NCBI GenBank assembly: GCA_016209605.1
Contig: JACQVS010000106.1
Location: 6,916 to 70,915 of the forward strand
Origin: Planctomycetota bacterium
GTDB lineage: Bacteria; Planctomycetota; UBA8108; JACQVS01
DNA: 64,000 nucleotides
Direction: 5' to 3'
Shown: piece after piece, positions 1 through 64,000 of the stretch
How the letters are laid out: the number at the start of each line of letters is the position of its first letter
Numbering within the stretch: position 1 is the first letter of the stretch
Notes under the pieces: generated by a model
Databases searched by the model: none
What the model saw: only the letters and a program-made list of their open reading frames with translations
What the model was told of the DNA's origin: nothing
Translations under genes and position numbers: made by a program

Positions 1-469
<469 letters not shown>

Positions 470-483
<14 letters not shown>

Positions 484-1636
484 CTTCTCTCAAGGCTTGC
501 ACCTTGTCGGTACGTTCCCAGGTGTAGTCGGGATGGTTGCGGCCGAAGTGGCCGTGGCGCGCGGTCTCCTTGTAAATCGGCCGGCGCAGGTTGAGGGCTT
601 CGATGATGCCCTTGGGCTTGAGCGGGAAGTGTTTGCGGACCAGCTTCTCGAGGCGCTCGCGCGGCACCCTTCCGGTTCCGAAGGCGTCGACCATCACCGC
701 CACCGGATCGGCGACGCCAATGGCGTAGGACATCTGCACCTCGCACCTTTCCGCCAGGCCGGCGGCGACGATGTTCTTGGCGATGTAGCGGGCCATGTAG
801 CAGGCGCTGCGGTCGACCTTGCTGGGATCCTTGCCGGAGAAGGCGCCGCCACCGTGGCGGCCCATGCCCCCGTAAGTGTCGGCAATGATCTTGCGGCCGG
901 TCAAACCGGTGTCGCCGTGCGGACCGCCGATCACGAAACGGCCGGTGGGGTTGATATGGTAAATGGTTTCCTCATCGAGAAGGTGGGCGGGAATGACCCG
1001 GCGGATGAGCTTTTCGATCAAATCCTCGCGGATCTTCTCGTAGGACACCTCCGGGGTATGCTGGGAGGAGACCACCACCGTGTCGATCCGCGCCGGCTTC
1101 CCCCCTTCGTACTGGACCGTGACTTGCGTCTTGCCGTCCGGCCGAAGGTAGTGAATCTCGCCCGTTTTCCGCAGGCGCGCGAGCTCTTCGACCAGTCGCC
1201 GGGCAAGGGTGATGGGGAGGGGCATCAGCTCCGGCGTCTCGTTGCAGGCGAAGCCGAACATCAGCCCCTGATCGCCGGCCCCCTGCTCCTTGTGCAGGCC
1301 CTGGCCTTCGGTGACGCCGATGGAAATGTCTTCCGACTGCTGCTGGATGCTGGTGACCACGGCGCAGGTTTCATAATCGAAGCCCATGGCGGCATCGGTG
1401 TATCCGACCTCCTGAATGGTCTGGCGGACGACGACCGGGATGTCGACATAGCAGGAGGTGGAAATTTCGCCAGCGACGAAAGCCAGTCCGGTGGTGACCA
1501 GGGCCTCGCAAGCCACCCGCGCGCCGGGATCTTGTGCCAGGATGGCATCGAGGATGGCATCGGAAATTTGATCGGCAATCTTGTCCGGATGGCCCATGGT
1601 GACTGCTTCCGAAGTGAAGAGGGTCTTTTCCCCCAT
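470..1636 (-). CDS. metK: S-adenosylmethionine synthetase
   Basis: 388 aa; [53 protein letters not shown] motifs are diagnostic of MetK. Confidence 0.95.
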
Positions 1637-1764
1637 GTCGTCTCCTTATCGAGAATTGAACGCCATCGAATCCACCGGCAACCACGGAAAACGCCGGATC
1701 ATGGTTTCTTTAAACCCGGAATGATATCAAAATCCGGGCGGGGTACCAAGTTTGAATTGGGCCG

Positions 1765-3084
1765 TCACCGTAATTTTTCCCTGAGCCACTCGACATGCCG
1801 CTCGACCGCCCCCTGAAGCTCTCCCGCTGCTTGAGCAGCCCGCCTCCCGAGGTCTTCGCGCTCCGCGGGGCTGGAGAGCAGATGCTCGACCTCTTGGCGC
1901 AGCCGCTCCTTCCCCTCCACCTGCACCGCGGCCCGGCGTTCCAGGAAGTGCTGGGCGAGGTCGGCGAAGTTGAAGATGAACGGTCCGAAGAGGACCGGCT
2001 TCCCGAAGCGCGCCGGCTCGAGGAGGTTGTGCCCGCCGTACGGGATCAAGCTGCCGCCCACGAAGGCGATGCCGGCGATCTGATAAAACCGGTCGAGCTC
2101 GCCGATCTGGTCGACGACCAGGAACCGCGGCGCGGGAACTGCCCCGCTCGAGGCCGGCGGAGGGGCTCCCGCAAGCTCGCTCCAGCGCCGGGCGAGGCCC
2201 AGCCCGCTGCGCTGGCAGGCCTCCAGGACCTCCCCCGCCCGCTCGATGTGGCGGGGGGCCAGGATCCCCTTCAGGCCGGGAAGCCGCGGCTCCAGATCCC
2301 GGATCAGCTCGATTAGCGCCGCCTCCTCCCCCGGATGAGTGCACCCGCCCATGAGGATGGGACCCGCCTCTCCTCCCCCCCAGCCCAGGCGCCCCAGGGT
2401 CTCGCGAGGGAGGAAGGTCTTTGACCGGACATCGTACTTCAGGTTCCCGAGGATCCGGAGCCGATCCGCCGGCACTCCCAGGGAAGCGAAACGCCCGGCA
2501 TAAGCCTGGTTCTGGGCGGCGTACCCGGCGGGCAGCGAGAAAAGGAGCCGCCCCAGAAAACCGGCGGACCGATACCTCCTCGCCGAGCGCTCGGTCAGGC
2601 GGCCATTGGCCACGAAAACGGGAATGCCGAGGTCCCTCGCGGCGAGGAGGAAATTGGGCCAAAGCTCGAGCTCCACCAAAACCACCGCCTTGGAACGTAC
2701 CGCCCGCAAGGCGCGGCGGACCAGCCAGGAGAGGTCGAGGGGCATGTAAAAGAGCTGCAGGGCAGGCGCCGCCGGCAGAGCGCTTTTAGCGGCCGCCTCG
2801 AAGCCGGTTTCCGTGGAGGTGGAGAGCGCCAGGTCCCATTCCGGAAAGGCTTCCGCGAGCGCCGCGAGGAGCGGCAAGGCGGTGCGCACCTCGCCGACCG
2901 ACACGGCGTGCACCCACAGGCAGGGGCGCTCGGAGACCCGGCGCGGCGCCGGCACCGCCAGCCTCCTCTTCAAGCCGGCAAAATAGCGCTTGCCGGTGAA
3001 GAGCCGGGACTTGAGGAAGAGGGCGGCGAGAATGAAAGGAGCCGCCAGCAGGTAAATGAGGTCGAGAAGGAAGCGCACGGGCAA
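1765..3084 (-). CDS. waaA: 3-deoxy-D-manno-octulosonic acid (Kdo) transferase
   Basis: 439 aa; N-terminal membrane anchor, WVHAVSVGEV motif typical of KdtA/WaaA, glycosyltransferase C-terminal half. Confidence 0.85.
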   Translation of the reverse strand: MPVRFLLDLIYLLAAPFILAALFLKSRLFTGKRYFAGLKRRLAVPAPRRVSERPCLWVHAVSVGEVRTALPLLAALAEAFPEWDLALSTSTETGFEAAAKSALPAAPALQLFYMPLDLSWLVRRALRAVRSKAVVLVELELWPNFLLAARDLGIPVFVANGRLTERSARRYRSAGFLGRLLFSLPAGYAAQNQAYAGRFASLGVPADRLRILGNLKYDVRSKTFLPRETLGRLGWGGGEAGPILMGGCTHPGEEAALIELIRDLEPRLPGLKGILAPRHIERAGEVLEACQRSGLGLARRWSELAGAPPPASSGAVPAPRFLVVDQIGELDRFYQIAGIAFVGGSLIPYGGHNLLEPARFGKPVLFGPFIFNFADLAQHFLERRAAVQVEGKERLRQEVEHLLSSPAEREDLGRRAAQAAGELQGAVERHVEWLREKLR

Positions 3085-3277
3085 TGAGCACCGGTTAGAC
3101 TATTTCATCAAATATTCTATGCAGGCTTCAGAGAAATTTTTGTGACTGCGGACCAAACTCTAATCCGCTTTGCGTCTTATCTTGGCGTCCTTGGCGTCTT
3201 TGCGGTTATTATTGGGTTGCGGGCGGAGCGCCCTCTGCCTTTTGGGTTGGGGGCGCAGCCCGCCTTAGGGCAGCCTT

Positions 3278-5926
<2,649 letters not shown>

Positions 5927-5949
5927 TTGTTATTCTTTTACTTGCCCTG

Positions 5950-5989
5950 TGCAAATTTTGCGAGCTGAAGACAGCTCGCAAAATTTGCA
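5950..5989. repeat. Perfect 18-bp inverted repeat (tgcaaattttgcgagctg / cagctcgcaaaatttgca) with a 4-nt loop, between the pyrD 3' end and the secA start
   Basis: Read directly from the sequence. It lies about 25-65 nt upstream of the secA start codon on the minus strand and has no flanking U-tract on the transcribed strand. Confidence 0.6.
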
Positions 5990-5998
5990 AGGATACAG

Positions 5999-6916
5999 TT
6001 ATTTTATCGTTCCCACGACTTGTTCAATCGAATCCAATCCCTCTTCTTCTAGAAACCGATGCAAATCCTCCAGGATTTCCAGCACCGCCCGCGGCCGGAC
6101 GAACTGCACGGTGCCGATTTGCACGGCCCGCGCCCCGGCCACCAGGAAGTCCATGACGTCGTCGGCATTCATGATGCCGCCGATCCCCATGACCGGGATA
6201 TTGCAGCCGCGGGCCACTTGCCAGACCAGCCGCAAGGACAGCGGCTTGATGGCCGGGCCGCTCAGCCCGCCGGTGCGGGCGGGGAGGATCGCCTGGCGCT
6301 TGCGCCAGTCGATGGCCATGCCGACGAAGGTGTTGGTCAAGGTCAAAACGTCGGCGCCGCCGTCCTCGGCCGCCCTGGCGATCGACACGATGTCGGTGAC
6401 GTTGGGGGTCAGCTTGGCCAGGATCGGCTTCCGGGACGCGGCGCGGACCCGCTCGACCAGGAGCCGCGTGGCCTTCGGATCGATGCCGAACTCCATCCCC
6501 CCCTGCGGGCAGTTGGGGCAGGAGATGTTGAGTTCGAGGGCATCGACAGCCTCGCCGCCCTCCACCTCCTCCAGCCGCCGGGCCATCTCCACGTATTCAT
6601 CGACGGTATCGCCGACCAGATTGACCACCAGCAGGGTCCCGTAACCTCGCATGCGGGGGAGGTAATCGCGGAGGAAAGCGTCAAAGCCGGGATTTTGCAG
6701 GCCGATGGAGTTGAGCATTCCCGAGGCCGTCTCCACCACCCGCGGCGTCGGATTACCGCCCCGCGGCTTGATCGAGATGCTCTTTCCGATAATCCCGCCG
6801 TAGACGCCGGGATTCAGGAAAGGCTCCATTTCCTCCCCGTATCCGAAGGTTCCGGAGGCGCTGAAGACCGGATTCTTGGCTCGAAGCGGGCCGAGGGTGA
6901 CGGCTAGAGAGGGCAA
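5999..6916 (-). CDS. pyrD: Dihydroorotate dehydrogenase, class 1 catalytic subunit
   Basis: 305 aa; TIM-barrel DHOD motifs (NISCPN, GGIMNADDVMDFLVAGA), no N-terminal membrane anchor. Confidence 0.9.
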   Translation of the reverse strand: MPSLAVTLGPLRAKNPVFSASGTFGYGEEMEPFLNPGVYGGIIGKSISIKPRGGNPTPRVVETASGMLNSIGLQNPGFDAFLRDYLPRMRGYGTLLVVNLVGDTVDEYVEMARRLEEVEGGEAVDALELNISCPNCPQGGMEFGIDPKATRLLVERVRAASRKPILAKLTPNVTDIVSIARAAEDGGADVLTLTNTFVGMAIDWRKRQAILPARTGGLSGPAIKPLSLRLVWQVARGCNIPVMGIGGIMNADDVMDFLVAGARAVQIGTVQFVRPRAVLEILEDLHRFLEEEGLDSIEQVVGTIK

Positions 6917-7048
6917 TTTTTGCTCCTGAAAATTACGCTCCTTAAAATGATTTATCGCTTAAGTTTCTCGAATAAGTCATTATATAATCCGGACAGGTGA
7001 AAACAACGTATTCGGCAGAGACAAGTTCTGGGCGATGGGGATCGCCGC

Positions 7049-7963
7049 ATGGCTTCTGAAACCGCTTCCCAGACCGCCAGCTACCTGACCCGGTTCCTCT
7101 CTTACCTGCATCTGGAGCGAGGCTTTTCAACGAACACGGTTGAGGCCTACCGCCGCGACCTGGAGCGCTTTCTGGGCGGACTTGAGGAGGCAGGGGGCGT
7201 CGATCCTCGCAAAATCGGCGAGGAGACCATTTTCAACTTCCTGGTGGCGGAGCGGCGGCGGGGCTTGCACGCCCGCTCCATCCGCCGCAGCCTGGCGGCG
7301 GTGCGGACCTTTTTTCGATACTTGAGCCTGGAAGGGAAGGTGGAGCGCAACCCGGCCCGCCTCCTCGAAACCCCCAAGCTGGGCCGGCGCCTGCCCCCCG
7401 TCCTCTCCGAGAAGGAGATGGAGCGCCTGCTCGATGCCAGCAAGCAGCCCGCCAGCCGCTACCCGCGCCGCGACCGCGCCCTGCTGGAAATTCTCTACGC
7501 TTCGGGGCTGCGGGTCTCCGAGGTCATCGATCTGGCCATGGAGAACATCCACTGGGACCTCGGCATCCTGCGCACCATGGGAAAGGGGTCCAAGGAGCGC
7601 GTCGTCCCCGTGTCGCGGACGGCGCTGGCCGCCCTCAAGGAGTACCTGGAAACGGAGCGGCCACGCCTGGCCGATCGATCGGCCGGCAGCCGGGTCTTCC
7701 TCAGCCGGGGCGGCAAACCGCTGGGAAGGGAGGTGGTGCGCGCGATCTTGCTGCGCCACGCCAAGGCGGCCGGCGTCACCGGAAGGATCTCCCCCCACAC
7801 CCTGCGGCACTCCTTCGCCACCCACCTCCTCCACGGCGGTGCCGACCTGCGCGTCGTTCAGGAGATGCTGGGCCACGCCAAGGTGGACACGACGGAAATT
7901 TACACACACATCGAGCGTTCGCAGCTCAAGGAGCAGCACCGCAAGTACCATCCCCGCGGTTGA
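7049..7963 (+). CDS. Tyrosine recombinase, XerC/XerD family
   Basis: 304 aa; catalytic R...HTLRHSFATHLL...GH...Y tetrad context (HTLRHSFATHLLHGGADLRVVQEMLGHAKVDTTEIYTHI). Confidence 0.85.
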   Translation: MASETASQTASYLTRFLSYLHLERGFSTNTVEAYRRDLERFLGGLEEAGGVDPRKIGEETIFNFLVAERRRGLHARSIRRSLAAVRTFFRYLSLEGKVERNPARLLETPKLGRRLPPVLSEKEMERLLDASKQPASRYPRRDRALLEILYASGLRVSEVIDLAMENIHWDLGILRTMGKGSKERVVPVSRTALAALKEYLETERPRLADRSAGSRVFLSRGGKPLGREVVRAILLRHAKAAGVTGRISPHTLRHSFATHLLHGGADLRVVQEMLGHAKVDTTEIYTHIERSQLKEQHRKYHPRG

Positions 7964-8689
7964 TCACAACCTGACGTTCGTGAACTTCAAAATCGTGAAT
8001 CCCAGCCGGATGTGGTCCCCATCCTTGAGCACCGTCTTCTTGATGCGCTCGCCGTTCACCACCGTGCCGTTGGAGCTTTCCAGATCCACCACCACGAAAT
8101 GGTCGCGCACCTGCTCCACCGAGCTGTGCAGGCGCGACACCTTGCCATCGTGCAAGCGGATGTCGGAGGTGGTCAAGCGGCCGATCTGGAACTTGGTCTT
8201 TCCAACCAGAGGGAAGACCCGTCCTTTTTCCTCCCCCTCGACCACCAGCAAGGCGGGCACGGTGGCCGTTTTGACGGCGACTTCCTGCTCCTCCTCCGCT
8301 TCGTCTTGAACCTCCTCAGCGTCCGGCTCTGGCTGGCCGGTCATGGCCTCCAGATCGGGGGCGCAAGAAGCGGCCTTGCCGGGAGCGTTTTCGTCCACCA
8401 GATCAAACTGGATCTCCAGCTCGCCAGCTTTGATGAGGTCGCCGGGCTGGAGGACAACCCGCTCGATCTCTTGCCCATTTACCAAGGTGCCATGCTTGGA
8501 TCCCTGATCGTAGATGGAGTACTCCTCGTCCTTGCGGCAAATGCGGAAGTGGCTCATGGCCACGGAAGGCTCCTTGAGCAGGATATGATTGCCAGGGGAT
8601 CTCCCCCCTTCAAAGACGCTCAAATCTTTGAGAAGAAACATTTTTCCCGGCTCGCTGCCGTTCAAGAGCTCCAGCCGCCCGACTTTCAT
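7964..8689 (-). CDS. Tandem FHA-domain protein
   Basis: 241 aa; two forkhead-associated modules (GR...SR.H..I..., ...NGT.VNG..I) separated by an acidic linker. Tail-to-tail with the recombinase with zero spacing. Confidence 0.8.
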   Translation of the reverse strand: MKVGRLELLNGSEPGKMFLLKDLSVFEGGRSPGNHILLKEPSVAMSHFRICRKDEEYSIYDQGSKHGTLVNGQEIERVVLQPGDLIKAGELEIQFDLVDENAPGKAASCAPDLEAMTGQPEPDAEEVQDEAEEEQEVAVKTATVPALLVVEGEEKGRVFPLVGKTKFQIGRLTTSDIRLHDGKVSRLHSSVEQVRDHFVVVDLESSNGTVVNGERIKKTVLKDGDHIRLGFTILKFTNVRL

Positions 8690-8903
8690 GACACTTGAAA
8701 ATCCATCTCCACCTTTGAAAACAACGGGATCGACCCCCGGGCTAGATATTGCCAGCGCAGGGACTCCCCCTCAACCGTGTTGGGGTGAGTCTTCATGAGA
8801 AGTTTAAAACAGGATTCCCCCCCGATCAAATCGGCCGCTCGTTCCGCTTCATGAAGAACGCATTACGAGAATCTGAAATTTTACCGGCATTTTCAAGATA
8901 AGA

Positions 8904-10049
8904 TCATCTCGGAGAAACCATCAGCCAGCGGAGGTCGCTGGCATGAGAAAAGGTGATATCCATACCGAGCATATCCCGGGAATATGGCGCCATGGCCTGA
9001 GGCGAGACCACAAAGTTTCGACCCTTGGGATAATTGCTCCGGAATTCTGCCAATCCTTTGACTTCAAAGGAGGCAGCGTCCCATTTGCACTCAAAGGCAT
9101 CGCAAGCCCCGCGGCTTCGAGGGATCACGAAATCCACTTCCCGCTTTTGCTTGTCGCGCCAGAAATGGATAGCTTCCGAGCCTGATAAGGACGACAAAGT
9201 ATCCAGGACCAGATGCTCCCAAAGCAATCCACAATCATCGATCCGCAACTCCCCCCAGCCCCGGTAAAAGGCGGCAAATCCGGTATCGAACCCATAAACC
9301 TTGGGCTGCTGCAAGAGTTCCTGCCGGCCGCCGTGGTGATAAGGACGCAACAGGCGGATCGCATGAGTGACCTGAAGCACTTCGAGATAATTCAAGACGG
9401 TGGGACGGCTCAATCCGCATATTTTGGCCAGATTGGTGGCCTCGATGAGGCCACCGCTCTGGCGTAAGAGGGTTTCCAGCAGTAAAATAAAGCCTTTGCG
9501 TTTCTCGACCCGGAACAATTCCTGAATGTCCCTGGCATAATAAGAGTCGAGCCACTCGGCGTAAAACTCCGAATCCCTCTCCTCGGAAAGCAAAGCCTGC
9601 GGCAGGCCGCCGTGGAAGAGTCGTTTCTTCAGGTCGATCACCCCAAAGGCTGCCAACTCCTCGGCAATAACGGGCAAAAGGTGGACGGTTCTCTTTCTGC
9701 CGGCCAGGCTGTCACGGAACTTCTCCGTCGCGGCCAGCGTCGAAGATCCCGTGGCCAGCAGTTTCAAAGAGGGAAATGCGTCGGCGCCGATCTTCAAAAT
9801 CCTGCTGGGATCGTGGAGCTGGTGAATTTCGTCAAAAATGACGATCGGCTTCGAGACAGAAGCATAAAACCGCTCCGGATCTTTCAAAAGCTCCACCGTG
9901 CTGGGAAGATCGCAGTTGAGATAAGCGGCATCTGCAATGCTCCGGCAGAGGGTCGTTTTACCGACCCGGCGAACGCCAGCCAGCCAAGCAATTGGAGCTT
10001 TGGACCAAACATCATGAATTTTTTTCAGCCAGAGCTCGCGCCGAATCAT
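8904..10049 (-). CDS. AAA_14 / DUF4143-family ATPase
   Basis: 381 aa; Walker A GVRRVGKTT, domain order typical of the AAA_14+DUF4143 family. Confidence 0.8.
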   Translation of the reverse strand: MIRRELWLKKIHDVWSKAPIAWLAGVRRVGKTTLCRSIADAAYLNCDLPSTVELLKDPERFYASVSKPIVIFDEIHQLHDPSRILKIGADAFPSLKLLATGSSTLAATEKFRDSLAGRKRTVHLLPVIAEELAAFGVIDLKKRLFHGGLPQALLSEERDSEFYAEWLDSYYARDIQELFRVEKRKGFILLLETLLRQSGGLIEATNLAKICGLSRPTVLNYLEVLQVTHAIRLLRPYHHGGRQELLQQPKVYGFDTGFAAFYRGWGELRIDDCGLLWEHLVLDTLSSLSGSEAIHFWRDKQKREVDFVIPRSRGACDAFECKWDAASFEVKGLAEFRSNYPKGRNFVVSPQAMAPYSRDMLGMDITFSHASDLRWLMVSPR

Positions 10050-10114
10050 GAATGCCTATTTTACATTTAGCGGGTTAAATGTAAATAGTATTTTTAACGA
10101 TTCCCCTTTGCAAC

Positions 10115-10441
10115 TTACGGCCGCCGCAGTTCCTTGGCTTCCAAGTATCCGTCGCCGTTCCGGTCCAGCCGGTCGAACTCCCCCACTGGCCCCCGCCACT
10201 CCTGCCGCGACACCTTTCCGTCGCCGTCCCCGTCCCAGTCCTTTATCGGATTTCCCCTGGGCGGGCGCTCCGGCCGTCGCCTCTCGCCCGGCGCGCGTCC
10301 CCGCAACGCCTTCCCCTTCGACTTCCCCTCCAACTGGCCCAGGATCGACGCCACCCGGCGCTCGACGAACGGCTTCAGTCCGAACGCCGTCGCGTTCGCC
10401 GGCCCGCCACCGATCTCTACGTCCTCCGAGATCGACTTCAC
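10115..10441 (-). CDS. Small calcium-binding protein with two canonical EF-hand loops (start uncertain; possible GTG at 10441)
   Basis: C-terminus contains DWDGDGDGKVSRQE and DRNGDGYLEAKE, both perfect 12-residue EF-hand loops. The N-terminal 78 aa of the tracked 194-aa ORF overlap the upstream gene in another frame and are low complexity, so the true start is probably just downstream of 10467. Confidence 0.55.
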   Translation of the reverse strand: MKSISEDVEIGGGPANATAFGLKPFVERRVASILGQLEGKSKGKALRGRAPGERRRPERPPRGNPIKDWDGDGDGKVSRQEWRGPVGEFDRLDRNGDGYLEAKELRRP

Positions 10442-10466
10442 AAGCGTCGCCGTCGAATTCCCGGTT

Positions 10467-11777
10467 TTATTTGTTGCAGGGCAAGTCGTCGCGGGTGGGA
10501 TCGACTCCGGGATTGGGGTAGGGCTGGGGCAGGATGGGGCCCCCTTTGAAGAGGTAGTTGAGAATGTAAAAGGCGTCGGAGATGTCGAGGCGGCCATCGT
10601 CGTTGGCATCGGCGGCTTTCTGGCAAACCACCCTCTCGGTCCGGAAAAAGATGAAGTTGAGGACGCGGATGGGATCGGAGATATCGAGGTCCTCATCATC
10701 GTTGGCGTCGCCCCGGATGAACCTCGCCCCCAGCAAGAGCGACAGCCGGCCGTTTTCCTTGCGCGGCTCGACGCTCAGGTTGTTGACGATGAACAGATTG
10801 CGGATGGGCGGCTCACCGGCCCCATCCTGGAAAACGACCTCGGTGAACTCCTGGTCCGGGAGGGCCGACACCACCTGGATCTGCACCTTGGCGATGGCAA
10901 GGTTCAAGCCGCTGGCGGGAATAACCTGGTTTTCAAAAGGAGGCAAGGTGTCGAGGAGGACGCCCAGGATCAAGATCCCTCGATTGTTGTCGATCTTGGG
11001 AGCCACATATTCGGCGCCCACGGCCTCGGTGATGGTGTCTTCCACCCCCGCTCCCAGAACCTGCAGCCGGGCCGGATCAAACTTCACCGCCAGGGAAAAA
11101 CCCTGCAGCGGCTCGATGTTGAAGGCGGCGACTTCCAGCTCGATGGTCTGCCCCACCACCACATCCTCGAGGTCGCGGATCTTGAGATAATTGTCATTGA
11201 TCACCGTCGCCGCGCCGTTTACCAGGGTGACCGGCGGGATGCTCGAGCCGTCCCGATAAATCAACGCCGGCACCGGCGGAATGCCCAGATTGCTTTTGAG
11301 CAGAATGGGAAACTCCGATCCCGGCTTGAGCCCCTGCTCCATCGAGAAATCGAGGCGGACCAGCTTCACGGCCGTCCCGGAAGGAATGTCGTTCTGGAAG
11401 GGGGGCGTGTTGTCCAGGATCGCCTGGATGGTGGCATGCCCGCTGGAGGTGATCACCGGATAAAATACCTCGAGCGGCTTCCGCCCGATCGCCGTGCCGT
11501 CAAAGGAGAACTTGAGGAGCCGCATGGCATACTGAGGGAACTCGATGCCGAACTGGAAGCCGCGGATGGGCAGGTTGAGCTGGGCTTGGACGTAGAGTGA
11601 AAAATTGGACCCGGGAAGCACATCCTGCCGGCCCAAAGTTAGTACGGCATCCTGGGCCAAGATCTCCCCCGCCGCCAGAAAGGACACGAAACCTGCGACC
11701 GCTCTCAACCCGGCGGAGCGGGAGGTCTTCCTGGTGCCGCGTGAAAAAGGTGAACGGGGAGAAAAAGAGGCTTTCAT
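10467..11777 (-). CDS. Secreted protein with a C-terminal pair of dockerin-type calcium-binding repeats
   Basis: 436 aa; N-terminal signal peptide (AVAGFVSFLAAGEILAQ), beta-rich body, C-terminal GDANDDEDLDISDPIRVLNFIF and DANDDGRLDISDAFYILNYLFKG (dockerin type I-like). Confidence 0.7.
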   Translation of the reverse strand: MKASFSPRSPFSRGTRKTSRSAGLRAVAGFVSFLAAGEILAQDAVLTLGRQDVLPGSNFSLYVQAQLNLPIRGFQFGIEFPQYAMRLLKFSFDGTAIGRKPLEVFYPVITSSGHATIQAILDNTPPFQNDIPSGTAVKLVRLDFSMEQGLKPGSEFPILLKSNLGIPPVPALIYRDGSSIPPVTLVNGAATVINDNYLKIRDLEDVVVGQTIELEVAAFNIEPLQGFSLAVKFDPARLQVLGAGVEDTITEAVGAEYVAPKIDNNRGILILGVLLDTLPPFENQVIPASGLNLAIAKVQIQVVSALPDQEFTEVVFQDGAGEPPIRNLFIVNNLSVEPRKENGRLSLLLGARFIRGDANDDEDLDISDPIRVLNFIFFRTERVVCQKAADANDDGRLDISDAFYILNYLFKGGPILPQPYPNPGVDPTRDDLPCNK

Positions 11778-11930
11778 GAAAAATCTCCACGATCAAGCAG
11801 AGGCTGGAATTGATGGAACTGCGGATCAGAGCGTAAACGTCAGCCGTTTATTTCAAGACGTAGCCTCTATTGTAGCCCCTTTCAGCCAAGGGTCAATCGT
11901 GAAAACCCCGCCTTCCCCCCCCGGCTGGAT

Positions 11931-13286
<1,356 letters not shown>

Positions 13287-13298
13287 TCCCCCTTTCTT

Positions 13299-13378
13299 AT
13301 AATGCGGGCTTCGCCCGCAACCGAGCTATCCGCAACTTCTCCGCAAGAAGCGGAGAAGTTGCGGAGGAAAAATCTAAA
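13299..13378. repeat. Intergenic composite palindromic repeat, family A, copy 1 (forward orientation)
   Basis: taatgcgggcttcgcccgcaaccgagctatccgcaacttctccgcaAGAAgcggagaagttgcggaggaaaaat: a 6-bp hairpin plus a 16-bp hairpin. Near-identical copies at 22044, 26790 (reverse) and 43188 (reverse). Confidence 0.8.
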
Positions 13379-13434
13379 AAATCCTCTTCCCGATCCTTCT
13401 CCGGACCTTTTTCTAGACTTTTTTTGGACAGGGC

Positions 13435-15336
13435 TTACCAGCCGCTCTCCCCTACCTCCAGGTTTTTCTCCCAGACCCGATAGCACTCGGCGATTTGCGC
13501 CTCCAGATCGGCGATCTCCTTTTTCAGGCGCCGCATCGCCTCCGGGTTGAGATAGACCTCGGCTCTGGCGGTATCCTGATGCTTCTTCTGCAGCACCGCT
13601 TCCAGGGCCTCAATTTTCTGGAGCCACTTCTCCTCGCGAATCCGCGGCAGCGGGCTGCCTGCAGGCGGCCGGCGCGCCGCCGCCTTGGGCTTCTCGCGCC
13701 TGCTTTCCTCGCTGGCCTGCTTCTCCGCCTCGCGCCGGCGCCGGAGATCCTGGCGGTACTGCTCGAAGCCGCCGGTGAGTTCCCGCAGCCGGCCGTTTTC
13801 AACCACCAGGAAACGATCCGCCAGCCGTTCAATAAAATAACGGTCGTGGGTGACAAACACAACCGTTTCCGTAAAATCCTCCAGGCTGTGCTCCAGAGCT
13901 TCCCGGGAAGGGATGTCGAGATGAGTCGTCGGCTCATCCAGGACCAGGAGGTTGGCGCCGGAGAGCACCAGGCGCAGGAGCGCCAGGCGCGCCTTTTCGC
14001 CGCCGCTCAAGCTCTTCACCGGAAGGCGGATGCGGCTTTCCCGGAACAAGAACGCCGCCAGCAGGTTGCCTACCTGCAAGTGGGTCCATTTCGGAACCAG
14101 ATCGTGGATTTCCTCGAAGACCGGCCGATCGCTGCTCTCCTCCGTGGGCTCTTGCCGGTAATATCCAACCTTGGTTCGCGCTCCCCGGCGTACTCCCCCT
14201 GCCAGCTGGGGCAGCTCGCCGGCCATGGTGCGAAGCAAGGTGGTTTTCCCCGAGCCGTTCGTGCCCAGGATAGCCACCCGCTCCCGGCGCTGGAGGTTCA
14301 ACCAGACGTCCTGAATCACCGGCTGGTTCGCTCTAAAACCGCAGGCCGCTTCTTCCATGCTGATGACCTCGTCGCCGCCCCGCGCCGCCAGGGAAAAGGA
14401 GAACTGCGGGGCGTGGTCCTCCTGCCGCGGCGCCTCCAGAATCTCCATGCGCTCGAGTTTCCGGACCCGGGATTTGGCGCGGCTGGCGTTCTGCCCGTAA
14501 AAATTGCGGCGGATGAACTCCAGCTCGCGGGCAATCTCCTCCTGCTGCTCCTCGTAAAGCTTCTGCTGCAGGGCGATTTCCTCCGAGCGCTGGCGCACGT
14601 AGGCGTCGTAGTTGCCGCGGTAGGTGAATACCCGGCGTTCGCGGACTTCCAGGATGTATTGGGCGGCGCGGTTGAGCAGGTAACGGTCATGGGAGGAGAA
14701 GAGCAGGGTGGCCGGCGACTCGAGGAGGAACTCCTCCAGCCATTCCACCATCTCGATGTCGAGGTAGTTGAGCGGCTCGTCGAGGAGCAGGATGCCGGCA
14801 TCGGCGAAGATGATTTTAGCCAGAGCCACCCGCTTCTTCTCTCCGCCGCTGAGAGTGGCGAGGTCGCGGTCGCTCATCGCCGGCGCGATGCCCAAATGCC
14901 GGAAGATGAGATCGACCCGCCGCTCGCGGTCGCGCCCCCCCTCCTCGTCATACTGTTTGAGCAGCTGCCGGTGCCTCTCCACCAGGCGGTCCAGCCTGTG
15001 GGGATCGCTCTCGGACTCCATCTGGCGCTCGACCTTTTGAATGGCCTCGAGGAGGCTCCAGAGCGTGGGATGGGACTCTAGGACATGAGCGCGCCCCCGG
15101 CTGCCTTCGGGGAACTGCGGCTCTTGCGGCAGGTAAGAGAGGCGGCGCCCACGCGCCACCTGGACCTTCCCCTGGTCGGGGGCGTAGTTTCCCAGGATGA
15201 GGTTGAAGATTGTGGTCTTGCCGCAGCCGTTCGGCCCGATCAAGCCGACCCGCGCCCCTTCCGGGACCAGAAAGGAGGCCCCTTCGAAGAGCGGGTGATC
15301 GCCGATGGAGAAGTGGACGTTGTCGAAGAGGATCAC
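13435..15336 (-). CDS. ABC-F family ATPase (Uup/EttA-like, two ABC domains, C-terminal coiled coil)
   Basis: 633 aa; two Walker A sites (GPNGCGKTT, GTNGSGKTT), two LSGGE signatures, no membrane domain. Confidence 0.9.
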   Translation of the reverse strand: MILFDNVHFSIGDHPLFEGASFLVPEGARVGLIGPNGCGKTTIFNLILGNYAPDQGKVQVARGRRLSYLPQEPQFPEGSRGRAHVLESHPTLWSLLEAIQKVERQMESESDPHRLDRLVERHRQLLKQYDEEGGRDRERRVDLIFRHLGIAPAMSDRDLATLSGGEKKRVALAKIIFADAGILLLDEPLNYLDIEMVEWLEEFLLESPATLLFSSHDRYLLNRAAQYILEVRERRVFTYRGNYDAYVRQRSEEIALQQKLYEEQQEEIARELEFIRRNFYGQNASRAKSRVRKLERMEILEAPRQEDHAPQFSFSLAARGGDEVISMEEAACGFRANQPVIQDVWLNLQRRERVAILGTNGSGKTTLLRTMAGELPQLAGGVRRGARTKVGYYRQEPTEESSDRPVFEEIHDLVPKWTHLQVGNLLAAFLFRESRIRLPVKSLSGGEKARLALLRLVLSGANLLVLDEPTTHLDIPSREALEHSLEDFTETVVFVTHDRYFIERLADRFLVVENGRLRELTGGFEQYRQDLRRRREAEKQASEESRREKPKAAARRPPAGSPLPRIREEKWLQKIEALEAVLQKKHQDTARAEVYLNPEAMRRLKKEIADLEAQIAECYRVWEKNLEVGESGW

Positions 15337-15428
15337 GGGTTCATGAAAAAATTCAAGAGCTGCAGGTGACGAAAATGGAGATTATACTGGCAGGAATTCT
15401 GGGAGGGAATTCTCAATTCAAGGGTCAA

Positions 15429-15476
15429 GCCCATTAAATTTTCTGCGGCGCTGACGCCACAGAAAATTTAATGGGC
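15429..15476. repeat. 22-bp-stem hairpin (gcccattaaattttctgcggcg...cgccacagaaaatttaatgggc) in the 630-nt noncoding region
   Basis: Read directly; one mismatch, 4-nt loop. Confidence 0.7.
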
Positions 15477-15511
15477 AATAACAGGGAGGGAATTGACAAT
15501 CCTGGGATTAA

Positions 15512-15559
15512 GCCCGCTCGATTTTTTGCGGCGCGGACGCTGCAAAAAATCGAGCGGGC
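15512..15559. repeat. Second hairpin of the same architecture (gcccgctcgattttttgcgg...ctgcaaaaaatcgagcgggc), with compensatory base changes relative to the first
   Basis: Read directly. Outer stem cattaaa/tttaatg in copy 1 becomes gctcgat/atcgagc here, preserving pairing. A third GGCCCGT...ACGGGCC hairpin lies at 15580-15607. Confidence 0.7.
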
Positions 15560-15968
15560 AATAAATAAAATAATAAAAAGGCCCGTCACTGTCTCCAGCA
15601 ACGGGCCCATGGAACGTGGGTTGGGGGCGTTCTATAAAGCACTAGATAATGAGGTTGTCGGTAGCTTTTATCCTCGCGCTCCCCAGCGCTTCCGCATCGT
15701 CACCAGCGATCGGGCGCCTATGGCTTTCCCCTCTTTAACTCTTGTGGAGTCGACTGAACGTTTCTTTCAGACTCAAACGACGCGCAGGAGCGTCACTGAA
15801 GAATAGGTTGAAAAAAAAGCTGCGTCAAGAGTCAAAAATTGTCACCGGCGGGCCGCGGCCGCGGGTCAAAATTCGCTTCCAAACCGGGGAGGAAACGGCC
15901 GGGGTGTCTCTGATCTGGATGCTTTTGAAGCGTATGCCAGCACTGGATGACCGGTAATCCCCCCGATC

Positions 15969-17582
15969 TTAGCTGCTCTCCAGAGGAAGCAGCACCAGGC
16001 GCGCCCAGAGGATGCCTTCCTGCTTCTCCAGGTCGTTCACCACCTCCGGCGGCACCGGGTCATCGAGGTTGAGGAGGGCGATGGCGGTGCCGCCGCTGCG
16101 GTCGCGGCCAAGGGACATGTAGGAGATGTTCACCTGATGGGAAGCGAGGACATTGCCGATCACGCCGATCATGCCGGGCTTGTCCTTGTTCTTGACGAGC
16201 AGCAAGCGCCCTTCGAGCACCGCATCGAAATGATAGTCATCGAGAGACACCAACCGCAGCCCTTTCTGGCCGCGGATGGTGCCTCCCAACTCGCGCTTTC
16301 CGGCGGTGTCCTCGACGCCGATCTTCACCAGCTGGTGGAAGTACTTGCTCTTCCCCTCGCTGGCCTCCTCCACCACCAGCCCCATCTCGCTCGCCAGGTG
16401 ATGGGCATTGACGGGATTCACCGGCTGGGCCGAGCGGTCCTTGATGAAGCCGCACAGCGCGGCAGAGGAAAGGTAGCGCTGGATCTTGCTGTCAAAGAGG
16501 TCACCATAAAAGCCAATGCGGATACGCGCCGGATTGCTCTCGAGGATCTGCGCTTGCAGGAGGCCCAGGCCGTAAGCCAGATCGTAGTAGGGCTTCACCT
16601 CATCGCGCAGCTCGGGCTCCAGGGAGAGGGTGTTTACCGGGCTGCTGAGCTTGCCGTGGACGAAGTAGTCGACGATCTGCCGGGCGGCGGCGATGGCGAC
16701 GTTCTTCTGCGCCTCCTTGGTCGAGGCGCCGAGGTGCGGCGTGCAGATCACCTTGGGGTGCTTGATCAAATCGCTCATCTCCGGCGGCTCCTTGGCGAAG
16801 ACGTCGATCGCCGCTCCCCCGATGCTGCCGCTCTCGAGCGCCTCGAGAAGCGCCGCCTCATCGACGATGCCGCCGCGGGCGCAGTTGATGAGCCGCAGGC
16901 CCGGCTTGGCCTTGCTCAACACCTCCTTGGAAAGCAGGTTTCTGGTCTCGGGCACGAGGGGAACGTGGATGGTGACGAAATCCACCATGCTCAGCAGATC
17001 TCCCATGGACGGGGCCATCTGCACCCCCAGATCCTCGGCGACCTTGGGCGAGACGAAAGGATCGAAGCCGATGGCCTTCATGCCCAGGCCGGTGGCCATT
17101 TGAATCACCTGCCGGCCGATCTTGCCGAGGCCCACCACCCCCAGAACCTTGCCTTGCAGCTCGGTCCCGACATACTTGGAGCGCTCCCACTTGCCCTCGC
17201 GCATGGACGTGCAGGCCTGGGGGATATTGCGGGCCAGGGACACCAGCATGCCGATGGTATGCTCGGCGGCGGAGCGGACGTTCCCCTCCGGCACGTTCTG
17301 CACCACCACCCCCTTCCGGGTGGCCGCGGCGACGTCGATATTGTCCACTCCGACTCCCGCCCGGACGATGATCTCCAGGTGGTCGCAGGAAGCCAGGAAC
17401 TTGGCATCGACCTTGGTCTCGCTGCGGACGATCAAGCCGTGGGCCTTCTTGACGTGCTTGAGCTTTTCATCCAGCTCCAGCCCCGGCTGGTTCTCCACTT
17501 GAACCGCCGATTGCTTCTCCAGGATGGCCAGGGCCTCGGGCGAGAGCGGATCGGCGATAAAAAGGCATTTTTTGCGCGTCAT
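15969..17582 (-). CDS. serA: D-3-phosphoglycerate dehydrogenase with C-terminal ACT domain
   Basis: 537 aa; 2-hydroxyacid dehydrogenase NAD-binding GxGxxG (GLGKIGRQV), catalytic R/E/H, ACT regulatory tail. Confidence 0.92.
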   Translation of the reverse strand: MTRKKCLFIADPLSPEALAILEKQSAVQVENQPGLELDEKLKHVKKAHGLIVRSETKVDAKFLASCDHLEIIVRAGVGVDNIDVAAATRKGVVVQNVPEGNVRSAAEHTIGMLVSLARNIPQACTSMREGKWERSKYVGTELQGKVLGVVGLGKIGRQVIQMATGLGMKAIGFDPFVSPKVAEDLGVQMAPSMGDLLSMVDFVTIHVPLVPETRNLLSKEVLSKAKPGLRLINCARGGIVDEAALLEALESGSIGGAAIDVFAKEPPEMSDLIKHPKVICTPHLGASTKEAQKNVAIAAARQIVDYFVHGKLSSPVNTLSLEPELRDEVKPYYDLAYGLGLLQAQILESNPARIRIGFYGDLFDSKIQRYLSSAALCGFIKDRSAQPVNPVNAHHLASEMGLVVEEASEGKSKYFHQLVKIGVEDTAGKRELGGTIRGQKGLRLVSLDDYHFDAVLEGRLLLVKNKDKPGMIGVIGNVLASHQVNISYMSLGRDRSGGTAIALLNLDDPVPPEVVNDLEKQEGILWARLVLLPLESS

Positions 17583-17609
17583 GGTTCTGTTTCCAGGTTC
17601 CGGGCGCCG

Positions 17610-18860
17610 TCACGTGCACCGGCCGAAGAGGATGGAGGCGTTGTGGCCGCCGAAGCCAAAAGAGTTGGAGAGGGCGTAGTCGATGCGCATCTGCCGAGCC
17701 TCGTTGGGCACATAATCCAGATCGCACTGCGGGTCCGGATGGCGGTAGTTGATGGTGGGCGGCGCTACCTGGCGCTCCACGGCCAGGGCCAGCACCGCCC
17801 CCTCCACCGCCCCGGAAGCCCCCAGCAGGTGTCCGATCTGGCTCTTGGTGGAGCTGACCGCCAGCTTGCGGGCGTGGCTGCCGAAGGCGGTGTGAATGGC
17901 GCGGGTCTCCATCACGTCGTTGAGCGGCGTGGAGGTGCCGTGGGCGTTGATGTAGTTGACCTGGTCCGCGGAAATGCCGGCTTCCTTGATGGCCAGCTGC
18001 ATGGCTCGCGCGGCCATCGTCCCCTCCGGCACCGGCGCCGAGATGTGATAGCCGTCGTCGGTCATGCCGAAGCCGAGGACTTCGCCGTAAATGTGGGCGC
18101 CGCGGCTCCGGGCGTGCTCGTGATCCTCGAGAATGAGCGCTCCGCCGCCTTCTCCGACCACGAAGCCATCGCGGTCAAGGTTGAACGGCCGCGAGGCGGT
18201 TCTCGGTTCGTCATTGCGCTCGGACAGCGCCTTGAGGGCGGCGAAGCCGCCGATCCCCAGCATGGTGATGGTGGCCTCGGAGCCGCCGCAAATCATGACG
18301 TCGGCATCGCCGTACTGGACGGTGCGGAAGGCCAGGCCCAGGGCGTGCTTGCCGGACGCGCACGCGGAGGCCACCCCATAGTTGACGCCCTGGAGGCCGA
18401 AGCGGATGGCGATCTGGCCGGCGCCGGCGTTGATCATCAGCTTGGGGATGAAATATGGATTGATCCGGTCGGGCCCTTTCTCCAGGGCGATGCGGTGGGT
18501 CCTTTCAATCTCGATCAAGCCGCCGATCCCCGAGGCCCAGATGCAGCCGGTCCGCTCCAGGGATTCCTGGGACAAGTTCAGCTTCGAGTCATCCACCGCC
18601 TGCTGAGCGCAGCTGATGGCGAAGTGGACGAACCGGTCCAGATGGCGCGCTTCCTTGGGAGACAGGACGGAGTCGGGATTGTAATTTTTCACCTCGCCGG
18701 CGAAGTGAACCGGCAGATTGCTCGAATCGAACGAAGTGATGACATCGATCCCATTTCGAGGCTCCACCAGGCCTTGCCAAAAGTCCTCTTTGCCAATGCC
18801 GATGGAGGAAACTACGCCGATGCCGGTTATGACCACTCGCCGTTTGCTCATGGGATGCAC
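17610..18860 (-). CDS. fabF: 3-oxoacyl-ACP synthase II
   Basis: 416 aa; KAS II active-site Cys context (ACASG), HGTST, NSFGFGGHN. Confidence 0.95.
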   Translation of the reverse strand: MHPMSKRRVVITGIGVVSSIGIGKEDFWQGLVEPRNGIDVITSFDSSNLPVHFAGEVKNYNPDSVLSPKEARHLDRFVHFAISCAQQAVDDSKLNLSQESLERTGCIWASGIGGLIEIERTHRIALEKGPDRINPYFIPKLMINAGAGQIAIRFGLQGVNYGVASACASGKHALGLAFRTVQYGDADVMICGGSEATITMLGIGGFAALKALSERNDEPRTASRPFNLDRDGFVVGEGGGALILEDHEHARSRGAHIYGEVLGFGMTDDGYHISAPVPEGTMAARAMQLAIKEAGISADQVNYINAHGTSTPLNDVMETRAIHTAFGSHARKLAVSSTKSQIGHLLGASGAVEGAVLALAVERQVAPPTINYRHPDPQCDLDYVPNEARQMRIDYALSNSFGFGGHNASILFGRCT

Positions 18861-18878
18861 AATCTGAAAAGGGCAGAG

Positions 18879-19130
18879 CTACTTGACTTGCTTTTGCTGC
18901 TTGATGTAGTTGATCGCGTCGCCGACGGTTTTGATCTTCTCGGCATCCTCGTCGGGGATGTTCAAGTCGAAAGCCTCTTCAAACTCCATCACCAGCTCGA
19001 CAATGTCGAGGGAGTCGGCCCCCAGGTCGGTGACGAAGCTGGTCTCGGGCTTGACCTTTTCCTTGTCCGCATCCAACTGCTGAGCAACAATTTCGATAAC
19101 TTTGTCCTCGATTTTCTTATTGTCCTCCAT
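18879..19130 (-). CDS. acpP: Acyl carrier protein
   Basis: 83 aa; phosphopantetheine attachment LGADSLD motif. Confidence 0.95.
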
Positions 19131-19196
19131 CGATTTGCTCCTTCCAATCTGTTGTTTTTCGATTCAACTCACGTCCACTTCTCGCTAACCTTCCTC

Positions 19197-19970
19197 TCAA
19201 ATGCCCAAACCGCCATCGACGCGGATGACCGTCCCATTAATATAACTCGCCCCGGGTCCTGCTAAAAAGGCCACCACTTGGGCGATCTCCTCCGGCTTGC
19301 CAAACCGGGCCAGAGGAATGGTCCCGAGCGCGGCGGCGCGCGCCGCTTCCGGCAAGGACACGGTCATGGGCGTTTCGATGAAGCCGGGAGCGACCGCATT
19401 GACCAGGATGCCTCGGGAGGAGAGCTCCTTGGCGAGGGTGAAGGTCAAGGCGATCAATCCTCCTTTCGAGGCCGCATAGTTCGCCTGGCCGGGGTTGCCG
19501 ATCAAACCGACGACGCTGGTTATATTAATGATCCGGCCGCCTTTTTGCCTGAGAAAAATGCGGGCCACGGCCTTGGAGAGCAGGTAAGCGCTCTTCAAGT
19601 TGGTGTTCACGACTTCATCCCATTCCTCCTCGCTCATGCGCAGTAGCAGGTTGTCTCGAGTGGTGCCGGCGTTGTTGACCAGCACGTCGATTTTTCCGAA
19701 ATGAGCGGCGACTTGATCGACCGCATTCTTCACGTCCTGGGACCTGGAGACATCAGCAGGGATGGCCAGCACTTTCCTGCCGAACTCCTGAACGGCGGCG
19801 GCGGCGCTATCCAGCTTGTCCTTGCTCCTCGCCAGCAGGGCGACCTCGGCCCCCCGCCGCCCCAGCTCGAGGGCCGTGGCCCGGCCGATGCCGCTCGACG
19901 CCCCCGTGACCAGGCAGACGAGGCCTGACAGTTCTCTCGTGGTCGCTGGACTTTGATCCGGGCCGCTCAT
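19197..19970 (-). CDS. fabG: 3-oxoacyl-ACP reductase
   Basis: 257 aa SDR; TGASSGIG, NNAG, YxxxK. Confidence 0.92.
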   Translation of the reverse strand: MSGPDQSPATTRELSGLVCLVTGASSGIGRATALELGRRGAEVALLARSKDKLDSAAAAVQEFGRKVLAIPADVSRSQDVKNAVDQVAAHFGKIDVLVNNAGTTRDNLLLRMSEEEWDEVVNTNLKSAYLLSKAVARIFLRQKGGRIINITSVVGLIGNPGQANYAASKGGLIALTFTLAKELSSRGILVNAVAPGFIETPMTVSLPEAARAAALGTIPLARFGKPEEIAQVVAFLAGPGASYINGTVIRVDGGLGI

Positions 19971-19973
19971 ACT

Positions 19974-20960
19974 TCAATGTCCTCCGACTTTCAAACCCAA
20001 GAGCGGCTCGAGGCCGCCGGCATCGTCGACGGAAGTGACTTTCAGATGGCGATCGATGTTCTTCACCAGGCCGGCGATCACCTTGCCCGGGCCAACTTCC
20101 AGGCACTCGGCGGCGCCGCCCCCGGCGACCTGCCGGACGATGGAGTCCCAGCGCACCGGACTTTCCACCTGCTGGAGGAGCCCGCGGCGGATCTCCACGG
20201 GATCGTCGACCCGCCGCCCGGCGACGTTGGAGTAGAACGGGCAGCGCGGCGGCCGGACCGGGATTTTTTCCAGGAGCGGCTTCAGCTTCCGCGCCGCCGA
20301 GGCCATGAGCGCCGAGTGGTAGGCGCCGGCCACCCGCAGCGGGATGGCGCGCCGGCACCCCAGCTCCTTGGCGTGCCGGACGGCGGCCGCGACGGCGGCC
20401 GCATCGCCGGAGATCACCGTCTGGTCGGGGGAGTTGTAGTTGGCGATCCCCACCCGGCCGGCGGCCTGGGCCGCCTTGACGGCTTTCTCCACCTGATCGA
20501 CCGGCAGGCCGAGGAGCGAGGTCATGCCGCCCGGCGCTTCATCGCAAGCCTCCTGCATGAACTGCCCGCGCGCCACGACGACGCGCAGGGCATCGCCGAA
20601 CTCCAGGCAGCCCGCGAAGACCAGCGCGGAGTACTCCCCCAGGCTCAAGCCGGCGGCGCCGCGCGCCGGCAGCGCCCTTCCAAACAGTTCGCCGCCGGAG
20701 GGCCTCGAGCCGCCGAGCTTCTCGCCGATCTGATCGAGGAGGGCCAGGGAGTGGAGAAAGATCGCCGGCTGGCTCAAGCGCGTCGAGTTGATTTCCTCCT
20801 CGGGGCCCTGCAGGCATTTTGCCGCCAGATCGACGCCGAGGAGCTCGCTCCCCTGGGCAAAAAGGCTGCGGGCCCGGCTCGACTCGGCGAGCAGGGCCTG
20901 GCCCATGCCGACGAACTGCGCTCCCTGACCGGGAAAGAAATAAACGTAATCTTGAATCAT
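19974..20960 (-). CDS. fabD: Malonyl-CoA:ACP transacylase
   Basis: 328 aa; FPGQGAQ and GLSLGEYSAL active-site motifs. Confidence 0.92.
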   Translation of the reverse strand: MIQDYVYFFPGQGAQFVGMGQALLAESSRARSLFAQGSELLGVDLAAKCLQGPEEEINSTRLSQPAIFLHSLALLDQIGEKLGGSRPSGGELFGRALPARGAAGLSLGEYSALVFAGCLEFGDALRVVVARGQFMQEACDEAPGGMTSLLGLPVDQVEKAVKAAQAAGRVGIANYNSPDQTVISGDAAAVAAAVRHAKELGCRRAIPLRVAGAYHSALMASAARKLKPLLEKIPVRPPRCPFYSNVAGRRVDDPVEIRRGLLQQVESPVRWDSIVRQVAGGGAAECLEVGPGKVIAGLVKNIDRHLKVTSVDDAGGLEPLLGLKVGGH

Positions 20961-21041
20961 GGTTTCAAGCCATGCCAGGTTTCATTCCTTCAGAAGCGAA
21001 CTCGGCGGTGCTGGCCCTCCCAATTCATCGACCGGAAATCC

Positions 21042-22028
21042 TCACCAGCGGACCAGGTTATACCCCCAGGTCATGCCCGCGCCGAAGGCGACCAGGAGCA
21101 CGAGGTCGCCGCGCTTCAGCCGGCCCTCCTGGCAGGCCTCGGAGAGCGCGATGGGCACCGACGCGGCCGAGGTGTTGCCGTAGCGGTCGAGGTTGAGGTA
21201 CAGCCTCTCCTCGGGAAGCTCCAGCTTCTTCAGGGCGGCCTCGATGATGCGGTAGTTGACCTGATGCGGGATGATGAGCTGCAGATCCGCCATGCTCAGG
21301 CGGTTGCGGATCAGCGCCGTCTCGATCAGATCGACCATGGCCTTGGTGGCGAACTTGAACACTTCCTTGCCCTGAAGCTGCAGGAAGTGCTGGCGCTGCT
21401 CCACCGTCTGGTGGCTGGCGGGCAGGCGCGATCCACCGGCCGGAATGGAAATCAGATCGGCGGCCGTCCCGTCGGCGCGCAGCAGGCTGTCGATGATCCT
21501 GGAGGAGCCTCCTTCCCCCACCCGGGAGATGACCGCCGCCCCGGCGCCATCGCCGAACAGGATGCAGGACGAGCGGTCCGTGAAGTCGACGAACCGCGAC
21601 AGCGTCTCGGCTCCGATGAGGAGCACGTTTTGATAGAAGCCGCTTTGCACGAAGCTCGCCGCCACCGCGGTGCCGTAGACGAAGCCGGTGCAGGCGGCGC
21701 TGAGGTCGAAGGCGCAGGAGTTCCTGGCGCCGAGGGCGGCTTGAACGTAAACGGACACGGCCGGGCAGACGGTGTCGCCGGTCACCGTGGCCACGATCAC
21801 GGCGTCGATCTCGCCGGGCGCGACCTTGGCGCTCTCCAGGGCCCGGCGCGCCGCCCCGGCGGCCAGATCGCTGGTGTTCTGGCCCTCGGCGGCGATGCGG
21901 CGCTGCCGGATGCCGGTGCGCTGGAGGATCCATTCATCGCTGGTGTCGACCATTTTTTCGAGATCGGAATTGGTCAACACCCGTTCGGGGAGCGCTGCAC
22001 CGGTGCCGGCAAAGTATGCTGAGTACAT
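21042..22028 (-). CDS. fabH: 3-oxoacyl-ACP synthase III (start moved to the internal Met; the tracked start at 22079 is a spurious extension through the repeat element)
   Basis: KAS III motifs (AACTGF, NLDRYGNTSAASVPIAL). The tracked N-terminal MRIARLRAKPALRNEGF is the translated repeat, which recurs in other frames and ORFs at each repeat copy. Confidence 0.9.
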   Translation of the reverse strand: MYSAYFAGTGAALPERVLTNSDLEKMVDTSDEWILQRTGIRQRRIAAEGQNTSDLAAGAARRALESAKVAPGEIDAVIVATVTGDTVCPAVSVYVQAALGARNSCAFDLSAACTGFVYGTAVAASFVQSGFYQNVLLIGAETLSRFVDFTDRSSCILFGDGAGAAVISRVGEGGSSRIIDSLLRADGTAADLISIPAGGSRLPASHQTVEQRQHFLQLQGKEVFKFATKAMVDLIETALIRNRLSMADLQLIIPHQVNYRIIEAALKKLELPEERLYLNLDRYGNTSAASVPIALSEACQEGRLKRGDLVLLVAFGAGMTWGYNLVRW

Positions 22029-22043
22029 AAAGCCCTCATTCCG

Positions 22044-22123
22044 TAATGCGGGCTTCGCCCGCAACCGAGCTATCCGCAACTTCTCCGCAAGATGCGGAGA
22101 AGTTGCGGATGAAAAATTTAAAT
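22044..22123. repeat. Family A palindromic repeat, copy 2 (forward), inserted between plsX and fabH inside the FAS II cluster
   Basis: Same 80-nt core as 13299-13378, with loop AGAT. Confidence 0.8.
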
Positions 22124-23137
22124 TTTCGACAACGCTTGCAGCTCATGGGTGATTCTCGAGTTCAAGTCCATGGCGGTCATCCGTTCAGCGCAGCGGACGG
22201 CGTTGGAAACCGCCTTGGCATCGGAGCGGCCGTGGGCAATGATGACGTTGCCGTTGACTCCGAGGAGCGGGGCGCCGCCGTACTCCGAGTAGTCGAATCT
22301 CGACTCGAAGGCGCTGAAGGACCTCTTGAACGTCTCCCCGATCCCCGGCGCATTCGGCATGGACTTGATGCCGTCCTTGACCAGGGAGGCGAAGAGCTGG
22401 AACAGGCGCTCGGCCAGCCCTTCGGAGACCTTGAGAACGATATTGCCCACGAAGCCGTCGCAAACCACCACATCGACGTTCCCCTTGAACAAGTCCGCCC
22501 CTTCGACGTTGCCGATGAAATTGAGGCGGGTCTCGTTGAAGAGGGAATGGGTCATCTTGGCGAGGGTATGGCCTTTTTCATCCTCCTCGCCGACGTTCAA
22601 GAGCCCGACTCGTGGGCTCTTGACGTTGAGGATCTCCTCGGCGTAGATGGTCGCCATGAGGCCGTACTGGATCAAGTGCTCCGGCTTGCAGTAAACGTTG
22701 GCCCCCACGTCGATGATGACCACCGGGTTGTGGCCGGTGTGGAAGGCCACGGCAATGCCGGCCTTCTTGACCGCCGGCAGGCGGCCGAGGAGGAGCGAGG
22801 CGGCGGCCACGCACGCGCCGGTGTTGCCCGCGCTCACCATCGCGGCGGCCTTTTGCTCCCGCACCATGCGGATCGAAATTTCGATCGACGAGCCGCGCTT
22901 CTTGGTCAGCGCCTCGACGGGGCTGTCGGACATGGTGATGACGTGGTCCGCCGCCACCACATCGATGTTCGGGCCGTTCCACTCGGCCGCGGCCAGCTCC
23001 CGGCGGACCTCTTCTTCCCGGCCCACCAGGTGGAGGAGCACGTTTTCCATCTTGGCAGCCGCCAGAACCGCGCCCTTGACCACTTCACGGGGGGCCAGGT
23101 CCCCGCCCATTGCATCGACTGCAATTGCTAAGGACAA
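22118..23137 (-). CDS. plsX: Phosphate:acyl-ACP acyltransferase
   Basis: 339 aa; N-terminal IAVDAMGGD motif. Confidence 0.93.
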   Translation of the reverse strand: MSLAIAVDAMGGDLAPREVVKGAVLAAAKMENVLLHLVGREEEVRRELAAAEWNGPNIDVVAADHVITMSDSPVEALTKKRGSSIEISIRMVREQKAAAMVSAGNTGACVAAASLLLGRLPAVKKAGIAVAFHTGHNPVVIIDVGANVYCKPEHLIQYGLMATIYAEEILNVKSPRVGLLNVGEEDEKGHTLAKMTHSLFNETRLNFIGNVEGADLFKGNVDVVVCDGFVGNIVLKVSEGLAERLFQLFASLVKDGIKSMPNAPGIGETFKRSFSAFESRFDYSEYGGAPLLGVNGNVIIAHGRSDAKAVSNAVRCAERMTAMDLNSRITHELQALSKI

Positions 23138-23138
23138 C

Positions 23139-23321
23139 TTAAATTTCCTCTTTTGGAACGACCGATTTGCCCCGGTAAAAGCCGCAGACCTCGCAGATGG
23201 TGTGCGGCAGCTTCGGATTGCCGCAGCGGCTGCACTTGACGAGATCGATCAGCCGCACCCCGTCGTGGGAACGCCGCATCCCCCTGCGAGACTTGGATGT
23301 TTTTCTCTTGGGAACTCCCAT
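23139..23321 (-). CDS. rpmF: 50S ribosomal protein L32 (start at the internal Met MGVPKRKTS...)
   Basis: KRKTSKSRRGMRRSHD N-terminus and CxxC...C zinc ribbon. Conserved position upstream of plsX. Confidence 0.85.
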   Translation of the reverse strand: MGVPKRKTSKSRRGMRRSHDGVRLIDLVKCSRCGNPKLPHTICEVCGFYRGKSVVPKEEI

Positions 23322-23527
23322 AGAGTACCTTTGCATCTGAAATTGAGCGTGCCGGGACCCTGGGTCGGGTCCTGTGGACAGGAAGACGATGAACGCGTTA
23401 AAAAATAAAGGGAGTGATTGTAATGAAGGGGAGGCGGGTCTGTCAAGGCAAACTCGGAGATGGTAAATTTTTCATAAGGCCTTGAAATCAAAGTGGTTAC
23501 AAAAAAATTAATCCTCCCGGATAAAAA

Positions 23528-26170
23528 TTATGCCGGCGCCTTCCCCCGGACCGATGCCACCATGGCCTCCAGGGCCTCCTCGGCCCCTTGCGGTTTGGCG
23601 CCGCCGGCGCGCACCATCTCGGAATTGCCGCCGCCGCGGCCTTCAATGGGCGCGAGCCCGGCCTGGAAGATGTGACGGCAGTCCCAGCCCGCCGCCGTCA
23701 GGTCCCGGGAGACGGCCACGAGGACCTGCACCTTCCCCTCCTGCCGGGCGAGGAAGATGAAAATGCCCCGCCGGGTGCTGTGCTTGAGGCCGTCGTAGGC
23801 CGCCAGGGCGGCGTCGAGACCGCCCCCCTCCAGGATGCCGTAGTGGAGGTCGATGGCCCGCTCGCCGGCGCCGATCTTCTCCGAGCGCAGGCCGAGGGCG
23901 GCCGGGGAGTCCTTCCGGGCGGGTCCGGCCGGCTTCTTCCCCTCTCGCGAACGCAGCTTCTTCAGCTCCTCGAGGTCCTTGCCGAGGCGCTCGAGGATCT
24001 GCTCGGGCGGCACCCGCAGCTGGGCGGCCAGTTCTTCCACCAGGCGGGCGTTGCGGCGGTGGAAGGTGGCCGCCTCCCGGTCGGTCAAGGCCTCGACGCG
24101 GCGCACCCCCGCCGACACCGAGCCTTCCTTCACCAGGGCGAAGGCACCGAGGTCCCCGGTGTGCTGGACATGGGTGCCGCCGCACAGCTCGAGCGAGAAG
24201 TCGCCGATCCTCACCACCCGCACGCGGTCGCCGTACTTTTCGCCGAAGAGCGCCATGGCCCCCTGGCGGACGGCGTCCTGGTAGTCGGTCTCGAAGGTCT
24301 CGACCGGCAGGTTGCGCGAGATCAGGGTCTGGACCAGCTCCTCCACTTGCTGCCGTTCATCGAGGTTGATGCCGCTGAAGTGGGTGAGGTCGAAGCGCAG
24401 CCGCGCCGGCTCGACCAGGGAGCCCTTTTGATGGACGTGCTGGCCGAGGGTCTGGCGCAGGGCGGCATGGAGGAGGTGCGTGGCGGTGTGGTTGCGCTCG
24501 ATGGCCGCCCGGCGCTCGGCATCGATTCTGGCCGTCAGGACCGACCCCGGCTGGACGCGGTCGGGGTTCCCCTCGAGCAGCCGGCCGTAGTGGATCCAGC
24601 GGCCGCGGTCCTTGCGCGTGTCCAGCACCTCGAGCACGAAATCGTCCCCCTCCATGCGGCCGGTGTCCCCCACCTGGCCGCCGCTCTCGGCGTAAAAGGG
24701 GGTTTGCGACAGCACCAGGCGCCAGTCCTCGCCGCGCTGCTGGGCGCCGAGGAGCTCCCCCTCGCAGATGCTCCGGCGGTAGCCGACGAACTCGGTCTCG
24801 GGGAAGCGCTCCAGGTCGAGCGCCTCGCTCGCCTCGCCCTTGACCAGGACCCCGAACCGCGACTCCTTGCGCGAGCGCGCCTTCTGAGCCTCCATCTCGC
24901 GCTCGTAGCCCTCGAGGTCCACCCGCATGCCGATCTCCCCGGCCATCTGCTGGACCAGGTCGACGGGGAAGCCGAAGGTGTCGTAGAGGACGAAGACCTC
25001 CTTCCCGGGGACGGTCTTCTCCCCGCTTTTCCGCAGCCTCGCCGCCATCTCCTCGAAGAGCTGGATGCCCTGGTCGAGGGTGCGGTCAAAGCGCTCCTCC
25101 TCGCTGCGGATCACGCCCTCGAGGTACTTGCGGCGCTCGGCGATCTCCGGGTAGGCGCCGGCCATGGTCTCGATCACCGTCTCCACCAGCCGGCAGAGGA
25201 GCAGCTCGCCGCCGGTCTGGATCTTGCGGCCGTAGCGGGCGGCGCGGCGCAGGATGCGCCGCAGCACGTAGCCGCGCCCTTCGTTGGAGGGCTCGGCGCC
25301 GTCGGCAAAGGCGAAGACCAGGGAACGGATGTGGTCGGCGATGACCCGGTGCGGCGTGCCGGCGGGGCCGCTCTCGTAGCGCTTGCCGGTCAACTTCTCG
25401 AGGCGCGCGATGATGGCCCCCAGGACGTCGGTTTCGAAGACCGAGTCGGCTCCCTGGAGCACCATGGCGATGCGCTCGAGCCCCATGCCGGTGTCGATCG
25501 AGGGGCGGGCGAGGGGGGTCTTCTTGCCGCCTTCGGCCTGGTCGAACTGCATGAACACCAGGTTCCAGATCTCGAAGAAGCGGTCGCAGTCGCACTGGCC
25601 AATGCCGCACCGTGGGCCGCAGGAGTACTTCTCGCCGCGGTCGATGAGGACCTCCGAGCACGGCCCGCAGGGCCCCACCTCGCCCATGCTCCAGTAGTTG
25701 TCCTCCTCTCCCAGGCCGACGATGCGCTGGGCGGGAACGCCCGCCTTGGCCTGCCAGAGCTGGCGGGCCTCCTGGTCATCCTGGTAGACCGTCACCCAGA
25801 GGCGCTTCGGGTCGAGCTTCAAGCGGGCGGTCAGGAGCTCCCAGGCGAACTCGATGGCCTCCTCCTTGAAGTAGTCGCCAAAGGAGAAGTTCCCCAGCAT
25901 CTCGAAGAAGGTGAGGTGGCGGGCGGTGTAGCCGACGTTGTCGAGGTCGTTGTGCTTGCCGCCGGCGCGAATGCACTTCTGCACGGTCGCCGCCCGGCGG
26001 GCGGGCGCCTTCTCCTTGCCGGTGAAAACGTTCTTGAACTGGTTCATGCCGGCGTTGGTGAAGAGCAGGGTGCGGTCGCCGTGGGGGATGACCGGGCTGG
26101 AAGGCAGGACATTATGGCCCTTGCTTTCAAAATAGCTCAAGAAGGACTGGCGGATCTCCGGGGTGTTCAT
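23528..26170 (-). CDS. alaS: Alanine--tRNA ligase
   Basis: 880 aa; class II motifs, FTNAGMNQFK, editing domain HTATHLLH, C-terminal DHHA1. Confidence 0.97.
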   Translation of the reverse strand: MNTPEIRQSFLSYFESKGHNVLPSSPVIPHGDRTLLFTNAGMNQFKNVFTGKEKAPARRAATVQKCIRAGGKHNDLDNVGYTARHLTFFEMLGNFSFGDYFKEEAIEFAWELLTARLKLDPKRLWVTVYQDDQEARQLWQAKAGVPAQRIVGLGEEDNYWSMGEVGPCGPCSEVLIDRGEKYSCGPRCGIGQCDCDRFFEIWNLVFMQFDQAEGGKKTPLARPSIDTGMGLERIAMVLQGADSVFETDVLGAIIARLEKLTGKRYESGPAGTPHRVIADHIRSLVFAFADGAEPSNEGRGYVLRRILRRAARYGRKIQTGGELLLCRLVETVIETMAGAYPEIAERRKYLEGVIRSEEERFDRTLDQGIQLFEEMAARLRKSGEKTVPGKEVFVLYDTFGFPVDLVQQMAGEIGMRVDLEGYEREMEAQKARSRKESRFGVLVKGEASEALDLERFPETEFVGYRRSICEGELLGAQQRGEDWRLVLSQTPFYAESGGQVGDTGRMEGDDFVLEVLDTRKDRGRWIHYGRLLEGNPDRVQPGSVLTARIDAERRAAIERNHTATHLLHAALRQTLGQHVHQKGSLVEPARLRFDLTHFSGINLDERQQVEELVQTLISRNLPVETFETDYQDAVRQGAMALFGEKYGDRVRVVRIGDFSLELCGGTHVQHTGDLGAFALVKEGSVSAGVRRVEALTDREAATFHRRNARLVEELAAQLRVPPEQILERLGKDLEELKKLRSREGKKPAGPARKDSPAALGLRSEKIGAGERAIDLHYGILEGGGLDAALAAYDGLKHSTRRGIFIFLARQEGKVQVLVAVSRDLTAAGWDCRHIFQAGLAPIEGRGGGNSEMVRAGGAKPQGAEEALEAMVASVRGKAPA

Positions 26171-26754
26171 GACTGGAAAAGGCCCTTCCCCAGGGGCCGG
26201 TAAACTGGCCCGGCCGGGGTCAAGGTGCTTGAAAACAGTATCATACCATCCACATCTATCGTTGGCGGGCCGGCGGAAATCATTCCTGGCCGCTCGGTGA
26301 AAACCTTCTCCCAGCCGGCGGCCCTCTCGTGGCGCGGATTGCGGCCGAAGGTCAAGTGGGGAGTCCAGGGGCGGTCCTCCTTGGGAAATCCCAGGCCCGC
26401 CAGCCCTCTTTCCAGCTCCGCCTGGAGGCGGATGACCCGGTCGAGGGCCTCGCCCGGCTGGAGGGCCAGCCAGAAGACCCGGGGGGCGTCGCGGCGGCCA
26501 AAGGATCCCGGCTCGCCGGCCGCGAGCGCAAGCGGCTTCTCCGCCCGAGCCGCCGCCTCGAGGAGCGCGAGGATCGCCGGGACCTGGTCCGGGCGCGTCG
26601 CTCCCAGGAAGCAGAGGGTCAAGTGGATGTTCTCCGGCTTGACCCAGCGGACCTTCGGGTACGCAGCCTTGAGCGCGGCCAGGGCCGGCTCCAGCCAGGC
26701 GCGCAGGGGGGCGCCGATGTCGATGGCAACGAAAGTGCGCAGCTCGTCGGGCAT
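26167..26754 (-). CDS. thpR: RNA 2',3'-cyclic phosphodiesterase (2H family, ThpR/LigT)
   Basis: 195 aa; two H-x-T-x motifs (HLTLCF, HLTFGR). Confidence 0.85.
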   Translation of the reverse strand: MPDELRTFVAIDIGAPLRAWLEPALAALKAAYPKVRWVKPENIHLTLCFLGATRPDQVPAILALLEAAARAEKPLALAAGEPGSFGRRDAPRVFWLALQPGEALDRVIRLQAELERGLAGLGFPKEDRPWTPHLTFGRNPRHERAAGWEKVFTERPGMISAGPPTIDVDGMILFSSTLTPAGPVYRPLGKGLFQS

Positions 26755-26789
26755 GATGATTTTCCCGGAATCCTCGCTCAGGCTGCCAT

Positions 26790-26866
26790 TAGATTTTTCC
26801 TCCGCAACTTCTCCGCATCCTGCGGAGAAGTTGCGGATAGCTCGGTTGCGGGCGAAGCCCGCATTA
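26790..26866. repeat. Family A palindromic repeat, copy 3 (reverse orientation)
   Basis: Reverse complement matches the 13299 core; loop GGAT. Confidence 0.8.
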
Positions 26867-26872
26867 TCAGCT

Positions 26873-27778
26873 TCATTCGATCCTCAGCAACTCGCAAAAC
26901 CTCTGGAAGCGGTGCTCCACCTCCCCCGCCTCGGCCTCGAGCAGCCGGCGGACCCCGAACTCCTCGACGCACAGGGAGGCGACCACCGCTCCGTGGGCGA
27001 GGGCGGCCTTGAAGCCGGCGCCGTCCAGGCGCTTCGAGCGCGCCAGGTAGCCCATGAGGCCGCCGGCGAAGCTGTCGCCGGCGCCGGTGGGGTCCTTGAC
27101 GTCGTGGACGGGGAAGGCGGGCAGGGGGACGACCTGCTCGCGGGTGAAGAGCATCGCCCCGTTCTCCCCCTTCTTGATGATGGCGCGCCCCGGCCCGAGG
27201 TCGAGGATTTCCTTTCCCGCCTCCACCAGGTTGCCGGCGCCGGTGAGGAGCAGGGCTTCCGAGTCGTTGATCACCAGGCCATCGATGCGCTCGAGGAGGT
27301 CGAGCAAGTCCTGGCGCTGGGTCTGGATCCACAGGTCCATGGTGTCGGCCATGACGAAGCGGGGGCTCCTCACCTGCTCGAGGACGCTCATCTGGGTGCG
27401 CGGGGCGCTGTTGGCGAGAAAGACAAACTCGGTGTCGCGGAACGTGGCGGGCAGCTTCGGCTGGAAGTCCTTGAGAACGTTGAGCTCGACGGAGAGGGTC
27501 TCGCGCCGGTTCATGTTGTCGAAGTACTCCCCCGCCCAGCGGAAGGTCTTCCCCCCCGCCACGGTTTCGAGGCCGGCGAGATCGATCCCCCGGCGGGCGA
27601 GCAGGCGGCGGTTCTCCTCCGGAAAGTCGCCCCCCACCACCCCCACGAGGCGCACCGGCCCGTGGAAGCTCGCCGCCAGCGAAAAATAGACGGCGGCGCC
27701 GCCCAGGGTGTCGTGGAGCTGCCCTGCCGGGGTCTTGATGCTGTCAAAGGCAACGGAGCCGGCGACGAGAAGGGACAT
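26873..27778 (-). CDS. PfkB-family carbohydrate/nucleoside kinase
   Basis: 301 aa; ribokinase-fold GG motif near the N-terminus and DPTGAGDSFAGG anion-hole motif. Confidence 0.85.
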   Translation of the reverse strand: MSLLVAGSVAFDSIKTPAGQLHDTLGGAAVYFSLAASFHGPVRLVGVVGGDFPEENRRLLARRGIDLAGLETVAGGKTFRWAGEYFDNMNRRETLSVELNVLKDFQPKLPATFRDTEFVFLANSAPRTQMSVLEQVRSPRFVMADTMDLWIQTQRQDLLDLLERIDGLVINDSEALLLTGAGNLVEAGKEILDLGPGRAIIKKGENGAMLFTREQVVPLPAFPVHDVKDPTGAGDSFAGGLMGYLARSKRLDGAGFKAALAHGAVVASLCVEEFGVRRLLEAEAGEVEHRFQRFCELLRIE

Positions 27779-27910
27779 GAAGCCTCCTGGGGACTGTCCA
27801 TGGGAGCCGATAAACCAGGTAAAACCGTGAAATTATACGGTCCCGCCGCTCTCCGTCAATAAACCCTCAACTTCATTGCGGCCGGACCCCGGCCGTGCTA
27901 TCCTTTTATA

Positions 27911-28094
27911 AGAGCCTGTCCCAAAAATCCATTCGGGCTTCGGCCGGCTGCAAAGGCGCCATGCTGCGTTGGGCCTCCTCGCCTTATTTCTCCGCCTAAT
28001 AAGGCTTCGTCGGTCCGCCTTGCCTGGCGCCTTTTCGCTCGGCCTCGGGCCTCGAAGCGACTTTCGGGACAGGCTCGAAGCGGAAGAAACAGGC
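27911..28094. mobile_element. MITE-like element, family B, copy A (terminal inverted repeats AGAGCCTGTCCC / GGGACAGGCTC, plus a duplicated end fragment gaaacaggc)
   Basis: About 75% identical to the copies at 29761-29966 and 34135-34301. Shared core cttcggccggctgcaa.ggcgcc...gggcctcct.gcc. Confidence 0.65.
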
Positions 28095-28162
28095 CGGCTG
28101 AAGTTTTTATAAAAACAATCATAAATCGAATTTACATCCCCTCCCACTGCATAGAACGCCAG

Positions 28163-29221
28163 GTGCCAGCGCGAATTTTCAAGGTAGATCCCAAGCAGTT
28201 TGACCCGCAGTGCCTGTCCGAGGCCGCCGGGATCCTGCGCTCGGGGGGAATTGTCGCCTTCCCCACCGAGACGGTCTACGGCCTGGGAGCGGCGGCCGAG
28301 AATCCCGAGGCCGTCGCCCGGCTGTGCGAGCTGAAAGGCCGGCCGAAGGACCAGCCCTTGACCCTCCACCTCGCCGACCCGGCGGAGGCGGAGAAGCACG
28401 CCGGCCAGATCCCCCGCCTGGCCCGCTTGCTCATGAACCGCTACTGGCCGGGGCCTCTCACCTTGATCCTGCCGGGGAAGTCGGGCGAGCCGGTGGGCCT
28501 GCGCGCCCCCTCCCATCCGGTGGCGCGGGAGCTGCTGCGCCAGGCGGGAGCGCCGGTCGTGGCGACGAGCGCCAACCCGCACGGCCAGCCGGACGCGACC
28601 GACGCCGAGGCGGTTACCGCCTGTTTCGGCGATCGGATCGAGGCCATGGTCGACGGCGGGCCGGCGATCCTCAAGCAGGCTTCCGCCGTCGTCCGCGTCG
28701 ATGAGCAGGGCTACAAGGTGCTGCGCCAGGGGATCATCACCCACGAGATGGTCCATCAGCTGCTGGTGGGGAAGGACATCCTCTTCGTCTGCACCGGGAA
28801 CAGCTGCCGCAGCCCCATGGCCGAGGCGCTCTTCCGCAAGTATCTCGCCAGGAAGCTGTCCGTGGCCGAGGACGACCTGCGCCAGCTCGGCTACTCGATC
28901 CACTCGGCCGGCATCTCCGCCATTGACGGCGGCGTGGCCAGCTCCCTGGCCGTCAAGGTGATGAAGGACATGGAGTGCGACTTGACCCGCCACACCACCC
29001 GCCAGCTCACCGGCGAGATGGTGGAGGAGGCGGACCGCATCTACACCCTCGGCCTCACCCACTACCAGCAGCTCCTCCAGCGCTACCCGCACCTCGAGGA
29101 GAAGCTGAGCATGCTGGCGGAAGAGAGCGTCGCCGATCCCATCGGCGGCAATATCGACGCCTACTGGCAGTGCGCCCGGGAGATCGAGGAGGGGGTGAGG
29201 AGGGTCCTGGAGAATTTCTAG
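28163..29221 (+). CDS. Fusion protein: L-threonylcarbamoyladenylate synthase (YrdC/Sua5/YwlC domain) + low-molecular-weight protein tyrosine/arginine phosphatase (YwlE-like)
   Basis: 352 aa; the N-terminal half has the YrdC fold signature (VAFPTETVYGLGA...SANPHG). The C-terminal half has the LMW-PTP P-loop VCTGNSCRSPMAEA and the DP loop. Confidence 0.85.
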   Translation: MPARIFKVDPKQFDPQCLSEAAGILRSGGIVAFPTETVYGLGAAAENPEAVARLCELKGRPKDQPLTLHLADPAEAEKHAGQIPRLARLLMNRYWPGPLTLILPGKSGEPVGLRAPSHPVARELLRQAGAPVVATSANPHGQPDATDAEAVTACFGDRIEAMVDGGPAILKQASAVVRVDEQGYKVLRQGIITHEMVHQLLVGKDILFVCTGNSCRSPMAEALFRKYLARKLSVAEDDLRQLGYSIHSAGISAIDGGVASSLAVKVMKDMECDLTRHTTRQLTGEMVEEADRIYTLGLTHYQQLLQRYPHLEEKLSMLAEESVADPIGGNIDAYWQCAREIEEGVRRVLENF

Positions 29222-29250
29222 ATTTATATATTAACGCGAGGACCGGAGCC

Positions 29251-29709
29251 ATGAAAATCGCCATCGCCAGCGACCACGCCGGCAGGAACCTGCGCCGTAA
29301 GATCAAGAGCCATCTCGCCGCCCGGGGCCACGAGGTGGTCGACCTCGGCCCCGAGTCGAGCGATCCCGTCGACTACCCCGACTACGCCGTCCAGGCCGCG
29401 AGACAGGTGGCGGGCGGCAAGGCGGAGCGCGGCGTCCTGGTCTGCGGCTCGGGAATGGGCATGATGCTCAGCGCCAACAAGGTCCCGGGCATCCTGGCGG
29501 TCGTCCCCCACACGGAAGATGAGGCCAGGCTGAGCCGAGCCCACAACAACACCAACGTCGCCTGCTTCGGCGAGCGCACCCAGGACCCCGAGCAGGTCCT
29601 CCAGCTCCTGGACCTCTGGCTCGCCACCCCCTTCGAAGGCGGCCGCCACGCGAGGAGGGTCGAGAAGATCCACAAGATCGAGGAGTCCCGCCAGGGAGGG
29701 GAGAAGTAA
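29251..29709 (+). CDS. rpiB: Ribose-5-phosphate isomerase B (start at MKIAIASDHAG; the tracked 28975 start is an upstream extension)
   Basis: RpiB/LacAB motifs (IASDHAG, VLVCGSGMGM). Confidence 0.9.
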   Translation: MKIAIASDHAGRNLRRKIKSHLAARGHEVVDLGPESSDPVDYPDYAVQAARQVAGGKAERGVLVCGSGMGMMLSANKVPGILAVVPHTEDEARLSRAHNNTNVACFGERTQDPEQVLQLLDLWLATPFEGGRHARRVEKIHKIEESRQGGEK

Positions 29710-29760
29710 ACGATGGGTCCTTGCTCCTCGACAAATCCGATAATGTGGCGCGGTAAAATT

Positions 29761-29966
29761 AGAGCCTGTTTCAGTAGACCATTCGGCCACCTCTGCAAGA
29801 GCACGGGGCCGGCTGCGAAGGCGCCAGCCGGCGTTGGGCCTCCTAGCCTTATTTCTCCGGTTAATAAGGCGGCGTCGGCCCGCCTTGTCTGGCGCCTTCT
29901 CGCCGGGCACCGCCCGGCGAAAGCCGGGTGGTCGCGGGCCTCGAAGCGCCTACCGAAACAGGCTCT
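29761..29966. mobile_element. MITE-like element, family B, copy B (terminal inverted repeats AGAGCCTGTTTC / GAAACAGGCTCT)
   Basis: 206 nt. The ~20-bp terminal inverted repeats match copy C. Internal ccttatt-tctccgg-aataagg hairpin. Confidence 0.7.
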
Positions 29967-29973
29967 TAGTCGA

Positions 29974-30387
29974 CTCCTGGCCCTCGGGATCGTGGGCGCC
30001 GCCCTGATGGCGGGGCCGCCTGGCGGCTCCCTTGCCACGGCCGCGCCGGACCAGGAACCAGGCCGGGAGCAACCTTTGACCATCGGTTTCCACAAGCAGC
30101 TTCTGGTGGATGACGCCATCGTTTCTCAGCGCACCAAAGTCAGCCGTGAGCTGGGACAAGTGACCAAAGCCAACGGCGGCAAACCGCTGATCGTCGCTGA
30201 AAGATCCTGGGAGAACGCCGATCTCATCCGGCTGGGAGCCGTTTTCCGGGACGGCGGGCGATTCCGAATGTGGTATCAGATGAACGACACGCTCTTCGGC
30301 TATGCCGAATCGGAAGACGGACTGCGCTGGACCAAGCCAAACCTGGGCTTTTACGAACATGGGGGGAGCAAGGACAACAACTTGTAG
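29974..30387 (+). CDS. Hypothetical protein (signal-peptide-like N-terminus if a CTG/GTG start just after the MITE is used; possibly a truncated fragment)
   Basis: The tracked ORF 29713..30387 has an N-terminal third that is translated MITE. The remainder (…LALGIVGAALMAGPPGGSLATAAP…WENADLIRLGAVFRDGGRFRMWYQ…) is protein-like but ends abruptly; there is no recognised family. Start not established. Confidence 0.35.
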   Translation, partial: LLALGIVGAALMAGPPGGSLATAAPDQEPGREQPLTIGFHKQLLVDDAIVSQRTKVSRELGQVTKANGGKPLIVAERSWENADLIRLGAVFRDGGRFRMWYQMNDTLFGYAESEDGLRWTKPNLGFYEHGGSKDNNL

Positions 30388-30390
30388 CGC

Positions 30391-32439
30391 TCACCCCTCC
30401 GACTCGCCCGTGAAGAGGAAGTGCTGCACTCCCGCCCTCGCCCACAGCTCCTTGCGGTAGCTCTGGAAGTAGAAGTCCTGGCGCTCGCGGAGGAGATTGG
30501 CGTGGTAGTACTTCTGCCTCTCCTTGAACTCCTCGGGATTGGGATTGAGCTTGCCGTTCAACCGGACGATGTAGAAAGCCCCGTTATCATCGTCGCGCAC
30601 GGCGCGGCCTGTCTTGCCCTCCTCCTCGATGGCGCAGGCCTCTCCGATCAACAGGCTGCTGCCCGGATGGGGCCTGGTGGCGGGCCTGGAAGGCTCGTCG
30701 CCCGGCGCCTCGGTCTTTTTCTTCCTGGCCGCTTTTTCATCCGGAACCTGAATCGAACCGTAGCGCTTCAGGAAGGGGCTGTCCACCACCTTGGCGCCGG
30801 CTTCCTTGGCGGCCTCCTCGAAGGACTTCTTCCCCTCGCGGATCGCCGCGGCCAGCGCCTCGGCCTGGTCGCGCAGCCGGTCCAGCGCCCGCGCCTTGAT
30901 CAGCTCATCGCGGGCCTCATCCTTCACCGGCTCGACACTGGTGGGGAGGCCGGGGTAGCGCACCTTGAGGTCGTGGTAAAGCACCAGGCCGTCCTTGTCC
31001 TGGGTCTCCTGCCAGAATTCCGCCACCTTGATGGCCACCTTCTTGCTCTCGTCCGTCTCCTTGGCGTTCTTGTCGGCGGTGGCGAACCAGCTCGAGACCT
31101 GGAAGGTGTAAAGGTTGCCGAGCTTGTCCAAGGCCTCCGGGCGGGTGAACCACTCCGAGGCGCCGGCCTGGAAATAGGGGTGCTTCTGCGCCACCTCGGC
31201 GGCGGTGGCGGGCTTCGCCGGGGCGGCCGGCGCCGGCTGATTCTCGCCCGAGCCGGCCGGCGGCGCCGCCGGCTTCTCCTCCGGCATCAGCATCTTCCGG
31301 ATCTCGTCGGCGGCCTTCCTCGCCAGCTCCTGGCTTTTCGATCTGGTGAGGTCCTTCACCACCTCGGCGCGCACCGCCTCGAGGGGCTTGTAGAGCTTCT
31401 GCTCGCGGGCCTCTTTATCCTGCGAGGAGAGCAGGTTGAACTCCGACTCGTCGACGTTCAGCCCCACCGAGTACTTCTCCTGCCGGGTGCGCAGGTACTC
31501 GCTTTTGATGTCGTCCTCGGTGAGCTGCGCCTCCTTCTCGAACACCTCGAAAGGAATGAAGTAGTGGCCGACCTGGATCTTGGACTCCTTGAGCTTGAAG
31601 CTGTCGAGGTTGTCCTCGAAGTGTTTTTTGATCTCCGCATCGGTGATCTTGGCGGCCACCTCCTCCTTGAGCTTGGCATCGGGCTTGAGCTCGAAGAAGG
31701 AAAGCTTGCGCAGCTGCTCCCTGCGCTGGTATTCCTGGTAAACCTCATCGGGATTGATTTGCGCCGAGTTGCGGGCATAGTCCACCGCCTTCTCGGCCTT
31801 GAGGTAGTTGGCCAGCATGGTCTCGAATTTCCGCGGGGAGACGCCGCTGATGCGGTGCTCCTGGAACTTCCTGAAGAGGCGCAGCCAGTCGGCGAGGTCC
31901 CAGGCGTTCGCCTTGCGCAGATCCTCCTTGCGCTGGAACCAGGCCATCCGGAGGTTGTCGAGCTTGCCGCCCGGCGCTGCGGCATTGGCGGCGCGGGCAT
32001 CCTCGGCGGCCCTCATGCCCCAGTAAATTTCCCGGATCGCCGCCCCCAATTCATCCTTCGAGATGATGATCCCCAGGCGGTCGGCCTCGTGCTGGAAGAG
32101 GAGATAGTCAACCCAGTCGAGGCGGCCATCCCGGCCCTCGCCGAAGCGGAGCGGGCGGAAGGTGTCGGCCAGGAAGGTATTGATCACCAGGATTTCCGAG
32201 TTCGCCGCGATCTGGTCCCGGTCATAAATCACCTTCCTGTCGATCTTCAGCCGCGGCGATTTGCTTCCCAGTGTGCCGAAGTAAGTCGTCGTGGCCCCGG
32301 TGAAGGCAAAGGAGAAGGAAATCAGCACCAGGAGGACCACCCAGAAGACTTTCTCGTTGACCTTGACCCAGAGCCAGAACCGGTCCCAGGTGGTTTGCTC
32401 CTTGCGGCGCCGGTGCTCCATACGATCGTGCTTGGCCAT
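30391..32439 (-). CDS. Membrane-anchored periplasmic chaperone, PpiD/SurA-like (putative)
   Basis: 682 aa; N-terminal TM helix (VFWVVLLVLISFSFAF), long charged periplasmic domain resembling SurA_N/PpiD chaperone modules. No clear parvulin catalytic motif was seen, hence low confidence. Confidence 0.45.
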   Translation of the reverse strand: MAKHDRMEHRRRKEQTTWDRFWLWVKVNEKVFWVVLLVLISFSFAFTGATTTYFGTLGSKSPRLKIDRKVIYDRDQIAANSEILVINTFLADTFRPLRFGEGRDGRLDWVDYLLFQHEADRLGIIISKDELGAAIREIYWGMRAAEDARAANAAAPGGKLDNLRMAWFQRKEDLRKANAWDLADWLRLFRKFQEHRISGVSPRKFETMLANYLKAEKAVDYARNSAQINPDEVYQEYQRREQLRKLSFFELKPDAKLKEEVAAKITDAEIKKHFEDNLDSFKLKESKIQVGHYFIPFEVFEKEAQLTEDDIKSEYLRTRQEKYSVGLNVDESEFNLLSSQDKEAREQKLYKPLEAVRAEVVKDLTRSKSQELARKAADEIRKMLMPEEKPAAPPAGSGENQPAPAAPAKPATAAEVAQKHPYFQAGASEWFTRPEALDKLGNLYTFQVSSWFATADKNAKETDESKKVAIKVAEFWQETQDKDGLVLYHDLKVRYPGLPTSVEPVKDEARDELIKARALDRLRDQAEALAAAIREGKKSFEEAAKEAGAKVVDSPFLKRYGSIQVPDEKAARKKKTEAPGDEPSRPATRPHPGSSLLIGEACAIEEEGKTGRAVRDDDNGAFYIVRLNGKLNPNPEEFKERQKYYHANLLRERQDFYFQSYRKELWARAGVQHFLFTGESEG

Positions 32440-32576
32440 GTTGAACTCCTTGACGAAGCCTCGCTCCCGGAGCCTTCCGATCCTTCCGGAAGCCGGGGCG
32501 AGGCGCCTGGCTTATTGATCGATCAAATTCCGAGCAAATCAATATAAGCCACGGAGCCGCTCCCCTGCAAATAGTT

Positions 32577-34130
32577 TTACCATGAAATGAGCACCTGCGC
32601 CTTGAGGGCGTGCAGCTCCTTGAAGTCCGGGTTCAAGAAGCGGTAATCTTTCTCGTAATCGTAAGCGATCAAAAAACTCAGTATGCTCATGGGCCGCCAG
32701 CGGACATGGGCCTGAAGCGCCCAGGCGTTCAGGCCGGCGAGGTCCGCGAAGCGGTTTGAGTACTCATAGTTGCGCAGCTCGACCGCCGTTCCCACCGCCA
32801 CCTTGCGAGCCCAGTCCTGCTCGAGCCGCGCCTCGAGGCCGACGAAGCGCGGCTCGCCGTCGCCGGTCACGTCGCTGATAAAGCGAGGATCATCCCGGTC
32901 GTAATACTGCCGCCTCGGGAGGTCGGTATCGAGGTAGCGGATGACGGCGCGGCCGGTCAAGCCCTCCCAGGGGAAGTGCAGCGAGTCAAGGCCGCCCCAG
33001 ACCTCGCGCCAGTCGGAGTTGTAGGCATCGCGGTCCGAGCGGCCGCGCACCCAGTGGCCGGTCCCTCCCAGGAGGAGGCCGAAGGATCCGGTGATCTCCT
33101 GGCGGACCTCGAGGCTCGCTTCATCGTAAGGGTCGATCTCTCCGAGGTTGAAGTGGCGGTCATGGTCGCGGTCCTCGACCGGGGCGCGCTCCGAGAAGGT
33201 GTAGTCGAAGGTGAAGTCGTTCGAGGACCGCCCCAGCCGGCCATAGTAGCTTCCGCGCGCCTCCAGCCCCCAGCCGGACTCCTGGAAGACCGCCTCGAGC
33301 TGCGCCGACTCGGGATGCTCGTTCACCTGGCGGTAGAGGAGCTGCATCGAGGCCAGCGGCCCCAGCCTCTGGAGGAGCGAGGCTTTCAGGGAGTTGTCGA
33401 GGTAATAGACGTCGGCAAACTCGAACTCGGTCCCCTGGGCGGGAAAATACTTGAGCGCGCCGCCGTAAAGGCCGGTCCTGGACACGCTGGGAAAGTAAGT
33501 CGCCCGCGCCCCGGCGAAGGCGTCGATCTCCACCGGCCGGTCAAAGAGCCCCAGCCCGCGGACATGGATCCGGCCGCCGTCGAAGTGGACGTACTCGGCC
33601 CCCTCGAAGTACTGCCGGCCCCCGGTGAACTCGAGATGCCTCTGGAGAAGGAGCGCTTTGAAGTTCAAGGCGCCGAGCTGCGCCTGGTCGCCGCCCGGAA
33701 AGCGGTCGTAAGCGCCGAGCGATTCGTTTCCAGCCGCGGTGCCGTCGAGGTCGGTGAAACCGCGGATGGAAAACTCGGTGTCCAGGCCCTGGCACCAGCC
33801 GCTCTGGGTTGCCGGCACGATCAGGTCATGAGTGCGCACCGCGAAGTACTGGTCGAGGTCGTGGTCTTGGTTGCGGCGGCGGCGGTCCTCCAGCTCGGCG
33901 GCGAACTGCCGGTCGGCGGGGTCGATGTCCGGAAAGTTGAAACGGAAGCGTCCGAAGCGAAAGAACTGCGCCTGATAAGCGGCCCGATAGGTGAGGTGGA
34001 GCTTCCCCTTGAGGGTCGGATCCTTCCACAGCTCCGCCGCCCCGGGCTTCTTCTCCTCCGCCGGGCCCGGCCGGCATGAAAGGAACAGCGCCGCCAGGAA
34101 CGCGAACAGCCCGGCCAGTCGCGCTGCCAG
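32577..34130 (-). CDS. Outer-membrane beta-barrel protein (putative porin partner of the upstream multiheme cytochrome). Start re-placed after the MITE; the tracked start at 34367 reads through the element
   Basis: Lipoprotein-type signal sequence (RLAARLAGLFAFLAALFLSC) immediately after the MITE. Alternating amphipathic beta-strand pattern; C-terminal aromatic residue (…VLISW). Only a CTG is available as a start at 34130, so the start is uncertain. Confidence 0.55.
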   Translation of the reverse strand: MAARLAGLFAFLAALFLSCRPGPAEEKKPGAAELWKDPTLKGKLHLTYRAAYQAQFFRFGRFRFNFPDIDPADRQFAAELEDRRRRNQDHDLDQYFAVRTHDLIVPATQSGWCQGLDTEFSIRGFTDLDGTAAGNESLGAYDRFPGGDQAQLGALNFKALLLQRHLEFTGGRQYFEGAEYVHFDGGRIHVRGLGLFDRPVEIDAFAGARATYFPSVSRTGLYGGALKYFPAQGTEFEFADVYYLDNSLKASLLQRLGPLASMQLLYRQVNEHPESAQLEAVFQESGWGLEARGSYYGRLGRSSNDFTFDYTFSERAPVEDRDHDRHFNLGEIDPYDEASLEVRQEITGSFGLLLGGTGHWVRGRSDRDAYNSDWREVWGGLDSLHFPWEGLTGRAVIRYLDTDLPRRQYYDRDDPRFISDVTGDGEPRFVGLEARLEQDWARKVAVGTAVELRNYEYSNRFADLAGLNAWALQAHVRWRPMSILSFLIAYDYEKDYRFLNPDFKELHALKAQVLISW

Positions 34131-34134
34131 CCTA

Positions 34135-34301
34135 AGAGCCTGTTTCAGTAGCCCTCCTGGCTTCGGCCGGCTGCAAGTGCGCCATACTGCGTTGCGCCTC
34201 CTCGCCGATACTCTCCGACTGTATCGCCTACGTCGGCGCGCCTTGTCTGGCGCGCTTTCGCTCGGCCTCGGGCCGACGGATGACCTACCGAAACAGGCTC
34301 T
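34135..34301. mobile_element. MITE-like element, family B, copy C, inserted between the multiheme cytochrome gene and its downstream beta-barrel gene
   Basis: Terminal inverted repeats ctAAGAGCCTGTTTCAGTAG / CTACCGAAACAGGCTCTaaaa. Internal cgatac-tctccgact-gtatcg hairpin, with a compensatory change relative to copies A and B. Confidence 0.7.
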
Positions 34302-34363
34302 AAAATCCGGCTCCAGCACCGGCCGGGGCGGCCAAAAACACGGTTGAGGAGGGAGGGATCGGC

Positions 34364-35104
34364 TCATGGGGGGCTATGGCAGGGGGCGCAATTGCCCTGG
34401 AAGGAGTGGCAGGTCAAGCAGGCGCGCACCTTGAGCCGCGCCACTTGCTTGTGGCCGCCCGCCCGGAAGGTCGGCGTATGATCGGGCGGCGGCTGGCGGT
34501 GGCAGTTCTCGCAGAAATCGGAGCTGTGGCAGGTGGCGCAGGAGCGGCGGTCCTGGATGGCATACCGGCCGTGGGTGGAGCGCAGGAAGCGGAGGTTGTG
34601 GGACTGCGGCTTCCAGGTGCTGTGGCACTGCTGGCACTCGGACTCGAGGTGGCACAGAGAGCACTTGTAGGCCTCGCGGCGGGCCATGTCCTTGTGATGG
34701 CCGGTCCACGCCGCGGTGTGGAAGCGCGGCTTGCGCTCGCGGCGGTTCTCCACATGGCAGGTCTCGCAGGCCTGCGATTTCTCCACCCCGTTGTGGCACT
34801 GGAAGCAGGTCTTCATCGGCGGCAGGCCTCCGGCGAGCACTTCCTCCCGAGAGGCGCTCTGGCCGTGGCAGGTCGAGCAGTCGAGCTTGCGGTGCAGCTC
34901 GTGGGAGAAGATGATCTCTTGATGAGAATAGGGGGGGTGGTTCTGAGAGAAGGAAAGCGGCGCCAGGGAACCTTCCTCGAGTTGATCGATGTCGATGATG
35001 GTGCAGCCCAGGACGAGAACTGCCGCCACGAGGACGCAGGCGAAGGGAACCCGGAAACTTGACAAATTCCGAGAGAAAAGTAAAGGCAACACCATCTCCT
35101 TCAC
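34364..35104 (-). CDS. Periplasmic or lipid-anchored multiheme c-type cytochrome (9 CxxCH sites)
   Basis: 246 aa; CSTCH, CFQCH, CETCH, CSLCH, CQQCH, CATCH, CENCH, CLTCH, CAPCH. N-terminal signal with a possible lipobox (VLGC). Its stop overlaps the ATG of the downstream ORF (ATGA). Confidence 0.85.
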   Translation of the reverse strand: MKEMVLPLLFSRNLSSFRVPFACVLVAAVLVLGCTIIDIDQLEEGSLAPLSFSQNHPPYSHQEIIFSHELHRKLDCSTCHGQSASREEVLAGGLPPMKTCFQCHNGVEKSQACETCHVENRRERKPRFHTAAWTGHHKDMARREAYKCSLCHLESECQQCHSTWKPQSHNLRFLRSTHGRYAIQDRRSCATCHSSDFCENCHRQPPPDHTPTFRAGGHKQVARLKVRACLTCHSFQGNCAPCHSPP

Positions 35105-35234
35105 ATGCGGCCGTAACGACAGCCAGGGTTTACATGAGTTGACAGAATCGCTTCAGACCCCCCATTCCACCCGGCCTCAAGACCGGGCACCGGCAGTTCC
35201 GATGGAGACAATTCCGATGATGAAATTTTATCGC

Positions 35235-35714
35235 TTATCGGCCGACAGGGCTACCCCCAAGGCCATCGGTATGCCGGTCCATGGCCTCGTTGACCAGCCG
35301 GTCGCAGCGCTCGTTCTCCCGGTCCCCGGAGTGCCCCTCGACCCACCTCCACTCCATCTGGTGGCGGCGGGTCAGCTCCAGGATGCGCTCCCAGAGGTCC
35401 CGGTTGAGGACGGGCTTCTTGCTGGCGGTCCTCCACCCCCTCTCCACCCACCGCGGCAGCCATTCCGTGATGCCGCGCCGCAGGTACTGGGAGTCGGTGG
35501 TCAAGATGACCTGGCAAGGCCTCTTGAGCTGCTCCAGCGCCCGGATGGCGGCAGTCAGCTCCATGCGGTTGTTGGTGGTGTGAGGCTCGACGCCCGAGAT
35601 CTCCTTGCGGAGCGCCCCCGAGACGAGCACGGCCGCCCAGGCCCCCAGCCCCGGATTGCCCCGGCAACCGCCGTCGGTGTAAATCAGGACTTTCTTATTA
35701 CCCCGTTTCATCAC
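35235..35714 (-). CDS. rnhA: Ribonuclease HI
   Basis: 159 aa; [23 protein letters not shown] catalytic motifs. Confidence 0.9.
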
Positions 35715-35803
35715 AACTCCCGCATTTAAACAACAAGCCTCAGTTCAGAAAAACAATCACCTGGCCGTTTGAGAAGATCTAGCGTTTGAGAAGATTTAGC
35801 ATA

Positions 35804-38065
35804 TTACTCGATGATGCCCAGAAAATGGAAGCGGATTTCCCGCATATCCGCATCCAGCTCGGACAGGACCACCCGGACGCGCTGGCCGAGGCGGATGGCG
35901 CGGCGGCGGCGGCAGCCCTTCAGGCAGAAGTCCTCCGGATCGTATTCGTAATAGTCATCCACCAGGGTCGACAAGTGGACCAGCCCATCGATGAGCAGCC
36001 CCTCCACCTGCACGAAAAAGCCGAAAGGGTGGATGCCGGTCACCATGCCCGCCATCTCCTCGCCGACGCGGCTCTTCAAGTGGCGGATGATCCGCAGGCG
36101 GGTCATCTCGCGCTCCGCCTCCTCGGCGCGGCGCTCGGCGTGGGAGGACTCGACGGCGCAGCGCGGCAGATCCTCCGCCCACTCGATCTTCCTTCGAGCG
36201 CCTTTCAACCGGCCCCCCCAGTGCTCATCCAGCACCTGATGCACCAGCAGGTCCGGATAGCGGCGGATGGGGGAGGTGAAGTGGCAGTAGGTGCTGGTCG
36301 CCAGGGCGAAGTGCAGTCCAGCCTCGGCGGCGTACTCGGCGTGCGGCAGGCTGCGCAAGAGCTCGAGGTGGACGATGGGGGCGTACGGCGCTCCCCGCAC
36401 CCCGGCCGCGATCGCCTGCAGGCCGGTCGAGCCCTTCTTCCTTGACCTTCCGACGAGCTTCGGCTCGATCTTCTCGAGGAAGTAAAAGAACTCCTCCAGG
36501 CTCTCTTCATCCGGCTCGTTGTGGACGCGCGAGATGAGCGGCAGCCCGTGACTGCCGAAAAAAGCGGCCACGGCCTCGTTGGCCGCGAGCATGAACTCCT
36601 CGATGAGGTGATGGGAGGGATCGCGGCGGTCCTGGGCGATCTTGACCACCTCGCCGGCCCCATCGACGGTCAAGCGCGCTCGCGCGATATCGAGTTCGAG
36701 CGCTCCCCGCTCGAGCCGCCTCCGGTGCAGGAGGTCCCGCAGCTCGGCCATTTGATTCAGGACCTCCAGGTAGTCGCGGTAGTCGCCGGGCGGCAGCCGC
36801 GGGCTTTCGCCGGCCGTCCCTGAACGCGCCGCGCCGCCCCGTCGATCCACCTCCTCGAGTATGGCCAGCACCTCCTCGTAAGTGAAGCGCCGGCGGTTGT
36901 GGATGAGGCTGCGGAAGAGGCGGTAGTTGACCAGGCGGCCGGCGGCGTCGAAGTCCATGAGCGCGGTCTTGGTCAAACGGTCCTGATCGGGCCGCAGGCT
37001 GGCGAGGTCGTTGGCCAGGCGTTCGGGCAGCATCGGCACCACCCGCCCCGGCAGGTAAATCGAGGTCCCCCGCTCCCGCGCCGAGCGGTCCAGGGCCGAG
37101 CCGGAGGGGACGTAATGGGAGACATCGGCAATGTGCACCCCGAGGCGGTAACCTCCTCCCTCAAGGCGCTCGAGCGACACCGCGTCGTCGAAATCCCTGG
37201 CGTCTTCAGGATCGATGGTGATGGCGAGGAGATGGCGGAGATCCTCCCGTCCCTCCCGGGCCTTTTCCCTGGAAAGGTCCGGCAGTCGGGCCGCCTCCTC
37301 GAGGGCGGATTCCGGCTGCTCCACCGGGAAGCCGAATTCGGCGGCGATCTCCTGGAAATCGGCTTCCAGGCTCCCCTCCTCGCCGCTCGTGTGGACCACC
37401 TCCCCCACCGGATAAATCCCGTAGCCCCGTCCCTCCACCAGGCGCACCAGCACTCTCTGGCCATCCTGGGCCTCGGCCTCGCTGCCGGGGGGGATGTAAA
37501 TTTTCGCCGTGGGATTCTTGAAGGGGATGACGAAGCCCGGCTCCTTCTCCCTGCCCTTCTTGTTGCATCGGGCTCTGGCAGCCTGGTACTGGCCGCGGAT
37601 GAGGCCCCTCGAGCGCCGGACGATATCGACCACCCGCCCTTCCCGCAGCCGGGCCTCCACCCGGGGCGCCTTGCCGGCGCGCCCGCGGCGCTCCGGGCGG
37701 CGCGCCCCCCGGTGGCGGCGCCTTTCGATCTCCACCAGCACCAGGTCCCCATCGAAGCCGCCGGCGATCGCCTTCGGCGGGATGAAGATGTCGCCGGCGT
37801 GCTCGGGGCGGAGCAGCTCGACGAATCCGTGGCCGCGGCGGGTGACCTTGAGGAGCCCGACGCGGTAAGGGGCGCGCTCGGGAAGCACCCAGCCGCTTTC
37901 GGGAACGCGGACCAGCTGCCCGCTCTCCTGGAAATCGGAGAGCAGCGTCACCAGATCATCGAATTCGGAGTCCTGGACTTCGAAGATTTTGGCCAGGTCG
38001 CGGGTTTTCACGCCCTCATGGCGGCGGATTTCCTGGAGGAGCCGTTCGGAGGATGGAAGCATCAA
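35804..38065 (-). CDS. rnr: Ribonuclease R (RNB family exoribonuclease with C-terminal S1 domain)
   Basis: 753 aa; RNB motif LAITIDPEDARDFDDAVS, cold-shock-like N-terminal domains, S1 tail. Confidence 0.92.
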   Translation of the reverse strand: MMLPSSERLLQEIRRHEGVKTRDLAKIFEVQDSEFDDLVTLLSDFQESGQLVRVPESGWVLPERAPYRVGLLKVTRRGHGFVELLRPEHAGDIFIPPKAIAGGFDGDLVLVEIERRRHRGARRPERRGRAGKAPRVEARLREGRVVDIVRRSRGLIRGQYQAARARCNKKGREKEPGFVIPFKNPTAKIYIPPGSEAEAQDGQRVLVRLVEGRGYGIYPVGEVVHTSGEEGSLEADFQEIAAEFGFPVEQPESALEEAARLPDLSREKAREGREDLRHLLAITIDPEDARDFDDAVSLERLEGGGYRLGVHIADVSHYVPSGSALDRSARERGTSIYLPGRVVPMLPERLANDLASLRPDQDRLTKTALMDFDAAGRLVNYRLFRSLIHNRRRFTYEEVLAILEEVDRRGGAARSGTAGESPRLPPGDYRDYLEVLNQMAELRDLLHRRRLERGALELDIARARLTVDGAGEVVKIAQDRRDPSHHLIEEFMLAANEAVAAFFGSHGLPLISRVHNEPDEESLEEFFYFLEKIEPKLVGRSRKKGSTGLQAIAAGVRGAPYAPIVHLELLRSLPHAEYAAEAGLHFALATSTYCHFTSPIRRYPDLLVHQVLDEHWGGRLKGARRKIEWAEDLPRCAVESSHAERRAEEAEREMTRLRIIRHLKSRVGEEMAGMVTGIHPFGFFVQVEGLLIDGLVHLSTLVDDYYEYDPEDFCLKGCRRRRAIRLGQRVRVVLSELDADMREIRFHFLGIIE

Positions 38066-39300
38066 TGGATGGTCTTGATGATTTCAATCAGCGGCAGGAA
38101 CAGGGCCACGACGATGAAGCCGACGGCGACACCCATGCCGACGATGAGGATGGGCTCGATCAGGCTCGACATTCCTTCCACCGCCACGTCGACGTCGTTT
38201 TCGTAGTTGTCGGCGATCTTGATGAGCATCTTGTCCAGCTCGCCGGTCTCCTCGCCGACGTCGATCATGTTCACCACCAGCTCGTCGAACACTCCCGAGG
38301 CGCGCAGCGGGTCGGCCACGGTTTCACCCTCGCGGATGCTGCCGTGCACCTGCTCGATGGCGCCCTGGATGACGGTGTTGCCAATGGCGTCCTTGACGAT
38401 CCTCAAGGCCTCGAGGATCGGCACGCCGGAGGCGATGAGCGTTCCCAGCGTCCGGGTGAAACGGGAGATGGCGGACTTCTTGACGATGATCCCGAAGCCC
38501 GGGACGCTGAGCTTGAACTTGTCGATCATGAAGCGGCCCTTGTCGCTCCTCGAGATGGCGTTCCAGCTGATGATGAAGACAAAGGGAACGCCCAGGAAGA
38601 GGTACCAGAACTCCTTGATGGTGCGGCTGACCGAGAGGAGCATTTGCGTCATCGCCGGCAAGTTCCGCCCGATGTCCTTGAACATGCTTTCAAAGCTCGG
38701 CACCACGACCACCATGATCAAAGTCAGGATGGCGGTCGCCACCAGGGTGACGGCGATAGGATAGATCATGGCCCCCTGGATCTTCTTCTTCAGCTTCTGG
38801 GACTTTTCCATGAAGCCGGCCAGACGGTTGAGGATGACGTCCAGGACGCCGCCGGCCTCGCCGGCCTTCACCATGCTCTGATACAGCTTGTCGAAGGTGC
38901 GGGGATGTTTGGAAAGGGCTTCCGAGAGCGTGCTGCCGCCTTCCACCTCCTCGGCCACCATGGCGAGCTGGTCTTTGAACTTGCCCGGCCTCTGCTGCGT
39001 CTCGAGGATCTTGATGCTGCGGACGATGGGGAGGCCCGCGTCTTGGAGGATGGCGAACTGCGTGGTGAAGGTGGTCACCTGAGCGTTCGAAACGCGGTCG
39101 AAGAGGACGAACTTCTTCTTGCCTTTTTTCTCGCCGGCGGCCCTGGGCTTGGCAGGCGCGCCGGCCTTCAAGGCAATCTTGGTCGGGCGGAAGCCCTGGG
39201 ACTTGAGCCGCTTGATAGCTTCGTCCTTCGAGGGCGCCTCCACTTCCTGGCGAATCTTTTGCCCGTTGACGTCGACTGCTTCATAAGCGAAGACCGGCAT
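38062..39300 (-). CDS. Type II secretion / type IV pilus platform protein (GspF/PilC family)
   Basis: 412 aa; two T2SSF repeats, three TM segments. Overlaps rnr by 4 nt. Confidence 0.9.
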   Translation of the reverse strand: MPVFAYEAVDVNGQKIRQEVEAPSKDEAIKRLKSQGFRPTKIALKAGAPAKPRAAGEKKGKKKFVLFDRVSNAQVTTFTTQFAILQDAGLPIVRSIKILETQQRPGKFKDQLAMVAEEVEGGSTLSEALSKHPRTFDKLYQSMVKAGEAGGVLDVILNRLAGFMEKSQKLKKKIQGAMIYPIAVTLVATAILTLIMVVVVPSFESMFKDIGRNLPAMTQMLLSVSRTIKEFWYLFLGVPFVFIISWNAISRSDKGRFMIDKFKLSVPGFGIIVKKSAISRFTRTLGTLIASGVPILEALRIVKDAIGNTVIQGAIEQVHGSIREGETVADPLRASGVFDELVVNMIDVGEETGELDKMLIKIADNYENDVDVAVEGMSSLIEPILIVGMGVAVGFIVVALFLPLIEIIKTIH

Positions 39301-39437
39301 GGATCCTCTCCTGTCACATTCCGTAACCCTTTTCTCTTAATCCAAAACCACTTATACCTTTTACTTGCTTATTTTACAGTTTACACCTTTTCTGGACTTT
39401 TGAGGAGGTAAAATCCGGCAAAAAGCCGGAGCTCACA

Positions 39438-41141
39438 TTAGATGCTCGCAATCGTCTCCTTCACGACTTCCTCGATGGTGGTGATCCCGTCATAAATGTG
39501 CAGGAGGCCGCTTTCGCGGAGGGTGCGCATGCCTTCTTCCTTGGCCACTTGCCGGAGCTCGGCCGTTGAGCCGCTCTTCATGATGGTCTCCTTGATGCGG
39601 TCGCTTGCCAGCATGATCTCGAGAACGGCGATACGGCCCTTGTAGCCGCTGCCGTTGCAGCGCTTGCAGCCTTTGCCGTAGTAGAACTGCTTCCCCTCGA
39701 CATCGGAGGGGGTCAGCTCCAGCTCGTAAAGCTCCTTGTCGGAGGGGTCGTACGGCATCTTGCACTCGGCGCAGATGCGCCGCACCAGCCGCTGGGCCAG
39801 GATGCCTTCCAGGGTGGCGGTGATCAAGAAAGGCTCCAGGCCAAGGTCGACGAGGCGGGTCACCGCTGAAGGCGCATCGTTGGTGTGCAGGGTGGTGAAA
39901 ACGATGTGTCCCGTCAAGGAAGCCTCCACGGAGATCTGCGCGGTCTCCAGGTCGCGCACCTCGCCGACCAGGATGATGTCCGGGTCCTGGCGCAGGATGG
40001 AGCGCAGGCAGTTCGCGAAGGTGACGCCGATTTCCTCGTTGATCTGCACCTGGACAATGCCCTCGAGGTCGTACTCCACCGGGTCCTCCGTGGTGATGAT
40101 CTTGACATCGATGGTATTGGCCTCATTGAGGGCTGAATAGAGGGTGGTGGTCTTGCCGGAGCCGGTTGGGCCGGTCACCAGGATGATGCCGTCGGGCTTG
40201 GCGATGAGGTTGCGGAAGATGCGCAGCTCATCTGACCTGAAGCCGAGCTGGTCGAGGTTGAGGCTGACGTTGGCGCGGTCGAGAACACGCAGCACCACGC
40301 TCTCGCCGAACATGGTCGGCAGGGTCGAGACGCGCAAGTCGACGGGATTGCCGCCGATATTGAGCTCGATGCGCCCATCCTGCGGCAGGCGGGTTTCGGC
40401 GATGTCCAGGTTGGAGAGCACCTTGACGCGGGAGATGAGCGCCCGGGCCAGCTGGATGGGGGGCGGCATCATTTCGTAAAGCACGCCGTCGACGCGGTAC
40501 CGCACCTTGAACTCGTGCTCGAAGGGCTCGAGGTGGATGTCGGAGCCGCGGTCGCGCACCGCCTGGAGGAGGACCATGTTGAGGAGCTTCACGACCGGGG
40601 CGGCGTTCACATCCTTCTCCAGCTGCTCGATGTTGATGTCTTCCCGCTTCGAGGTGATATCCAGCTTCCCATCGCCCATTTGACTGAGGTAATCACTGAC
40701 GCCGCTGCTCTTGTTATAATAGCGCTCGATGCATTGATGGATCGCCTCCTTGCCGCCGACCAGGGCCTTGAAGGCCGGGATCTTGGGCAGGGAGAAGCGC
40801 AAGTCCTCGAGGACGTTCAGGTTGGTCGGGTCGGCAATGGCCACCGTCAGGGTGTGGCCGTCGTAAAGCAAGGGCATGACCTCGAGGGTCTCGGCAGTGT
40901 TCTGATCCACCAGGTCCAGGACCTCGGGTGCGATCTCCGCCTTGGAGAGGTCGGCGAACTCCATGCCCGCCTGCTTGGCCAGGGCGCGGGTCAGATCGGC
41001 ATCGGTGATGGCGCCGCTCTCCATCAGGATCTGTCCGATAGCTCCGCCACTGTCCTTCTGCTTCTTGAGAGCTTGCTGGATATCAAACTCTTTCAAGATG
41101 TTCATTTCCTTGAGGATTTGACCGATAAAGTGTCGAGCCAT
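39438..41141 (-). CDS. GspE/PilB-family secretion ATPase (paralog 1) with N-terminal GspE_N/MshEN-like domain
   Basis: 567 aa; Walker A GPTGSGKTT, Asp and His boxes, tetracysteine CAEC…CKRC zinc motif. Confidence 0.9.
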   Translation of the reverse strand: MARHFIGQILKEMNILKEFDIQQALKKQKDSGGAIGQILMESGAITDADLTRALAKQAGMEFADLSKAEIAPEVLDLVDQNTAETLEVMPLLYDGHTLTVAIADPTNLNVLEDLRFSLPKIPAFKALVGGKEAIHQCIERYYNKSSGVSDYLSQMGDGKLDITSKREDINIEQLEKDVNAAPVVKLLNMVLLQAVRDRGSDIHLEPFEHEFKVRYRVDGVLYEMMPPPIQLARALISRVKVLSNLDIAETRLPQDGRIELNIGGNPVDLRVSTLPTMFGESVVLRVLDRANVSLNLDQLGFRSDELRIFRNLIAKPDGIILVTGPTGSGKTTTLYSALNEANTIDVKIITTEDPVEYDLEGIVQVQINEEIGVTFANCLRSILRQDPDIILVGEVRDLETAQISVEASLTGHIVFTTLHTNDAPSAVTRLVDLGLEPFLITATLEGILAQRLVRRICAECKMPYDPSDKELYELELTPSDVEGKQFYYGKGCKRCNGSGYKGRIAVLEIMLASDRIKETIMKSGSTAELRQVAKEEGMRTLRESGLLHIYDGITTIEEVVKETIASI

Positions 41142-41236
41142 GGGCGATTTCTCTTGAGCGGTTTAAGTTTCACAAGCAACTTCGAGTTGACGGAAACGCG
41201 GGCCATCTTCCTGCGGAACGCTGGCCAGATAAAAGT

Positions 41237-42925
41237 TCAGATCTCCATTTCGGCGCGATGGGTGATGCGCAGAACCTCCTCGATGGTGGTCATGCCGGCA
41301 AGCACCTTGCGGGCCGCATCCTCCTGCAGGGTAACCATGCCCTCGGAGCGGGCCTTGGCGCGGATCTCCTGGGTCGGCTTCTTCTTGAAGGACATATCCC
41401 GGAGGTCAGGGCTCATTTCCATGAGCTCGTAGACGCCTTTCCGCCCCTTGTATCCCTGATTGCTGCAGTTGGGGCAGCCGACCGGCTTGTACAGGGTCAG
41501 GCCCTCGAGCTTGTCGCGGGTCAAACCGATGGAGCGCATCTCCACATCGCTCGGCTCGTAGGGGGCCTTGCAGTGGGGGCAGAGGATGCGCACCAGGCGC
41601 TGGCCCATGATCGCCATGATCGCCGACGCCACCAGGAAGGGCTTCACGCCCATATCGATCAGGCGGGTGATGGCCGATGGGGCGTCGTTGGTGTGCAAGG
41701 TGCTGAACACCAGGTGACCGGTGAGCGCCGCTTGAATGGCGATGTCGGCCGTCTCGCGGTCGCGGACCTCGCCCACCAGGATGATGTTGGGGGCCTGGCG
41801 CATCATGGCGCGAAGGATGCGCTGAAAGGTCAAGCCGATCTCGTGGCGCACCTCCGACTGGTTGATGCCCGGCAAGTTGTACTCGATGGGATTTTCCGCG
41901 GTGATGATCTTGACATCGGGCCGGTTGAGTTTCTTGAGGGCGGCGTACAGGGTCGTGGTCTTGCCGGAGCCGGTCGGCCCGGTGACCAGGAAGATGCCGT
42001 TCGGGCGCTTGATGATCTTCTGAAACCGCTGGTAGTCGCTCTCGTGGAAGCCCAGCTCTTCCAAATCCACCAGCCCTTTCTCCTTGTCGAGGATGCGCAT
42101 GACGACGCTCTCGCCGTGGCGGCCCGGCAGCGCGGAGACGCGCAAGTCGATCTCGCGCCCCATGACGTTGATCTTGATGCGTCCGTCTTGAGGCCGCCGC
42201 TTCTCGGCCATGTCCATCCTGGACATGATCTTGATGCGCGAGAGGATGGGGCCCTGCAGCTTCTTGGGCGGATTCTCCTTCTCCAGGCAGACGCCGTCGA
42301 TGCGGTAGCGGATGCGCACGCGGTTCTCGAAGGGCTCGACGTGGATGTCGCTGGCCCGCTCTTTCAGGGCGTTGGAAATGAGCTGGGTCACGTACTTGAT
42401 GACGGGGGCGTCGTTGGCCTCGGCATCCTCGCCGGCGTACTCGCCGCGCCCCACCACCACCTGCTCGCCATCGGCCCCCAGGACGTCCTTCAAGTTGCCG
42501 GTCAAGCGGTAGTACTGGTCGAGGGCCTCTTCAATCGCCTCCGGCGTGGCGATGGCGCAGTCAACTTGCTGATTGAGCAGGAAGCGCAGGTCATCCAGGG
42601 TGGCCAGATCGAAGTCCGACATGGCGACGATCAGCTTGCCGTTTTGCTTGACCACCGGAATCACCTTGTGCTCGATGGCCACTTCCTTGGGTACCAGGCC
42701 GATCACCGGCTGCTTGATTTCGGCCTTGCTCAAGTCGGCGAATGGCAGCCCGTAATGGCGGGCCAGGGCGCGGCTCACCGATTTCTGGTCGCAGGCGTTG
42801 ATCTTGACCAGGGCTTCGCCGATGCGGCAGCTGTTTGCTCTAGAGTACTCAAGCGCCTTGGTGATCTGGTCATCGTTGACGGCGCCCATGGCCTTCAAAA
42901 TCTGTCCAATCGATTTTTTGTTCAA
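41237..42925 (-). CDS. GspE/PilB-family secretion ATPase (paralog 2)
   Basis: 562 aa; same architecture as paralog 1 (GPTGSGKTT, CPHC…CPNC). A divergent tandem duplicate. Confidence 0.9.
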   Translation of the reverse strand: MNKKSIGQILKAMGAVNDDQITKALEYSRANSCRIGEALVKINACDQKSVSRALARHYGLPFADLSKAEIKQPVIGLVPKEVAIEHKVIPVVKQNGKLIVAMSDFDLATLDDLRFLLNQQVDCAIATPEAIEEALDQYYRLTGNLKDVLGADGEQVVVGRGEYAGEDAEANDAPVIKYVTQLISNALKERASDIHVEPFENRVRIRYRIDGVCLEKENPPKKLQGPILSRIKIMSRMDMAEKRRPQDGRIKINVMGREIDLRVSALPGRHGESVVMRILDKEKGLVDLEELGFHESDYQRFQKIIKRPNGIFLVTGPTGSGKTTTLYAALKKLNRPDVKIITAENPIEYNLPGINQSEVRHEIGLTFQRILRAMMRQAPNIILVGEVRDRETADIAIQAALTGHLVFSTLHTNDAPSAITRLIDMGVKPFLVASAIMAIMGQRLVRILCPHCKAPYEPSDVEMRSIGLTRDKLEGLTLYKPVGCPNCSNQGYKGRKGVYELMEMSPDLRDMSFKKKPTQEIRAKARSEGMVTLQEDAARKVLAGMTTIEEVLRITHRAEMEI

Positions 42926-43187
42926 GGGGATCTCCTCAACTCAAATCCCATGAGAAGATGGCTCGAAATATTCAGAGAGGGAGTCCGCCCGCCGGCAAAC
43001 CTCTCTCGCAGTCACTTGCTCCAAAGATTACGGCGAACACGAATGGCGAAAATTTCATGCCGAGATCGAGCTCGCTAAGTGAATAACATCTTTTTTCTGC
43101 TACTTATCGAGGTGCAGGGAGGCCTCGGTAAACGGTCGGCCATAACAAGTAGTATACCGCCGCCACCCCCGCGGTCAATAGTTCAAA

Positions 43188-43264
43188 TAGATTCTTCCTC
43201 CGCAACTTCTCCGCAGCCTGCGGAGAAGTTGCGGATAGCTCGGTTGCGGGCGGAGCCCGCATTA
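43188..43264. repeat. Family A palindromic repeat, copy 4 (reverse orientation)
   Basis: Reverse complement matches the 13299 core; loop GGCT. Confidence 0.8.
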
Positions 43265-43289
43265 TGAGAAAAACCGTTCCGGCGGCCGC

Positions 43290-44030
43290 TCAAAAGGAAC
43301 GGATTTTCTGGGGCGGCCAGAACAGCAGGATGACTTTCCCCTTGATGAGGGCGCGGTCGACGCCGTGGAAGACGCGGCTGTCCTGGCTGTGCTGGCGGTT
43401 GTCGCCGAGCACATAATAGGTGTCGGGGGGGATCACTTCCGCGTGGTTTTCGTAAGGCGCCGGGTCCTTTTTGTTGATATAGTCCTCCTCCAGCTCCCGG
43501 CCGTTGATGAAGACCCGGCCGTTTCGGATCTGGATCCTCTCCCCCGGCAAGCCGATGACCCGCTTGATCAGGTCCTTGTTGAGGTCGAGCTTGGAGGCGA
43601 AGATGATGATATCGCCGCGTTCGATTTCGTAAAAAACCTTCTGCACCATGACCCGCTGCCCGTCCAGGAAGGTAGGCCTCATGCTCTCGCCGCGGACCAT
43701 GTAGGCCTCGGCGACATAGCTCTTGAGAATGAACGCCAGGAGCAGGGCCGCTCCCACGATCACCGCGATCTCAAGGAGCGGATCCTTCCGGGCCGGCTGG
43801 GAATTGGCCGCCGGGTCGTTCGCCGGGCTTGCCGCCGCAGGGCCTTGGGGGGCTAGCGGATCCTCCTGGGGCAAGAGGGGTAAATAGGGCTCCGAGGGCA
43901 TGTTGGAATCAGGGTATTCTGGGGGACTATGCATGAGTCTCTTCAGAGCAGTTGGTAGCTGTTTCGGGACCTGTTTCCAACAGTCCCGTCTTGTCCTTAT
44001 CATTTTACTGCTCGAGCCCGGCGGGCACAA
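43290..44030 (-). CDS. lepB: Signal peptidase I (start uncertain; several in-frame Met codons precede the TM helix)
   Basis: S26 motifs GESMRPT, catalytic Lys box KRVIGLPGE, GDNRQHSQDSR. Confidence 0.85.
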   Translation of the reverse strand: MCPPGSSSKMIRTRRDCWKQVPKQLPTALKRLMHSPPEYPDSNMPSEPYLPLLPQEDPLAPQGPAAASPANDPAANSQPARKDPLLEIAVIVGAALLLAFILKSYVAEAYMVRGESMRPTFLDGQRVMVQKVFYEIERGDIIIFASKLDLNKDLIKRVIGLPGERIQIRNGRVFINGRELEEDYINKKDPAPYENHAEVIPPDTYYVLGDNRQHSQDSRVFHGVDRALIKGKVILLFWPPQKIRSF

Positions 44031-44063
44031 GGTGGGAGATTCGGCCTACAAAAACGTGGGGAT

Positions 44064-45848
44064 TTAGCTCACCCGCTTGATGGCCACCATGGTCAGGTCG
44101 TCGTGGAACTTGCTCCCATCGACGTACTGGATGACCTCTTGATGGATGGCTGTGAGCAGATGCTCCGGCGACAAGCTGGCGTGCTGCTTGAAGGTTTCCC
44201 GCAAGCGCTCCTTGCCGAAGCGCTGCTTGGAAGCGTTGCTGCCTTCCCAAACCCCATCGGTGGTCAGGAGGAGGACATCCCCCACCCCCAAGGGTCCGGC
44301 CTTGAGCAGGTCATAGCCCGCCTCCGGAAAAAGCCCCAATGGGAAGCCGGTCGAGTCCAGATCGGTGATGATCTGCCGGTCTGCAGAATAGACGAGCGGG
44401 GTGTCGTGGCCGGCGTTGACGAACTCGAGGCAGTGGTCTTCCAGGCTCAAGCGGCTGAGAAAGAAGGTCATGAACTTGTCTTCATCCAGGTCGCTTTCCA
44501 GGAGGGTGTTGAGGCTGGCCACAATGTCCCCGACATCCTTCTTCACCGAGCAGAGGGCGCGGAGATTGGCGCGGCCGGTGGCCATGAGCAGAGCGGCTCC
44601 AATGCCGTGTCCGGAAACGTCGCCGATGGTGATGAACAATTCCTTGGGATTAGGCAGGATGAAGTCGAAATAATCGCCGCCCGTCTCCTCGCAGCTGGAG
44701 TTGATCCAGGCGATCTGATATCCCGGAACCCGAGGCGGCTCCTTGGGATACATCCCCTTTTGAATGCTCTGGGCGATCTTCAAACTGGCCGAAATGCGCT
44801 CGCGGTCCAGGGCCACCTTGTACAGGATGGCGTTTTCGATGGCGGTAGCCGCCAGACCGGACATGGTGAGGATGGAGTCCTGGTCGGTTTTGGTGAATCG
44901 CCCATCGTTGTTGGCCGAGTTGATGAGGAAGACCGCCCCCAGCAATTTCCCCTTGGAAACCAGGGGGATGCACATGCACGATTGGACGTGAATTCCATCG
45001 GCAGGCTGAAACTGATCCGGATCCTGATAGTTGGAAATGAGCTGCGGCTCCCCCCTCGCGATGGTGCGCTCGAGGATGGAATCGCCGTTCACGAAGCGGA
45101 GCTTGAGGGCGTTCTCGAGATTCAATCCCCACTCCACCCTTGAGACCAGGCGGTCCTCCTCTTTGAGGATGACGGACCCCACCTGGGCCGAGGAAATGAA
45201 CAGAGAAATCTCCATCAGCCTGGCGAGCAGCACCTCCAGTTCCAGGCTGCCTATCAACCCTCCAATGCAGTTGATGGCTTCGAGCTTGGCAAGGCTGTGG
45301 TCCAGCTGAGTCTGAATGGACTCCCGGTCATACAGCCGGAAAAGAGCCACCGCCACATGATCGAAGATGAACGCCTCCAGCTCCTGGCGATCGGCCTCCA
45401 GGCCGGTGAAGGGCGAATGAAAGGCGATCCACCCGAATTTCTTGCCCGCCACCTCGATGAGCTTGGCCCAGGAAATAGGGATCATCCGGTCGCCCAGCTG
45501 CAGCTGGGCCTCCGGCCTCGCCCGCCCGACCGGACCACCGCCGGCATGCTGAAAGGCCTCCTTAAAATTCAGGATCTGGGCCGGCTGTTCGCAATCCCCC
45601 CCTCGAGGCAAGCCGGAAAAATTCGAAAATTCGAGCTGCATAGGGCCTTGACCATCGCCTTTCTGCCCATCGAAAGCGGCCTGCCCATCGAAAGCGGCCT
45701 GCCCATCGAAGGCGATGAAAGAGAAGAGAACTTCCCCGAAAGCCTCCTGAAACAGCTCTTCCAGATGGGAGAAGAAGTCGAACTTGGAGAACGCCCCAAA
45801 AAGATAGACGATCTTGCTCAGAAGCCGCGCCGTTTTCGTTTCAGTCAT
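44064..45848 (-). CDS. GAF-domain-containing PP2C-type serine phosphatase (SpoIIE/RsbU family)
   Basis: 594 aa; N-terminal GAF-like sensor domain(s). C-terminal PP2C motifs (GGDYFDF, GDVSGHG, TDGVWE). Contains an in-frame 3x tandem (AFDGQA) repeat. Confidence 0.8.
   Translation of the reverse strand: MTETKTARLLSKIVYLFGAFSKFDFFSHLEELFQEAFGEVLFSFIAFDGQAAFDGQAAFDGQKGDGQGPMQLEFSNFSGLPRGGDCEQPAQILNFKEAFQHAGGGPVGRARPEAQLQLGDRMIPISWAKLIEVAGKKFGWIAFHSPFTGLEADRQELEAFIFDHVAVALFRLYDRESIQTQLDHSLAKLEAINCIGGLIGSLELEVLLARLMEISLFISSAQVGSVILKEEDRLVSRVEWGLNLENALKLRFVNGDSILERTIARGEPQLISNYQDPDQFQPADGIHVQSCMCIPLVSKGKLLGAVFLINSANNDGRFTKTDQDSILTMSGLAATAIENAILYKVALDRERISASLKIAQSIQKGMYPKEPPRVPGYQIAWINSSCEETGGDYFDFILPNPKELFITIGDVSGHGIGAALLMATGRANLRALCSVKKDVGDIVASLNTLLESDLDEDKFMTFFLSRLSLEDHCLEFVNAGHDTPLVYSADRQIITDLDSTGFPLGLFPEAGYDLLKAGPLGVGDVLLLTTDGVWEGSNASKQRFGKERLRETFKQHASLSPEHLLTAIHQEVIQYVDGSKFHDDLTMVAIKRVS
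45663..45716. repeat. In-frame 18-nt tandem repeat x3 (ctgcccatcgaaagcggc) inside the GAF-PP2C gene
   Basis: Read directly; encodes AFDGQA AFDGQA AFDGQK on the minus strand. Confidence 0.8.
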
Positions 45849-46031
45849 TCATTCCTCTCTGACCAGGGCGGATCATCCAATCCTGGGAATTCATTTCAAG
45901 TGTGACACACCGGAGGATTTTGTGCAAAAAAACCGTAAAGATATTCCCTCTCCGTTACCGGAATTTGCTCGATCTCTCTCGCTTCCCTATACTTCAAAGG
46001 GAATATCTACCATTCCAAAAATAGTACTGCA

Positions 46032-47315
46032 GTGACAACAAAACCGCTCAATCCAGAAATATCCTCGACGGAAGCTGGTGATGATCAAATTCGCACCACG
46101 GTCTTCGAATACGACAGCTTCACCATCAAGAAGTCGATGCATCGCAACATCACCATCCTGGAGGCTGCCGGGAGCTTCACTCCCCAGCTTGGAAAAGAGC
46201 TGGAGCGCCAGGCCGGCCAGGTCCGCAATAACCTCGGGCTGGATCTTTCCGGGGTTATCGGCATCCAGCCGACCATTCTTTCCAGCTTGCAGTACATCCA
46301 CAAAAAAATCACTTCGCGCAGCAAATGCTTCCTGCTCTGCAATCCTCCTGACAAGCTGCTGGACATCTTGAAACTCAGCAACTTGACCGGCCAGTTCCAG
46401 ATCACCAACGGCCTCAGGGATTTCGATGCGATACCAGCTTCTTCTCCGGCGCCGCCGCAGGAGGTTCCGGTGGTAAAACCAGTCGCGGAGCAGGGGATCA
46501 AAGGCTTCGAACCGGTCCAGAAAGAAATCACCCAGTTGACTCAGACGCTCAAACGGACCGAAAAACTGGAAAAGGGATTGGACTCCGCCTGCAAATGCGT
46601 GCGCAAGATTCTTCCGGCCCAGCCGCCCAAGGTCTCTGGTTACGAGTTCGCCTTCTTCTTCTCCCCCTGCGACAAGGTCGGCGGCGATTTCTTCGATTTC
46701 ACCTTTGGCGATGACAATTTTCTGGATATTGCCATTGGAGATGTCTCCGGCCACGGCCTGGATTCGGCCATCATCATGGCCATGGCCAAGAAGGTCCTTC
46801 GCCTCCGCGCCAAGGATTTTCCCAGCCGCAACAGCAAGGAAATTCTCTGCCAGGTTAACAGGGATCTTTATGAAGACCTGGGCCAGCGCATTTTCATCAC
46901 GGTTTTGTTCGTGCGTATGAACCTCCGTTCCGGCCTCGTGCATTTCGCTCGCGCCGGACATGAGCCACCCATCCGATTTCAGCCGGGCGCCAAGGAGGCT
47001 CCAGTTTTTTGCAACTCGACGGGAATCGCCATCGGCATGGATTCCGGACCGCGTTTCACTCCGATTCTTGAGGAAAGGAGCATCCAGCTCTTGCCTGGGG
47101 AAGGGCTTCTTCTGTACACCGATGGGATCGTTGAAAGCTTGAACTCGAGGCGTGACCTGTTCTCCCGCCAGCGCCTGGCGTACACCCTGGAACACCTGCA
47201 GGAGCCGGTCACCGCCCAGTCCGTCATCGAAACCATCGGCGCGGCGGTTGATCAGTTCTCGCAAGGATTCCCCCAGGAAGATGACATGACTGCTATTGCA
47301 ATTCTGAGGAAATGA
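46032..47315 (+). CDS. STAS-domain (anti-sigma-antagonist-like) fused to a PP2C-type serine phosphatase
   Basis: 427 aa; N-terminal STAS fold signature (…ITILEAAGSF…LDLSGVIGIQPTILSSL…FLLCNPPDKLLDILKLSNL). C-terminal PP2C motifs (GGDFFDF, GDVSGHG, TDGIVE). Divergent from the GAF-PP2C gene. Confidence 0.8.
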   Translation: MTTKPLNPEISSTEAGDDQIRTTVFEYDSFTIKKSMHRNITILEAAGSFTPQLGKELERQAGQVRNNLGLDLSGVIGIQPTILSSLQYIHKKITSRSKCFLLCNPPDKLLDILKLSNLTGQFQITNGLRDFDAIPASSPAPPQEVPVVKPVAEQGIKGFEPVQKEITQLTQTLKRTEKLEKGLDSACKCVRKILPAQPPKVSGYEFAFFFSPCDKVGGDFFDFTFGDDNFLDIAIGDVSGHGLDSAIIMAMAKKVLRLRAKDFPSRNSKEILCQVNRDLYEDLGQRIFITVLFVRMNLRSGLVHFARAGHEPPIRFQPGAKEAPVFCNSTGIAIGMDSGPRFTPILEERSIQLLPGEGLLLYTDGIVESLNSRRDLFSRQRLAYTLEHLQEPVTAQSVIETIGAAVDQFSQGFPQEDDMTAIAILRK

Positions 47316-47319
47316 TTCT

Positions 47320-50300
47320 GTGGCATTCAAAGGTGATGTTGGCCAACTTTCACTGCTGAACATTTATCAGGCGTTGAACCTGAACCGGCAGTCGGGGATT
47401 CTGGTCATCAGTTCCGGTAAGGTGAAGAGGAAAGTCCGTTTCCTGCCCAACGGTATCCGCCTGCTCACGAACTATCCTGGCGATTATAAAGGCCTCAAGC
47501 AAATCCTGGCCAAGCTCAAGATCCTCACCGAGTCGCAATTCCAGAACGTCATCTCGACGAAAAACGACGATAAGATGCCGCTGGGCGATTTTCTGTTCCA
47601 CCGGAGGATCATCGACCAGGATCTGATCGAGGGGCCGATCAGCAAGCACATTCTGGAGCTGATTTATGAAACCTTCTCCTGGAAGTCGGCAAAGTACGAA
47701 TTTCACGCCGGCGGAGATACGGATGACCTCGAACTGTTCAGTCTGGATGGTCCTGGAAAATCCCTGACCTTCAAAGTTCCAAACGTCCTCATGGAGGTGG
47801 CGCGGCGCGAGGATGAGTGGAACCGCATCCTGGCTGAAATTCCCAGTGAAAAAGAAATCTTCGTTCCGGTCAATCGCGGCGAATTTCTCAAACGCAAGGA
47901 ATACGACGCCGAAGCCCCAACGGAGTCGATCCTCGAAATCAAGCAATTGATTGACGGGGAGAGGTCGATCGAGTCGATCTGCCAGGAGACGACTCTTTCA
48001 AACTACGAGACCTACATCGTTCTCAAGTTGCTCATGGCGGAGGGCGAAATCCGCGCCTTCACCATCGAAGAGAAGAAAGAGCTCGCTGAAAAGCTCCGCA
48101 AGAAAGGGAAGCTCCGGGAGCTGATCGACGTCTACAATTATCTTCTCACCCTGGAACCCGATGATCTGCAGACGCGGCTGAGCCTGGTGAGCCTATTAGA
48201 AAAGAAGAAAGACTTCTGCTCCTTCCTGGTCGAGCACTACCAGTATCTGGCCGAGCATTCCATCGCCAGCGGCGAGTTGAGTCAGGCCAAAAATTATCTC
48301 GCGCGCATGCTGGAAATCGAACCCACCTCCCCCGCAGCCCAGGAGTGGCTGTTTGAGGTGCACTGCAACCTCGGGGAGAACCGAGAAGCCCTGGAAGCAG
48401 GAAGGCAAATCGTCGAATCTGCCAAGCAAGCCAAGGAGTATTCGCGCGGAACCTCGATCCTGGAAAGGATGATCAAGGTCTTCCCCGAGGATCCTTCCCT
48501 CTACCATGAAGCCGCCGACTTGTATCAGCTCAACGGCAACACGGCGGAGGCGGTTCGCTGCCTGAAGGCGGCCGCCTCCATTTACGAAAGCAGAAGGGAT
48601 CTCACTCGCCTTCGCAAAACCTACGAGAGGATCGCCGGCCTGGACTCATCCGAGGGCTCCACCCTGCGGAAAATCCTGGACCTGGAAAAGAAGAAGAACA
48701 AGCGGGGATTGAACACCTTTTCAGTGGCCTTCGCCGGTCTGGCCGCCGCTCTGATCGCGTTCACGGTCTACTGGATCACCATGGAAGTCTTCTGCCGCCG
48801 TGCCTTTGCGGCAGTGGACCGGGATGTCCAGACCCTCGCTGAAAACGGCCGTTTCAAAGACGCCCAGATGATCTTGAACTCCCTGGTCCGGGATTTCCCT
48901 TTGAGCGCCAAGCGCTGGGAAATCTCCAATCGCTTGAACTCCATTGCCACCGACCAGTGGAAAATGGTTTCCAAGATCCGCCAGGATGCCGAAAAAGAAA
49001 ACCTGCTCTTCGGCTCCTTCCTGGCGCAGGTCGAGAAGCTGCGCCGCGAGCGGAAATATGTGGAGGCTCTCAACCAGATTCAAGGGATCCGCCGGGTGGG
49101 CCTGTCCCCTGCCAACCTCAACATCCTGAAGAAAATCGAAACGGAAATCATCGCCATCTTCAACGAAGCGCAAGCGACCTTGAAAAAAGCCCAGGCGCTG
49201 ACCCAAAGCGGCAAGCTTCAGGAAGCACACCCCCTCTACATCCAGCTGCTCATGGAGTATTCGAGCACCCCGGTCGCGCAAAATTTGAAAATTCCCATGC
49301 AGCTGAAGACGGTCCCCGCCGGCGCGGAAGTGTTCGTCAACGAACAGATGGTTGGCAAGTCGCCATTGACTTTTTATTACCATCCCTTTGAAAAGTTCCG
49401 CCTGAAAATCGTCAAGGAGGGATTCCAGGAATTCCTTTGCGGAGATCCCGCCACGGAGCAACCATGCTTCGATTTCACCAAGGACTGGACCCTGTCGGCT
49501 TACCTGAAGCGCCTGCCGGCGTGGACGGTCAGCGCGCTCGATCCCTTGGGGGGCGCATACCTCTTCGATGGGAAGAACTTGTACTACTCCACTCAGAACG
49601 GCAAGGTCCTTGGTCATAGAATCGATTCGCGGGAAACCGCCTGGACCTATACCACCCCCAAGAACCTGCCGATCAAAAGCGAGCTGCGGCTCTGGAAGAA
49701 CTTGATTTATTTTGGAGCCATGGATGGCTTGTTCATTGCCATCGACAAGGACAGCGGCCAAAGCCGCCTGGAGCTGGTCCCCTTGAAGAACAGCCATCCC
49801 TACCGGCTGGTTCCCTCTCCGGCTTCCGAAAACGGCACCGTGGCGGTGGTCGCCAAGCCTTATGTCCTGGGCTTGAATTTGCAATCCGGGACCCTGGTGT
49901 GGACCTATCCCTGTGATAATCTGGTGGAAGCCCCGCCGCAGCCCTTGAAAGGCTCCATCGTGTGCGTCACCACGGCAGGGGAGATCCTGTTCCTGGACGA
50001 GGGCCTTGGCAGTCTCAAACAGGCGATCGACCTCAAAACTGCACTTACTTCGGCGGGAGTCGAGTACGGCGGCGCTTATTTCATCACGGACAGTCAAGGG
50101 ACCATATACCGGATCCAGCTGTCCACTGCAGAAATACAATGGAGCTTCCGGTCCGAAATCACCGGTCTCTCGCCTCCAAGCGTGAAGAACGATCAGGTCA
50201 TTGTCAGCTCGAGCCACGGCAATATCCTGGCTCTCGACATCAACAAGGGAAGTCGCAAGTGGGACGTCAAGGTGCAAGACAGTTTCCCCGCTCCCGGCAT

Positions 50301-50487
50301 CATTGCCAACAACCAGTACTATATCGGCTCTCAAAAAGGCGTATTGTTCTGTTTTGACATGCAAACTGGGCATTATTACTGGACCTTCCAGGCGGATGGG
50401 CCCTTTATCGCTCCACCCAGGCTCGAATCGGGGCTGGTCATCATCGGAAGCGAGAAAAATACGTTATACTCCTTTAGGGAGAAGTAA
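47320..50487 (+). CDS. Large multidomain protein: N-terminal DUF4388 (PATAN) domain, TPR repeats, one TM helix, PEGA domain, C-terminal PQQ/BamB-like beta-propeller repeats
   Basis: 1055 aa. N-terminus GDVGQLSLLNIYQALNLNRQSGILVI is characteristic of DUF4388. There is a TM helix at about residue 470 (FSVAFAGLAAALIAFTVYWI). PEGA-like VPAGAEVFVNEQMVGKSP…KIVKEGF. The C-terminal repeats have spaced W/G/Y patterns typical of PQQ propellers. Confidence 0.7.
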   Translation: MAFKGDVGQLSLLNIYQALNLNRQSGILVISSGKVKRKVRFLPNGIRLLTNYPGDYKGLKQILAKLKILTESQFQNVISTKNDDKMPLGDFLFHRRIIDQDLIEGPISKHILELIYETFSWKSAKYEFHAGGDTDDLELFSLDGPGKSLTFKVPNVLMEVARREDEWNRILAEIPSEKEIFVPVNRGEFLKRKEYDAEAPTESILEIKQLIDGERSIESICQETTLSNYETYIVLKLLMAEGEIRAFTIEEKKELAEKLRKKGKLRELIDVYNYLLTLEPDDLQTRLSLVSLLEKKKDFCSFLVEHYQYLAEHSIASGELSQAKNYLARMLEIEPTSPAAQEWLFEVHCNLGENREALEAGRQIVESAKQAKEYSRGTSILERMIKVFPEDPSLYHEAADLYQLNGNTAEAVRCLKAAASIYESRRDLTRLRKTYERIAGLDSSEGSTLRKILDLEKKKNKRGLNTFSVAFAGLAAALIAFTVYWITMEVFCRRAFAAVDRDVQTLAENGRFKDAQMILNSLVRDFPLSAKRWEISNRLNSIATDQWKMVSKIRQDAEKENLLFGSFLAQVEKLRRERKYVEALNQIQGIRRVGLSPANLNILKKIETEIIAIFNEAQATLKKAQALTQSGKLQEAHPLYIQLLMEYSSTPVAQNLKIPMQLKTVPAGAEVFVNEQMVGKSPLTFYYHPFEKFRLKIVKEGFQEFLCGDPATEQPCFDFTKDWTLSAYLKRLPAWTVSALDPLGGAYLFDGKNLYYSTQNGKVLGHRIDSRETAWTYTTPKNLPIKSELRLWKNLIYFGAMDGLFIAIDKDSGQSRLELVPLKNSHPYRLVPSPASENGTVAVVAKPYVLGLNLQSGTLVWTYPCDNLVEAPPQPLKGSIVCVTTAGEILFLDEGLGSLKQAIDLKTALTSAGVEYGGAYFITDSQGTIYRIQLSTAEIQWSFRSEITGLSPPSVKNDQVIVSSSHGNILALDINKGSRKWDVKVQDSFPAPGIIANNQYYIGSQKGVLFCFDMQTGHYYWTFQADGPFIAPPRLESGLVIIGSEKNTLYSFREK

Positions 50488-50490
50488 CCC

Positions 50491-51585
50491 GTGAGCTTAA
50501 TCATTTTCAATCCATTCAAGTTTTTCAAAGCGCGGCAGCTCAAAAAAGCACTCGCCGACTACGAAAAAAATCCTGGTCTGGAAGAAACCGTCAGCGTGGT
50601 TCAGCTTTTCCTCAAGTGCGGGCGATGCACCGAAGCATTCCAGCACGCCGAGGCCGGGCGGCAGAAATTTCCAGCTTCCAGCGAGCTGAACATTCTGCGC
50701 CAGCTGGCCTACAATAAACTGGGAGCTTTGGAGTGCAGGGCGCTGGCAAAGCAGATCGCCGCCCACCCCCGCCCTGAGACCATCGCCAAGGCTGTCGAGA
50801 TCTGGCGCTCGTGCGAGAACTACCGCCAATGTGAGCGACTGAGGCATAAATGGAGAGATCGTTTTCCCGACAGCTGGATTCTCCAGTTTGCCATTGGAAA
50901 ATACCTTTTCCATCGCTCCCTGGACAAAAAGATCAAAGATCAAAGCTCTGAAATAAAAGTCCAGTGCCTGGAGCAGCTGAAGAGAGCCGCAGCTCTCAAT
51001 CCAGACAACTATAAATCTTTGCTTTATCTGGCCACCATCCTTTCGGGCACGGGATCGGTCTCGGATGCTCTGAAAACTCTGGATCGTTTGCTGAAGCTGT
51101 ATCCTGGCGACCAGAGGGCGGTGGCGCTGCGAGAGCGGATCCAGCGGTCCCAAAGAGGCCGCCAGGCGCCCCCGGGGCCCTTTGCCGCCGAGGCCTTCAA
51201 GGCGCCGCGGGAGGCCAAAGCAGGCCAGGAAGGCTCTGACGACATCTTCAACGACTTGCGGGAATCACCTTCCATTTTCGCCGCCGTGATTGAAGAAGGC
51301 CCAAAGGACAATCTTCAGGCGCAATGTTATTTCGCCGAAAACAGCTGTTTCAACTTCGAACAAGGGGAGGCGGCCTTCCGAGACCTCATGCACGCCCTGC
51401 GAGCGGCTTCCAAGCGCATGGGCCTCGGGGAGCTGAAGACCTGCATCCTGGAAGGCGGATCCTGGCGGATCTTTCTGGGCAACCACCCTGTCAAATCACT
51501 GTTGATTTGCACCGACAAGAATTTTCAGGAGACCAGATTTGAAACGGCGATCCGCCGGATCATTCAAGAGAAGGTCCTGGCGTGA
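50491..51585 (+). CDS. TPR-repeat protein with a probable C-terminal Roadblock/LC7-like domain
   Basis: 364 aa; helical TPR-like N-terminal two thirds. The C-terminal ~100 aa have a Roadblock-like strand/helix pattern (…TCILEGGSWRIFLG…SLLICTDKN…). Moderate confidence. Confidence 0.5.
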   Translation: MSLIIFNPFKFFKARQLKKALADYEKNPGLEETVSVVQLFLKCGRCTEAFQHAEAGRQKFPASSELNILRQLAYNKLGALECRALAKQIAAHPRPETIAKAVEIWRSCENYRQCERLRHKWRDRFPDSWILQFAIGKYLFHRSLDKKIKDQSSEIKVQCLEQLKRAAALNPDNYKSLLYLATILSGTGSVSDALKTLDRLLKLYPGDQRAVALRERIQRSQRGRQAPPGPFAAEAFKAPREAKAGQEGSDDIFNDLRESPSIFAAVIEEGPKDNLQAQCYFAENSCFNFEQGEAAFRDLMHALRAASKRMGLGELKTCILEGGSWRIFLGNHPVKSLLICTDKNFQETRFETAIRRIIQEKVLA

Positions 51586-51610
51586 GGATTTTTGAAACTG
51601 GGAGCTTCAG

Positions 51611-51961
51611 ATGAAGAATATTCTGAAGGATTTGAATCAAGAAGCCGGCATCAAGGGGAGCATGGTGATAACGCCGGATGGCATCATGGTCGCCTCCGCC
51701 CTCGGAGCGAATTTCGAGGAGGATGTGGTCGCCGCCATTGTCTCTTCATTGCTCGTGGCCGTGAGGAGAACACTCGCTCGTATCAAGGCTCCCGATGGAC
51801 TCAATTCCTGCATCTTGTATGCCAATAACGGCAAGATCATGTTTTATGACATGGGCAAAGCCTTTCTGGTGGTCGTTGCCGATATGAATCTGAAGATGGA
51901 CAGCAGCATCATCGCCATCAAGAGCGCGATCTATCGCATCCAGAACCGGCGGGTCGCATGA
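51611..51961 (+). CDS. Roadblock/LC7-domain protein (MglB-like paralog)
   Basis: 116 aa; GIKGSMVITPDGIMVAS…FLVVVADMNL pattern typical of Roadblock/LC7. Confidence 0.8.
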   Translation: MKNILKDLNQEAGIKGSMVITPDGIMVASALGANFEEDVVAAIVSSLLVAVRRTLARIKAPDGLNSCILYANNGKIMFYDMGKAFLVVVADMNLKMDSSIIAIKSAIYRIQNRRVA

Positions 51962-52098
51962 AAGCAGGTGGAGGGGGGCTACCTAGGAGGAAGGCAGAAG
52001 GATCGAGGTCTAAAAATTCCGAAAACATTCAACGATTCGACGATTTGAAATCCAGCATGCTATCATCCACTGAGTAGTCATCCTGTTGGAGAAGAGGA

Positions 52099-53115
52099 AT
52101 GGTCCAAATCAATTTCGCTCTAAAAGAAGTCAATTGCAAAATCGTCTTCTATGGCCCCGGCCTTAGTGGCAAAACCACCAACTTGGAGGTCATTCACAGC
52201 AAAGCTCCCAAGTCCAATGTGGGAGAACTCACCTCCATTGCAACGGAAGGAGACCGGACTCTTTTCTTCGACTTTCTCCCTTTGAACCTTGGGCAGGTTG
52301 CAGGGATGACCACCAAATTCCAGATCTACACGGTCCCCGGCCAGGTCTACTACAACTCCACCAGAAAACTGGTGCTCCAGGGGGCTGACGGAATCGTTTT
52401 CGTCGCCGACTCGCGGCGGGGCAAGATTGAAGAAAACCTCGAGTCCTTCAAGAATCTTGAAGATAACATGAAGGAGTACGGGATGGATCTTCACACCATC
52501 CCCCTGGTTTTCCAGTACAACAAGCGGGATCTCCAGGACATTTACACCATTGAAGAGCTGGAAAAGGCTCTCAACCACTTTGGAGCGCCTTACTTCGAAG
52601 CCGTCGCCGTCAACGGCGATGGAGTCTTCCCGACGTTGAAAAAAGTCTCCAGCATGGTCCTGGAGAACCTGAACAAGCAGCAGAGCCCGACCAAGGTCAA
52701 GGCCAAAAAGCCTCAAGCCGCCAAGGAGCCGGAGCTGGTTCCGGCCGGCAATGTTTCGAAAGAAGAGGCTGCCGCAGCCGCTTCAGGACCGGTTCGGGGC
52801 CCCGCGCCTCGCGGCGCTCCGGTCAGACCGCAAGCGGCGGCGCCAGTCCGGCATCAAAGTCCGGGCGCCGTCGTGGTCAAGGAAAAGGTCACCAGCGCGC
52901 CCGGCGTCAAGCCGATAGAGCGGAAAGTTCCGGCCGGCGGCTCCGTGGTCAAGCGTAGGCCGATGGCCGAGCCCGTGGCGGCGCCAGCGATATCGGCTGC
53001 CGCCAAGGGAGGTTCCGGTGGAGGCAAGCCGATCTTCTGGATCGTCATTCTGGTGGTCCTCGCAGGCGCTGCAGCGGCCATTTTCTTCAGTGGAATTTGG
53101 GAAAAATTCATTTAG
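52099..53115 (+). CDS. mglA: MglA-family Ras-like GTPase with a ~140-aa C-terminal extension ending in a transmembrane helix
   Basis: The first ~195 aa are closely similar to Myxococcus MglA (INCKIVFYGPGLSGKTTNL, DRTLFFDFLPL, YTVPGQVYY, QYNKRDL). A Pro/Ala/Lys-rich linker follows, then IFWIVILVVLAGAAAAIFFSGIW at the extreme C-terminus. Confidence 0.9.
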   Translation: MVQINFALKEVNCKIVFYGPGLSGKTTNLEVIHSKAPKSNVGELTSIATEGDRTLFFDFLPLNLGQVAGMTTKFQIYTVPGQVYYNSTRKLVLQGADGIVFVADSRRGKIEENLESFKNLEDNMKEYGMDLHTIPLVFQYNKRDLQDIYTIEELEKALNHFGAPYFEAVAVNGDGVFPTLKKVSSMVLENLNKQQSPTKVKAKKPQAAKEPELVPAGNVSKEEAAAAASGPVRGPAPRGAPVRPQAAAPVRHQSPGAVVVKEKVTSAPGVKPIERKVPAGGSVVKRRPMAEPVAAPAISAAAKGGSGGGKPIFWIVILVVLAGAAAAIFFSGIWEKFI

Positions 53116-53227
53116 GAGTTCAAACCCCTGAGCCAATTCGGTGCCATCGGGTTCTGGCCGTTCGGCTGGATGAGACGGAAGGAGGTCAGCCATTATAACC
53201 GACAGTGATAAAATCCGTGAAAGCCGT

Positions 53228-53701
53228 TTGGTTTTCTACAAGGATGATATTGACAAGATCAATACCGTCCTCAAGGAGTTCTTGAGCCTTTCCGATTCAA
53301 AATGCAACATGCTGATTGACAAGGAAGGCCATATGGTGACCAAGGCCGGGCACACGGAGGACTTCGACATGCAAGCGGTGGCCGCCCTGGTCGCCGGCAG
53401 CTACGCGGCAACGAGGGAAATGGCCCGCCTGCTCGGAGAAGAGGAGTTTTCCGTGCTCTTCCATCAAGGCAAGAAGGACAACATCCAGTTGACCTTGATC
53501 GGAGACCGGACCATTCTCGCGACCGTCTTCGATGAACGGACCACCATCGGCATGGTCCGCCTCTATGCCAAAGAAGCCTCGGAAAAGCTCACCAAGATTT
53601 TCGCGGAAATCGGAACCCGCCGCGTCGATGGGGAAAACCTCCTCGGCTCGGAATTTTCGGAGTCCGCCCGGAATCAGCTGGACAGTTTCTTCGCCGAGTG
53701 A
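53228..53701 (+). CDS. mglB: MglB-like Roadblock/LC7 GTPase-activating protein
   Basis: 157 aa; closely parallels Myxococcus MglB (…EEFSVLFHQGKKDNIQLTLIGDRTILATVFDERTTIGMVRLYAKEASEKLTKIF…). Confidence 0.85.
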   Translation: MVFYKDDIDKINTVLKEFLSLSDSKCNMLIDKEGHMVTKAGHTEDFDMQAVAALVAGSYAATREMARLLGEEEFSVLFHQGKKDNIQLTLIGDRTILATVFDERTTIGMVRLYAKEASEKLTKIFAEIGTRRVDGENLLGSEFSESARNQLDSFFAE

Positions 53702-53765
53702 AATCGCCAAGATCTGAAGGGATCAAGGAATTATTACCCTTGCTCCCTTCCGTGCTTGCGGAGCC

Positions 53766-54371
53766 CTACTCCCCTTCCTTGGGCCTGTCGGTGTTCTCCC
53801 GAATGTCCAGGAGGAGCTGAACCAGGTCATTTTGCTGGTCTCCGACATCCGAGAGCAGGAACGCCAGCTCCCCCAGAAACTTGAATCCCAGATAAAGCGC
53901 TGCCCCCAAGATCGCCCAGCCGATCAAGCACAGCATCATCACGGCAATGCTTTCGATCGCCCCCTCGATTTTCAAGTAAACCGTGATCCCCATGCCCCCC
54001 AGCACCAGGAAAGCTTGCAGGTAGGCGAAAAAAAGGAGCAGCTCGGACAGCGCGCGCAATCTCAAAAAGCGGGATGGGGCATTGGGGTTGAAGTATCGGA
54101 CGGCGCTTTGTCCCGTGCCAAAAGTTTCGTAATAGGGCCGGGCCGAGCGCCGCCGGCGCCGGCTCATCTTTTCAATCAGCGCCAGCCGCTTCCAATCCTC
54201 CTCGAGACCCGCTTGCCTCGAGGCTTGCAGCTCTTCCAGCTGCTGGATCTCTTCCTGGGTCCGGAGAACGGTCTTGGCGCCGCAGCGCGGGCATTCGATC
54301 TTCTTGCCGAGGGATTCCTCGGGCGCTGAAAACTTGCTTTTGCAGTTCGGGCAGATGCTTTTTATGGCCAT
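53766..54371 (-). CDS. Membrane protein with an N-terminal MJ0042-type zinc ribbon
   Basis: 201 aa; CPNC…CPRC ribbon followed by three predicted TM helices. Confidence 0.55.
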   Translation of the reverse strand: MAIKSICPNCKSKFSAPEESLGKKIECPRCGAKTVLRTQEEIQQLEELQASRQAGLEEDWKRLALIEKMSRRRRRSARPYYETFGTGQSAVRYFNPNAPSRFLRLRALSELLLFFAYLQAFLVLGGMGITVYLKIEGAIESIAVMMLCLIGWAILGAALYLGFKFLGELAFLLSDVGDQQNDLVQLLLDIRENTDRPKEGE

Positions 54372-54435
54372 AGGGTATCAACAAAGTCTACTCCATGGCG
54401 CCCCGGAAAGCCACGAGGGGGGCCGAGACTGGCTC

Positions 54436-56838
54436 TTACTGGTTCGTGGCCGCTTCCTTTTCCTTCGCCTCCTCGGCGGGCTTGGCCTCTTCTTTCTTCT
54501 CCTCTTTCAGCTCTGCCTTTTCAGCGGCCGGCGCTTCCACGGCCGGCGGGGCGGTTTCAAAGAGAAGCTGGATTTGATCGGCCATGGAGCCCTGCGCGGC
54601 GGAATAGGCGAAATAGCTGGCCTGGCGCAGCTTGAGGTTGGTATCGTTCATTCCATCGAGGATGATCTTCAAGAGGGAGGCATCGGCGCCGGCCGGAGCT
54701 CCATCCAGGATTTTACCGACCGCCCACATCGCCGCCTCGCGGACTTCCGGAGAGTTTTCCTTGGATTCGAACACCTTGGCTATGGAGCCAACCATACCTT
54801 GAGCCTGCCCCCGGAGATTCCCCAGCGCTCCCAAGCAGGGGATGCGGATGGAGTCCGGACGGTTGACCAGCACCGGCTCCAGGGCTCCGGCCACCTTGTC
54901 GAGGGTGAACCGGGTGGACCCGGCCGTCAGCCGCTCCAGGCTCCTGGCCGCGAGGCTGGCCAGGGCGATATCCTTCGCTCTGGCCGCATCCTCTTTCTCG
55001 AAGAGGGGCGCGAGGACGGTTTCCTTGAAATTCACGGCATCGACATCTTCGGGGATGACCAGCACCTTGTTCTCCTCGCTTTGGTAACGCTCTGATTCCT
55101 TCTGCAGATGGGCGGGATCCACCACCACCACGATCGGAACGGAGGCGGTCCGCTGGTTGCGCCGGAGCTGGCTCACCAGGAAATTGATGGGGGCGGCCTG
55201 TCGTTGAGCGGATGAGGAGGCGCCGAGAGCGGTGTCGACCACGATCAGGTCGGGCGGAATTTGCGAGGCGCGGACGATCCCCATTTCCGCGTTGGGCGAA
55301 TTGGAGAGCGACTCCAGGTTCAGCTCCTGGAACAGGCCGTCAAAGCGGCGGACGTGCTCGGGATTGCCCATCATCTTGTGCACCGTCCGGATGCCGCTGT
55401 TGACGATGGCTTCGGCCAGAGCGTTGACCACGGCCTCTCCTGTTTTTCCGGCGGCTTCATCGGCATTCCAATCGGCCAGGACCATGGCGGCATGAACCCG
55501 CACGGTCTTGGAGTTGCTCTCCCGGAGGGCCGCTAGCAGCGCTGCGGGCATAGCCCCGCGCCGCTGCGTTTGCCCGGCGACTTCCAGCAGCTTCTCGGCG
55601 ACCTCGTTCATGCGGTCATCCAAGGCCTGGCCGATCGCCCCGAAAAGGAAATCTTTGGGCGCGGCCAGGAGCCGCGGCTGGCGGAGGTAATCCATCGTGG
55701 CCTTCTGGGCATTGAGGGCGGACTTGACATCCTTCTGGCCGCTTTCCGGCGCCCCTTCCTTGGAGTAGAATTCCAGCCCCATTTGATATTCCACGAGCTG
55801 CAGGGCGTCATTGCACAGGGCCATCTCGCGGGCCGCCCGGAAGCCCGGATCCAGCTTGAGGGCCTGAACCAGCATCTGCTCCGCCATGCGCTCGTTGACC
55901 TGAAAGTCCGCCACCGCCTCCTCCACCACCTGATTGTCCTTCAAGTGATAGATGGTCGGCTGGTAGTACGGCTTGTTGAAGTCGTTCTTGTGAGGATTGA
56001 GATACAAGAAGCGGGCGATGTCGAGGTAGTAGAGCTTGGCATCCTTCAAGACGACTTCCGAAGTCTGGCCGCGGCCCAGAATCGCGATCAGGGACTCCTT
56101 GGCCACCGCTTTGACGCCGGCATCCTTGTCGGTCTGATAAAGCAGGGCCAGAGGGGCGACCGAAAATTCGTGCCGCATCGGCTTGGCCCCCAGAAGCCGG
56201 GCGACCGAGTTCCGCACCAGTGGCTCCGGATGGCCGGCGGCGGCGGCCAGCACCGGAACGGCATCGACGCCGATGTAGTGGGCGATCCACAATTCCGCGC
56301 GGGTGCGCGTCTCGATTTCCGAGTCCCCCAGCTTGGCAATGAGCTGCGGCACCAGATTGCGCCCGAACTCGGTGGCATGCTGGATCATCAGACGGAGCTG
56401 ATCCTGCGGCGAGGCGGCGAAAGTCTCATCGATCGCCGCCTTGATCTTCTCGGGATCATGGATGCGGCCCTTGATCCCGGTGCGCCGGGCATCGAGCAGT
56501 TTCAGCCCGGCTCCGGAAATGCGCGGATCCTTGTCCCGCACCAGGCGCAGGATTTCCGCCGCCATCACCTGGTCCATGGCGGTGGCAATAGCTTCTCCGG
56601 TGGGATCCAGGGCGAACACCTTTTCCAGAAGGGCCAGGGCCTCGGCGGCATTGCCTTCCTTGTACTTGGTGATCCCCTCATTGAGCAGGGCGGGAATGTC
56701 GGCCTCCCCCTCCGCTTGAGAGCGCTTACCGGAGAGCCAGGAGAGAGCGGTCAACACGACCAGAACAACTGCAAAAGTTGCACTCCAGGTTGAAAATTTT
56801 CGCAATGATTTACCGGCCATTTTTACTTGCTCCATCAC
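54436..56838 (-). CDS. HEAT/Armadillo-repeat protein with an N-terminal membrane anchor and an internal receiver-like (probably pseudo-receiver) domain
   Basis: 800 aa; N-terminal TM (ATFAVVLVVLTALSWL), repeated helical HEAT-like units (PEPLVRNSVARLLG, SPEVREAAMWAVGKIL). A central LIVVDTALG…VPIVVVVD segment resembles a CheY-like fold. C-terminal K/E-rich tail. Confidence 0.6.
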   Translation of the reverse strand: MMEQVKMAGKSLRKFSTWSATFAVVLVVLTALSWLSGKRSQAEGEADIPALLNEGITKYKEGNAAEALALLEKVFALDPTGEAIATAMDQVMAAEILRLVRDKDPRISGAGLKLLDARRTGIKGRIHDPEKIKAAIDETFAASPQDQLRLMIQHATEFGRNLVPQLIAKLGDSEIETRTRAELWIAHYIGVDAVPVLAAAAGHPEPLVRNSVARLLGAKPMRHEFSVAPLALLYQTDKDAGVKAVAKESLIAILGRGQTSEVVLKDAKLYYLDIARFLYLNPHKNDFNKPYYQPTIYHLKDNQVVEEAVADFQVNERMAEQMLVQALKLDPGFRAAREMALCNDALQLVEYQMGLEFYSKEGAPESGQKDVKSALNAQKATMDYLRQPRLLAAPKDFLFGAIGQALDDRMNEVAEKLLEVAGQTQRRGAMPAALLAALRESNSKTVRVHAAMVLADWNADEAAGKTGEAVVNALAEAIVNSGIRTVHKMMGNPEHVRRFDGLFQELNLESLSNSPNAEMGIVRASQIPPDLIVVDTALGASSSAQRQAAPINFLVSQLRRNQRTASVPIVVVVDPAHLQKESERYQSEENKVLVIPEDVDAVNFKETVLAPLFEKEDAARAKDIALASLAARSLERLTAGSTRFTLDKVAGALEPVLVNRPDSIRIPCLGALGNLRGQAQGMVGSIAKVFESKENSPEVREAAMWAVGKILDGAPAGADASLLKIILDGMNDTNLKLRQASYFAYSAAQGSMADQIQLLFETAPPAVEAPAAEKAELKEEKKEEAKPAEEAKEKEAATNQ

Positions 56839-57001
56839 TTTGTAGATCTGTATGTAGATCTAAACCTAGAATATTGAGAGGTAAGGCTTTATCGGAATTC
56901 CAATTATAGTGGAGGGGGGATCTAGGGTCAAGGGGGCTGGATTAATTCCTTTTCAGCCGGCCCCCCTTGCCATAAACTCCCCCTTGCCATAAACTCCCCG
57001 C

Positions 57002-58297
57002 ATGAAGCGAATCCTTTACTTAGACGCTTTTTCGGGCATCAGCGGCGACATGTTCCTGGGGGCCTTGGTGGATGCCGGCCTTCCCCTGGAGCCGCTCCTC
57101 AAGGGTCTCAAGGCCCTGGCGGTGGAAGGCTATCAAATTTCCGCCCAGAAGGTGTATCGGGGGCCGTTTCACGCCACCCGGCTGAAGGTGCATGTGAACA
57201 GCGGCACGGGAAATCGCTCGCCCGGCAACCAGCACGACCATTCGCACGGCCACGGGCACTCCCATTCGCACGATCACGGCCACTCGCCGCCGAAATCCGC
57301 ACCCGAAGCGGTCAATCCGGCCACCGAGCGGAGCTATCGGACCATCGTTCAGCTCATCCGCTCCAGCTCCCTGCCGGAGCGGGTTCAGGGGCTGGCCATC
57401 CGGGTTTTTACCCGCTTGGGCGAGGCGGAAGCCAGGGTGCACGGCGTACCGCTGGATGAAGTCCACTTCCATGAGGTGGGGGCAGTCGACTCCATCGTCG
57501 ACATCGTCGGCGCCTGCTTCGGGCTCTACTATCTCGATATCGAGACGGTCTGGTGCTCCCCCATCACCTTGGGAACCGGCTTGGCGAAGGGAGCCCATGG
57601 CACCTTCCCCCTGCCGGCCCCCGCCGCCCTGGAAGTGCTGAAGGGAGTTCCGGTGCGCCAGCGCGACACCGGTTTCGAGCTCTGCACCCCCACGGGCGCG
57701 GCGCTGGCCGCTTCCCTGGCCAGCGGCTTCGGCACCTTCCCGCCCCTGCGAGTCTCTTCGATCGGCTACGGCGCCGGCGACGATCGTCCCGGCGAGGTGC
57801 CCAACGTCCTGCGCGTCGTGATCGGGGAGAGCGGCGAGGCGCGGGAGCGCGACCGGGTGGTTCAGATCGAGGCCAACCTTGACGACGCCAGCCCCCAGTG
57901 GCTCGGCTACCTGCAAGAGCAGCTCCTCGCCGCCGGGGCTCTCGACGTCGCCATCACGCCGGTCTTGATGAAGAAGTCGCGGCCGGGGCACCTCCTCACG
58001 GTGCTGGCGACGCCAGGGAAAGAAGCGGTCCTCGAGGATTTGATCTTCCAGGAGACCCCCACCTTCGGCCTGAGGAAGCAGGAGGTGGAGAGGGTGATCC
58101 TGGCCCGCGATCTGGTCCCGGTCGCCACGCCGTGGGGGGAAGTGAGGGTCAAGGTCGGCCGGCGCGGCGGCGCCGTCGTCACCGCCGCGCCGGAGTATGA
58201 AGATCTGAAGAAGCTTGCCCAGAGCACCGGCCAGCCGATCAAGGAGCTGTCGAGGCGGGTGATGGAGGAGTTTCACCGGGGCGTCAAGTCCGGCTGA
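57002..58297 (+). CDS. larC: LarC-family nickel-pincer cofactor nickel insertase (DUF111)
   Basis: 431 aa; N-terminus MKRILYLDAFSGISGDMFLGAL. A His-rich insert HDHSHGHGHSHSHDHGH. C-terminal LarC_C domain. Confidence 0.88.
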   Translation: MKRILYLDAFSGISGDMFLGALVDAGLPLEPLLKGLKALAVEGYQISAQKVYRGPFHATRLKVHVNSGTGNRSPGNQHDHSHGHGHSHSHDHGHSPPKSAPEAVNPATERSYRTIVQLIRSSSLPERVQGLAIRVFTRLGEAEARVHGVPLDEVHFHEVGAVDSIVDIVGACFGLYYLDIETVWCSPITLGTGLAKGAHGTFPLPAPAALEVLKGVPVRQRDTGFELCTPTGAALAASLASGFGTFPPLRVSSIGYGAGDDRPGEVPNVLRVVIGESGEARERDRVVQIEANLDDASPQWLGYLQEQLLAAGALDVAITPVLMKKSRPGHLLTVLATPGKEAVLEDLIFQETPTFGLRKQEVERVILARDLVPVATPWGEVRVKVGRRGGAVVTAAPEYEDLKKLAQSTGQPIKELSRRVMEEFHRGVKSG

Positions 58298-58645
58298 TCC
58301 GCGCCATGGAGATGACACGGTTCCCGGAGCACTCGATCCCACTTCTTGGGAGACGCATCACCGCGAGGGTTCCGGGCTCTGCATGCGAGCCCGCAGCGCA
58401 TCCTCCACCTTTGCGGCGGCATCCTGTTTTCTTACAGTCAAGCTTTCACTGATACTGCAAACGAGCCGAAGGATCAATGGGAAATCGTGGCGCTTATCCG
58501 TATTTTGTGGACATCCAAACCGGCATGGCGTATATTTTCCTTCAGGGTTTTCCTTAATATCTGCGAGCGCTGGTCCGACCCTTTTACCTGATGACATGGG
58601 CCTCTGTGGGCTTCCAAAAGGCCCCGTGTCAGGGAGGAGTTTTCC

Positions 58646-61600
58646 ATGAGGACAAGGACTCGTTCTCGAGGTTCGATGGCCATCATCCTGATCCCCTTGT
58701 GGCTTGGCCCGGCTTCCCCGGTCTTCGGCGAGGAGACTTTCTTCAAGCGCGGCGATTCCAACTCCGACGGGACCCTGGACATCTCGGACCCCATCCATTC
58801 GCTGGAATTTCTCTACATCGGAAAGCCGGGGCCGACCTGCATGGACGCCGCTGACGCGAACGATGACGGGGGTTTGGACCAGAGTGACGCCATCTACTCT
58901 CTCGAGTTCAAGTTCCTCGGGGGACCTCCCCCGCCGCCGCCGTTCCTCGAGTGCGGCGCGGATCTTACCTCGGATGATGAGCTCGGCTGCGGCAGCTTCG
59001 CCCCCTGCCAACCGCCGGTCGAGCCTCCGCTTCCGACCTTCAGCGAGGCGGAGGCGCGCGGCTCCGGGCCGGGCCACCCCTGGCAAGGCGGGCCCTGGTT
59101 GGGCGCTCTCAACGCCTGGCTGCTACGCGACCTGGTCAACCTGGCCTCGCTCAGCCTCCAGGCAAGGGCGTTCCTGGTGGCCCTGCGGACGCCAAGCGGC
59201 CTCACCGTGCCCGTTTCCCTCTACCACAACTCCCAGGCCGCGTACTCCAACCCCGTTCTCCCGAAAAAATGGAACCACTCGCTCTGGGTCTTCCTGCTGC
59301 CGTACGTCGAGCAAGACAACATCCAGCGGATGGGCCTTTACTGGGGCAATCACACCGAGCAGCGGTTCAAGCTCCAGGGCGGCCAGTGGACGCCGCTCGA
59401 CGGCTACCGCGACGGCCTCCAAACCACCCCGACCGGCGCCACGCTGACGCTCCACGACCAGACGAGGCTGGAGTTCTTCGCCGGGTACCTCGCTGGCAAG
59501 CGGGCGTACCTGCTGGACCGGATCGTCGATACGAGCGGCCAGGCGATCGACCTGGACTACGACATGTCCGGCCGCGTCGCCTCGGCCACGGACCCCGCGG
59601 GTCGGACCCTCGCCCTGACGTACAACCCCGACGGGCGGCTCGCGCAAGTCACCTTCGCCTACGGGGCCTTCTCGCGCTCCTGGGAGATGCGCTACGAGAA
59701 CGATACGCTCGCGCAGATCGTGTACCCGCCGGTCACCACCGACGCCGGGCCCCAGGTTTACACGGCCTCGTTCGCGTACGACCCCCGGGGCAACATCGTC
59801 AAGACCACCGATCGCGAAAGGAACGAGTGGCTCTACGGCTACGACTTCACCCCCGTGCCCGACCGGCTGCGCTGGGTCCAGCCGCCGGGGAACACGCCCG
59901 CGCAGCGCTTCGAGTACAAGTGGCTCGATCCGGTGACGAGGGAGTTCGTCGATCCGGTGGGCGCCACGTCGCGGATCACCTATGACGCCTTCAACCGCGT
60001 GGTCTCGTGGTCTCAGGTGACTACGACGCAGGGCTTCACGTGGGCCCTGCAATACACCGACGGCGATTACCCCTGGGCGCCTTCGATCGTCAGGGCGCCG
60101 TCGGGCACGAGCTGGCAGTACGACTATGACCCGGCGGGCAATCCGATCGGCGCGATCGACCCCGCCGGCAACCGCTGGGACTACACCTACGACGCGTTCA
60201 ACAACCTGGTCCAGGTCCTCCAGCCGCTGATCAGGGACGTCTGGGGGAACACCGAGCCGGGCCGGCGCCGGATGGATCTGGACTACGACTCCAACCACCG
60301 CCTGATCCTCCGCCGGCGCCTGGCCCGGTTCGCGAGCCCGCTCAACGAGTCCCACGAGTGGTCATACCTTTACAACCCTTTCGGCCAGGTGACCCATGCG
60401 ACTGATCCCCTGGGGCGCACCACGGTGTACACCTACGACCCCCTGGGCAACCTCATCGAGGTCAGGTCGCCCGAGGGGCGCACGTTCGAGTGGAAGCACT
60501 TCGACCCCGAGGGCACATTCGGCTTCACCCTTCCCGACGCGGTGGTCAACGGCCTGGGGCAGTTGACCAAGCTGGCCCGCGACGAGTGGGGCCGGCTGCG
60601 CATGAAGGACTATCCCGCGAGCCCGGACGAGAAGTACTCCTACGACGGGCTGTCGCGCCTGGTCCGCGCCGAGGACGCCTTCACCCCGCCGACCGTGTAC
60701 ACGTACTACGCCTCCGGCCCCCTGTTGGCGCAGGAGCGCGGGCCGCAACGCCTCCAGATCGCCCGCCTGCCCAACGGCCGGCGCGCCAGCGTGGTCGAGT
60801 CGGGCGTCCCCCTGCCGCGGAACCTCCAGTACCAGTACGACCAACGCAACCTGCTCAAGACTTTGATCGACGGCGGGGCCCAGATCGGCTTCGCCTATGA
60901 CGAGGACGGGAGGCTGATCCAGCGGACCCTGCCCAACGGCGTCTCGGCGGAGTACGCGTACAACTTCGGCAAGCTGACGTCGATCGGCCACCGCCAGCCC
61001 GGCGGCCCCCTGTTCGCGGTGTTCGACTACGGGTACCAGGCCAACGGGCAGCGGATGCAGGTGGTCGAGATGGGCGGCGCGGCCACGGTCCGCTACGGCT
61101 ACGATCTGCTCGACCGGCTGGCGCGCGAGGAGCGGAGCGGCGCCGTCCCCTACGAGTTCCGGTGGATTTACGACGCGGCGGGCCATCGGCTCAGTCAGCT
61201 CCAGGACGGCCTGCTCACGGAATACAGCCATGACCAGGACGGCCTGCTCACCCAGATGACCGGCCCGCCGGGCGCGCGGACGTACGCCTGGGACGCCGCC
61301 GGGCGGCTCGTCCAGCGCACCTTCTCCCGGATCACCGAGACCTTCGCGTATGACGACGCGGGCCGCCTGATCCACGCCGACCAAGTCCAGCAGGGCATGC
61401 TTCCGCTGCCCTGGCGCGATTACCTTTACAACGCCCTGGGCAGGAGGATCCTGCGCCTGGCGTTCGCCGCCCTCGGCCAGCCGGAGAGCCAGACGGCGTT
61501 CTCAGACGCCGCGGGGGCGCCGTTCCGCGAGGAGCGGATCTCGCTCCAGGGGGGAGGGCAGACCTCCTTCCGGCCGACCTTCGCGGGCGGGCTGGTGCGC

Positions 61601-62275
61601 TGGCTGGACGTGAACACCGGCCAGTGCATGTACCCCGCCACCGACGCCGACGGCTCGATCCGAGCCTGGACCGACAACTCCGGGGCCGTGGGCCCCTACG
61701 CGGCGGTCTACAACGCCTTCGGCCAGGCCATCCTCGACCAGGGCCCGCGCCCGCCTTACGCCTTCGCCGCGGACTCAGGCGCGCGCAACGATGGCGACTT
61801 CGGGTGGCTCGCGCTCCCCGGCGGCGGCTTCTACAGCCCGGTGGAGCAGATTCTTGTAGGGCAAGCGGTCGGGGGGCACAACCCGCAGAGGGGGATTCCC
61901 TGGGAGCCCGGGTTACCTCAGCTCAGCGGCCTCCTCTCGATCGCAACCGGAGGTACCGGGTTCTCCTGGGGCTCGGCCACCCAGGATGAAGACCCAGCGG
62001 ACCGGGCCCTTCGCGAGATGGAAGAGGCCGCGGCGGGGGCAAGGCTGGGGGAGTTTCACTTCCACTACCAGGTTCCCCGGAGCTCTTTTGGTCATTTCTG
62101 TGCCTGCCATCTTGTAGGCGGCGGGGGTTGCAGTTCTTGCCTCGCGGAGGTCGAGAAAGAATATGAGGAATGGAACGATCCGAAACGCAACCCGTGCCCC
62201 AAGTGCCCGCCCCCACCGCCCCCTCCGGTGATCCGGATCTACCCCGAGTTGTGGGCGCGCGGGGAGAGCATCTAG
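58646..62275 (+). CDS. YD/RHS-repeat protein with an N-terminal signal peptide plus two dockerin-like Ca-binding repeats and a Cys-rich C-terminal domain
   Basis: 1209 aa. N-terminus: GDSNSDGTLDISDPIHSLEFLY and ADANDDGGLDQSDAIYSLEFKFLGG. Many YD repeats (YDAFNRVV, YDPAGNPIG, YTYDPLGNLIEV, YAYDDAGRLI…). C-terminal ~100 aa carry HFHYQ…CACH…CSSC…CPKCPPPPPPP. The canonical RHS DPxGL core boundary is not evident. Confidence 0.85.
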   Translation: MRTRTRSRGSMAIILIPLWLGPASPVFGEETFFKRGDSNSDGTLDISDPIHSLEFLYIGKPGPTCMDAADANDDGGLDQSDAIYSLEFKFLGGPPPPPPFLECGADLTSDDELGCGSFAPCQPPVEPPLPTFSEAEARGSGPGHPWQGGPWLGALNAWLLRDLVNLASLSLQARAFLVALRTPSGLTVPVSLYHNSQAAYSNPVLPKKWNHSLWVFLLPYVEQDNIQRMGLYWGNHTEQRFKLQGGQWTPLDGYRDGLQTTPTGATLTLHDQTRLEFFAGYLAGKRAYLLDRIVDTSGQAIDLDYDMSGRVASATDPAGRTLALTYNPDGRLAQVTFAYGAFSRSWEMRYENDTLAQIVYPPVTTDAGPQVYTASFAYDPRGNIVKTTDRERNEWLYGYDFTPVPDRLRWVQPPGNTPAQRFEYKWLDPVTREFVDPVGATSRITYDAFNRVVSWSQVTTTQGFTWALQYTDGDYPWAPSIVRAPSGTSWQYDYDPAGNPIGAIDPAGNRWDYTYDAFNNLVQVLQPLIRDVWGNTEPGRRRMDLDYDSNHRLILRRRLARFASPLNESHEWSYLYNPFGQVTHATDPLGRTTVYTYDPLGNLIEVRSPEGRTFEWKHFDPEGTFGFTLPDAVVNGLGQLTKLARDEWGRLRMKDYPASPDEKYSYDGLSRLVRAEDAFTPPTVYTYYASGPLLAQERGPQRLQIARLPNGRRASVVESGVPLPRNLQYQYDQRNLLKTLIDGGAQIGFAYDEDGRLIQRTLPNGVSAEYAYNFGKLTSIGHRQPGGPLFAVFDYGYQANGQRMQVVEMGGAATVRYGYDLLDRLAREERSGAVPYEFRWIYDAAGHRLSQLQDGLLTEYSHDQDGLLTQMTGPPGARTYAWDAAGRLVQRTFSRITETFAYDDAGRLIHADQVQQGMLPLPWRDYLYNALGRRILRLAFAALGQPESQTAFSDAAGAPFREERISLQGGGQTSFRPTFAGGLVRWLDVNTGQCMYPATDADGSIRAWTDNSGAVGPYAAVYNAFGQAILDQGPRPPYAFAADSGARNDGDFGWLALPGGGFYSPVEQILVGQAVGGHNPQRGIPWEPGLPQLSGLLSIATGGTGFSWGSATQDEDPADRALREMEEAAAGARLGEFHFHYQVPRSSFGHFCACHLVGGGGCSSCLAEVEKEYEEWNDPKRNPCPKCPPPPPPPVIRIYPELWARGESI

Positions 62276-62639
62276 CCCCTTTGGACGACGCTCCTCCCTT
62301 GCCGTCCTGTTCGCGCACGAGGCGCGTGAACCGGCCCCGGCGGTCCTTGAAGTTCCTCGAGGATTTCGTCGAGAGGACCTACTTCTTCGTGGCTCGAAAG
62401 AAGAGGCGGACGGCGGCTCAGCCGCGATAGGCCGAGCCGGATCAACGGAGCCGACCTACTTCTCCTCGCCTGCCTCTTTCTTCTCGGGCGCCGGTTTTTC
62501 CGGAGGCGCCGGCGCTCCCGCCTCCGGCCGCCGGTCCGCTCTCCACTTCTGGATCTGCGGCGTCTTCTCCTCGAACTCGCGCATGAGGCGCCCGACCTCG
62601 GCGGGCGGCTGCCCCTTGGCGGGGGAGCGCTGCTGAGCT

Positions 62640-62956
62640 GGACCGGCCAGAGCCCCTGGGAGCGAGACTGGTACGATTGGCGTCGCCCGGACTGGTACGG
62701 TAACTTCGAGATCATCAGAGGCCCCGAGGACCCCCGCTGGCAGGACCCGATGCTCTGGGGAAACCGCTCGTGGTACGAGGACCCAAGTTCCCCCGGGTAC
62801 AGGCCATAGCCTCTCCAGGTCGGTTTTGCGACGGCGGACCGGAAGGCTTTCGAAGTCGACGTCTCCGGTCCGTTTCTCGAGATCGATTTTGCCCGTAAGG
62901 TCGAGAATCCGAAGATCTCCGCCATCGAGATCGAGCGGCTGGAGCGGGAGAAGTGA
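62640..62956 (+). pseudogene. Coding-like open frame downstream of the RHS gene with an in-frame TAG (62807) and no canonical start; possibly a degraded small gene
   Basis: Frame 2 reads …TGQSPWERDWYDWRRPDWYGNFEIIRGPEDPRWQDPMLWGNRSWYEDPSSPGYRP*PLQVGFATADRKAFEVDVSGPFLEIDFARKVENPKISAIEIERLEREK* with GC3-rich codon pattern. Speculative. Confidence 0.2.
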
Positions 62957-63191
62957 AATCCGGGCACAGCCGCGCGATCCGACTTGGGCGGTTACCGTGG
63001 TCGTTGGCGGCTAGCGTTGCGGCGAGCCCTCGAGCTATCACATCTCGCTTCCTGCCGTCGACTACCGCGTCCCCCTGCACTTTGCTGAGACCTGTTTCAA
63101 AATTGTCGTTCGTCCATTGCTCGATTCTGTCCCGGGCCGCCATTGTAGAATCAATGTCCCGCGGCCAGAAGGAGGAGCACGATAAATCTGA

Positions 63192-63992
63192 TCACGATAG
63201 CAGCTCCGTCTGGAACTTCTTGAGCTGGTTCTTGAGCCTGAGGAGGATGCGGGAGTGGAGCTGGCAGACGCGCGATTCGGAGAGGTTCAAGGTGGCGCCG
63301 ATCTCTCGCATGGTGAGGTCCTCGTAATAGTAGAGGAGGAGGATCAGCCGCTCTTTCCGGTTCAAGCCCTTGGTGATGAACTCGGTGATCTCCTTGCGCT
63401 TGAGCTCCGACTCCGGATCGACCCCCTTCTTGTCCTCGAGGATGTCGATCTTGCGGAGGACCTTGGAGCCCTGCTCCTCCTTGCTCTTCTCGTTCAAGCT
63501 GACGATCGAGATGGCGCTCGCCTCGCAAAGGAGCTCCTCGTACTCGCACATGCTCATGCTCAAGCGCTCGGCCATTTCCGGATCGGTGGGAGCGCGTCCG
63601 AGTTCCGCCTCGAGTTCCCGCCAGGCGGTTTCTACTCGGTTGGCCTTGTTCCGCACGATGCGGGGCACCCAGTCCAGCGAGCGGAGTTCATCGAGGATGG
63701 CGCCGCGGATGCGAGTGGTGCAGTAAGTCTCGAATTTCACTCCGCGGCTGAGGTCGAATCCATTGACCGCATCCATGAGGCCGAAGATGCCGGCGCTGGT
63801 CAAGTCATCCAGCTCGATGTTGTGGGGCAACTTCGCGAGCAGCCTTTCCGCAATGTACTTGACCAGAGGCAAGTAGCGCTCGATCAGAAGATTGCGGAGG
63901 CTCTCATCGCCGGTTGCCTTGAACTCTTTCCAGACTTTTTCAATGTCGAAGGCCTCTTCCTTCTTTTTTTTCCTCTTGCGGGTTGCAACCAC
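63192..63992 (-). CDS. fliA: RNA polymerase sigma factor, FliA/WhiG (sigma-28) family
   Basis: 266 aa; region 2 (…YLPLVKYIAERL…DLTSAGIFGLMDAVNGFD…FETYCTTRIRGAILDELR), region 3, region 4 HTH (LTMREIGATLNLSESRVCQLH). Confidence 0.85.
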   Translation of the reverse strand: MVATRKRKKKKEEAFDIEKVWKEFKATGDESLRNLLIERYLPLVKYIAERLLAKLPHNIELDDLTSAGIFGLMDAVNGFDLSRGVKFETYCTTRIRGAILDELRSLDWVPRIVRNKANRVETAWRELEAELGRAPTDPEMAERLSMSMCEYEELLCEASAISIVSLNEKSKEEQGSKVLRKIDILEDKKGVDPESELKRKEITEFITKGLNRKERLILLLYYYEDLTMREIGATLNLSESRVCQLHSRILLRLKNQLKKFQTELLS

Positions 63993-64000
63993 GTTTTTGA

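What the first reader, a model, noticed from the sequence alone, without database searches (positions are those of the whole stretch)
47320..53701. MglA/MglB Ras-GTPase polarity module with extra Roadblock paralogs and a giant PATAN-TPR-PEGA-PQQ membrane protein
Five co-directional plus-strand genes sit together with small gaps: a 1055-aa DUF4388(PATAN)-TPR-TM-PEGA-beta-propeller protein, a TPR protein with a Roadblock-like C-terminus, a Roadblock protein, an unmistakable MglA homologue, and an MglB homologue. MglA/MglB are the polarity GTPase/GAP pair known from Myxococcus and Bdellovibrio, where they interact with TPR proteins and type IV pilus machinery. Here the pair is embedded with two extra Roadblock-domain proteins and a large membrane-spanning sensor-like scaffold. 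I do not recognise this architecture as described. Two PP2C phosphatases lie immediately upstream, and tandem PilB/GspE ATPases about 5 kb upstream. That placement suggests one regulatory neighbourhood controlling a surface machine.
Basis: partly seen in the sequence, partly recalled or inferred. Interest (0 to 1): 0.8.

Follow-up and report, generated by a model that had tools for sequence, protein, structure and literature searches.

The report
Membrane-anchored MglA switch operon, Planctomycetota
This is a real, strongly conserved operon of uncultured Planctomycetota in which the Ras-like polarity GTPase MglA carries a flexible tail and a membrane anchor, like a eukaryotic Ras or Rab protein. 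It sits with its inactivator MglB, a second pair of Roadblock proteins and a giant membrane-spanning scaffold, an arrangement I could not find described anywhere.

Summary
**Observation:** confirmed. Five plus-strand ORFs lie exactly at the stated coordinates, and profile searches support every domain call:
- a PATAN-TPR-TM-PEGA-BamB-like propeller giant;
- a TPR protein with a Roadblock-like C-terminus;
- a Roadblock protein;
- MglA (57% identical to M. xanthus MglA, with R53, T54, T78 and Q82 in place);
- MglB.

**Conservation:** the cluster recurs in the same order in about 20 loci, all from Planctomycetota metagenome-assembled genomes. A co-directional PP2C phosphatase lies 4 nt upstream.

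- MglA is 338 aa. A Pro/Ala-rich linker of about 115 aa and a C-terminal transmembrane helix follow the GTPase domain. 112 of 115 long homologues, and all 13 complete syntenic genes, have this tail anchor.
- The reference survey of prokaryotic small GTPases used a cut-off of 240 aa, so this clade was excluded.
- The two extra Roadblock domains are each other's closest relatives, not MglB copies. Their genes often overlap, which suggests a heterodimer.

**Limits:**
- PATAN-MglA/MglB gene linkage was already known.
- PilB/PilC adjacency holds only in the nearest relatives.
- One marine lineage lacks the giant protein and the PP2C.
- Function is inferred, not shown.

**Verdict:** a new variant of a known kind, of moderately high interest.

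The parts
46032..47315 (+). SpoIIE-type PP2C phosphatase (427 aa) with a weak STAS-like N-terminal region. It ends 4 nt before the giant gene and is probably the first gene of the operon.
   Evidence: Pfam SpoIIE E=4.7e-38. STAS E=4.6e-4, below the cut-off. A homologue lies directly upstream of the giant gene in most loci.
47320..50487 (+). Giant bitopic scaffold protein (1055 aa). Cytoplasmic PATAN and TPR domains, one transmembrane helix, then periplasmic helical repeats, a PEGA domain and an 8-bladed BamB-like propeller.
   Evidence: Pfam. AF2 mean pLDDT 86.4 with these domain boundaries. BamB fold match. At least 66 full-length representatives at 50% clustering.
47329..47823 (+). PATAN (DUF4388/PatA_N) domain, residues 4-168, with an alpha-helical insertion.
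   Evidence: PF14332 E=3e-14, 53.6 bits against a cut-off of 25. 165 residues match a 122-position profile. AF2 places helices 57-119 between the strands.
48064..48690 (+). Cytoplasmic TPR array, residues about 249-457.
   Evidence: TPR_14, TPR_19 and TPR_9 above cut-off. Weak match to the N-terminal TPRs of SgmX, E=1.9e-4. AF2 helices.
48718..48792 (+). Single predicted transmembrane helix of the giant protein, residues about 467-491. KKKNKR precedes it and an invariant Glu489 lies near its outer end.
   Evidence: This is the only stretch of the protein with Kyte-Doolittle 19-residue windows of 1.6 or more. E489 is invariant in alignments A1 and A5.
49291..50478 (+). Periplasmic PEGA domain (residues 658-707) and 8-bladed propeller (residues 724-1053).
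   Evidence: PEGA and PQQ_2 Pfam hits. Foldseek top hits are BamB.
50491..51585 (+). TPR-Roadblock fusion protein (364 aa). TPR-like helical domain at residues 8-222, a linker, then a Roadblock-like C-terminal domain at about 250-364.
   Evidence: TPR Pfam hits. AF2 is confident for residues 8-222 only. The C-terminus matches the Rbl116 family (hhalign probability 90%, E=1.5e-6) and PDB Roadblock chains. A homologue is present in every locus.
51611..51961 (+). Stand-alone Roadblock/LC7 protein (116 aa), the predicted partner of the TPR-Roadblock fusion.
   Evidence: Robl_LC7 E=1.6e-11. Profile against PDB: 7yh1 at E=1e-10, then dynein LC7, CvnB5 and LAMTOR2, with no chain named MglB. In most of the more distant loci its start overlaps the stop of the upstream gene.
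52099..52683 (+). MglA GTPase domain (residues 1-195). Group-1 type, with R53, T54, T78-V-P-G-Q82 and NKRD.
   Evidence: PDB 5ymx at E=5.5e-70. 57% identity over 190 ungapped residues. Motifs read directly from the sequence.
52684..53031 (+). MglA Pro/Ala-rich low-complexity linker (residues about 196-311). It contains an 'SPGVKPIERK' motif and a basic stretch further upstream.
   Evidence: Sequences. The motif is found in 84 of 115 long homologues, mostly the nearer clade.
53032..53100 (+). MglA C-terminal transmembrane helix (residues about 312-334), followed by only 4 residues. This is a tail anchor.
   Evidence: Kyte-Doolittle maximum 2.86. 112 of 115 long homologues, and 13 of 13 complete syntenic genes, have such a segment. 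It carries a conserved AAGAGxY(F/Y)SG-like pattern.
53228..53701 (+). MglB (157 aa). A Roadblock-fold GTPase-activating protein that keeps the C-terminal helix.
   Evidence: PDB 6izw_B at E=5.7e-34 over its full length. 38% identity. 72-82% identical among the loci.
44064..45848 (-). GAF-PP2C phosphatase, transcribed divergently from the operon. A conserved accessory gene in many loci.
   Evidence: Pfam GAF_2 and SpoIIE. Present upstream in L004, L008, L009, L012-L016, L018, L019 and L031.
53766..54371 (-). Zinc-ribbon protein with two predicted transmembrane helices (201 aa), convergent with mglB. A conserved neighbour and a possible component.
   Evidence: Cys pairs at C7/C10 and C27/C30, with a sub-threshold Zn_ribbon_4 hit. 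Two hydrophobic segments. Homologues lie next to mglB in many loci, but only 5 of 9 keep the zinc ribbon.
54436..56838 (-). HEAT-repeat protein (800 aa) with an N-terminal hydrophobic segment, upstream of the zinc-ribbon gene on the same strand. A conserved neighbour.
   Evidence: HEAT_2 E=5e-13. Kyte-Doolittle windows at residues 14-38. Conserved downstream in most loci.
38062..42925 (-). PilC/GspF and two tandem PilB/GspE-type ATPases with MshEN (c-di-GMP-binding type) N-termini. A candidate target machine, linked only in the nearest relatives.
   Evidence: Pfam T2SSF, T2SSE and MshEN. NCBIfam PilB scores 652 and 632 bits against a cut-off of 676. The c-di-GMP motif scores 50.7 bits (above the cut-off of 38) in one ATPase and 32.7 (below) in the other. 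Synteny only in L001/L003, L002, L004, L006 and L019.

Best explanation
The locus is a vertically inherited operon of uncultured Planctomycetota. It encodes a membrane-tethered version of the MglA/MglB small-GTPase switch.

**Shown**
- MglA is a Group-1 enzyme with its intrinsic arginine finger and catalytic glutamine.
- It is followed by a flexible linker of about 115 aa and a C-terminal transmembrane helix.
- MglB is a full-length orthologue of the M. xanthus GTPase-activating protein, including the C-terminal helix.
- Two further Roadblock domains (the C-terminus of the TPR protein and the 116-aa protein) form a separate, mutually related pair. Their genes are frequently translationally coupled.
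- The giant protein is bitopic, with PATAN and TPR domains in the cytoplasm and a PEGA domain plus a BamB-like propeller in the periplasm.
- A PP2C phosphatase gene leads the operon.

**Inferred**
- MglA cycles between GTP and GDP states while confined to the cytoplasmic membrane.
- The MglB dimer switches it off.
- The TPR-Roadblock/Roadblock heterodimer acts as a second platform for MglA or MglB: an exchange factor, a recruiter or an MglB antagonist. This resembles what MglC or RomR do in Myxococcus, or Ragulator for Rag GTPases.
- MglA-GTP engages the TPR array of the giant scaffold, as MglA-GTP engages the TPR protein SgmX in Myxococcus.
- The scaffold's PATAN domain then acts on a PilB/PilC-type motor, as PATAN domains do in Synechocystis. 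Its periplasmic propeller fixes the complex to an envelope landmark.
- The PP2C phosphatases feed in a phosphorylation signal.

The net effect would be to choose where on the envelope a pilus-like machine is assembled or activated.
For: - **Identity of all parts:**
- **Catalytic motifs:** R53/T54, TVPGQ82 and NKRD are in register with M. xanthus MglA, with no gaps.
- **Tail anchor:** found in 112 of 115 long homologues and in 13 of 13 syntenic genes. In most homologues a basic cluster lies on the cytoplasmic side of the helix.
- **Conserved order** PP2C, giant, TPR-Roadblock, Roadblock, MglA, MglB:
  - in 13 loci found from the giant protein, although that protein has diverged to 22-28% identity;
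  - in 7 of 8 loci when starting from MglA instead (window).
- **Overlapping stop/start codons** pair TPR-Roadblock with Roadblock. In L030 they also pair MglA with MglB.
- **The extra Roadblock domains** are each other's nearest relatives.
- **From the literature:**
  - the PATAN domain alone binds PilB1 and localises to the membrane, and PatA-type regulators also bind the PilC N-terminus (bioRxiv 10.1101/2021.06.11.447907);
  - MglA-GTP works through the TPR protein SgmX to stimulate type IV pili (PMC7519303 and PMC7668184, listed);
  - PATAN-Mgl gene linkage is recurrent (PMC4316618).
- **In this genome and its nearest relatives,** two MshEN-PilB ATPases and a PilC lie 4-9 kb upstream.
Against: - No experiment exists, and I found no cultured organism carrying the module. 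Every interaction is inferred.
- PilB/PilC adjacency is lost in the more distant loci. Their upstream regions hold metabolic genes, alginate-export-like porin genes and other unrelated genes.
- The abundant marine lineage L030 keeps TPR-Roadblock, Roadblock, MglA and MglB but has neither the giant protein nor a PP2C next to them. The giant protein is therefore not indispensable in cis.
- The flanking genes for the HEAT protein, the two-helix membrane protein and LarC are conserved too. Part of the synteny may reflect generally stable gene order in this lineage rather than functional coupling.
- The Roadblock fold of the TPR protein's C-terminus rests on profile matches only. The AF2 model of that region was uninformative (pLDDT below 50).
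- Transmembrane helices were predicted by hydropathy only.
Confidence: 0.5

Rival explanations
1. The same membrane-tethered MglA switch, but its output is general cell polarity or the cell cycle rather than a type IV pilus motor. It could mark the budding pole, the holdfast, the flagellar pole or another envelope site in bacteria that divide asymmetrically. In this reading the giant scaffold is a landmark, not a motor regulator.
For: - The conserved core has no pilus gene. PilB/PilC linkage is restricted to the nearest clade.
- The conserved neighbours are a HEAT-repeat protein and a small membrane protein.
- In L002, flagellar genes (FlhA, FlhF, a MinD/ParA-type ATPase, a sigma factor) lie 6-10 kb downstream.
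- L030 works without the PATAN giant nearby.
- MglA homologues control polarity beyond pili in Myxococcus (established knowledge; one search lists the papers).
Against: - The only experimentally shown partners of a PATAN domain are pilus motor components.
- MglA effectors with TPR arrays known so far act on pili (SgmX in Myxococcus).
- There is no positive evidence for any alternative target.
Confidence: 0.27
2. An outside-in signalling system, analogous to the actinobacterial conservon (membrane sensor CvnA, Roadblock CvnB, CvnC, MglA-like CvnD). The periplasmic PEGA/propeller part of the giant protein would sense an envelope or surface cue and pass it through the PATAN/TPR domains and the Roadblock pair to set the nucleotide state of MglA. 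MglA would then be the output, and the PP2C phosphatases would act as modulators.
For: - The architecture of one membrane-spanning protein, Roadblock proteins and an MglA-family GTPase in one operon mirrors the conservon (PMC4316618).
- The profile of the 116-aa family retrieves CvnB5 (3leq, E=0.003).
- Two sensory-type phosphatases, GAF-PP2C and STAS-like-PP2C, are conserved at the locus.
Against: - The giant protein has no kinase, cyclase or other enzymatic transmitter domain.
- BamB-like propellers are typically scaffolds rather than ligand sensors.
- MglA here is Group 1, with an intrinsic arginine finger and a cognate MglB, not the conservon Group 2.
- The tail anchor already explains membrane localisation without a receptor.
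Confidence: 0.18
3. The genes are merely neighbours in a lineage with stable gene order and share no function. The long MglA 'tail' is an annotation or read-through artefact.
For: - Unrelated flanking genes such as LarC are also syntenic.
- Cluster GC content is 8 points below the flanks in the window.
Against: - The order is kept while the giant protein diverges to about 22% identity and the upstream context changes completely.
- Gaps of 3-4 nt and overlapping stop/start codons occur within the cluster.
- The tail is a single open frame ending in a conserved hydrophobic segment in more than 110 homologues from independent assemblies.
Confidence: 0.03

Closest known systems
Myxococcus xanthus / Thermus thermophilus MglA-MglB polarity switch (Group 1 MglA of Wuichet & Sogaard-Andersen 2014)
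   Same: - The GTPase domain is 57% identical and ungapped. It has the intrinsic Arg finger (R53), T54, the TVPGQ G3 motif and NKRD.
- The adjacent MglB is 38% identical over its full length, including the C-terminal helix.
   Different: - The gene order is mglA then mglB.
- MglA is 308-357 aa, with a low-complexity linker and a C-terminal transmembrane helix, rather than a soluble protein of about 195 aa.
- No RomR or RomX gene lies in the cluster.
- The module is embedded with a TPR-Roadblock fusion, a second Roadblock protein, a PATAN giant and a PP2C.
MglC (M. xanthus Roadblock paralogue that bridges MglB and RomR) and the RomY co-GAP
   Same: An extra Roadblock-fold protein accompanies MglA/MglB and could modulate MglB or its localisation.
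   Different: - The 116-aa family and the TPR protein's C-terminus do not retrieve any chain named MglB or MglC in profile searches of the PDB.
- They are only marginally similar to the local MglB.
- They come as a gene-coupled pair, and one of them is fused to TPRs.
- In Myxococcus, mglC is not in the mglBA operon (my own knowledge).
PATAN-domain regulators (PatA, PixE/PixG, TaxP1 of cyanobacteria; SgnC of M. xanthus)
   Same: - A PATAN domain with the alpha-helical insertion.
- Known gene linkage of PATAN proteins to MglA/MglB, and domain co-occurrence of PATAN with the MshEN/GspE_N domain of PilB-type ATPases.
- In Synechocystis the PATAN domain is the output that binds PilB1, and the full-length regulators also bind PilC.
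   Different: - Here there is no receiver domain.
- PATAN is the N-terminus of a 1055-aa bitopic protein with TPRs and a periplasmic PEGA domain plus 8-bladed propeller.
SgmX (M. xanthus) and Bd2492 (Bdellovibrio): TPR effectors of MglA-GTP acting on type IV pili
   Same: - TPR arrays are encoded with, or act with, MglA.
- The giant protein's TPR region gives a weak hit to the SgmX model (E=1.9e-4).
   Different: - The score is far below the family cut-off (19.9 against 1800 bits).
- SgmX is a soluble all-TPR protein.
- No orthology is shown.
Actinobacterial conservon (CvnA-D)
   Same: An operon that combines a membrane protein, a Roadblock protein and an MglA-family GTPase.
   Different: - The conservon GTPase is Group 2 and lacks the Arg finger.
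- Its membrane component is a histidine kinase.
- It has no MglB-type GAP with a C-terminal helix, no PATAN or TPR domains and no tail anchor.
Eukaryotic membrane-anchored small GTPases (Ras/Rab hypervariable region plus prenyl anchor; tail-anchored Miro) and Roadblock/longin platforms (Ragulator LAMTOR2/3, Mon1-Ccz1)
   Same: - The layout is a G domain, a flexible variable linker and a C-terminal membrane anchor.
- The GTPase is regulated by dimeric Roadblock-fold platforms. LAMTOR2 is retrieved weakly by the 116-aa profile (E about 0.1).
   Different: - The anchor is a transmembrane helix, not a lipid.
- The resemblance is analogy only; no specific relationship beyond the shared ancient folds is shown.

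Membership tests
MglA, Group 1 (Wuichet & Sogaard-Andersen 2014) | Ras-like G domain with close similarity to characterised MglA | tested here: met
   PDB 5ymx, 6h17 and 3t12 at E=5.5e-70 to 2.9e-66. 57% identity over 190 ungapped residues.
MglA, Group 1 (Wuichet & Sogaard-Andersen 2014) | Intrinsic arginine finger next to the conserved switch-I threonine (R53, T54) | tested here: met
   The sequence reads ...EGDRTLFFDFLP... with R53 and T54 in register with M. xanthus. The definition comes from PMC4316618.
MglA, Group 1 (Wuichet & Sogaard-Andersen 2014) | G3 motif TVPGQ instead of DxxGQ | tested here: met
   Y77-T78-V-P-G-Q82.
MglA, Group 1 (Wuichet & Sogaard-Andersen 2014) | Gene coupled to an mglB homologue | tested here: met
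   mglB lies 112 nt downstream in the window. It is adjacent in all loci, and overlaps mglA in L030.
MglA, Group 1 (Wuichet & Sogaard-Andersen 2014) | Small, single-domain soluble protein (the survey's operational limit was 240 aa) | tested here: not met
   The protein is 338 aa. Homologues are 308-357 aa, with a linker and a C-terminal hydrophobic helix. The cut-off is stated in PMC4316618. This limit was a survey criterion rather than a biochemical definition, so I still class the G domain as Group 1.
MglA, Group 1 (Wuichet & Sogaard-Andersen 2014) | GTP binding, MglB-stimulated hydrolysis, polar localisation | not testable with these tools
   Needs biochemistry and cell biology.
MglB | Roadblock/LC7 fold, about 160 aa, similar to characterised MglB over its full length including the C-terminal helix | tested here: met
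   Robl_LC7 E=2e-11. 6izw_B at E=5.7e-34, residues 1-157 aligned to 5-159. 38% identity. The NCBIfam Thermus-type MglB equivalog gives E=4.9e-25 but only 88.5 bits, below its cut-off of 200.
MglB | GAP activity on the cognate MglA | not testable with these tools
   Inferred from orthology and gene coupling only.
PATAN / DUF4388 (PatA_N) | Match to PF14332 above the gathering score, with the alpha-helical insertion described by Makarova et al. 2006 | tested here: met
   53.6 bits against a cut-off of 25. Residues 4-168 cover the whole 122-position profile. The AF2 model shows strands interrupted by helices 57-119. Precomputed PatA_N hits exist on homologues.
PATAN / DUF4388 (PatA_N) | Binding to the PilB/PilC pilus motor (shown for Synechocystis PixE) | not testable with these tools
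   Only gene proximity to PilB/PilC in this genome and its nearest relatives.
Roadblock/LC7 (C-terminal domain of the 364-aa TPR protein) | Significant similarity to Roadblock profiles or structures | tested here: met
   There is no Pfam hit for the single sequence. The family profile gives hhalign probability 90%, E=1.5e-6 against the 116-aa family. In the PDB its top hits are all Roadblock chains, and 7f8m (E=6.8e-4) is covered over its whole domain.
Roadblock/LC7 (C-terminal domain of the 364-aa TPR protein) | Predicted alpha-beta-alpha Roadblock fold | tested here: inconclusive
   AF2 with a 3-sequence alignment gave pLDDT below 50 for residues 223-364.
MglC (M. xanthus) | Closer relationship to the MglB/MglC lineage than to generic Roadblock proteins | tested here: not met
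   The profile of the 116-aa family retrieves 7yh1, 7f8m, dynein LC7, CvnB5 and LAMTOR2, but no chain named MglB or MglC at E up to 10. hhalign against the local MglB family gives probability 2.4%. I could not compare directly with an MglC sequence.
SgmX (TPR effector of MglA-GTP) | Match to NF052243 at its curated score | tested here: not met
   19.9 bits against a cut-off of 1800. Only generic TPR similarity at residues 254-471.
Actinobacterial conservon | CvnA histidine kinase, CvnB, CvnC and a Group-2 CvnD lacking the Arg finger | tested here: not met
   There is no histidine kinase in the cluster. MglA here has the Group-1 Arg finger.
Type IVa pilus assembly ATPase PilB (neighbouring genes) | Match to TIGR02538 at its curated score | tested here: inconclusive
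   651.6 and 632.1 bits against a cut-off of 675.65. GspE scores are nearly equal: 613 and 615 bits against 630. Both proteins carry MshEN domains.

The most novel reading that the evidence does not exclude
Planctomycetota may have independently built a eukaryote-style membrane-identity switch. It would consist of:
- a Ras-superfamily GTPase permanently tethered to the membrane by a hypervariable-type linker and a C-terminal anchor;
- one Roadblock dimer (MglB) that turns it off;
- a second, heterodimeric Roadblock platform (TPR-Roadblock plus Roadblock) that turns it on or positions it, in the manner of Ragulator or Mon1-Ccz1;
- a transmembrane scaffold that couples it to the cell envelope.

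Such a system would pattern the cytoplasmic membrane and its invaginations in two dimensions. The Myxococcus paradigm instead shuttles a soluble protein between poles.
Probability: 0.18. Interest if true: 0.85.

Novelty: new variant of a known kind. Interest (0 to 1): 0.62.

Why it matters
**A gap in the paradigm.** MglA/MglB is the paradigm for Ras-like spatial regulation in bacteria, and all mechanistic models assume a soluble GTPase that relocates through the cytoplasm. A whole clade of MglA proteins bound to the membrane by a tail anchor changes the physics of the switch, because diffusion becomes two-dimensional and membrane residence no longer depends on effectors. It also parallels the layout of eukaryotic Ras and Rab proteins.

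**Why the clade went unseen.**
- The reference census counted only proteins of up to 240 aa.
- The carriers are uncultured.
- Automatic annotation calls these proteins 'GTPase' or 'SRP receptor beta subunit'.

**Candidate polarity parts for Planctomycetota.** These bacteria bud or divide asymmetrically, mostly without FtsZ (my own knowledge), and their polarity determinants are largely unknown. The operon offers a concrete list:
- a TPR-Roadblock/Roadblock pair that could be a bacterial counterpart of heterodimeric Roadblock GTPase platforms;
- a bitopic PATAN scaffold that could link a cytoplasmic G-protein switch to the periplasm and to a pilus motor.

**Testability.** Each part can be tested in vitro with recombinant proteins, even without a cultured host.

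Tried and rejected
1. **Exact-sequence look-up of the window's MglA.** Nothing was on record. The source was identified instead through the homology search: NCBI MBI4584265.1, a Planctomycetota MAG, on a 138,761-bp contig.
2. **AF2 of the TPR-Roadblock protein.** Only three sequences were admissible. The C-terminal domain came out at pLDDT below 50 and was uninformative. The Roadblock call therefore rests on profiles.
3. **Foldseek against afdb50,** intended to find named organisms with the giant architecture. The library was unavailable.
4. **The zinc-ribbon membrane protein next to mglB as a GltJ-like co-GAP that recruits MglB** (PMC11135422). This idea is weakened: only 5 of 9 homologues keep the zinc ribbon, and the conserved part is the two-helix membrane domain plus a C-terminal amphipathic segment. 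I keep it as an unproven lead.
5. **The 116-aa protein as MglC.** Rejected on profile evidence.
6. **A horizontally acquired island,** suggested by GC of 0.55 against 0.63 in the flanks. Rejected, because the synteny is lineage-wide and the GC dip is small or absent in other loci.
7. **Promoter and terminator scans.** Terminator-like sites were no more frequent than in shuffled sequence (10 found, 11.3 expected). Promoter-like sites were above expectation (10 found, 2.8 expected), but the sigma-70 consensus is unvalidated for this phylum, so I drew no conclusion.
8. **Rfam and tRNA scans of the window.** Nothing found.
9. **Literature searches** for MglA or Ras-like GTPases in Planctomycetes, and for a tail-anchored MglA. 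No relevant paper turned up. The library lacks most subscription journals, so this absence is not proof.
10. **Pilus genes upstream in distant loci.** None found.

Full report
**1. What is in the sequence**

- 47320-50487, 1055 aa
- 50491-51585, 364 aa
- 51611-51961, 116 aa
- 52099-53115, 338 aa
- 53228-53701, 157 aa

The gaps between them are 3, 25, 137 and 112 nt.

A sixth co-directional gene, a SpoIIE-type PP2C phosphatase at 46032-47315, ends 4 nt before the first ORF. The other neighbours are:
- a divergent GAF-PP2C (44064-45848, -);
- signal peptidase I (43290-44030, -);
- two tandem PilB/GspE-type ATPases with MshEN N-termini (41237-42925 and 39438-41141, -);
- PilC/GspF (38062-39300, -);
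- RNase R.

Downstream, on the minus strand, lie a 201-aa zinc-ribbon protein with two hydrophobic helices and an 800-aa HEAT-repeat protein. LarC and an RHS protein follow. The rest of the window is housekeeping: SecA, AlaRS, the plsX-fabHDGF cluster, SerA and KdtA. So this is core chromosome. The window has no tRNA gene and no Rfam family hit.

**2. Identity of the parts**

*Giant protein*
- Pfam gives PATAN/DUF4388 (residues 4-168), TPRs (about 255-440), PEGA (663-705) and PQQ_2.
- An AF2 model built on 15 homologues is confident (mean pLDDT 86.4). It resolves:
  - a PATAN alpha/beta domain with a helical insertion;
  - a TPR array at 249-457;
  - a disordered basic segment;
  - one long helix containing the only hydrophobic stretch, about 467-491;
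  - helical repeats at 512-654;
  - a PEGA sandwich;
  - an 8-bladed propeller at 724-1053.
- The propeller's best structural matches are BamB (E about 1e-19, target TM-score about 0.8).
- There is no signal peptide, and KKKNKR precedes the helix. The PATAN-TPR half should therefore be cytoplasmic and the PEGA-propeller half periplasmic. This topology is inferred.

*MglA*
- The G domain matches M. xanthus and T. thermophilus MglA structures at E=5.5e-70 to 2.9e-66.
- It is 57% identical to M. xanthus MglA over 190 ungapped residues.
- R53, T54, T78-V-P-G-Q82 and NKRD are in register. These are the marks of Group-1 MglA as defined in PMC4316618.

*MglB*
- It aligns end to end with M. xanthus MglB (E=5.7e-34, 38% identity). 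The alignment includes the C-terminal helix.

*The 116-aa protein*
- It is a canonical Roadblock/LC7 protein.

*The 364-aa protein*
- It has a confident TPR-like N-terminal half.
- Its C-terminal domain is invisible to single-sequence Pfam.
- A profile of 13 homologues matches the 116-aa family (hhalign probability 90%, E=1.5e-6). In the PDB it retrieves Roadblock chains as its top hits (best E=6.8e-4, covering the whole domain).
The AF2 model of that part was uninformative because only three sequences were admissible.

**3.

MglA is 338 aa, not about 195.
- After the G domain comes a Pro/Ala-rich linker of about 115 aa.
- Then comes a strongly hydrophobic segment, residues 312-334 (Kyte-Doolittle maximum 2.86), with only four residues after it.

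This is not an artefact of one assembly.
- 115 of the 120 best database homologues are at least 290 aa long.
- 112 of those 115 have a hydrophobic 19-residue window that ends within 20 residues of the C-terminus. The other three miss the thresholds only marginally.
- All 13 complete mglA genes in the syntenic loci show the same layout:
  - a variable low-complexity linker (Pro, Ala, Gly, Gln);
  - a basic cluster before the helix, in most of them;
  - a helix with a recurring AAGAGxY(F/Y)SG-like pattern;
  - a short tail.

This is the layout of a tail-anchored membrane protein with the G domain in the cytoplasm. The topology is inferred from hydropathy and charge.

The reference census of prokaryotic small GTPases counted only proteins of up to 240 aa. 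It does not list Planctomycetes among the Group-1 phyla, and no planctomycete genus name appears in its supplement. That explains why this clade is not in the standard classification.

**4. Conservation**

*Search starting from the giant protein.* A degenerate-pattern scan of one genome per species (185,579 species) used an alignment of giant-protein homologues. It returned 27 loci. All were labelled Planctomycetota, Planctomycetia or Phycisphaerales MAGs, except one 'uncultured bacterium' (L013) and one labelled 'Proteobacteria' (L017).
- Every locus with a full-length homologue and enough flank has the same order: PP2C, giant, a TPR gene of 1.0-1.3 kb, the 116-aa Roadblock, long MglA, MglB. 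These are L001/L003, L002, L007-L015, L017 and L018.
- In the loci found by this scan the giant protein has diverged to 22-28% identity to the window protein. The Roadblock protein stays at 35-54%, the MglA G domain at about 73-76% and MglB at 72-82%.

*Search starting from MglA.* Seven of eight loci again show PP2C plus giant upstream (the window). The exception is L030, an abundant marine lineage seen in 229 index blocks.
- It keeps TPR-Roadblock, Roadblock, MglA and MglB, plus the small membrane protein, HEAT and LarC.
- It has no giant protein and no PP2C there.

The minimal core is therefore four genes, and the giant protein with PP2C is a very frequent accessory.

*Other points*
- In most of the more distant loci the stop of the TPR gene overlaps the start of the Roadblock gene. 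In L030, mglA also overlaps mglB. This suggests two translationally coupled pairs.
- An exhaustive profile search of 1.84 billion cluster representatives found at least 66 full-length, single-stretch matches of 1012-1101 aa among the top 150. The giant family is large.
- PilB/PilB/PilC adjacency is confined to the nearest clade: L001/L003, L002, L004, L006 and L019. Upstream regions of distant loci hold unrelated genes.
- No named cultured organism appeared among the hits examined.

**5. Relationships among the three Roadblock domains**

The TPR protein's C-terminus and the 116-aa family are each other's closest relatives (probability 90%). Either one against the local MglB family gives only 2-14%.

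The 116-aa profile retrieves several kinds of chain, but none named MglB or MglC:
- an Asgard archaeal Roadblock protein (7yh1) and a further Robl_LC7 chain (7f8m);
- dynein LC7;
- CvnB5;
- weakly, LAMTOR2.

'Extra MglB paralogues' is therefore not the best description. They form a distinct Roadblock pair, and one member is fused to TPRs.

**6. How it most likely works**

*Shown:* the domain identities, the catalytic motifs, the conserved tail, the conserved operon and the gene coupling.

*Inferred:*
- MglA is tethered to the cytoplasmic membrane and cycles there.
- The MglB dimer is its GTPase-activating protein. It may also help nucleotide exchange through its C-terminal helix, as now proposed for Myxococcus (PMC13408092).
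- The TPR-Roadblock/Roadblock pair forms a heterodimeric platform. It could load, position or protect MglA, or sequester MglB.
- MglA-GTP engages the TPR array of the giant scaffold. The precedents are the TPR protein SgmX in Myxococcus (PMC7519303, PMC7668184) and Bd2492 in Bdellovibrio (the latter from my own knowledge of PMC3983030).
- The PATAN domain then acts on a PilB/PilC motor. The precedent is Synechocystis: its PatA-type regulators bind PilB1 and the PilC N-terminus, and the PATAN domain alone binds PilB1, localises to the membrane and suffices for output. PATAN also co-occurs with MshEN/GspE_N domains.
- The periplasmic PEGA-propeller fixes the assembly to an envelope structure.
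- The STAS-like-PP2C and GAF-PP2C proteins provide phospho-regulatory input.

I give this composite about 0.5. The identity and membrane-tethered-switch part is much more secure than the pilus output.

*Rivals:*
- a general polarity or budding landmark that does not act on pili (0.27);
- conservon-like outside-in signalling (0.18);
- mere neighbours (0.03).

**7. Comparison with what is known, and novelty**

*Known:*
- MglA/MglB.
- Roadblock GAPs.
- MglC as an additional Roadblock regulator.
- TPR effectors.
- Occasional PATAN-Mgl gene linkage (Makarova 2006; PMC4316618).

*Not found in the searchable literature* (the library lacks most subscription journals):
- any account of MglA in Planctomycetes;
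- a tail-anchored MglA;
- a TPR-Roadblock fusion paired with a Roadblock gene;
- this bitopic PATAN-TPR-PEGA-propeller protein.

I class the locus as a new variant of a known kind. The G domain passes every sequence test for Group-1 MglA. It fails only the 'small soluble single-domain' criterion, which was a survey cut-off.

**8. Caveats**
- All carriers seen are MAGs.
- Transmembrane helices were predicted by hydropathy only.
- One Roadblock assignment rests on profiles alone.
- Part of the extended synteny (HEAT, LarC) may reflect stable gene order rather than function.
- The giant protein is dispensable in cis in one lineage.
- No interaction or activity has been measured.

Noticed in passing
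window 53766-54371 (-) and 54436-56838 (-); homologues in L001, L002, L008, L009, L013-L015, L018, L030-L032, L034: A small membrane protein (two predicted transmembrane helices and a conserved C-terminal 'KFLGELAWLLADLGDHQxDxRNLLxDxR' segment) and a HEAT-repeat protein form a minus-strand pair. The pair is convergent with mglB in most loci. In the window the small protein starts with a C4 zinc ribbon, reminiscent of the GltJ zinc ribbon that binds MglB in Myxococcus. Only 5 of 9 homologues keep that ribbon.
   Followed up: partly
L030:8671-11454 (TARA marine scaffold): A very abundant marine lineage (its MglA is indexed in 229 blocks of the collection) has only the four-gene core TPR-Roadblock, Roadblock, tail-anchored MglA and MglB. 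Stop and start codons overlap within each pair. There is no PATAN giant and no PP2C upstream. I do not know whether the giant protein is encoded elsewhere in that genome.
   Followed up: partly
window 46000-54000: The cluster has clearly lower GC (0.54-0.57) than its flanks (0.60-0.69). In 10 of the 12 other loci the dip is much smaller (0.004-0.04), and in the remaining two it is absent. That argues against recent horizontal transfer, but the strong dip in this genome remains unexplained.
   Followed up: partly
window 39438-41141 (-) and 41237-42925 (-): Two tandem PilB/GspE-type ATPases are about 44% identical to each other. Both have N-terminal MshEN domains, and one scores above the cut-off for the MshE-type c-di-GMP-binding motif. 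Both fall just below the PilB and GspE equivalog cut-offs, so the machine they power (type IV pilus or type II secretion) is unresolved. No PilM/N/O/Q or pilin genes were identified among the ORFs screened in the window.
   Followed up: partly
window 52684-53031; homologues P0002-P0062, L002, L003, L007, L010, L011: A short conserved motif, (S/T)xPGVKPIERKxP, sits in the otherwise variable MglA linker in the nearer clade (84 of 115 long homologues match a loose pattern). It is absent from the more distant clade. It could be a docking motif.
   Followed up: partly
window 48784-48786 (Glu489 of the giant protein): An invariant glutamate lies near the outer end of the giant protein's single transmembrane helix in all 17 aligned homologues. 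The MglA transmembrane helix also carries a conserved small-residue/aromatic pattern. An intramembrane contact between the two is conceivable but untested.
   Followed up: no
L021-L029: The same phylum encodes shorter or differently built PATAN-TPR paralogues that match only the N-terminal 250-590 residues of the giant protein. No mglA or mglB gene is detected within the flanks held.
   Followed up: no
L002:17194-21020: In one closed 9.18-Mb genome, flagellar genes (FlhA, FlhF, a MinD/ParA-type ATPase, a sigma-70-family factor) lie 6-10 kb downstream of the cluster.
   Followed up: no
window 28163-29221 (+): An apparent fusion of a Sua5/YciO/YrdC domain (t6A synthesis family) with a low-molecular-weight phosphotyrosine phosphatase domain in one 352-aa ORF.
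   Followed up: no
window 7049-10049: A XerD-like tyrosine recombinase, a protein with two FHA domains and an AAA_14/DUF4143 ATPase sit in a stretch where GC drops to 0.56.
   Followed up: no
window 58646-62275 (+): A 1209-aa RHS-repeat protein, possibly a polymorphic toxin, lies a few kb downstream of the cluster.
   Followed up: no
L001 and L002 (called MglB genes at 11213-11578 and 11259-11624): Public gene calls give MglB as 121 aa. Homology to the 157-aa window protein (82% identity) extends about 108 nt further upstream, so these MglB genes are probably annotated with a start that is too late. The window gene itself starts at TTG.
   Followed up: partly

What the first reader, a model, noticed from the sequence alone, without database searches (positions are those of the whole stretch)
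47320..50487. 1055-aa PATAN(DUF4388)-TPR-TM-PEGA-beta-propeller protein heading the MglA cluster
The domain order implies a cytoplasmic PATAN domain (proposed partner of Roadblock/MglA-type modules) plus TPR scaffold, a single membrane pass, then periplasmic PEGA and PQQ-like propeller domains. That architecture is suited to coupling an extracytoplasmic cue to the MglA switch. It starts 4 nt after the STAS-PP2C gene stop, suggesting operonic linkage with the phosphatase.
Basis: partly seen in the sequence, partly recalled or inferred. Interest (0 to 1): 0.6.

Follow-up and report, generated by a model that had tools for sequence, protein, structure and literature searches.

The report
Membrane-spanning PATAN–propeller partner of tethered MglA
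This is a real 1055-residue membrane-spanning protein of uncultured Planctomycetota, with a PATAN–TPR platform inside the cell and a PEGA domain plus eight-bladed propeller outside, that is almost always encoded beside a Ras-like MglA GTPase carrying its own membrane anchor, so it probably links the cell envelope to that switch.

Summary
ORF 47320-50487(+) encodes 1055 aa. Its parts are PATAN/DUF4388 with a winged-helix-like end (aa 1-248), TPR (249-457), one TM helix (~466-492, N-in), periplasmic helical repeats, PEGA (655-740) and an 8-bladed BamB-like propeller (745-1053). Pfam scores exceed the curated cut-offs and the AlphaFold model has pLDDT 86.

The gene lies 4 nt after a STAS?-PP2C gene and 3 nt before a TPR-Roadblock gene. 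A Roadblock gene, a true MglA orthologue and MglB follow.

The order PP2C, PATAN protein, TPR, Roadblock, MglA, MglB recurs in every full-length relative with enough flanking DNA (about 20 Planctomycetota MAG loci, 22-42% identity). One distant locus has a rearranged order but keeps the linkage.

- This MglA is tail-anchored: a G domain, a ~110-aa Ala/Pro-rich linker and a C-terminal TM helix, seen in 115/115 long homologues.
- The TPR neighbour ends in a Roadblock-like domain.
- One marine lineage keeps the GTPase core but lacks the PP2C-PP2C-PATAN block.

Best reading: an envelope-spanning adaptor or receptor that positions or tunes the membrane-tethered MglA switch. Whether signal flows outside-in or inside-out is unresolved. 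The PATAN-MglA/MglB neighbourhood has been published since 2006 and 2014; I found no description of this architecture or of the tethered MglA.

The parts
47320..48063 (+). Cytoplasmic PATAN (DUF4388/PatA_N) module, aa 1-248. It has a beta core with a helical insertion (helices aa 57-118) and a C-terminal winged-helix-like subdomain (aa ~200-246).
   Evidence: Pfam PF14332 scores 53.6 bits against a cut-off of 25. The domain-only AF2 model has pLDDT 91.9 and pTM 0.86. It is the most conserved part of the protein (42% mean pairwise identity). The profile of aa 1-248 matches as one unit in the best-scoring library proteins.
48064..48690 (+). Cytoplasmic TPR solenoid, aa 249-457.
   Evidence: TPR_14, TPR_19 and TPR_9 score above their cut-offs. 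Helices 249-457 are modelled at pLDDT ~85-93. There is a weak, sub-threshold resemblance to the SgmX N-terminal TPRs (NF052243, E 1.9e-4).
48715..48795 (+). Single transmembrane helix (aa ~466-492), preceded by the basic patch KKKNKR.
   Evidence: It is the only hydrophobic 19-mer with Kyte-Doolittle score above 1.4. It is conserved in 15/15 members with a positive-inside bias. AF2 models a helix at aa 471-508.
48844..49281 (+). Periplasmic helical (TPR-like) stalk, aa 509-654.
   Evidence: AF2 models helices at aa 512-654. TPR_14 and TPR_19 give weak hits when the region is scanned alone.
49282..49539 (+). Periplasmic PEGA beta-sandwich, aa 655-740.
   Evidence: PF08308 scores 25.9-28.7 bits against a cut-off of 20.8. 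AF2 models beta strands at aa 658-738.
49552..50478 (+). Periplasmic 8-bladed BamB-like (PQQ_2) beta-propeller, aa 745-1053.
   Evidence: PF13360 scores 93.1 bits. Foldseek matches BamB at E ~1e-19 with TM-score relative to target ~0.8. Conserved Trp residues at 735, 775, 861, 941, 981 and 1021 (five invariant, W941 in at least 90% of members) lie mostly ~40 aa apart.
46032..47315 (+). PP2C (SpoIIE-type) phosphatase with a marginal N-terminal STAS domain. It is the first gene of the co-directional run.
   Evidence: PF07228 scores 131.5 bits. STAS scores 20.4-22.9 bits against a cut-off of 22.6. A PP2C lies upstream of the PATAN gene in all full-length relatives.
44064..45848 (-). Divergently transcribed GAF-PP2C phosphatase.
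   Evidence: SpoIIE scores 159.5 bits and GAF_2 54.2 bits. It is conserved next to the cluster in most loci.
50491..51585 (+). TPR protein (364 aa) whose C-terminal ~100 aa is Roadblock-like. It starts 3 nt after the PATAN gene stop.
   Evidence: TPR_14 and TPR_19 hits. hhalign of its family against the Roadblock family gives probability 92.5% and E 4.7e-7 over aa 251-346. The gap is read from the sequence.
51611..51961 (+). Stand-alone Roadblock/LC7 protein (116 aa).
   Evidence: PF03259 scores 44.2 bits. PDB Roadblock proteins 7yh1 and 7f8m match at E 7.6e-11 and 1e-9.
52099..53115 (+). Tail-anchored MglA (338 aa). It has a G domain (aa 1-195), an Ala/Pro/Lys-rich linker (~110 aa) and a C-terminal TM helix (aa ~311-334).
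   Evidence: phmmer against M. xanthus MglA 5ymx gives E 5.5e-70 over aa 3-193, with the P-loop, Arg53-equivalent and TVPGQ motif aligned. The sequence is shown. The tail is conserved in 5/5 loci and in 115/115 long homologues.
53228..53701 (+). MglB (Roadblock-type GAP) orthologue, including the C-terminal helix region.
   Evidence: The profile matches M. xanthus MglB 6izw_B at E 7.6e-39. NF052242 scores 88.5 bits. Mean column identity across loci is 79%.
53766..54371 (-). Small membrane protein with an N-terminal CxxC...CxxC zinc ribbon and two hydrophobic helices. It is a conserved convergent neighbour.
   Evidence: Sequence. Zinc-ribbon hits are weak. The 2-TM part is conserved in all 5 loci, but the zinc ribbon occurs only in the window and L002.
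54436..56838 (-). HEAT-repeat protein (800 aa), a conserved neighbour. Whether it belongs to the system is uncertain.
   Evidence: HEAT_2 scores 49.5 bits. It is present in most loci, including L036, which lacks the PATAN block.
38062..42925 (-). pilC (T2SSF) and two PilB-type ATPase genes (MshEN+T2SSE), 4.4 kb upstream. The linkage is limited to one clade.
   Evidence: Pfam hits. These genes lie upstream only in the window, L002, L008, L009, L011, L024 and L035.

Best explanation
The protein is a bitopic inner-membrane adaptor or receptor that couples the cell envelope to a membrane-tethered MglA/MglB polarity switch.

Shown:
- The topology is N-in/C-out. PATAN, a winged-helix-like subdomain and TPR lie in the cytoplasm. 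A helical stalk, PEGA and a BamB-like 8-bladed propeller lie in the periplasm.
- The gene is translationally packed between a PP2C phosphatase gene and a TPR-Roadblock gene. Roadblock, MglA and MglB genes follow.
- This linkage holds across relatives down to ~22% identity and survives a gene-order rearrangement.
- The MglA of this module is a catalytically intact Group-1-type MglA that carries a flexible ~110-aa linker and a C-terminal TM anchor.

Inferred:
- The PATAN-TPR platform docks a component of the switch at the membrane, either MglA-GTP or the Roadblock/MglB regulatory complex.
- The PEGA-propeller ectodomain binds an envelope component (peptidoglycan, an outer-membrane protein or a surface structure).
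- Together these would set where and when the tethered MglA is active.
- The two sensory PP2C phosphatases (GAF-, STAS-) would tune the platform by dephosphorylation.

I lean towards an outside-in or positional-landmark role, meaning an accessory input module. The PP2C-PP2C-PATAN block is missing as a unit in one lineage that keeps the GTPase core. The same kind of propeller also forms the non-kinase part of a Ser/Thr kinase.
For: - Domains and topology.
- Gene packing.
- Conserved cluster. Every full-length relative with downstream DNA has Roadblock-MglA-MglB.
- Distant members: L039 keeps PATAN, TPR, Roadblock, MglA. L040 has the order MglA-tail, MglB, multi-TM protein, PATAN protein.
- MglA and MglB orthology.
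- MglA tail anchor.
- Block absence in L036, which retains TPR-Roadblock, Roadblock, MglA-TM, MglB, the 2-TM protein and HEAT.
- The cytoplasmic PATAN domain is more conserved (42%) than the periplasmic parts (24-29%).
- A Pkinase+PQQ_2 propeller protein (P0016) matches the propeller at E 2.8e-20.
- Literature: PATAN genes near mglA/mglB (PMC4316618). PATAN is a membrane-localising output domain that binds the PilB1 N-terminal domain and PilC (bioRxiv 10.1101/2021.06.11.447907). PATAN proteins were among the candidates considered in the M. xanthus SgmX/T4aP-regulator study that characterised SopA (PMC11580455). GltJ is a precedent for a bitopic MglA-GTP-binding envelope protein (PMC11135422).
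Against: - No direct evidence of any protein-protein contact. No complex prediction could be run.
- One distant protein of the same architecture (P0252, L038) has no MglA gene within 10 kb upstream or 3 kb downstream, so the architecture is not exclusively MglA-linked.
- The direction of information flow is not determined by any result.
- No ligand or binding site is identifiable in the propeller.
- No kinase is encoded in the cluster to partner the PP2Cs.
- Some conserved neighbours (LarC, HEAT) show that part of the synteny may be plain vertical inheritance within one phylum.
Confidence: 0.5

Rival explanations
1. Inside-out effector or scaffold. MglA-GTP (tethered) binds the TPR/PATAN platform. 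This recruits or activates an envelope-spanning machine through the periplasmic PEGA-propeller. GltJ works this way in Myxococcus focal adhesions. Alternatively the PATAN domain acts on the PilB/PilC type IV pilus motor, as it does in cyanobacterial PatA-type regulators.
For: - TPR proteins (SgmX) are MglA-GTP effectors (papers listed). The TPR region has a weak similarity to SgmX.
- PATAN is the output domain that binds PilB1 and PilC.
- pilB-pilB-pilC lie 4.4 kb upstream here and in six related loci.
- GltJ gives the precedent.
- BamB-type propellers are protein-scaffolding modules.
Against: - The pil genes are adjacent only in the near clade and absent from the flanks of the distant clades.
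- The GTPase core persists without this protein in L036, so it cannot be the sole effector.
- The SgmX resemblance is far below the family cut-off (19.9 bits against 1800).
Confidence: 0.3
2. Regulator of the MglA nucleotide cycle. The PATAN-TPR platform, together with the TPR-Roadblock/Roadblock pair, acts as a membrane-bound co-GAP, GEF or GAP-sequestering factor. Eukaryotic Roadblock/longin complexes on membranes provide the analogy. PP2C-controlled phosphorylation would switch it.
For: - Three Roadblock-type domains are encoded in the operon.
- PP2C genes are adjacent and are lost together with the PATAN gene.
- Roadblock partners modulate MglB GAP activity in M. xanthus (PMC9481161, seen only as a title and abstract opening in the listing; not read).
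Against: - No catalytic motif can be identified in PATAN or TPR.
- The PATAN fold has no significant solved relative. The matches to GATOR1/SEAC subunits have E of 0.3 or more and rmsd above 18 A, so they are not meaningful.
- This reading does not explain the large periplasmic domain.
Confidence: 0.12
3. Functionally unrelated neighbour. On this reading the protein is one of the many Planctomycetota BamB-like propeller envelope proteins, and its position next to mglA reflects inherited synteny only.
For: - All loci come from one phylum.
- Unrelated genes such as larC are also syntenic.
- One same-architecture homologue is not next to mglA.
Against: - Gaps of 3-4 nt on both sides.
- Linkage is kept at 22-25% identity, where flanking genes differ, and after rearrangement of gene order.
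- The PATAN-MglA/MglB association is seen independently in other phyla.
Confidence: 0.08

Closest known systems
PatA-type PATAN-REC response regulators (PatA of Anabaena; PixG, PixE, PilG, LsiR of Synechocystis)
   Same: They share the N-terminal PATAN (DUF4388) module with a helical insertion. In those proteins PATAN is the output domain. It localises to the membrane and binds the N-terminal domains of PilB1 and PilC.
   Different: This protein has no receiver domain. PATAN is instead fused to TPR, a TM helix and a large periplasmic PEGA-propeller. Input therefore cannot be phosphotransfer from a CheA-type kinase.
GltJ (AgmX) of Myxococcus xanthus
   Same: It is a bitopic inner-membrane protein. 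Its cytoplasmic N-terminal region binds MglA-GTP and its periplasmic C-terminal domain connects to an envelope machine. The overall logic is the same.
   Different: It has no homologous domain. [quoted passage not shown] The M. xanthus MglA crystallised is ~200 aa, with no tail anchor.
SgmX (M. xanthus) TPR effector of MglA-GTP
   Same: It is a TPR solenoid in an MglA pathway that controls type IV pili. NCBIfam gives a weak hit of aa 254-471 to the SgmX N-terminus.
   Different: The score of 19.9 bits is far below the 1800-bit cut-off. By my own recollection SgmX is soluble and has no PATAN, TM or propeller.
BamB (YfgL) lipoprotein of the BAM complex
   Same: It has the same 8-bladed PQQ_2-type propeller fold (Foldseek E ~1e-19, TM-score ~0.8).
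   Different: Identity is only 16-18%. TIGR03300 scores 103.7 bits against a cut-off of 285. The propeller here is the C-terminal ectodomain of a 1055-aa bitopic protein, so this is not a BamB orthologue.
Bitopic Ser/Thr kinases with C-terminal PQQ-type propellers (AfsK-like; P0016 in this search)
   Same: The plan is a signalling domain followed by a propeller of the same Pfam family. I did not examine P0016 for a TM segment.
   Different: The cytoplasmic module here is PATAN-TPR, not a kinase. Phospho-signalling is implied only by the neighbouring PP2C genes.

Membership tests
PATAN / DUF4388 (Pfam PF14332, PatA_N) | Profile match above the Pfam gathering score | tested here: met
   53.6 bits against a cut-off of 25, aa 4-168 covering profile positions 1-122 of 122.
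PATAN / DUF4388 (Pfam PF14332, PatA_N) | Alpha-helical insertion inside the alpha/beta core (Makarova et al. 2006, title cited) | tested here: met
   The AF2 model has four helices (aa 57-118) inserted between strand 4 (aa 45-49) and strand 5 (aa 125-130), at pLDDT ~88-95.
PatA-type response regulator | C-terminal CheY-like receiver domain after PATAN | tested here: not met
   No Response_reg hit appears in Pfam or NCBIfam at E up to 1. The sequence after PATAN is TPR, a TM helix, PEGA and the propeller.
PEGA domain (PF08308) | Profile match above the gathering score, with a beta-sandwich structure | tested here: met
   25.9 bits in the whole protein and 28.7 bits for the region alone, against a cut-off of 20.8. 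Strands are modelled at aa 658-738.
PQQ_2 / BamB-like beta-propeller (PF13360) | Profile match above the gathering score and an 8-bladed propeller fold | tested here: met
   93.1 bits against a cut-off of 27.6. Foldseek matches BamB with TM-score relative to target ~0.8 and designed 8-bladed propellers with TM-score 0.86-0.88.
BamB orthologue (TIGR03300 / NF008351) | Equivalog score above the cut-off; stand-alone lipoprotein of ~390 aa | tested here: not met
   103.7 bits against 285.2, and 75 bits against 423. The propeller is the C-terminal domain of a 1055-aa bitopic protein with no N-terminal lipoprotein signal.
PQQ-dependent dehydrogenase (PF01011, TIGR03075) | Full-length quinoprotein profile match | tested here: not met
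   PF01011 scores 17.7 bits against 26.7. TIGR03075 scores 25.9 bits against 480.
SgmX-type MglA effector (NF052243) | Equivalog-domain score above the cut-off | tested here: not met
   19.9 bits against a cut-off of 1800.
MglA effector or partner (functional class) | Direct, nucleotide-dependent binding to MglA | not testable with these tools
   Only genomic linkage is available.
Group 1 MglA (for the neighbouring GTPase 52099-53115) | G domain orthologous to M. xanthus / T. thermophilus MglA, with an intrinsic Arg finger, Thr in place of Asp in G3 (TxxGQ) and an adjacent MglB | tested here: met
   E 5.5e-70 to 5ymx over aa 3-193. 'GDRTLFFDF' and 'YTVPGQ' align to the M. xanthus motifs. MglB lies downstream, with E 7.6e-39 to 6izw_B. 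The departure is an extra ~145-aa tail with a TM helix.
STAS domain (for the upstream PP2C 46032-47315) | Pfam PF01740 score above the gathering score | tested here: inconclusive
   20.4 bits in the whole protein and 22.9 bits for the N-terminal 138 aa alone, against a cut-off of 22.6. In L005 and L006 the upstream PP2C is only 247-252 aa, with SpoIIE as its only listed Pfam hit.

The most novel reading that the evidence does not exclude
Planctomycetota run a eukaryote-style 'receptor plus membrane-anchored small GTPase' circuit. A bitopic receptor has an extracytoplasmic beta-propeller and an Ig-like (PEGA) ectodomain. It directly controls a Ras-like GTPase (MglA) held on the same membrane by a hypervariable linker and a C-terminal anchor. 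Roadblock-domain regulators and Ser/Thr phosphatases are built into the operon. Functionally this would parallel plexin- or integrin-type control of prenylated Ras/Rap/Rho GTPases. It would be the first bacterial MglA system shown to operate in two dimensions on the membrane rather than by cytoplasmic pole-to-pole exchange.
Probability: 0.25. Interest if true: 0.8.

Novelty: new variant of a known kind. Interest (0 to 1): 0.55.

Why it matters
MglA/MglB is the model for Ras-like polarity control in bacteria, but what PATAN-domain neighbours do there has been an open question since 2006. This locus offers a clean, conserved and compact system in which a PATAN domain is hard-wired to a transmembrane ectodomain and to a membrane-tethered MglA. 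That makes two questions directly testable. Does PATAN (or its TPR) bind MglA, MglB or Roadblock proteins? Can an MglA switch work as a membrane-confined module? It also gives a candidate polarity or envelope-signalling system for Planctomycetota, a phylum whose cell polarity, budding and surface structures are poorly understood at the molecular level.

Tried and rejected
- Foldseek of the PATAN-only model against PDB found nothing significant. The best E was 0.16. The GATOR1/SEAC hits have rmsd of 18-20 A, so I did not use them. Only the winged-helix resemblance of aa ~200-246 (probability 0.97, TM-score relative to target 0.54) is noted.
- A profile of the PATAN module against PDB sequences gave only chance-level hits. 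One was MshE-N at E 0.93, which I did not rely on.
- hhalign of the 116-aa Roadblock family against the MglB family gave only 8.6% probability. I therefore do not call the small Roadblock an MglB paralogue or MglC-like. Its best solved relatives are generic Roadblock/LC7 proteins.
- The sigma-70 promoter and intrinsic-terminator scan was uninformative. Terminator-like sites were at the shuffled expectation, so the operon structure rests on gene spacing only.
- Literature searches for DUF4388+Roadblock, and for PEGA+propeller+TPR+transmembrane, found nothing. Tail-anchored+small GTPase+bacteria+Ras-like+prokaryotic returned only one unrelated paper. Searches for MglA or MglB with Planctomycetes returned no paper on this system.
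- I considered that the protein is BamB or a quinoprotein dehydrogenase and rejected both on curated cut-offs.
- I considered that the pilB/pilC neighbours prove a pilus role. I downgraded this because the adjacency is confined to the near clade.
- No other PATAN-domain ORF exists in the window.


Full report
**1. The observation**

The window contains an intact ORF at 47320-50487 on the + strand. It starts with GTG and encodes 1055 aa.
- The preceding PP2C gene ends with TGA at 47313-47315. Four bases separate it from the GTG, and a GAGGAAA motif sits 8 nt upstream.
- The next gene starts with GTG at 50491, 3 nt after the TAA stop.
- The N-terminus 'MAFKGD' aligns with the Met-initiated N-termini of homologues, so the start is right.

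Pfam gives the following:
- DUF4388/PatA_N at aa 4-168: 53.6 bits (cut-off 25).
- TPR_14, TPR_19 and TPR_9 between aa 307 and 433, all above cut-off.
- PEGA at aa 663-705: 25.9 bits (cut-off 20.8), rising to 28.7 bits when the region is scanned alone.
- PQQ_2, the BamB family: 93.1 bits (cut-off 27.6).

The topology evidence is as follows.
- There is exactly one hydrophobic segment, aa ~466-492, preceded by KKKNKR.
- In an alignment of 15 full-length family members, every member has one such segment at the same place.
- The N-terminal flank is rich in Lys/Arg (3-8 residues) and the C-terminal flank is neutral to acidic. The positive-inside rule therefore puts the N-terminus in the cytoplasm.

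An AlphaFold2 model built on that alignment is confident (mean pLDDT 86.4). It resolves these parts:
- A PATAN module with a four-helix insertion and a small winged-helix-like end (aa 1-246).
- A TPR solenoid (aa 249-457).
- A disordered basic linker.
- A long helix (aa 471-508).
- Further helical repeats (aa 512-654).
- A beta-sandwich (aa 658-738).
- A propeller (aa 748-1053).

Foldseek places the propeller with BamB (E ~1e-19, TM-score relative to target ~0.8). It also matches designed eight-bladed propellers.

**2. What surrounds it**

On the same strand, in order:
- PP2C phosphatase with a marginal STAS domain (46032-47315).
- The PATAN protein.
- A 364-aa TPR protein (50491-51585).
- A 116-aa Roadblock protein (51611-51961).
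- A 338-aa GTPase (52099-53115).
- A 157-aa Roadblock protein (53228-53701).

The GTPase is a genuine MglA. Residues 3-193 align to M. xanthus MglA at E 5.5e-70. The P-loop, the intrinsic arginine and the TVPGQ G3 motif are all in place. The last gene is MglB, with E 7.6e-39 to M. xanthus MglB, including the C-terminal helix region.

The TPR protein ends in a Roadblock-like domain (hhalign probability 92.5%, E 4.7e-7 against the small Roadblock family). The operon therefore encodes three Roadblock-type domains.

Other neighbours:
- Divergently upstream lies a GAF-PP2C.
- Further upstream lie signal peptidase I, two PilB-type ATPases with MshEN domains, and PilC.
- Convergently downstream lie a small zinc-ribbon/2-TM protein and an 800-aa HEAT protein.

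**3. An unexpected feature of the neighbour**

After the G domain, this MglA continues with ~110 residues rich in Ala, Pro and Lys. It ends in a hydrophobic helix (PIFWIVILVVLAGAAAAIFFSGIW) followed by four residues.
- The same plan (G domain, 84-142-aa low-complexity linker, basic patch, TM helix, short tail) is present in the MglA of four homologous loci.
- It is present in all 115 homologues of 308-364 aa among the best 120 database hits. Of these, 112 meet a strict criterion and 3 are borderline.
- The M. xanthus MglA chains in the PDB are 195-203 aa and have no such tail. I found no mention of a membrane-anchored MglA in the 2014 survey of prokaryotic small GTPases or in full-text searches.

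The switch encoded here is thus probably confined to the membrane. That changes how its partner should be read. The PATAN protein is a membrane protein acting on a membrane-tethered GTPase.

**4. Related sequences**

The exact protein is deposited as 'PQQ-binding-like beta-propeller repeat protein' from a Planctomycetes MAG. The word-indexed search found 14 further full-length relatives (42-22% identity, 1017-1080 aa).

A scan of one genome per GTDB species found 27 loci. Twenty-five are titled as Planctomycetota (Planctomycetes, Planctomycetia or Phycisphaerales) MAGs. One is a 5-kb fragment binned as Proteobacteria, and one is titled only 'uncultured bacterium'. That scan used one peptide pattern, so absence from cultured species is not shown.

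An exhaustive HMM search with the 250-aa PATAN module found 234 cluster representatives at E of 1e-30 or lower. Most of the best 150 are 990-1190 aa with the module at residues 1-248. The sequences I read have the same plan of PATAN, TPR, basic patch, TM, helices, 'LPL..S.PPGA.V' PEGA-like motif and propeller. The family is therefore sizeable but unnamed.

**5. Is the gene linkage meaningful?**

- Called genes around relatives at 38%, 25%, 24% and 22% identity show the same order: GAF-PP2C (divergent), PP2C, PATAN protein, TPR, Roadblock, MglA, MglB.
- A tblastn table over all fetched loci shows Roadblock-MglA-MglB downstream, and a PP2C upstream, in every locus with a full-length relative and enough DNA.
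- Starting instead from tail-anchored MglA proteins, two of three contexts contain the whole cluster.
- The third is a marine lineage seen on many contigs. It keeps TPR-Roadblock, Roadblock, MglA-TM, MglB, the 2-TM protein, HEAT and LarC, but lacks exactly the GAF-PP2C, PP2C and PATAN block.
- Among three distant representatives of the architecture, one keeps PATAN, TPR, Roadblock, MglA without a PP2C.
- A second has a different order, MglA tail, MglB, multi-TM protein, PATAN protein.
- The third has no MglA gene within reach.

Linkage that survives rearrangement and ~20% identity argues for function rather than inherited synteny. The exception shows that the architecture is not used only with MglA. 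The pilB-pilB-pilC genes are adjacent only in the clade nearest to the window, so I treat a pilus connection as a lead only.

**6. How it most likely works**

Shown: the topology, the domain identities, the operon packing, the conserved linkage, and an intact MglA/MglB pair with a tethered MglA.

From the literature:
- PATAN genes have been noted near mglA/mglB (Makarova 2006, as cited in PMC4316618).
- In Synechocystis the PATAN domain is the output part of PatA-type regulators. It goes to the membrane and binds the N-terminal domains of PilB1 and PilC (bioRxiv 10.1101/2021.06.11.447907).
- PATAN proteins MXAN_3211 and MXAN_4965 were among the candidate proteins weighed in the M. xanthus study of SgmX-linked T4aP regulators that went on to characterise SopA (PMC11580455).
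- TPR proteins such as SgmX are MglA-GTP effectors (titles and abstracts).
- GltJ is a bitopic protein whose cytoplasmic domains bind MglA-GTP while its periplasmic domain joins an envelope machine (PMC11135422).

Inferred: the PATAN-TPR platform docks MglA-GTP or the Roadblock/MglB regulators at the membrane. The PEGA-propeller ectodomain holds on to an envelope component. The protein thereby fixes where or when the tethered MglA is active, and the two PP2C phosphatases tune it.

I lean towards an input or landmark role for three reasons.
- The block is lost together with two sensory phosphatases while the GTPase core persists.
- The cytoplasmic PATAN domain is the most conserved part (42% against 24-29% for the periplasmic parts).
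- The same propeller type occurs in a protein that also carries a Ser/Thr kinase domain (P0016).

None of this fixes the direction. An inside-out effector role like that of GltJ is a serious rival.

**7. Comparison with known families**

The protein is a member of the PATAN, TPR, PEGA and PQQ_2 domain families by their curated thresholds. It is not any of the following:
- A PatA-type response regulator, because it has no receiver domain.
- A BamB orthologue (103.7 bits against 285, and a different architecture).
- A quinoprotein dehydrogenase.
- An SgmX orthologue.

It may work like GltJ or like receptor-type proteins with propeller ectodomains, but it shares no domain with GltJ. The PATAN module has no significant solved structural relative.

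**8. Novelty and verdict**

The general association of PATAN with MglA/MglB has been published, and every domain is known. This makes it a new variant of a known kind rather than a new category. Three things are new as far as I could search:
- The bitopic PATAN-TPR-TM-PEGA-propeller architecture.
- Its near-obligate pairing with a tail-anchored MglA in Planctomycetota.
- The modular PP2C-PP2C-PATAN block.

Interest is moderate to good (0.55). A specialist would not be astonished by a PATAN gene next to mglA. A membrane-tethered MglA with a receptor-like partner is unusual, though, and it makes the long-open question of what PATAN domains do in MglA systems directly testable.

Noticed in passing
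window 52099-53115 (+): The MglA orthologue is tail-anchored. It has a G domain, a ~110-aa Ala/Pro/Lys-rich linker and a C-terminal TM helix. The tail is conserved in 115/115 long homologues (308-364 aa), and the labelled ones are all from Planctomycetota. I found no description of it in the searched literature.
   Followed up: yes
window 50491-51585 (+), aa ~251-346: The 364-aa TPR protein ends in a Roadblock-like domain that Pfam misses (hhalign probability 92.5%). The operon therefore encodes three Roadblock-type domains: TPR-Roadblock, the 116-aa Roadblock and MglB. This suggests a heteromeric regulator.
   Followed up: partly
L036 (TARA marine contig) compared with window 44064-50487: One abundant marine lineage lacks exactly the GAF-PP2C, PP2C and PATAN-propeller block between the M24 peptidase gene and the TPR-Roadblock gene. 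It keeps the rest of the MglA module.
   Followed up: partly
window 53766-54371 (-): This is a 201-aa protein with an N-terminal CxxC...CxxC zinc ribbon and two hydrophobic helices, convergent with mglB. The 2-TM part is conserved in all loci compared, but the zinc ribbon only in the nearest relatives. GltJ uses a zinc-ribbon domain to bind MglA-GTP, so this may be another membrane partner.
   Followed up: partly
window 38062-42925 (-): A pilC (T2SSF) gene and two PilB-type ATPase genes with MshEN N-domains lie 4.4 kb upstream of the PATAN gene. PATAN binds the PilB N-terminal domain in cyanobacteria. The adjacency holds only in the near clade (window plus 6 loci).
   Followed up: partly
window 46001-54000: GC content of the MglA cluster is 54-57%. 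It is 58-69% in most of the rest of the window; one other 2-kb bin (8001-10000) is also low, at 56%. The cause (composition of these genes or a different history) was not examined.
   Followed up: no
P0139-P0141, P0171, P0184: Some library proteins of 960-1490 aa consist of three to six tandem PATAN+winged-helix units with no TM helix or propeller. This is a separate, apparently soluble multi-PATAN architecture.
   Followed up: no
L038 (P0252) and window 54436-56838 (-): A HEAT-repeat protein neighbours the PATAN-propeller gene both in the MglA clusters and in a distant locus that lacks MglA. The recurrence might be meaningful or might only reflect how common HEAT proteins are in this phylum.
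   Followed up: no
window 41258-43078 (+) and other long antisense ORFs: Long ORFs without any Pfam hit overlap real genes on the opposite strand; for example a 606-aa ORF lies opposite the PilB gene. I take these to be spurious.
   Followed up: partly

What the first reader, a model, noticed from the sequence alone, without database searches (positions are those of the whole stretch)
52099..53115. Tail-anchored MglA: a small GTPase with a C-terminal transmembrane helix
MglA proteins are normally ~195-aa soluble cytoplasmic GTPases that relocalise between cell poles. This one has a complete G domain with G1, switch I/II and NKxD intact. It then continues with a ~120-aa Pro/Ala/Lys-rich disordered linker and ends with a strongly hydrophobic 23-residue segment (IFWIVILVVLAGAAAAIFFSGIW) just 5 residues before the stop. 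That is a tail-anchor topology. Constitutive membrane tethering would change how a polarity GTPase can operate. It may instead function as a fixed-location switch.
Basis: seen in the sequence. Interest (0 to 1): 0.75.

Follow-up and report, generated by a model that had tools for sequence, protein, structure and literature searches.

The report
Membrane-anchored MglA GTPase, a conserved family
This gene really does encode an MglA polarity GTPase joined by a long floppy, positively charged linker to a C-terminal membrane helix, and it is one member of a large family in uncultured Planctomycetota that I could not find described in the searchable literature.

Summary
ORF 52099-53115 (+) encodes 338 aa. 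Residues 3-193 align without gaps to M. xanthus MglA (E 5.5e-70), with the intrinsic Arg finger (R53), TVPGQ and NKRD intact. A 117-aa Ala/Pro/Lys-rich linker (net +13) follows. A 23-residue hydrophobic segment comes next, four residues before the stop.

It is not a frameshift or misassembly. Of 182 long homologues, 175 carry the hydrophobic segment, and 164 have at most 20 residues after it. Basic residues lie upstream of it, so the G domain is cytoplasmic.

The gene sits in a conserved five-gene module:
- a bitopic PATAN-TPR/beta-propeller protein
- a TPR protein whose C-terminus is a Roadblock domain
- a small Roadblock protein
- the anchored MglA
- a full-length MglB

The 150 closest G-domain representatives are all long. 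They end in a TM helix, in a MinD-like amphipathic membrane-targeting motif, or in other modules.

Most likely this is an inner-membrane-tethered, MglB-regulated switch. Its output is inferred, and type IV pilus or polarity control is the best guess. The reference survey of prokaryotic small GTPases excluded sequences longer than 240 aa, and I found no paper describing this form. I rate it a new variant of a known kind, of moderate to high interest.

The parts
52099..53115 (+). Complete gene for the membrane-anchored MglA (338 aa). It is identical to NCBI MBI4584265.1, 'MAG: GTPase [Planctomycetes bacterium]'.
52099..52677 (+). G domain, aa 1-193. It is a Group-1-type MglA with GPGLSGKT, R53 (intrinsic Arg finger), T54, TVPGQ (78-82) and NKRD (141-144).
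   Evidence: PDB phmmer: 5ymx_A E 5.5e-70, 3t12_A E 2.9e-66, gap-free over 3-193. The domain is nearly invariant across 28 family members.
52678..53031 (+). Disordered cationic linker, aa 194-311 (Ala/Pro/Val/Lys/Gly-rich, net +13).
   Evidence: Composition. AF2 pLDDT is mostly below 50. Family-wide, the linker median is 115 aa (83-224), the median net charge is +15, and the charge is positive in 98.9%.
52861..52929 (+). Short conserved island inside the linker, aa 255-277 (GAVVVKEKVTSAPGVKPIERKVP). It is a candidate short linear binding motif and is specific to the query's subclade.
   Evidence: Conserved block in alignment A1. The regex G[VIL][KRQN]x[IVLM][EQ][RK] matches 77 of 175 TM-bearing homologues, a median of 40 aa before the TM. 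AF2 gives a weak beta-hairpin at 258-262/273-277 with pLDDT about 56.
53032..53100 (+). C-terminal transmembrane helix (tail anchor), aa 312-334, IFWIVILVVLAGAAAAIFFSGIW.
   Evidence: KD 2.86 and Hessa sum -3.8. Helix with pLDDT 82-89. Present in 175 of 182 long homologues with positive-inside charge bias. The family keeps AAxGAxLYFSG, with G332 at least 90% conserved.
53101..53115 (+). Four-residue periplasmic stub (EKFI) and the stop codon.
   Evidence: The median number of residues after the hydrophobic span in the family is 5.
53228..53701 (+). mglB (157 aa). A Roadblock-domain GAP, full length including the C-terminal helix region.
   Evidence: PDB phmmer: 6izw_B E 5.7e-34 over query aa 1-157 (chain 5-159). 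Pfam Robl_LC7 E 2e-11. NCBIfam MglB model E 4.9e-25, below its cutoff. Found downstream of mglA in most loci.
51611..51961 (+). Small Roadblock/LC7 protein (116 aa) immediately upstream of mglA.
   Evidence: Pfam Robl_LC7 E 1.6e-11. Best PDB match is a generic Roadblock protein, 7yh1_D E 4.4e-5. A homologue lies upstream of mglA in 66 of 80 loci.
50491..51585 (+). TPR protein (364 aa) whose C-terminal ~110 aa form a third Roadblock-like domain.
   Evidence: Pfam TPR_14/TPR_19. hhalign of the C-terminal alignment against the Roadblock-116 family gives probability 98.4%, E 6.9e-15. A homologue (median 377 aa) sits in this position in 63 of 66 loci.
47320..50487 (+). Bitopic receptor-like protein (1055 aa). 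It has an N-terminal PATAN (DUF4388) domain and TPRs, one TM (aa 469-487, preceded by KKKNKR), then a PEGA domain and a PQQ/BamB-like beta-propeller.
   Evidence: Pfam DUF4388 E 3e-14, TPR, PEGA E 9e-6, PQQ_2 E 2.7e-26. TM and charge. Syntenic in most loci.
46032..47315 (+). PP2C (SpoIIE-type) phosphatase with a weak STAS-like N-terminus. It ends 4 nt before the PATAN gene. It is lineage-specific and not part of the conserved core.
   Evidence: Pfam SpoIIE E 4.7e-38, STAS E 4.6e-4. Found only in L001, L004 and L068.
53766..54371 (-). Zn-ribbon membrane protein (201 aa, 2-3 TM segments) convergent on mglB. It is conserved only in the closest relatives.
   Evidence: Pfam Zn_ribbon_4 E 1.3e-3, weak. 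TM segments. tblastn hits in L001-L009.
38062..42925 (-). pilC (T2SSF) and two tandem pilB-like ATPases (T2SSE + MshEN). These are a possible target machinery lying 3-8 kb upstream of the module.
   Evidence: Pfam T2SSE E 1e-139 and 5e-137, MshEN, T2SSF E 4e-64. PilB lies likewise upstream in L001. pilB/pilC lie directly downstream of mglB in L076 and L078.

Best explanation
The gene encodes a genuine Group-1-type MglA GTPase that is permanently tethered to the cytoplasmic membrane.

Topology. A C-terminal transmembrane helix with a four-residue periplasmic stub holds the protein in the inner membrane. A ~117-residue disordered, strongly cationic linker lets the cytoplasmic G domain sample the space within some tens of nanometres of the membrane.

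Switch. The G domain keeps the MglA catalytic set: P-loop, intrinsic Arg finger R53, Q82 in TVPGQ, and NKRD. It is encoded next to a full-length MglB. It therefore most likely cycles between GTP and GDP under MglB GAP control, as in Myxococcus and Thermus.

What differs. In the characterised systems the GDP form is cytosolic and the GTP form is captured at a pole. Here both states stay on the membrane, so the switch can only change which membrane-proximal partners are engaged. Any localisation must arise by lateral diffusion and capture.

Likely partners are the co-conserved products of the five-gene module:
- a bitopic PATAN-TPR protein with a periplasmic beta-propeller (input or scaffold)
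- a TPR protein ending in a Roadblock domain
- a small Roadblock protein (possible heterodimeric regulator or adaptor)
- MglB

The most likely output is spatial control of an envelope machine, with type IV pili as the best candidate.

Shown here: sequence architecture, its conservation, charge topology, the MglA and MglB homologies, and synteny.
Inferred: actual membrane insertion, GTPase cycling, the partners, and the output.

Sub-confidences: membrane-anchored MglA about 0.9, MglB-regulated switch about 0.75, type IV pilus or polarity output about 0.35.
For: - ORF and motifs.
- Hydrophobic tail: KD 2.86, Hessa sum -3.8, the only such segment in the protein. AF2 helix 312-331 with pLDDT 82-89 and a low-confidence linker.
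- Conservation: 114 of 120 top hits and 54 of 69 complete ORFs from GTDB species representatives have a C-terminal TM. Of 182 long homologues, 175 carry a hydrophobic segment and 164 have at most 20 aa after it. K+R averages 4.0 upstream against 0.77 downstream.
- Linker: length about 115 aa and positive charge (median +15, positive in 98.9%) are conserved although the sequence is not.
- Some relatives carry 50-120 extra Pro/Ala/Ser-rich residues after the TM (L059, L063, L064, L070, L072). That fits a segment that truly spans the membrane.
- Sister clades replace the TM with polybasic GFFxRLF-type endings that resemble the MinD membrane-targeting helix. Different anchors serving one apparent purpose argues that membrane attachment is the selected function.
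- C-terminal class follows the G-domain tree.
- MglB matches full length, E 5.7e-34.
- Five-gene synteny. Third Roadblock domain.
- PATAN domains bind PilB1 and PilC and localise to the membrane in Synechocystis, and MglA/MglB genes often neighbour PATAN genes (bioRxiv 10.1101/2021.06.11.447907).
- pilB/pilC lie near the module here and in L001, and directly downstream of mglB in Zixibacteria.
Against: - No experimental or dedicated-predictor evidence of membrane insertion exists. Hydrophobicity scales and AF2 are indirect.
- The AF2 model of the G domain was poor (mean pLDDT 53.8) because the alignment is shallow and nearly invariant. Structure rests on sequence homology to solved MglA.
- The link to type IV pili is weak in Planctomycetota. 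Outside the five-gene core, flanking genes are unrelated housekeeping genes in most loci: MetRS, GcvT, acyl-CoA dehydrogenase. PilB adjacency was seen only in the window and in L001.
- All relatives found are MAGs, so nothing is known about the cell biology of the hosts.
- No GEF (RomR/RomX) homologue was identified in the window.
Confidence: 0.8

Rival explanations
1. Same anchored switch, different job. The module controls a membrane process other than type IV pili, such as cell polarity for budding or division, membrane invagination, or holdfast or envelope assembly in Planctomycetota. The periplasmic beta-propeller protein would read envelope state.
For: - The five-gene core travels on its own. 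Its flanks are unrelated housekeeping genes in most loci.
- pilB/pilC adjacency is limited to the window, L001 and the Zixibacteria loci.
- The PATAN protein carries periplasmic PEGA and BamB-like propeller domains.
Against: - Where tested, PATAN domains act on PilB/PilC.
- Characterised MglA proteins act on motility machines (PMC4316618, PMC11580455).
- Nothing in the window points to a specific alternative machine.
Confidence: 0.25
2. The membrane tether is a storage form. The G domain is released into the cytoplasm by regulated proteolysis within the linker or the TM, as happens with membrane-tethered regulators freed by intramembrane proteolysis. The conserved linker island or the Gly/Ala-rich TM would be the cleavage site.
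For: - A conserved island (…SPGVKPIERK…) sits in an otherwise variable linker.
- The TM contains helix-weakening Gly/Ala runs.
- A signal peptidase I gene lies nearby, at 43290-44030.
Against: - The island is confined to one subclade: 77 of 175.
- Signal peptidase I acts on the periplasmic side and is not part of the conserved module.
- No site-2 protease or rhomboid was seen in the module.
- Sister clades use reversible amphipathic anchors instead. That suggests membrane residence itself is the function.
Confidence: 0.08
3. The hydrophobic C-terminus is not a membrane anchor. It would be a sorting or processing signal (PEP-CTERM, GlyGly-CTERM, LPXTG-like) or a protein-protein interaction helix.
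For: In the query, a Gly-rich stretch (GGSGGGK) precedes the hydrophobic segment.
Against: - There is no N-terminal signal peptide, and the N-terminus is the conserved MglA beta1 strand.
- The basic cluster lies before the hydrophobic segment, not after it.
- The Gly run is not conserved in homologues.
- No NCBIfam sorting-signal model matched at E <= 0.01.
- A GTPase would have no nucleotide supply outside the cytoplasm.
Confidence: 0.04
4. Assembly or sequencing artefact. A frameshift or chimeric join fused a normal 195-aa mglA to an unrelated membrane-protein fragment.
For: - GC content rises from about 0.49 to about 0.63 across the gene.
- Shadow ORFs exist on the opposite strand at 52783-53193.
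Against: - The GC rise is explained by the Ala/Pro/Gly-rich linker.
- More than 170 independent homologues from different assemblies share the architecture. They include two Planctomycetota assemblies with chromosome-scale contigs of 9.18 Mb (L001/P0049) and 7.87 Mb (P0019).
- P0002 (85% identical) is collinear through the junction.
- In every locus, mglB follows only after a 400-900 nt extension.
Confidence: 0.01

Closest known systems
Group 1 MglA with MglB (Myxococcus xanthus, Thermus thermophilus, Bdellovibrio)
   Same: - The G domain is about 56% identical to M. xanthus MglA over 193 positions and aligns gap-free.
- It has the intrinsic Arg finger, TVPGQ and NKRD.
- The adjacent mglB is full length, including the C-terminal helix region.
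- TPR and PATAN proteins lie in the neighbourhood, as noted for other mgl loci.
   Different: - 338 aa instead of about 195.
- Adds a ~117-aa cationic disordered linker and a C-terminal TM helix.
- The characterised proteins are soluble and exchange between the cytoplasm and the poles.
- Two extra Roadblock-domain proteins are in the operon.
- No RomR/RomX was seen.
SofG (M. xanthus MglA paralogue with terminal extensions)
   Same: It is an MglA-family GTPase that is longer than the core G domain and keeps the Arg finger (PMC4316618).
   Different: SofG has no TM anchor, is not MglB-regulated, and is given as 239 aa (PMC4316618). The protein here has a membrane anchor and a cognate mglB.
Eukaryotic lipid-anchored small GTPases (Ras/Rho/Rab: hypervariable, often polybasic C-terminal region plus prenyl or palmitoyl anchor). 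This comparison rests on general knowledge.
   Same: The logic is the same: an N-terminal G domain, a flexible and variable C-terminal spacer that is often basic, and a membrane anchor at the extreme C-terminus. The switch operates on the membrane surface.
   Different: - The anchor is a protein TM helix, not a lipid. It is therefore irreversible, and GDI-type extraction is not possible.
- The linker is about ten times longer.
- This is analogy, not homology of the tail.
Miro (C-terminal tail-anchored mitochondrial GTPase) and SR-beta (N-terminal TM small GTPase)
   Same: They are Ras-superfamily GTPases fixed to a membrane by their own TM helix. Miro is described with a C-terminal TM in PMC6321465. 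JGI auto-annotation even labels family members 'SRP receptor subunit beta'.
   Different: - They are eukaryotic and belong to different subfamilies.
- Miro has two GTPase domains and EF hands.
- SR-beta is anchored at its N-terminus.
- The JGI label is automated and is not supported by the MglA-specific motifs.
MinD-type C-terminal amphipathic membrane-targeting sequence (E. coli MinD ends ...KKGFLKRLFGG, quoted from memory)
   Same: Sister clades of this MglA end in ...KKKKGFFKRLFGLK...KKKGFFGRLFGRG and similar sequences after a long linker. The position and the apparent purpose match those of the TM helix here.
   Different: The window protein has a full TM helix, not an amphipathic helix. 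Amphipathic anchors are reversible and can be nucleotide- or dimerisation-dependent. The resemblance was judged by eye and by a simple regex.
Bacterial tail-anchored inner-membrane proteins (a general class, e.g. E. coli DjlC, Flk, ElaB, quoted from memory)
   Same: A single TM within about 30 residues of the C-terminus, no signal peptide, and a cytoplasmic N-terminal domain.
   Different: I know of no small GTPase in that class, and none turned up in the literature searches.

Membership tests
MglA family, Group 1 (Wuichet & Sogaard-Andersen 2014, PMC4316618) | Ras-like G domain with G1-G5, closest to characterised MglA proteins | tested here: met
   phmmer against PDB: 5ymx_A E 5.5e-70 and 3t12_A E 2.9e-66. 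The next best hit, Rab28, scores only 2.6e-5. GPGLSGKT and NKRD are present.
MglA family, Group 1 (Wuichet & Sogaard-Andersen 2014, PMC4316618) | Intrinsic arginine finger adjacent to the conserved G2 threonine | tested here: met
   D52-R53-T54 aligns to the DRT of M. xanthus MglA. It is invariant in 28 family members.
MglA family, Group 1 (Wuichet & Sogaard-Andersen 2014, PMC4316618) | G3 motif TVPGQ (not DxxGQ or GTPGQ) | tested here: met
   T78-V79-P80-G81-Q82 is invariant. The criterion is quoted.
MglA family, Group 1 (Wuichet & Sogaard-Andersen 2014, PMC4316618) | Gene coupled to an mglB (Roadblock/LC7) gene | tested here: met
   mglB lies at 53228-53701, 112 nt downstream, with E 5.7e-34 to M. 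xanthus MglB. The coupling holds in most of the 80 loci.
MglA family, Group 1 (Wuichet & Sogaard-Andersen 2014, PMC4316618) | Single-domain 'small' GTPase of 150-240 aa (operational cut-off of that survey) | tested here: not met
   The protein is 338 aa. The survey excluded sequences longer than 240 aa. This is an operational size limit, not a biochemical criterion, so I file the protein as an MglA-family member with a variant architecture.
MglA family, Group 1 (Wuichet & Sogaard-Andersen 2014, PMC4316618) | GTP binding and MglB-stimulated hydrolysis | not testable with these tools
   This needs purified proteins.
Tail-anchored membrane protein | Single hydrophobic TM-length segment within about 30-40 residues of the C-terminus | tested here: met
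   The segment is aa 312-334 of 338, with KD 2.86 and Hessa sum -3.8. AF2 helix has pLDDT 82-89.
Tail-anchored membrane protein | No N-terminal signal peptide and no other TM segment | tested here: met
   All top-scoring hydrophobic windows fall in 309-316. The N-terminus is the conserved MglA beta1 strand, MVQINFALKEVNCKIV.
Tail-anchored membrane protein | N-terminal domain on the cytoplasmic side (positive-inside rule) | tested here: met
   Family mean is 4.0 K+R in the 15 aa before the segment against 0.77 after it. The linker net charge is positive in 98.9%. This is a prediction from sequence only.
Tail-anchored membrane protein | Actual post-translational membrane insertion | not testable with these tools
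   This needs fractionation or topology reporters.
C-terminal sorting signals (PEP-CTERM / GlyGly-CTERM / LPXTG type) | N-terminal signal peptide, a conserved signature motif just before the TM, and a basic cluster after the TM | tested here: not met
   There is no signal peptide. The Gly run is not conserved in homologues. The basic cluster precedes the TM. No NCBIfam sorting-domain model matched at E <= 0.01.
MglB (Roadblock GAP), for the neighbour at 53228-53701 | Roadblock/LC7 fold with the MglB-specific C-terminal extension, aligned full length to characterised MglB | tested here: met
   6izw_B E 5.7e-34, with query 1-157 aligned to chain 5-159. The NCBIfam MglB equivalog scores 88.5 bits, below its 200-bit cutoff. 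It is therefore an MglB homologue, not a curated equivalog.
PATAN (DUF4388) domain protein, for the neighbour at 47320-50487 | Match to PF14332 above the gathering score | tested here: met
   53.6 bits against a cutoff of 25, E 3e-14, aa 4-168.

The most novel reading that the evidence does not exclude
Membrane anchoring may be a major, previously overlooked mode of bacterial MglA signalling rather than a curiosity.

- In Planctomycetota, the five-gene unit would be a self-contained transmembrane G-protein signalling platform. Its parts are a receptor-like PATAN-TPR/beta-propeller protein, a TM-anchored MglA, MglB, and two further Roadblock proteins.
- It would be a bacterial counterpart of eukaryotic membrane-anchored small-GTPase and Roadblock (Ragulator-like) platforms.
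- Sister lineages would reach the same end with MinD-like amphipathic anchors.

This would mean that the principle of 'G domain, hypervariable basic linker, membrane anchor' arose in bacteria independently of lipid modification. The soluble Myxococcus/Thermus MglA would then be the special case.
Probability: 0.25. Interest if true: 0.8.

Novelty: new variant of a known kind. Interest (0 to 1): 0.6.

Why it matters
MglA is the model bacterial Ras-like polarity switch. Current models rest on its free exchange between the cytoplasm and the cell poles. A conserved lineage in which MglA cannot leave the membrane must work differently, through lateral diffusion and capture or through local switching next to a receptor-like partner.

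The finding also exposes a gap in the standard classification. That survey discarded every MglA-clade sequence longer than 240 aa. Yet the 150 nearest G-domain representatives are all long, and roughly 60% of them carry an evident membrane-attachment device.

The arrangement parallels eukaryotic Ras and Rab proteins, which have a variable basic tail and a membrane anchor. It therefore gives a bacterial test case for why small GTPases are placed on membranes. It also offers a handle on cell organisation in Planctomycetota, a phylum whose polarity and membrane biology are poorly understood.

The claims are directly testable with simple localisation, topology and GTPase assays.

Tried and rejected
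- The look-up of encoding contigs with the exact protein found no record. Context therefore came from the genome-contig scan instead.
- AlphaFold2 on the 28-sequence family alignment gave a poor G-domain model (mean pLDDT 53.8). I used it only for the TM helix and linker and ran no fold search. Sequence homology to solved MglA made one unnecessary.
- The linker motif was first thought to be family-wide. A regex count showed it only in the query's subclade, 77 of 175.
- I looked for further conserved partners by clustering all ORFs of the 80 loci. Nothing beyond the five-gene core is widespread, and the next clusters are MetRS, GcvT and other housekeeping genes. A general type IV pilus linkage in Planctomycetota is therefore not supported by synteny.
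- The small Roadblock protein was tested for similarity to solved structures. No PDB chain named MglC appeared at E <= 1, only generic or dynein-type Roadblock proteins.
- Literature searches combined MglA with Planctomycetes, transmembrane, tail-anchored, amphipathic helix and C-terminal extension. None found a description of this form. The held supplements of PMC4316618 contain no planctomycete entries. The library lacks most subscription-journal papers, so absence there is not proof.
- Promoter and terminator scans gave only a weak promoter-like site at 52037-52066 and nothing decisive about operon boundaries.
- No tRNA genes are present in the window.
- Sorting-signal, frameshift and misassembly readings were considered and rejected (see the rival explanations).
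Full report
**1. The observation**

A purine-rich GGAGAAGAGGA lies directly upstream of the start.

Against all PDB chains, residues 3-193 align without a gap to residues 3-193 of M. xanthus MglA (5ymx_A, E 5.5e-70). They also align to T. thermophilus MglA (3t12_A, E 2.9e-66). The next best hit, Rab28, reaches only 2.6e-5. Pfam sees only generic Arf/Ras/Gtr1 similarity.

The MglA hallmarks are all present:
- GPGLSGKT (19-26)
- D52-R53-T54, the intrinsic arginine finger next to the G2 threonine
- T78-V-P-G-Q82
- NKRD (141-144)

After residue 193 comes a 117-residue segment with 24 Ala, 17 Pro, 15 Val, 13 Lys and 13 Gly, and a net charge of +13. Then comes IFWIVILVVLAGAAAAIFFSGIW (312-334), followed by EKFI and the stop.

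The best 19-residue Kyte-Doolittle window scores 2.86. A simple sum on the Hessa biological scale is -3.8 kcal/mol. All high-scoring windows fall at 309-316. The only slip is that four residues, not five, follow the hydrophobic segment.

**2. Not an artefact**

The exact protein is NCBI MBI4584265.1, 'MAG: GTPase [Planctomycetes bacterium]'.

Of the 120 best database hits (52-85% identity, mostly 308-364 aa, from many independent assemblies), 114 have a hydrophobic 19-mer within the last 40 residues. Five of the exceptions are 200-267-aa sequences that end inside the linker. The sixth (P0064) scores just below the threshold.

A scan of one genome per GTDB species found 592 relatives. In the best 80 loci, all 69 complete ORFs are 305-492 aa, and 54 have the C-terminal TM.

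Alignment A1 shows that the 85%-identical P0002 is collinear through the G-domain/linker junction. In every locus, mglB begins only 400-900 nt after the end of the G domain. The rise in GC across the gene follows from the Ala/Pro/Gly-rich linker. The opposite-strand ORFs at 52783-53193 are shadows.

**3. Anatomy of the family**

*G domain.* It is almost invariant across the family.

*Linker.* It is variable in sequence but conserved in kind. The median length is 115 aa (83-224). The composition is Ala/Pro/Arg/Gly/Ser/Lys-rich. The median net charge is +15, and it is positive in 98.9% of 177 proteins.

*Linker island.* In the query's own subclade, a short island (…VVxExVxxSPGVKPIERKxP…, query 255-277) is conserved about 40 residues before the TM. 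It occurs in 77 of 175 TM-bearing proteins, so it is not a family-wide feature.

*Hydrophobic segment.* It has a median uncharged span of 25 residues and a median of 5 residues after it. The 15 residues before it hold on average 4.0 Lys+Arg, against 0.77 after it. This positive-inside pattern places the G domain and linker in the cytoplasm.

*Helix sequence.* The helix keeps more than hydrophobicity: AAxGAxLYFSG, with G332 at least 90% conserved.

*AlphaFold2.* It models 312-331 as a helix at pLDDT 82-89 and leaves the linker at low confidence. The G domain was badly modelled because the alignment is shallow and nearly invariant. I rely on sequence homology for that part.

*Longer tails.* Eleven of the 175 relatives have more than 20 residues after the TM; several of these carry 50-120 Pro/Ala/Ser-rich residues. 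That fits a segment that truly crosses the membrane.

**4. Genomic context**

The gene is the fourth in a co-directional run with short gaps of 4, 3, 25, 137 and 112 nt. In order, the genes are:

- a STAS(weak)-PP2C phosphatase, 46032-47315
- a 1055-aa protein with an N-terminal PATAN/DUF4388 domain and TPRs, one TM (469-487, preceded by KKKNKR), then PEGA and a PQQ/BamB-like beta-propeller, 47320-50487
- a 364-aa TPR protein, 50491-51585
- a 116-aa Roadblock/LC7 protein, 51611-51961
- the anchored mglA
- a 157-aa MglB, 53228-53701

.

The MglB aligns end to end with M. xanthus MglB, including the C-terminal helix region (6izw_B, E 5.7e-34).

A profile comparison shows that the last ~110 residues of the TPR protein are a Roadblock-like domain (hhalign probability 98.4%, E 6.9e-15 against the Roadblock-116 family). 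The module therefore encodes three Roadblock-domain proteins.

tblastn and ORF clustering over the 80 loci show that the last five genes of this run form the conserved core: PATAN-TPR-propeller, TPR-Roadblock, Roadblock, long MglA and MglB. The TPR-Roadblock gene is in place in 63 of 66 loci. The phosphatase, the convergent Zn-ribbon membrane protein (53766-54371) and the HEAT-repeat protein (54436-56838) are shared only with the closest relatives. Beyond the core, the flanks in other lineages are housekeeping genes.

Upstream on the other strand lie pilC and two pilB-like ATPases with MshEN domains (38062-42925). PilB is similarly placed in L001. In two Zixibacteria loci, pilB, a shorter pilT-like ATPase and pilC directly follow mglB.

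**5. The wider picture**

I searched the G domain alone (aa 1-195) against 1.84 billion representatives. It gave 2279 hits at E <= 1e-30. All 150 best representatives are long (244-717 aa), with the G domain at the N-terminus.

Their C-termini fall into classes:
- 59 have a TM segment, of which 49 are tail-anchor type.
- At least 31 end in a polybasic stretch followed by GFFxRLF-like residues, for example …KKKKGFFKRLFGLK, …KKKGFFGRLFGRG and …KKKRFFLFRWFKKSKKS. By eye these closely resemble the MinD membrane-targeting helix (a comparison from memory).
- About 60 have other endings. These include a SurA_N fusion (PF13624, E 5.7e-10) and a TPR fusion.

On a neighbour-joining tree of the G domains, the classes form blocks, and the TM forms make up one large region of the tree.

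Clustering at 50% identity inflates the number of variable long forms, so these are not frequencies. They do show that long, membrane-directed MglA proteins are numerous and diverse. They also show that different anchors occupy the same position. I take this as the strongest indirect argument that membrane attachment is the selected function of the extension.

**6. How it most likely works**

*Shown:* an MglA catalytic core with all Group-1 residues, a cognate MglB, a conserved cationic flexible spacer, a conserved C-terminal TM with cytoplasm-in charge bias, and a conserved five-gene neighbourhood that includes a second bitopic membrane protein.

*Inferred:* the protein is inserted as a tail-anchored inner-membrane protein and cycles GTP/GDP under MglB control. 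Neither state can leave the membrane. The switch therefore gates interactions with membrane-proximal partners instead of controlling cytoplasm-to-pole partitioning.

The PATAN-TPR/propeller protein is the obvious candidate for input or scaffold. The TPR-Roadblock and small Roadblock proteins may pair, as Roadblock domains usually do, to form a regulator or adaptor. The subclade-specific linker island may be a docking peptide, possibly for a TPR domain.

Several points make type IV pilus control the best guess for the output:
- PATAN domains bind the N-terminus of PilB1 and PilC and localise to the membrane in Synechocystis.
- MglA/MglB genes are known neighbours of PATAN genes (bioRxiv 10.1101/2021.06.11.447907).
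- MglA acts through TPR effectors on pili in Myxococcus (PMC11580455).

The synteny evidence within Planctomycetota is thin, so I put this at about 0.35.

**7. Rivals**

- A different membrane process as output (0.25).
- Regulated proteolytic release of the G domain (0.08).
- A sorting signal or other non-TM role for the tail (0.04).
- An artefact (0.01).

The evidence for and against each is given in the rival explanations.

**8. Comparison with what is known**

By every sequence criterion of Wuichet and Sogaard-Andersen, this is a Group 1 MglA coupled to MglB. It fails only their operational size limit. That survey excluded the 39 MglA-clade sequences longer than 240 aa. It mentions no Planctomycetes in the text or in the held supplements.

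SofG is the known extended paralogue, but it has no anchor and no MglB dependence.

Functionally, the design parallels eukaryotic Ras/Rho/Rab proteins (variable basic tail plus lipid anchor). It also parallels the TM-anchored GTPases Miro and SR-beta. These are analogies only.

Seven literature searches found no description of a TM-anchored or MinD-like-anchored MglA. The library lacks most subscription-journal papers.

**9. Verdict**

It is not a singular oddity. It is a member of a large family, so far unnamed as far as I can tell, found almost entirely in uncultured Planctomycetota.

I rate it a new variant of a known kind, with interest 0.6. The interest comes from the change it forces in how an MglA switch can work, and from the blind spot it reveals in the classification of prokaryotic small GTPases. 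It is limited by the absence of any experimental system, because all hosts are MAGs, and by the inferred nature of the output.

Noticed in passing
window 50491-51585 (+): The 364-aa TPR protein upstream of the small Roadblock gene ends in a domain that profile comparison identifies as Roadblock/LC7-like (hhalign probability 98.4%, E 6.9e-15). Pfam does not detect it. With MglB and the 116-aa protein, the module has three Roadblock-domain proteins.
   Followed up: yes
proteins P0137-P0285, e.g. P0244, P0277, P0164; loci L016, L076, L078: Many long MglA relatives outside the TM clade end in a polybasic stretch plus GFFxRLF-type residues that look like the MinD membrane-targeting helix. At least 31 of the 150 nearest representatives do so. 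This was judged by regex and by eye only.
   Followed up: partly
L076:10001-15907 and L078:10001-15849 (Zixibacteria MAGs): A long, amphipathic-tailed mglA is followed in the same direction by mglB, pilB, a shorter pilT-like ATPase and pilC. This is an operon-level link between long MglA and the type IV pilus motor.
   Followed up: partly
L077, L080 (Nitrospinota-labelled MAGs); P0153: The MglA G domain is fused to a SurA-like N-terminal domain (PF13624, E 5.7e-10). SurA-type domains are usually periplasmic chaperone modules, so finding one on a cytoplasmic GTPase is odd.
   Followed up: partly
window 53766-54371 (-): A 201-aa protein with an N-terminal zinc ribbon and 2-3 TM segments is convergent on mglB and conserved in L001-L009. 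M. xanthus GltJ uses a zinc-ribbon domain next to its MglA-binding GYF domain (PMC11135422). This is a resemblance only; no GYF domain is seen here.
   Followed up: partly
window 38062-42925 (-): Two tandem PilB-like ATPases, each with an MshEN (c-di-GMP-binding type) N-terminal domain, lie next to pilC. No pilT, pilM-Q or pilin genes were recognised in the ORFs scanned between 27.8 and 47 kb.
   Followed up: partly
window 44064-45848 (-) and 46032-47315 (+): Two divergently arranged PP2C/SpoIIE phosphatases are present, one with a GAF domain and one with a weak STAS-like N-terminus. The second ends 4 nt before the PATAN gene. This hints at partner-switching or phospho-control of the module in this lineage.
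   Followed up: no
window 58646-62275 (+): A 1209-aa RHS-repeat protein (PF05593, E 2.7e-50), probably a polymorphic toxin. A LarC-type nickel-insertion protein lies at 57002-58297.
   Followed up: no
window 53032-53100 (+); alignment A1 columns 385-412: The TM helix of the family keeps a specific pattern (AAxGAxLYFSG, with G332 at least 90% conserved) rather than mere hydrophobicity. This suggests helix-helix packing with itself or with another membrane protein of the module.
   Followed up: no
proteins P0243, P0246, P0232, P0255, P0268, P0272: Another class of long MglA relatives ends in acidic Phe/Pro motifs (DSPFIDLQPF, DFDPF, DFNPY) that look like short linear docking motifs. A further class ends in a recurrent '…VVLKLRIxV…RRAA' segment. 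Neither was analysed.
   Followed up: no
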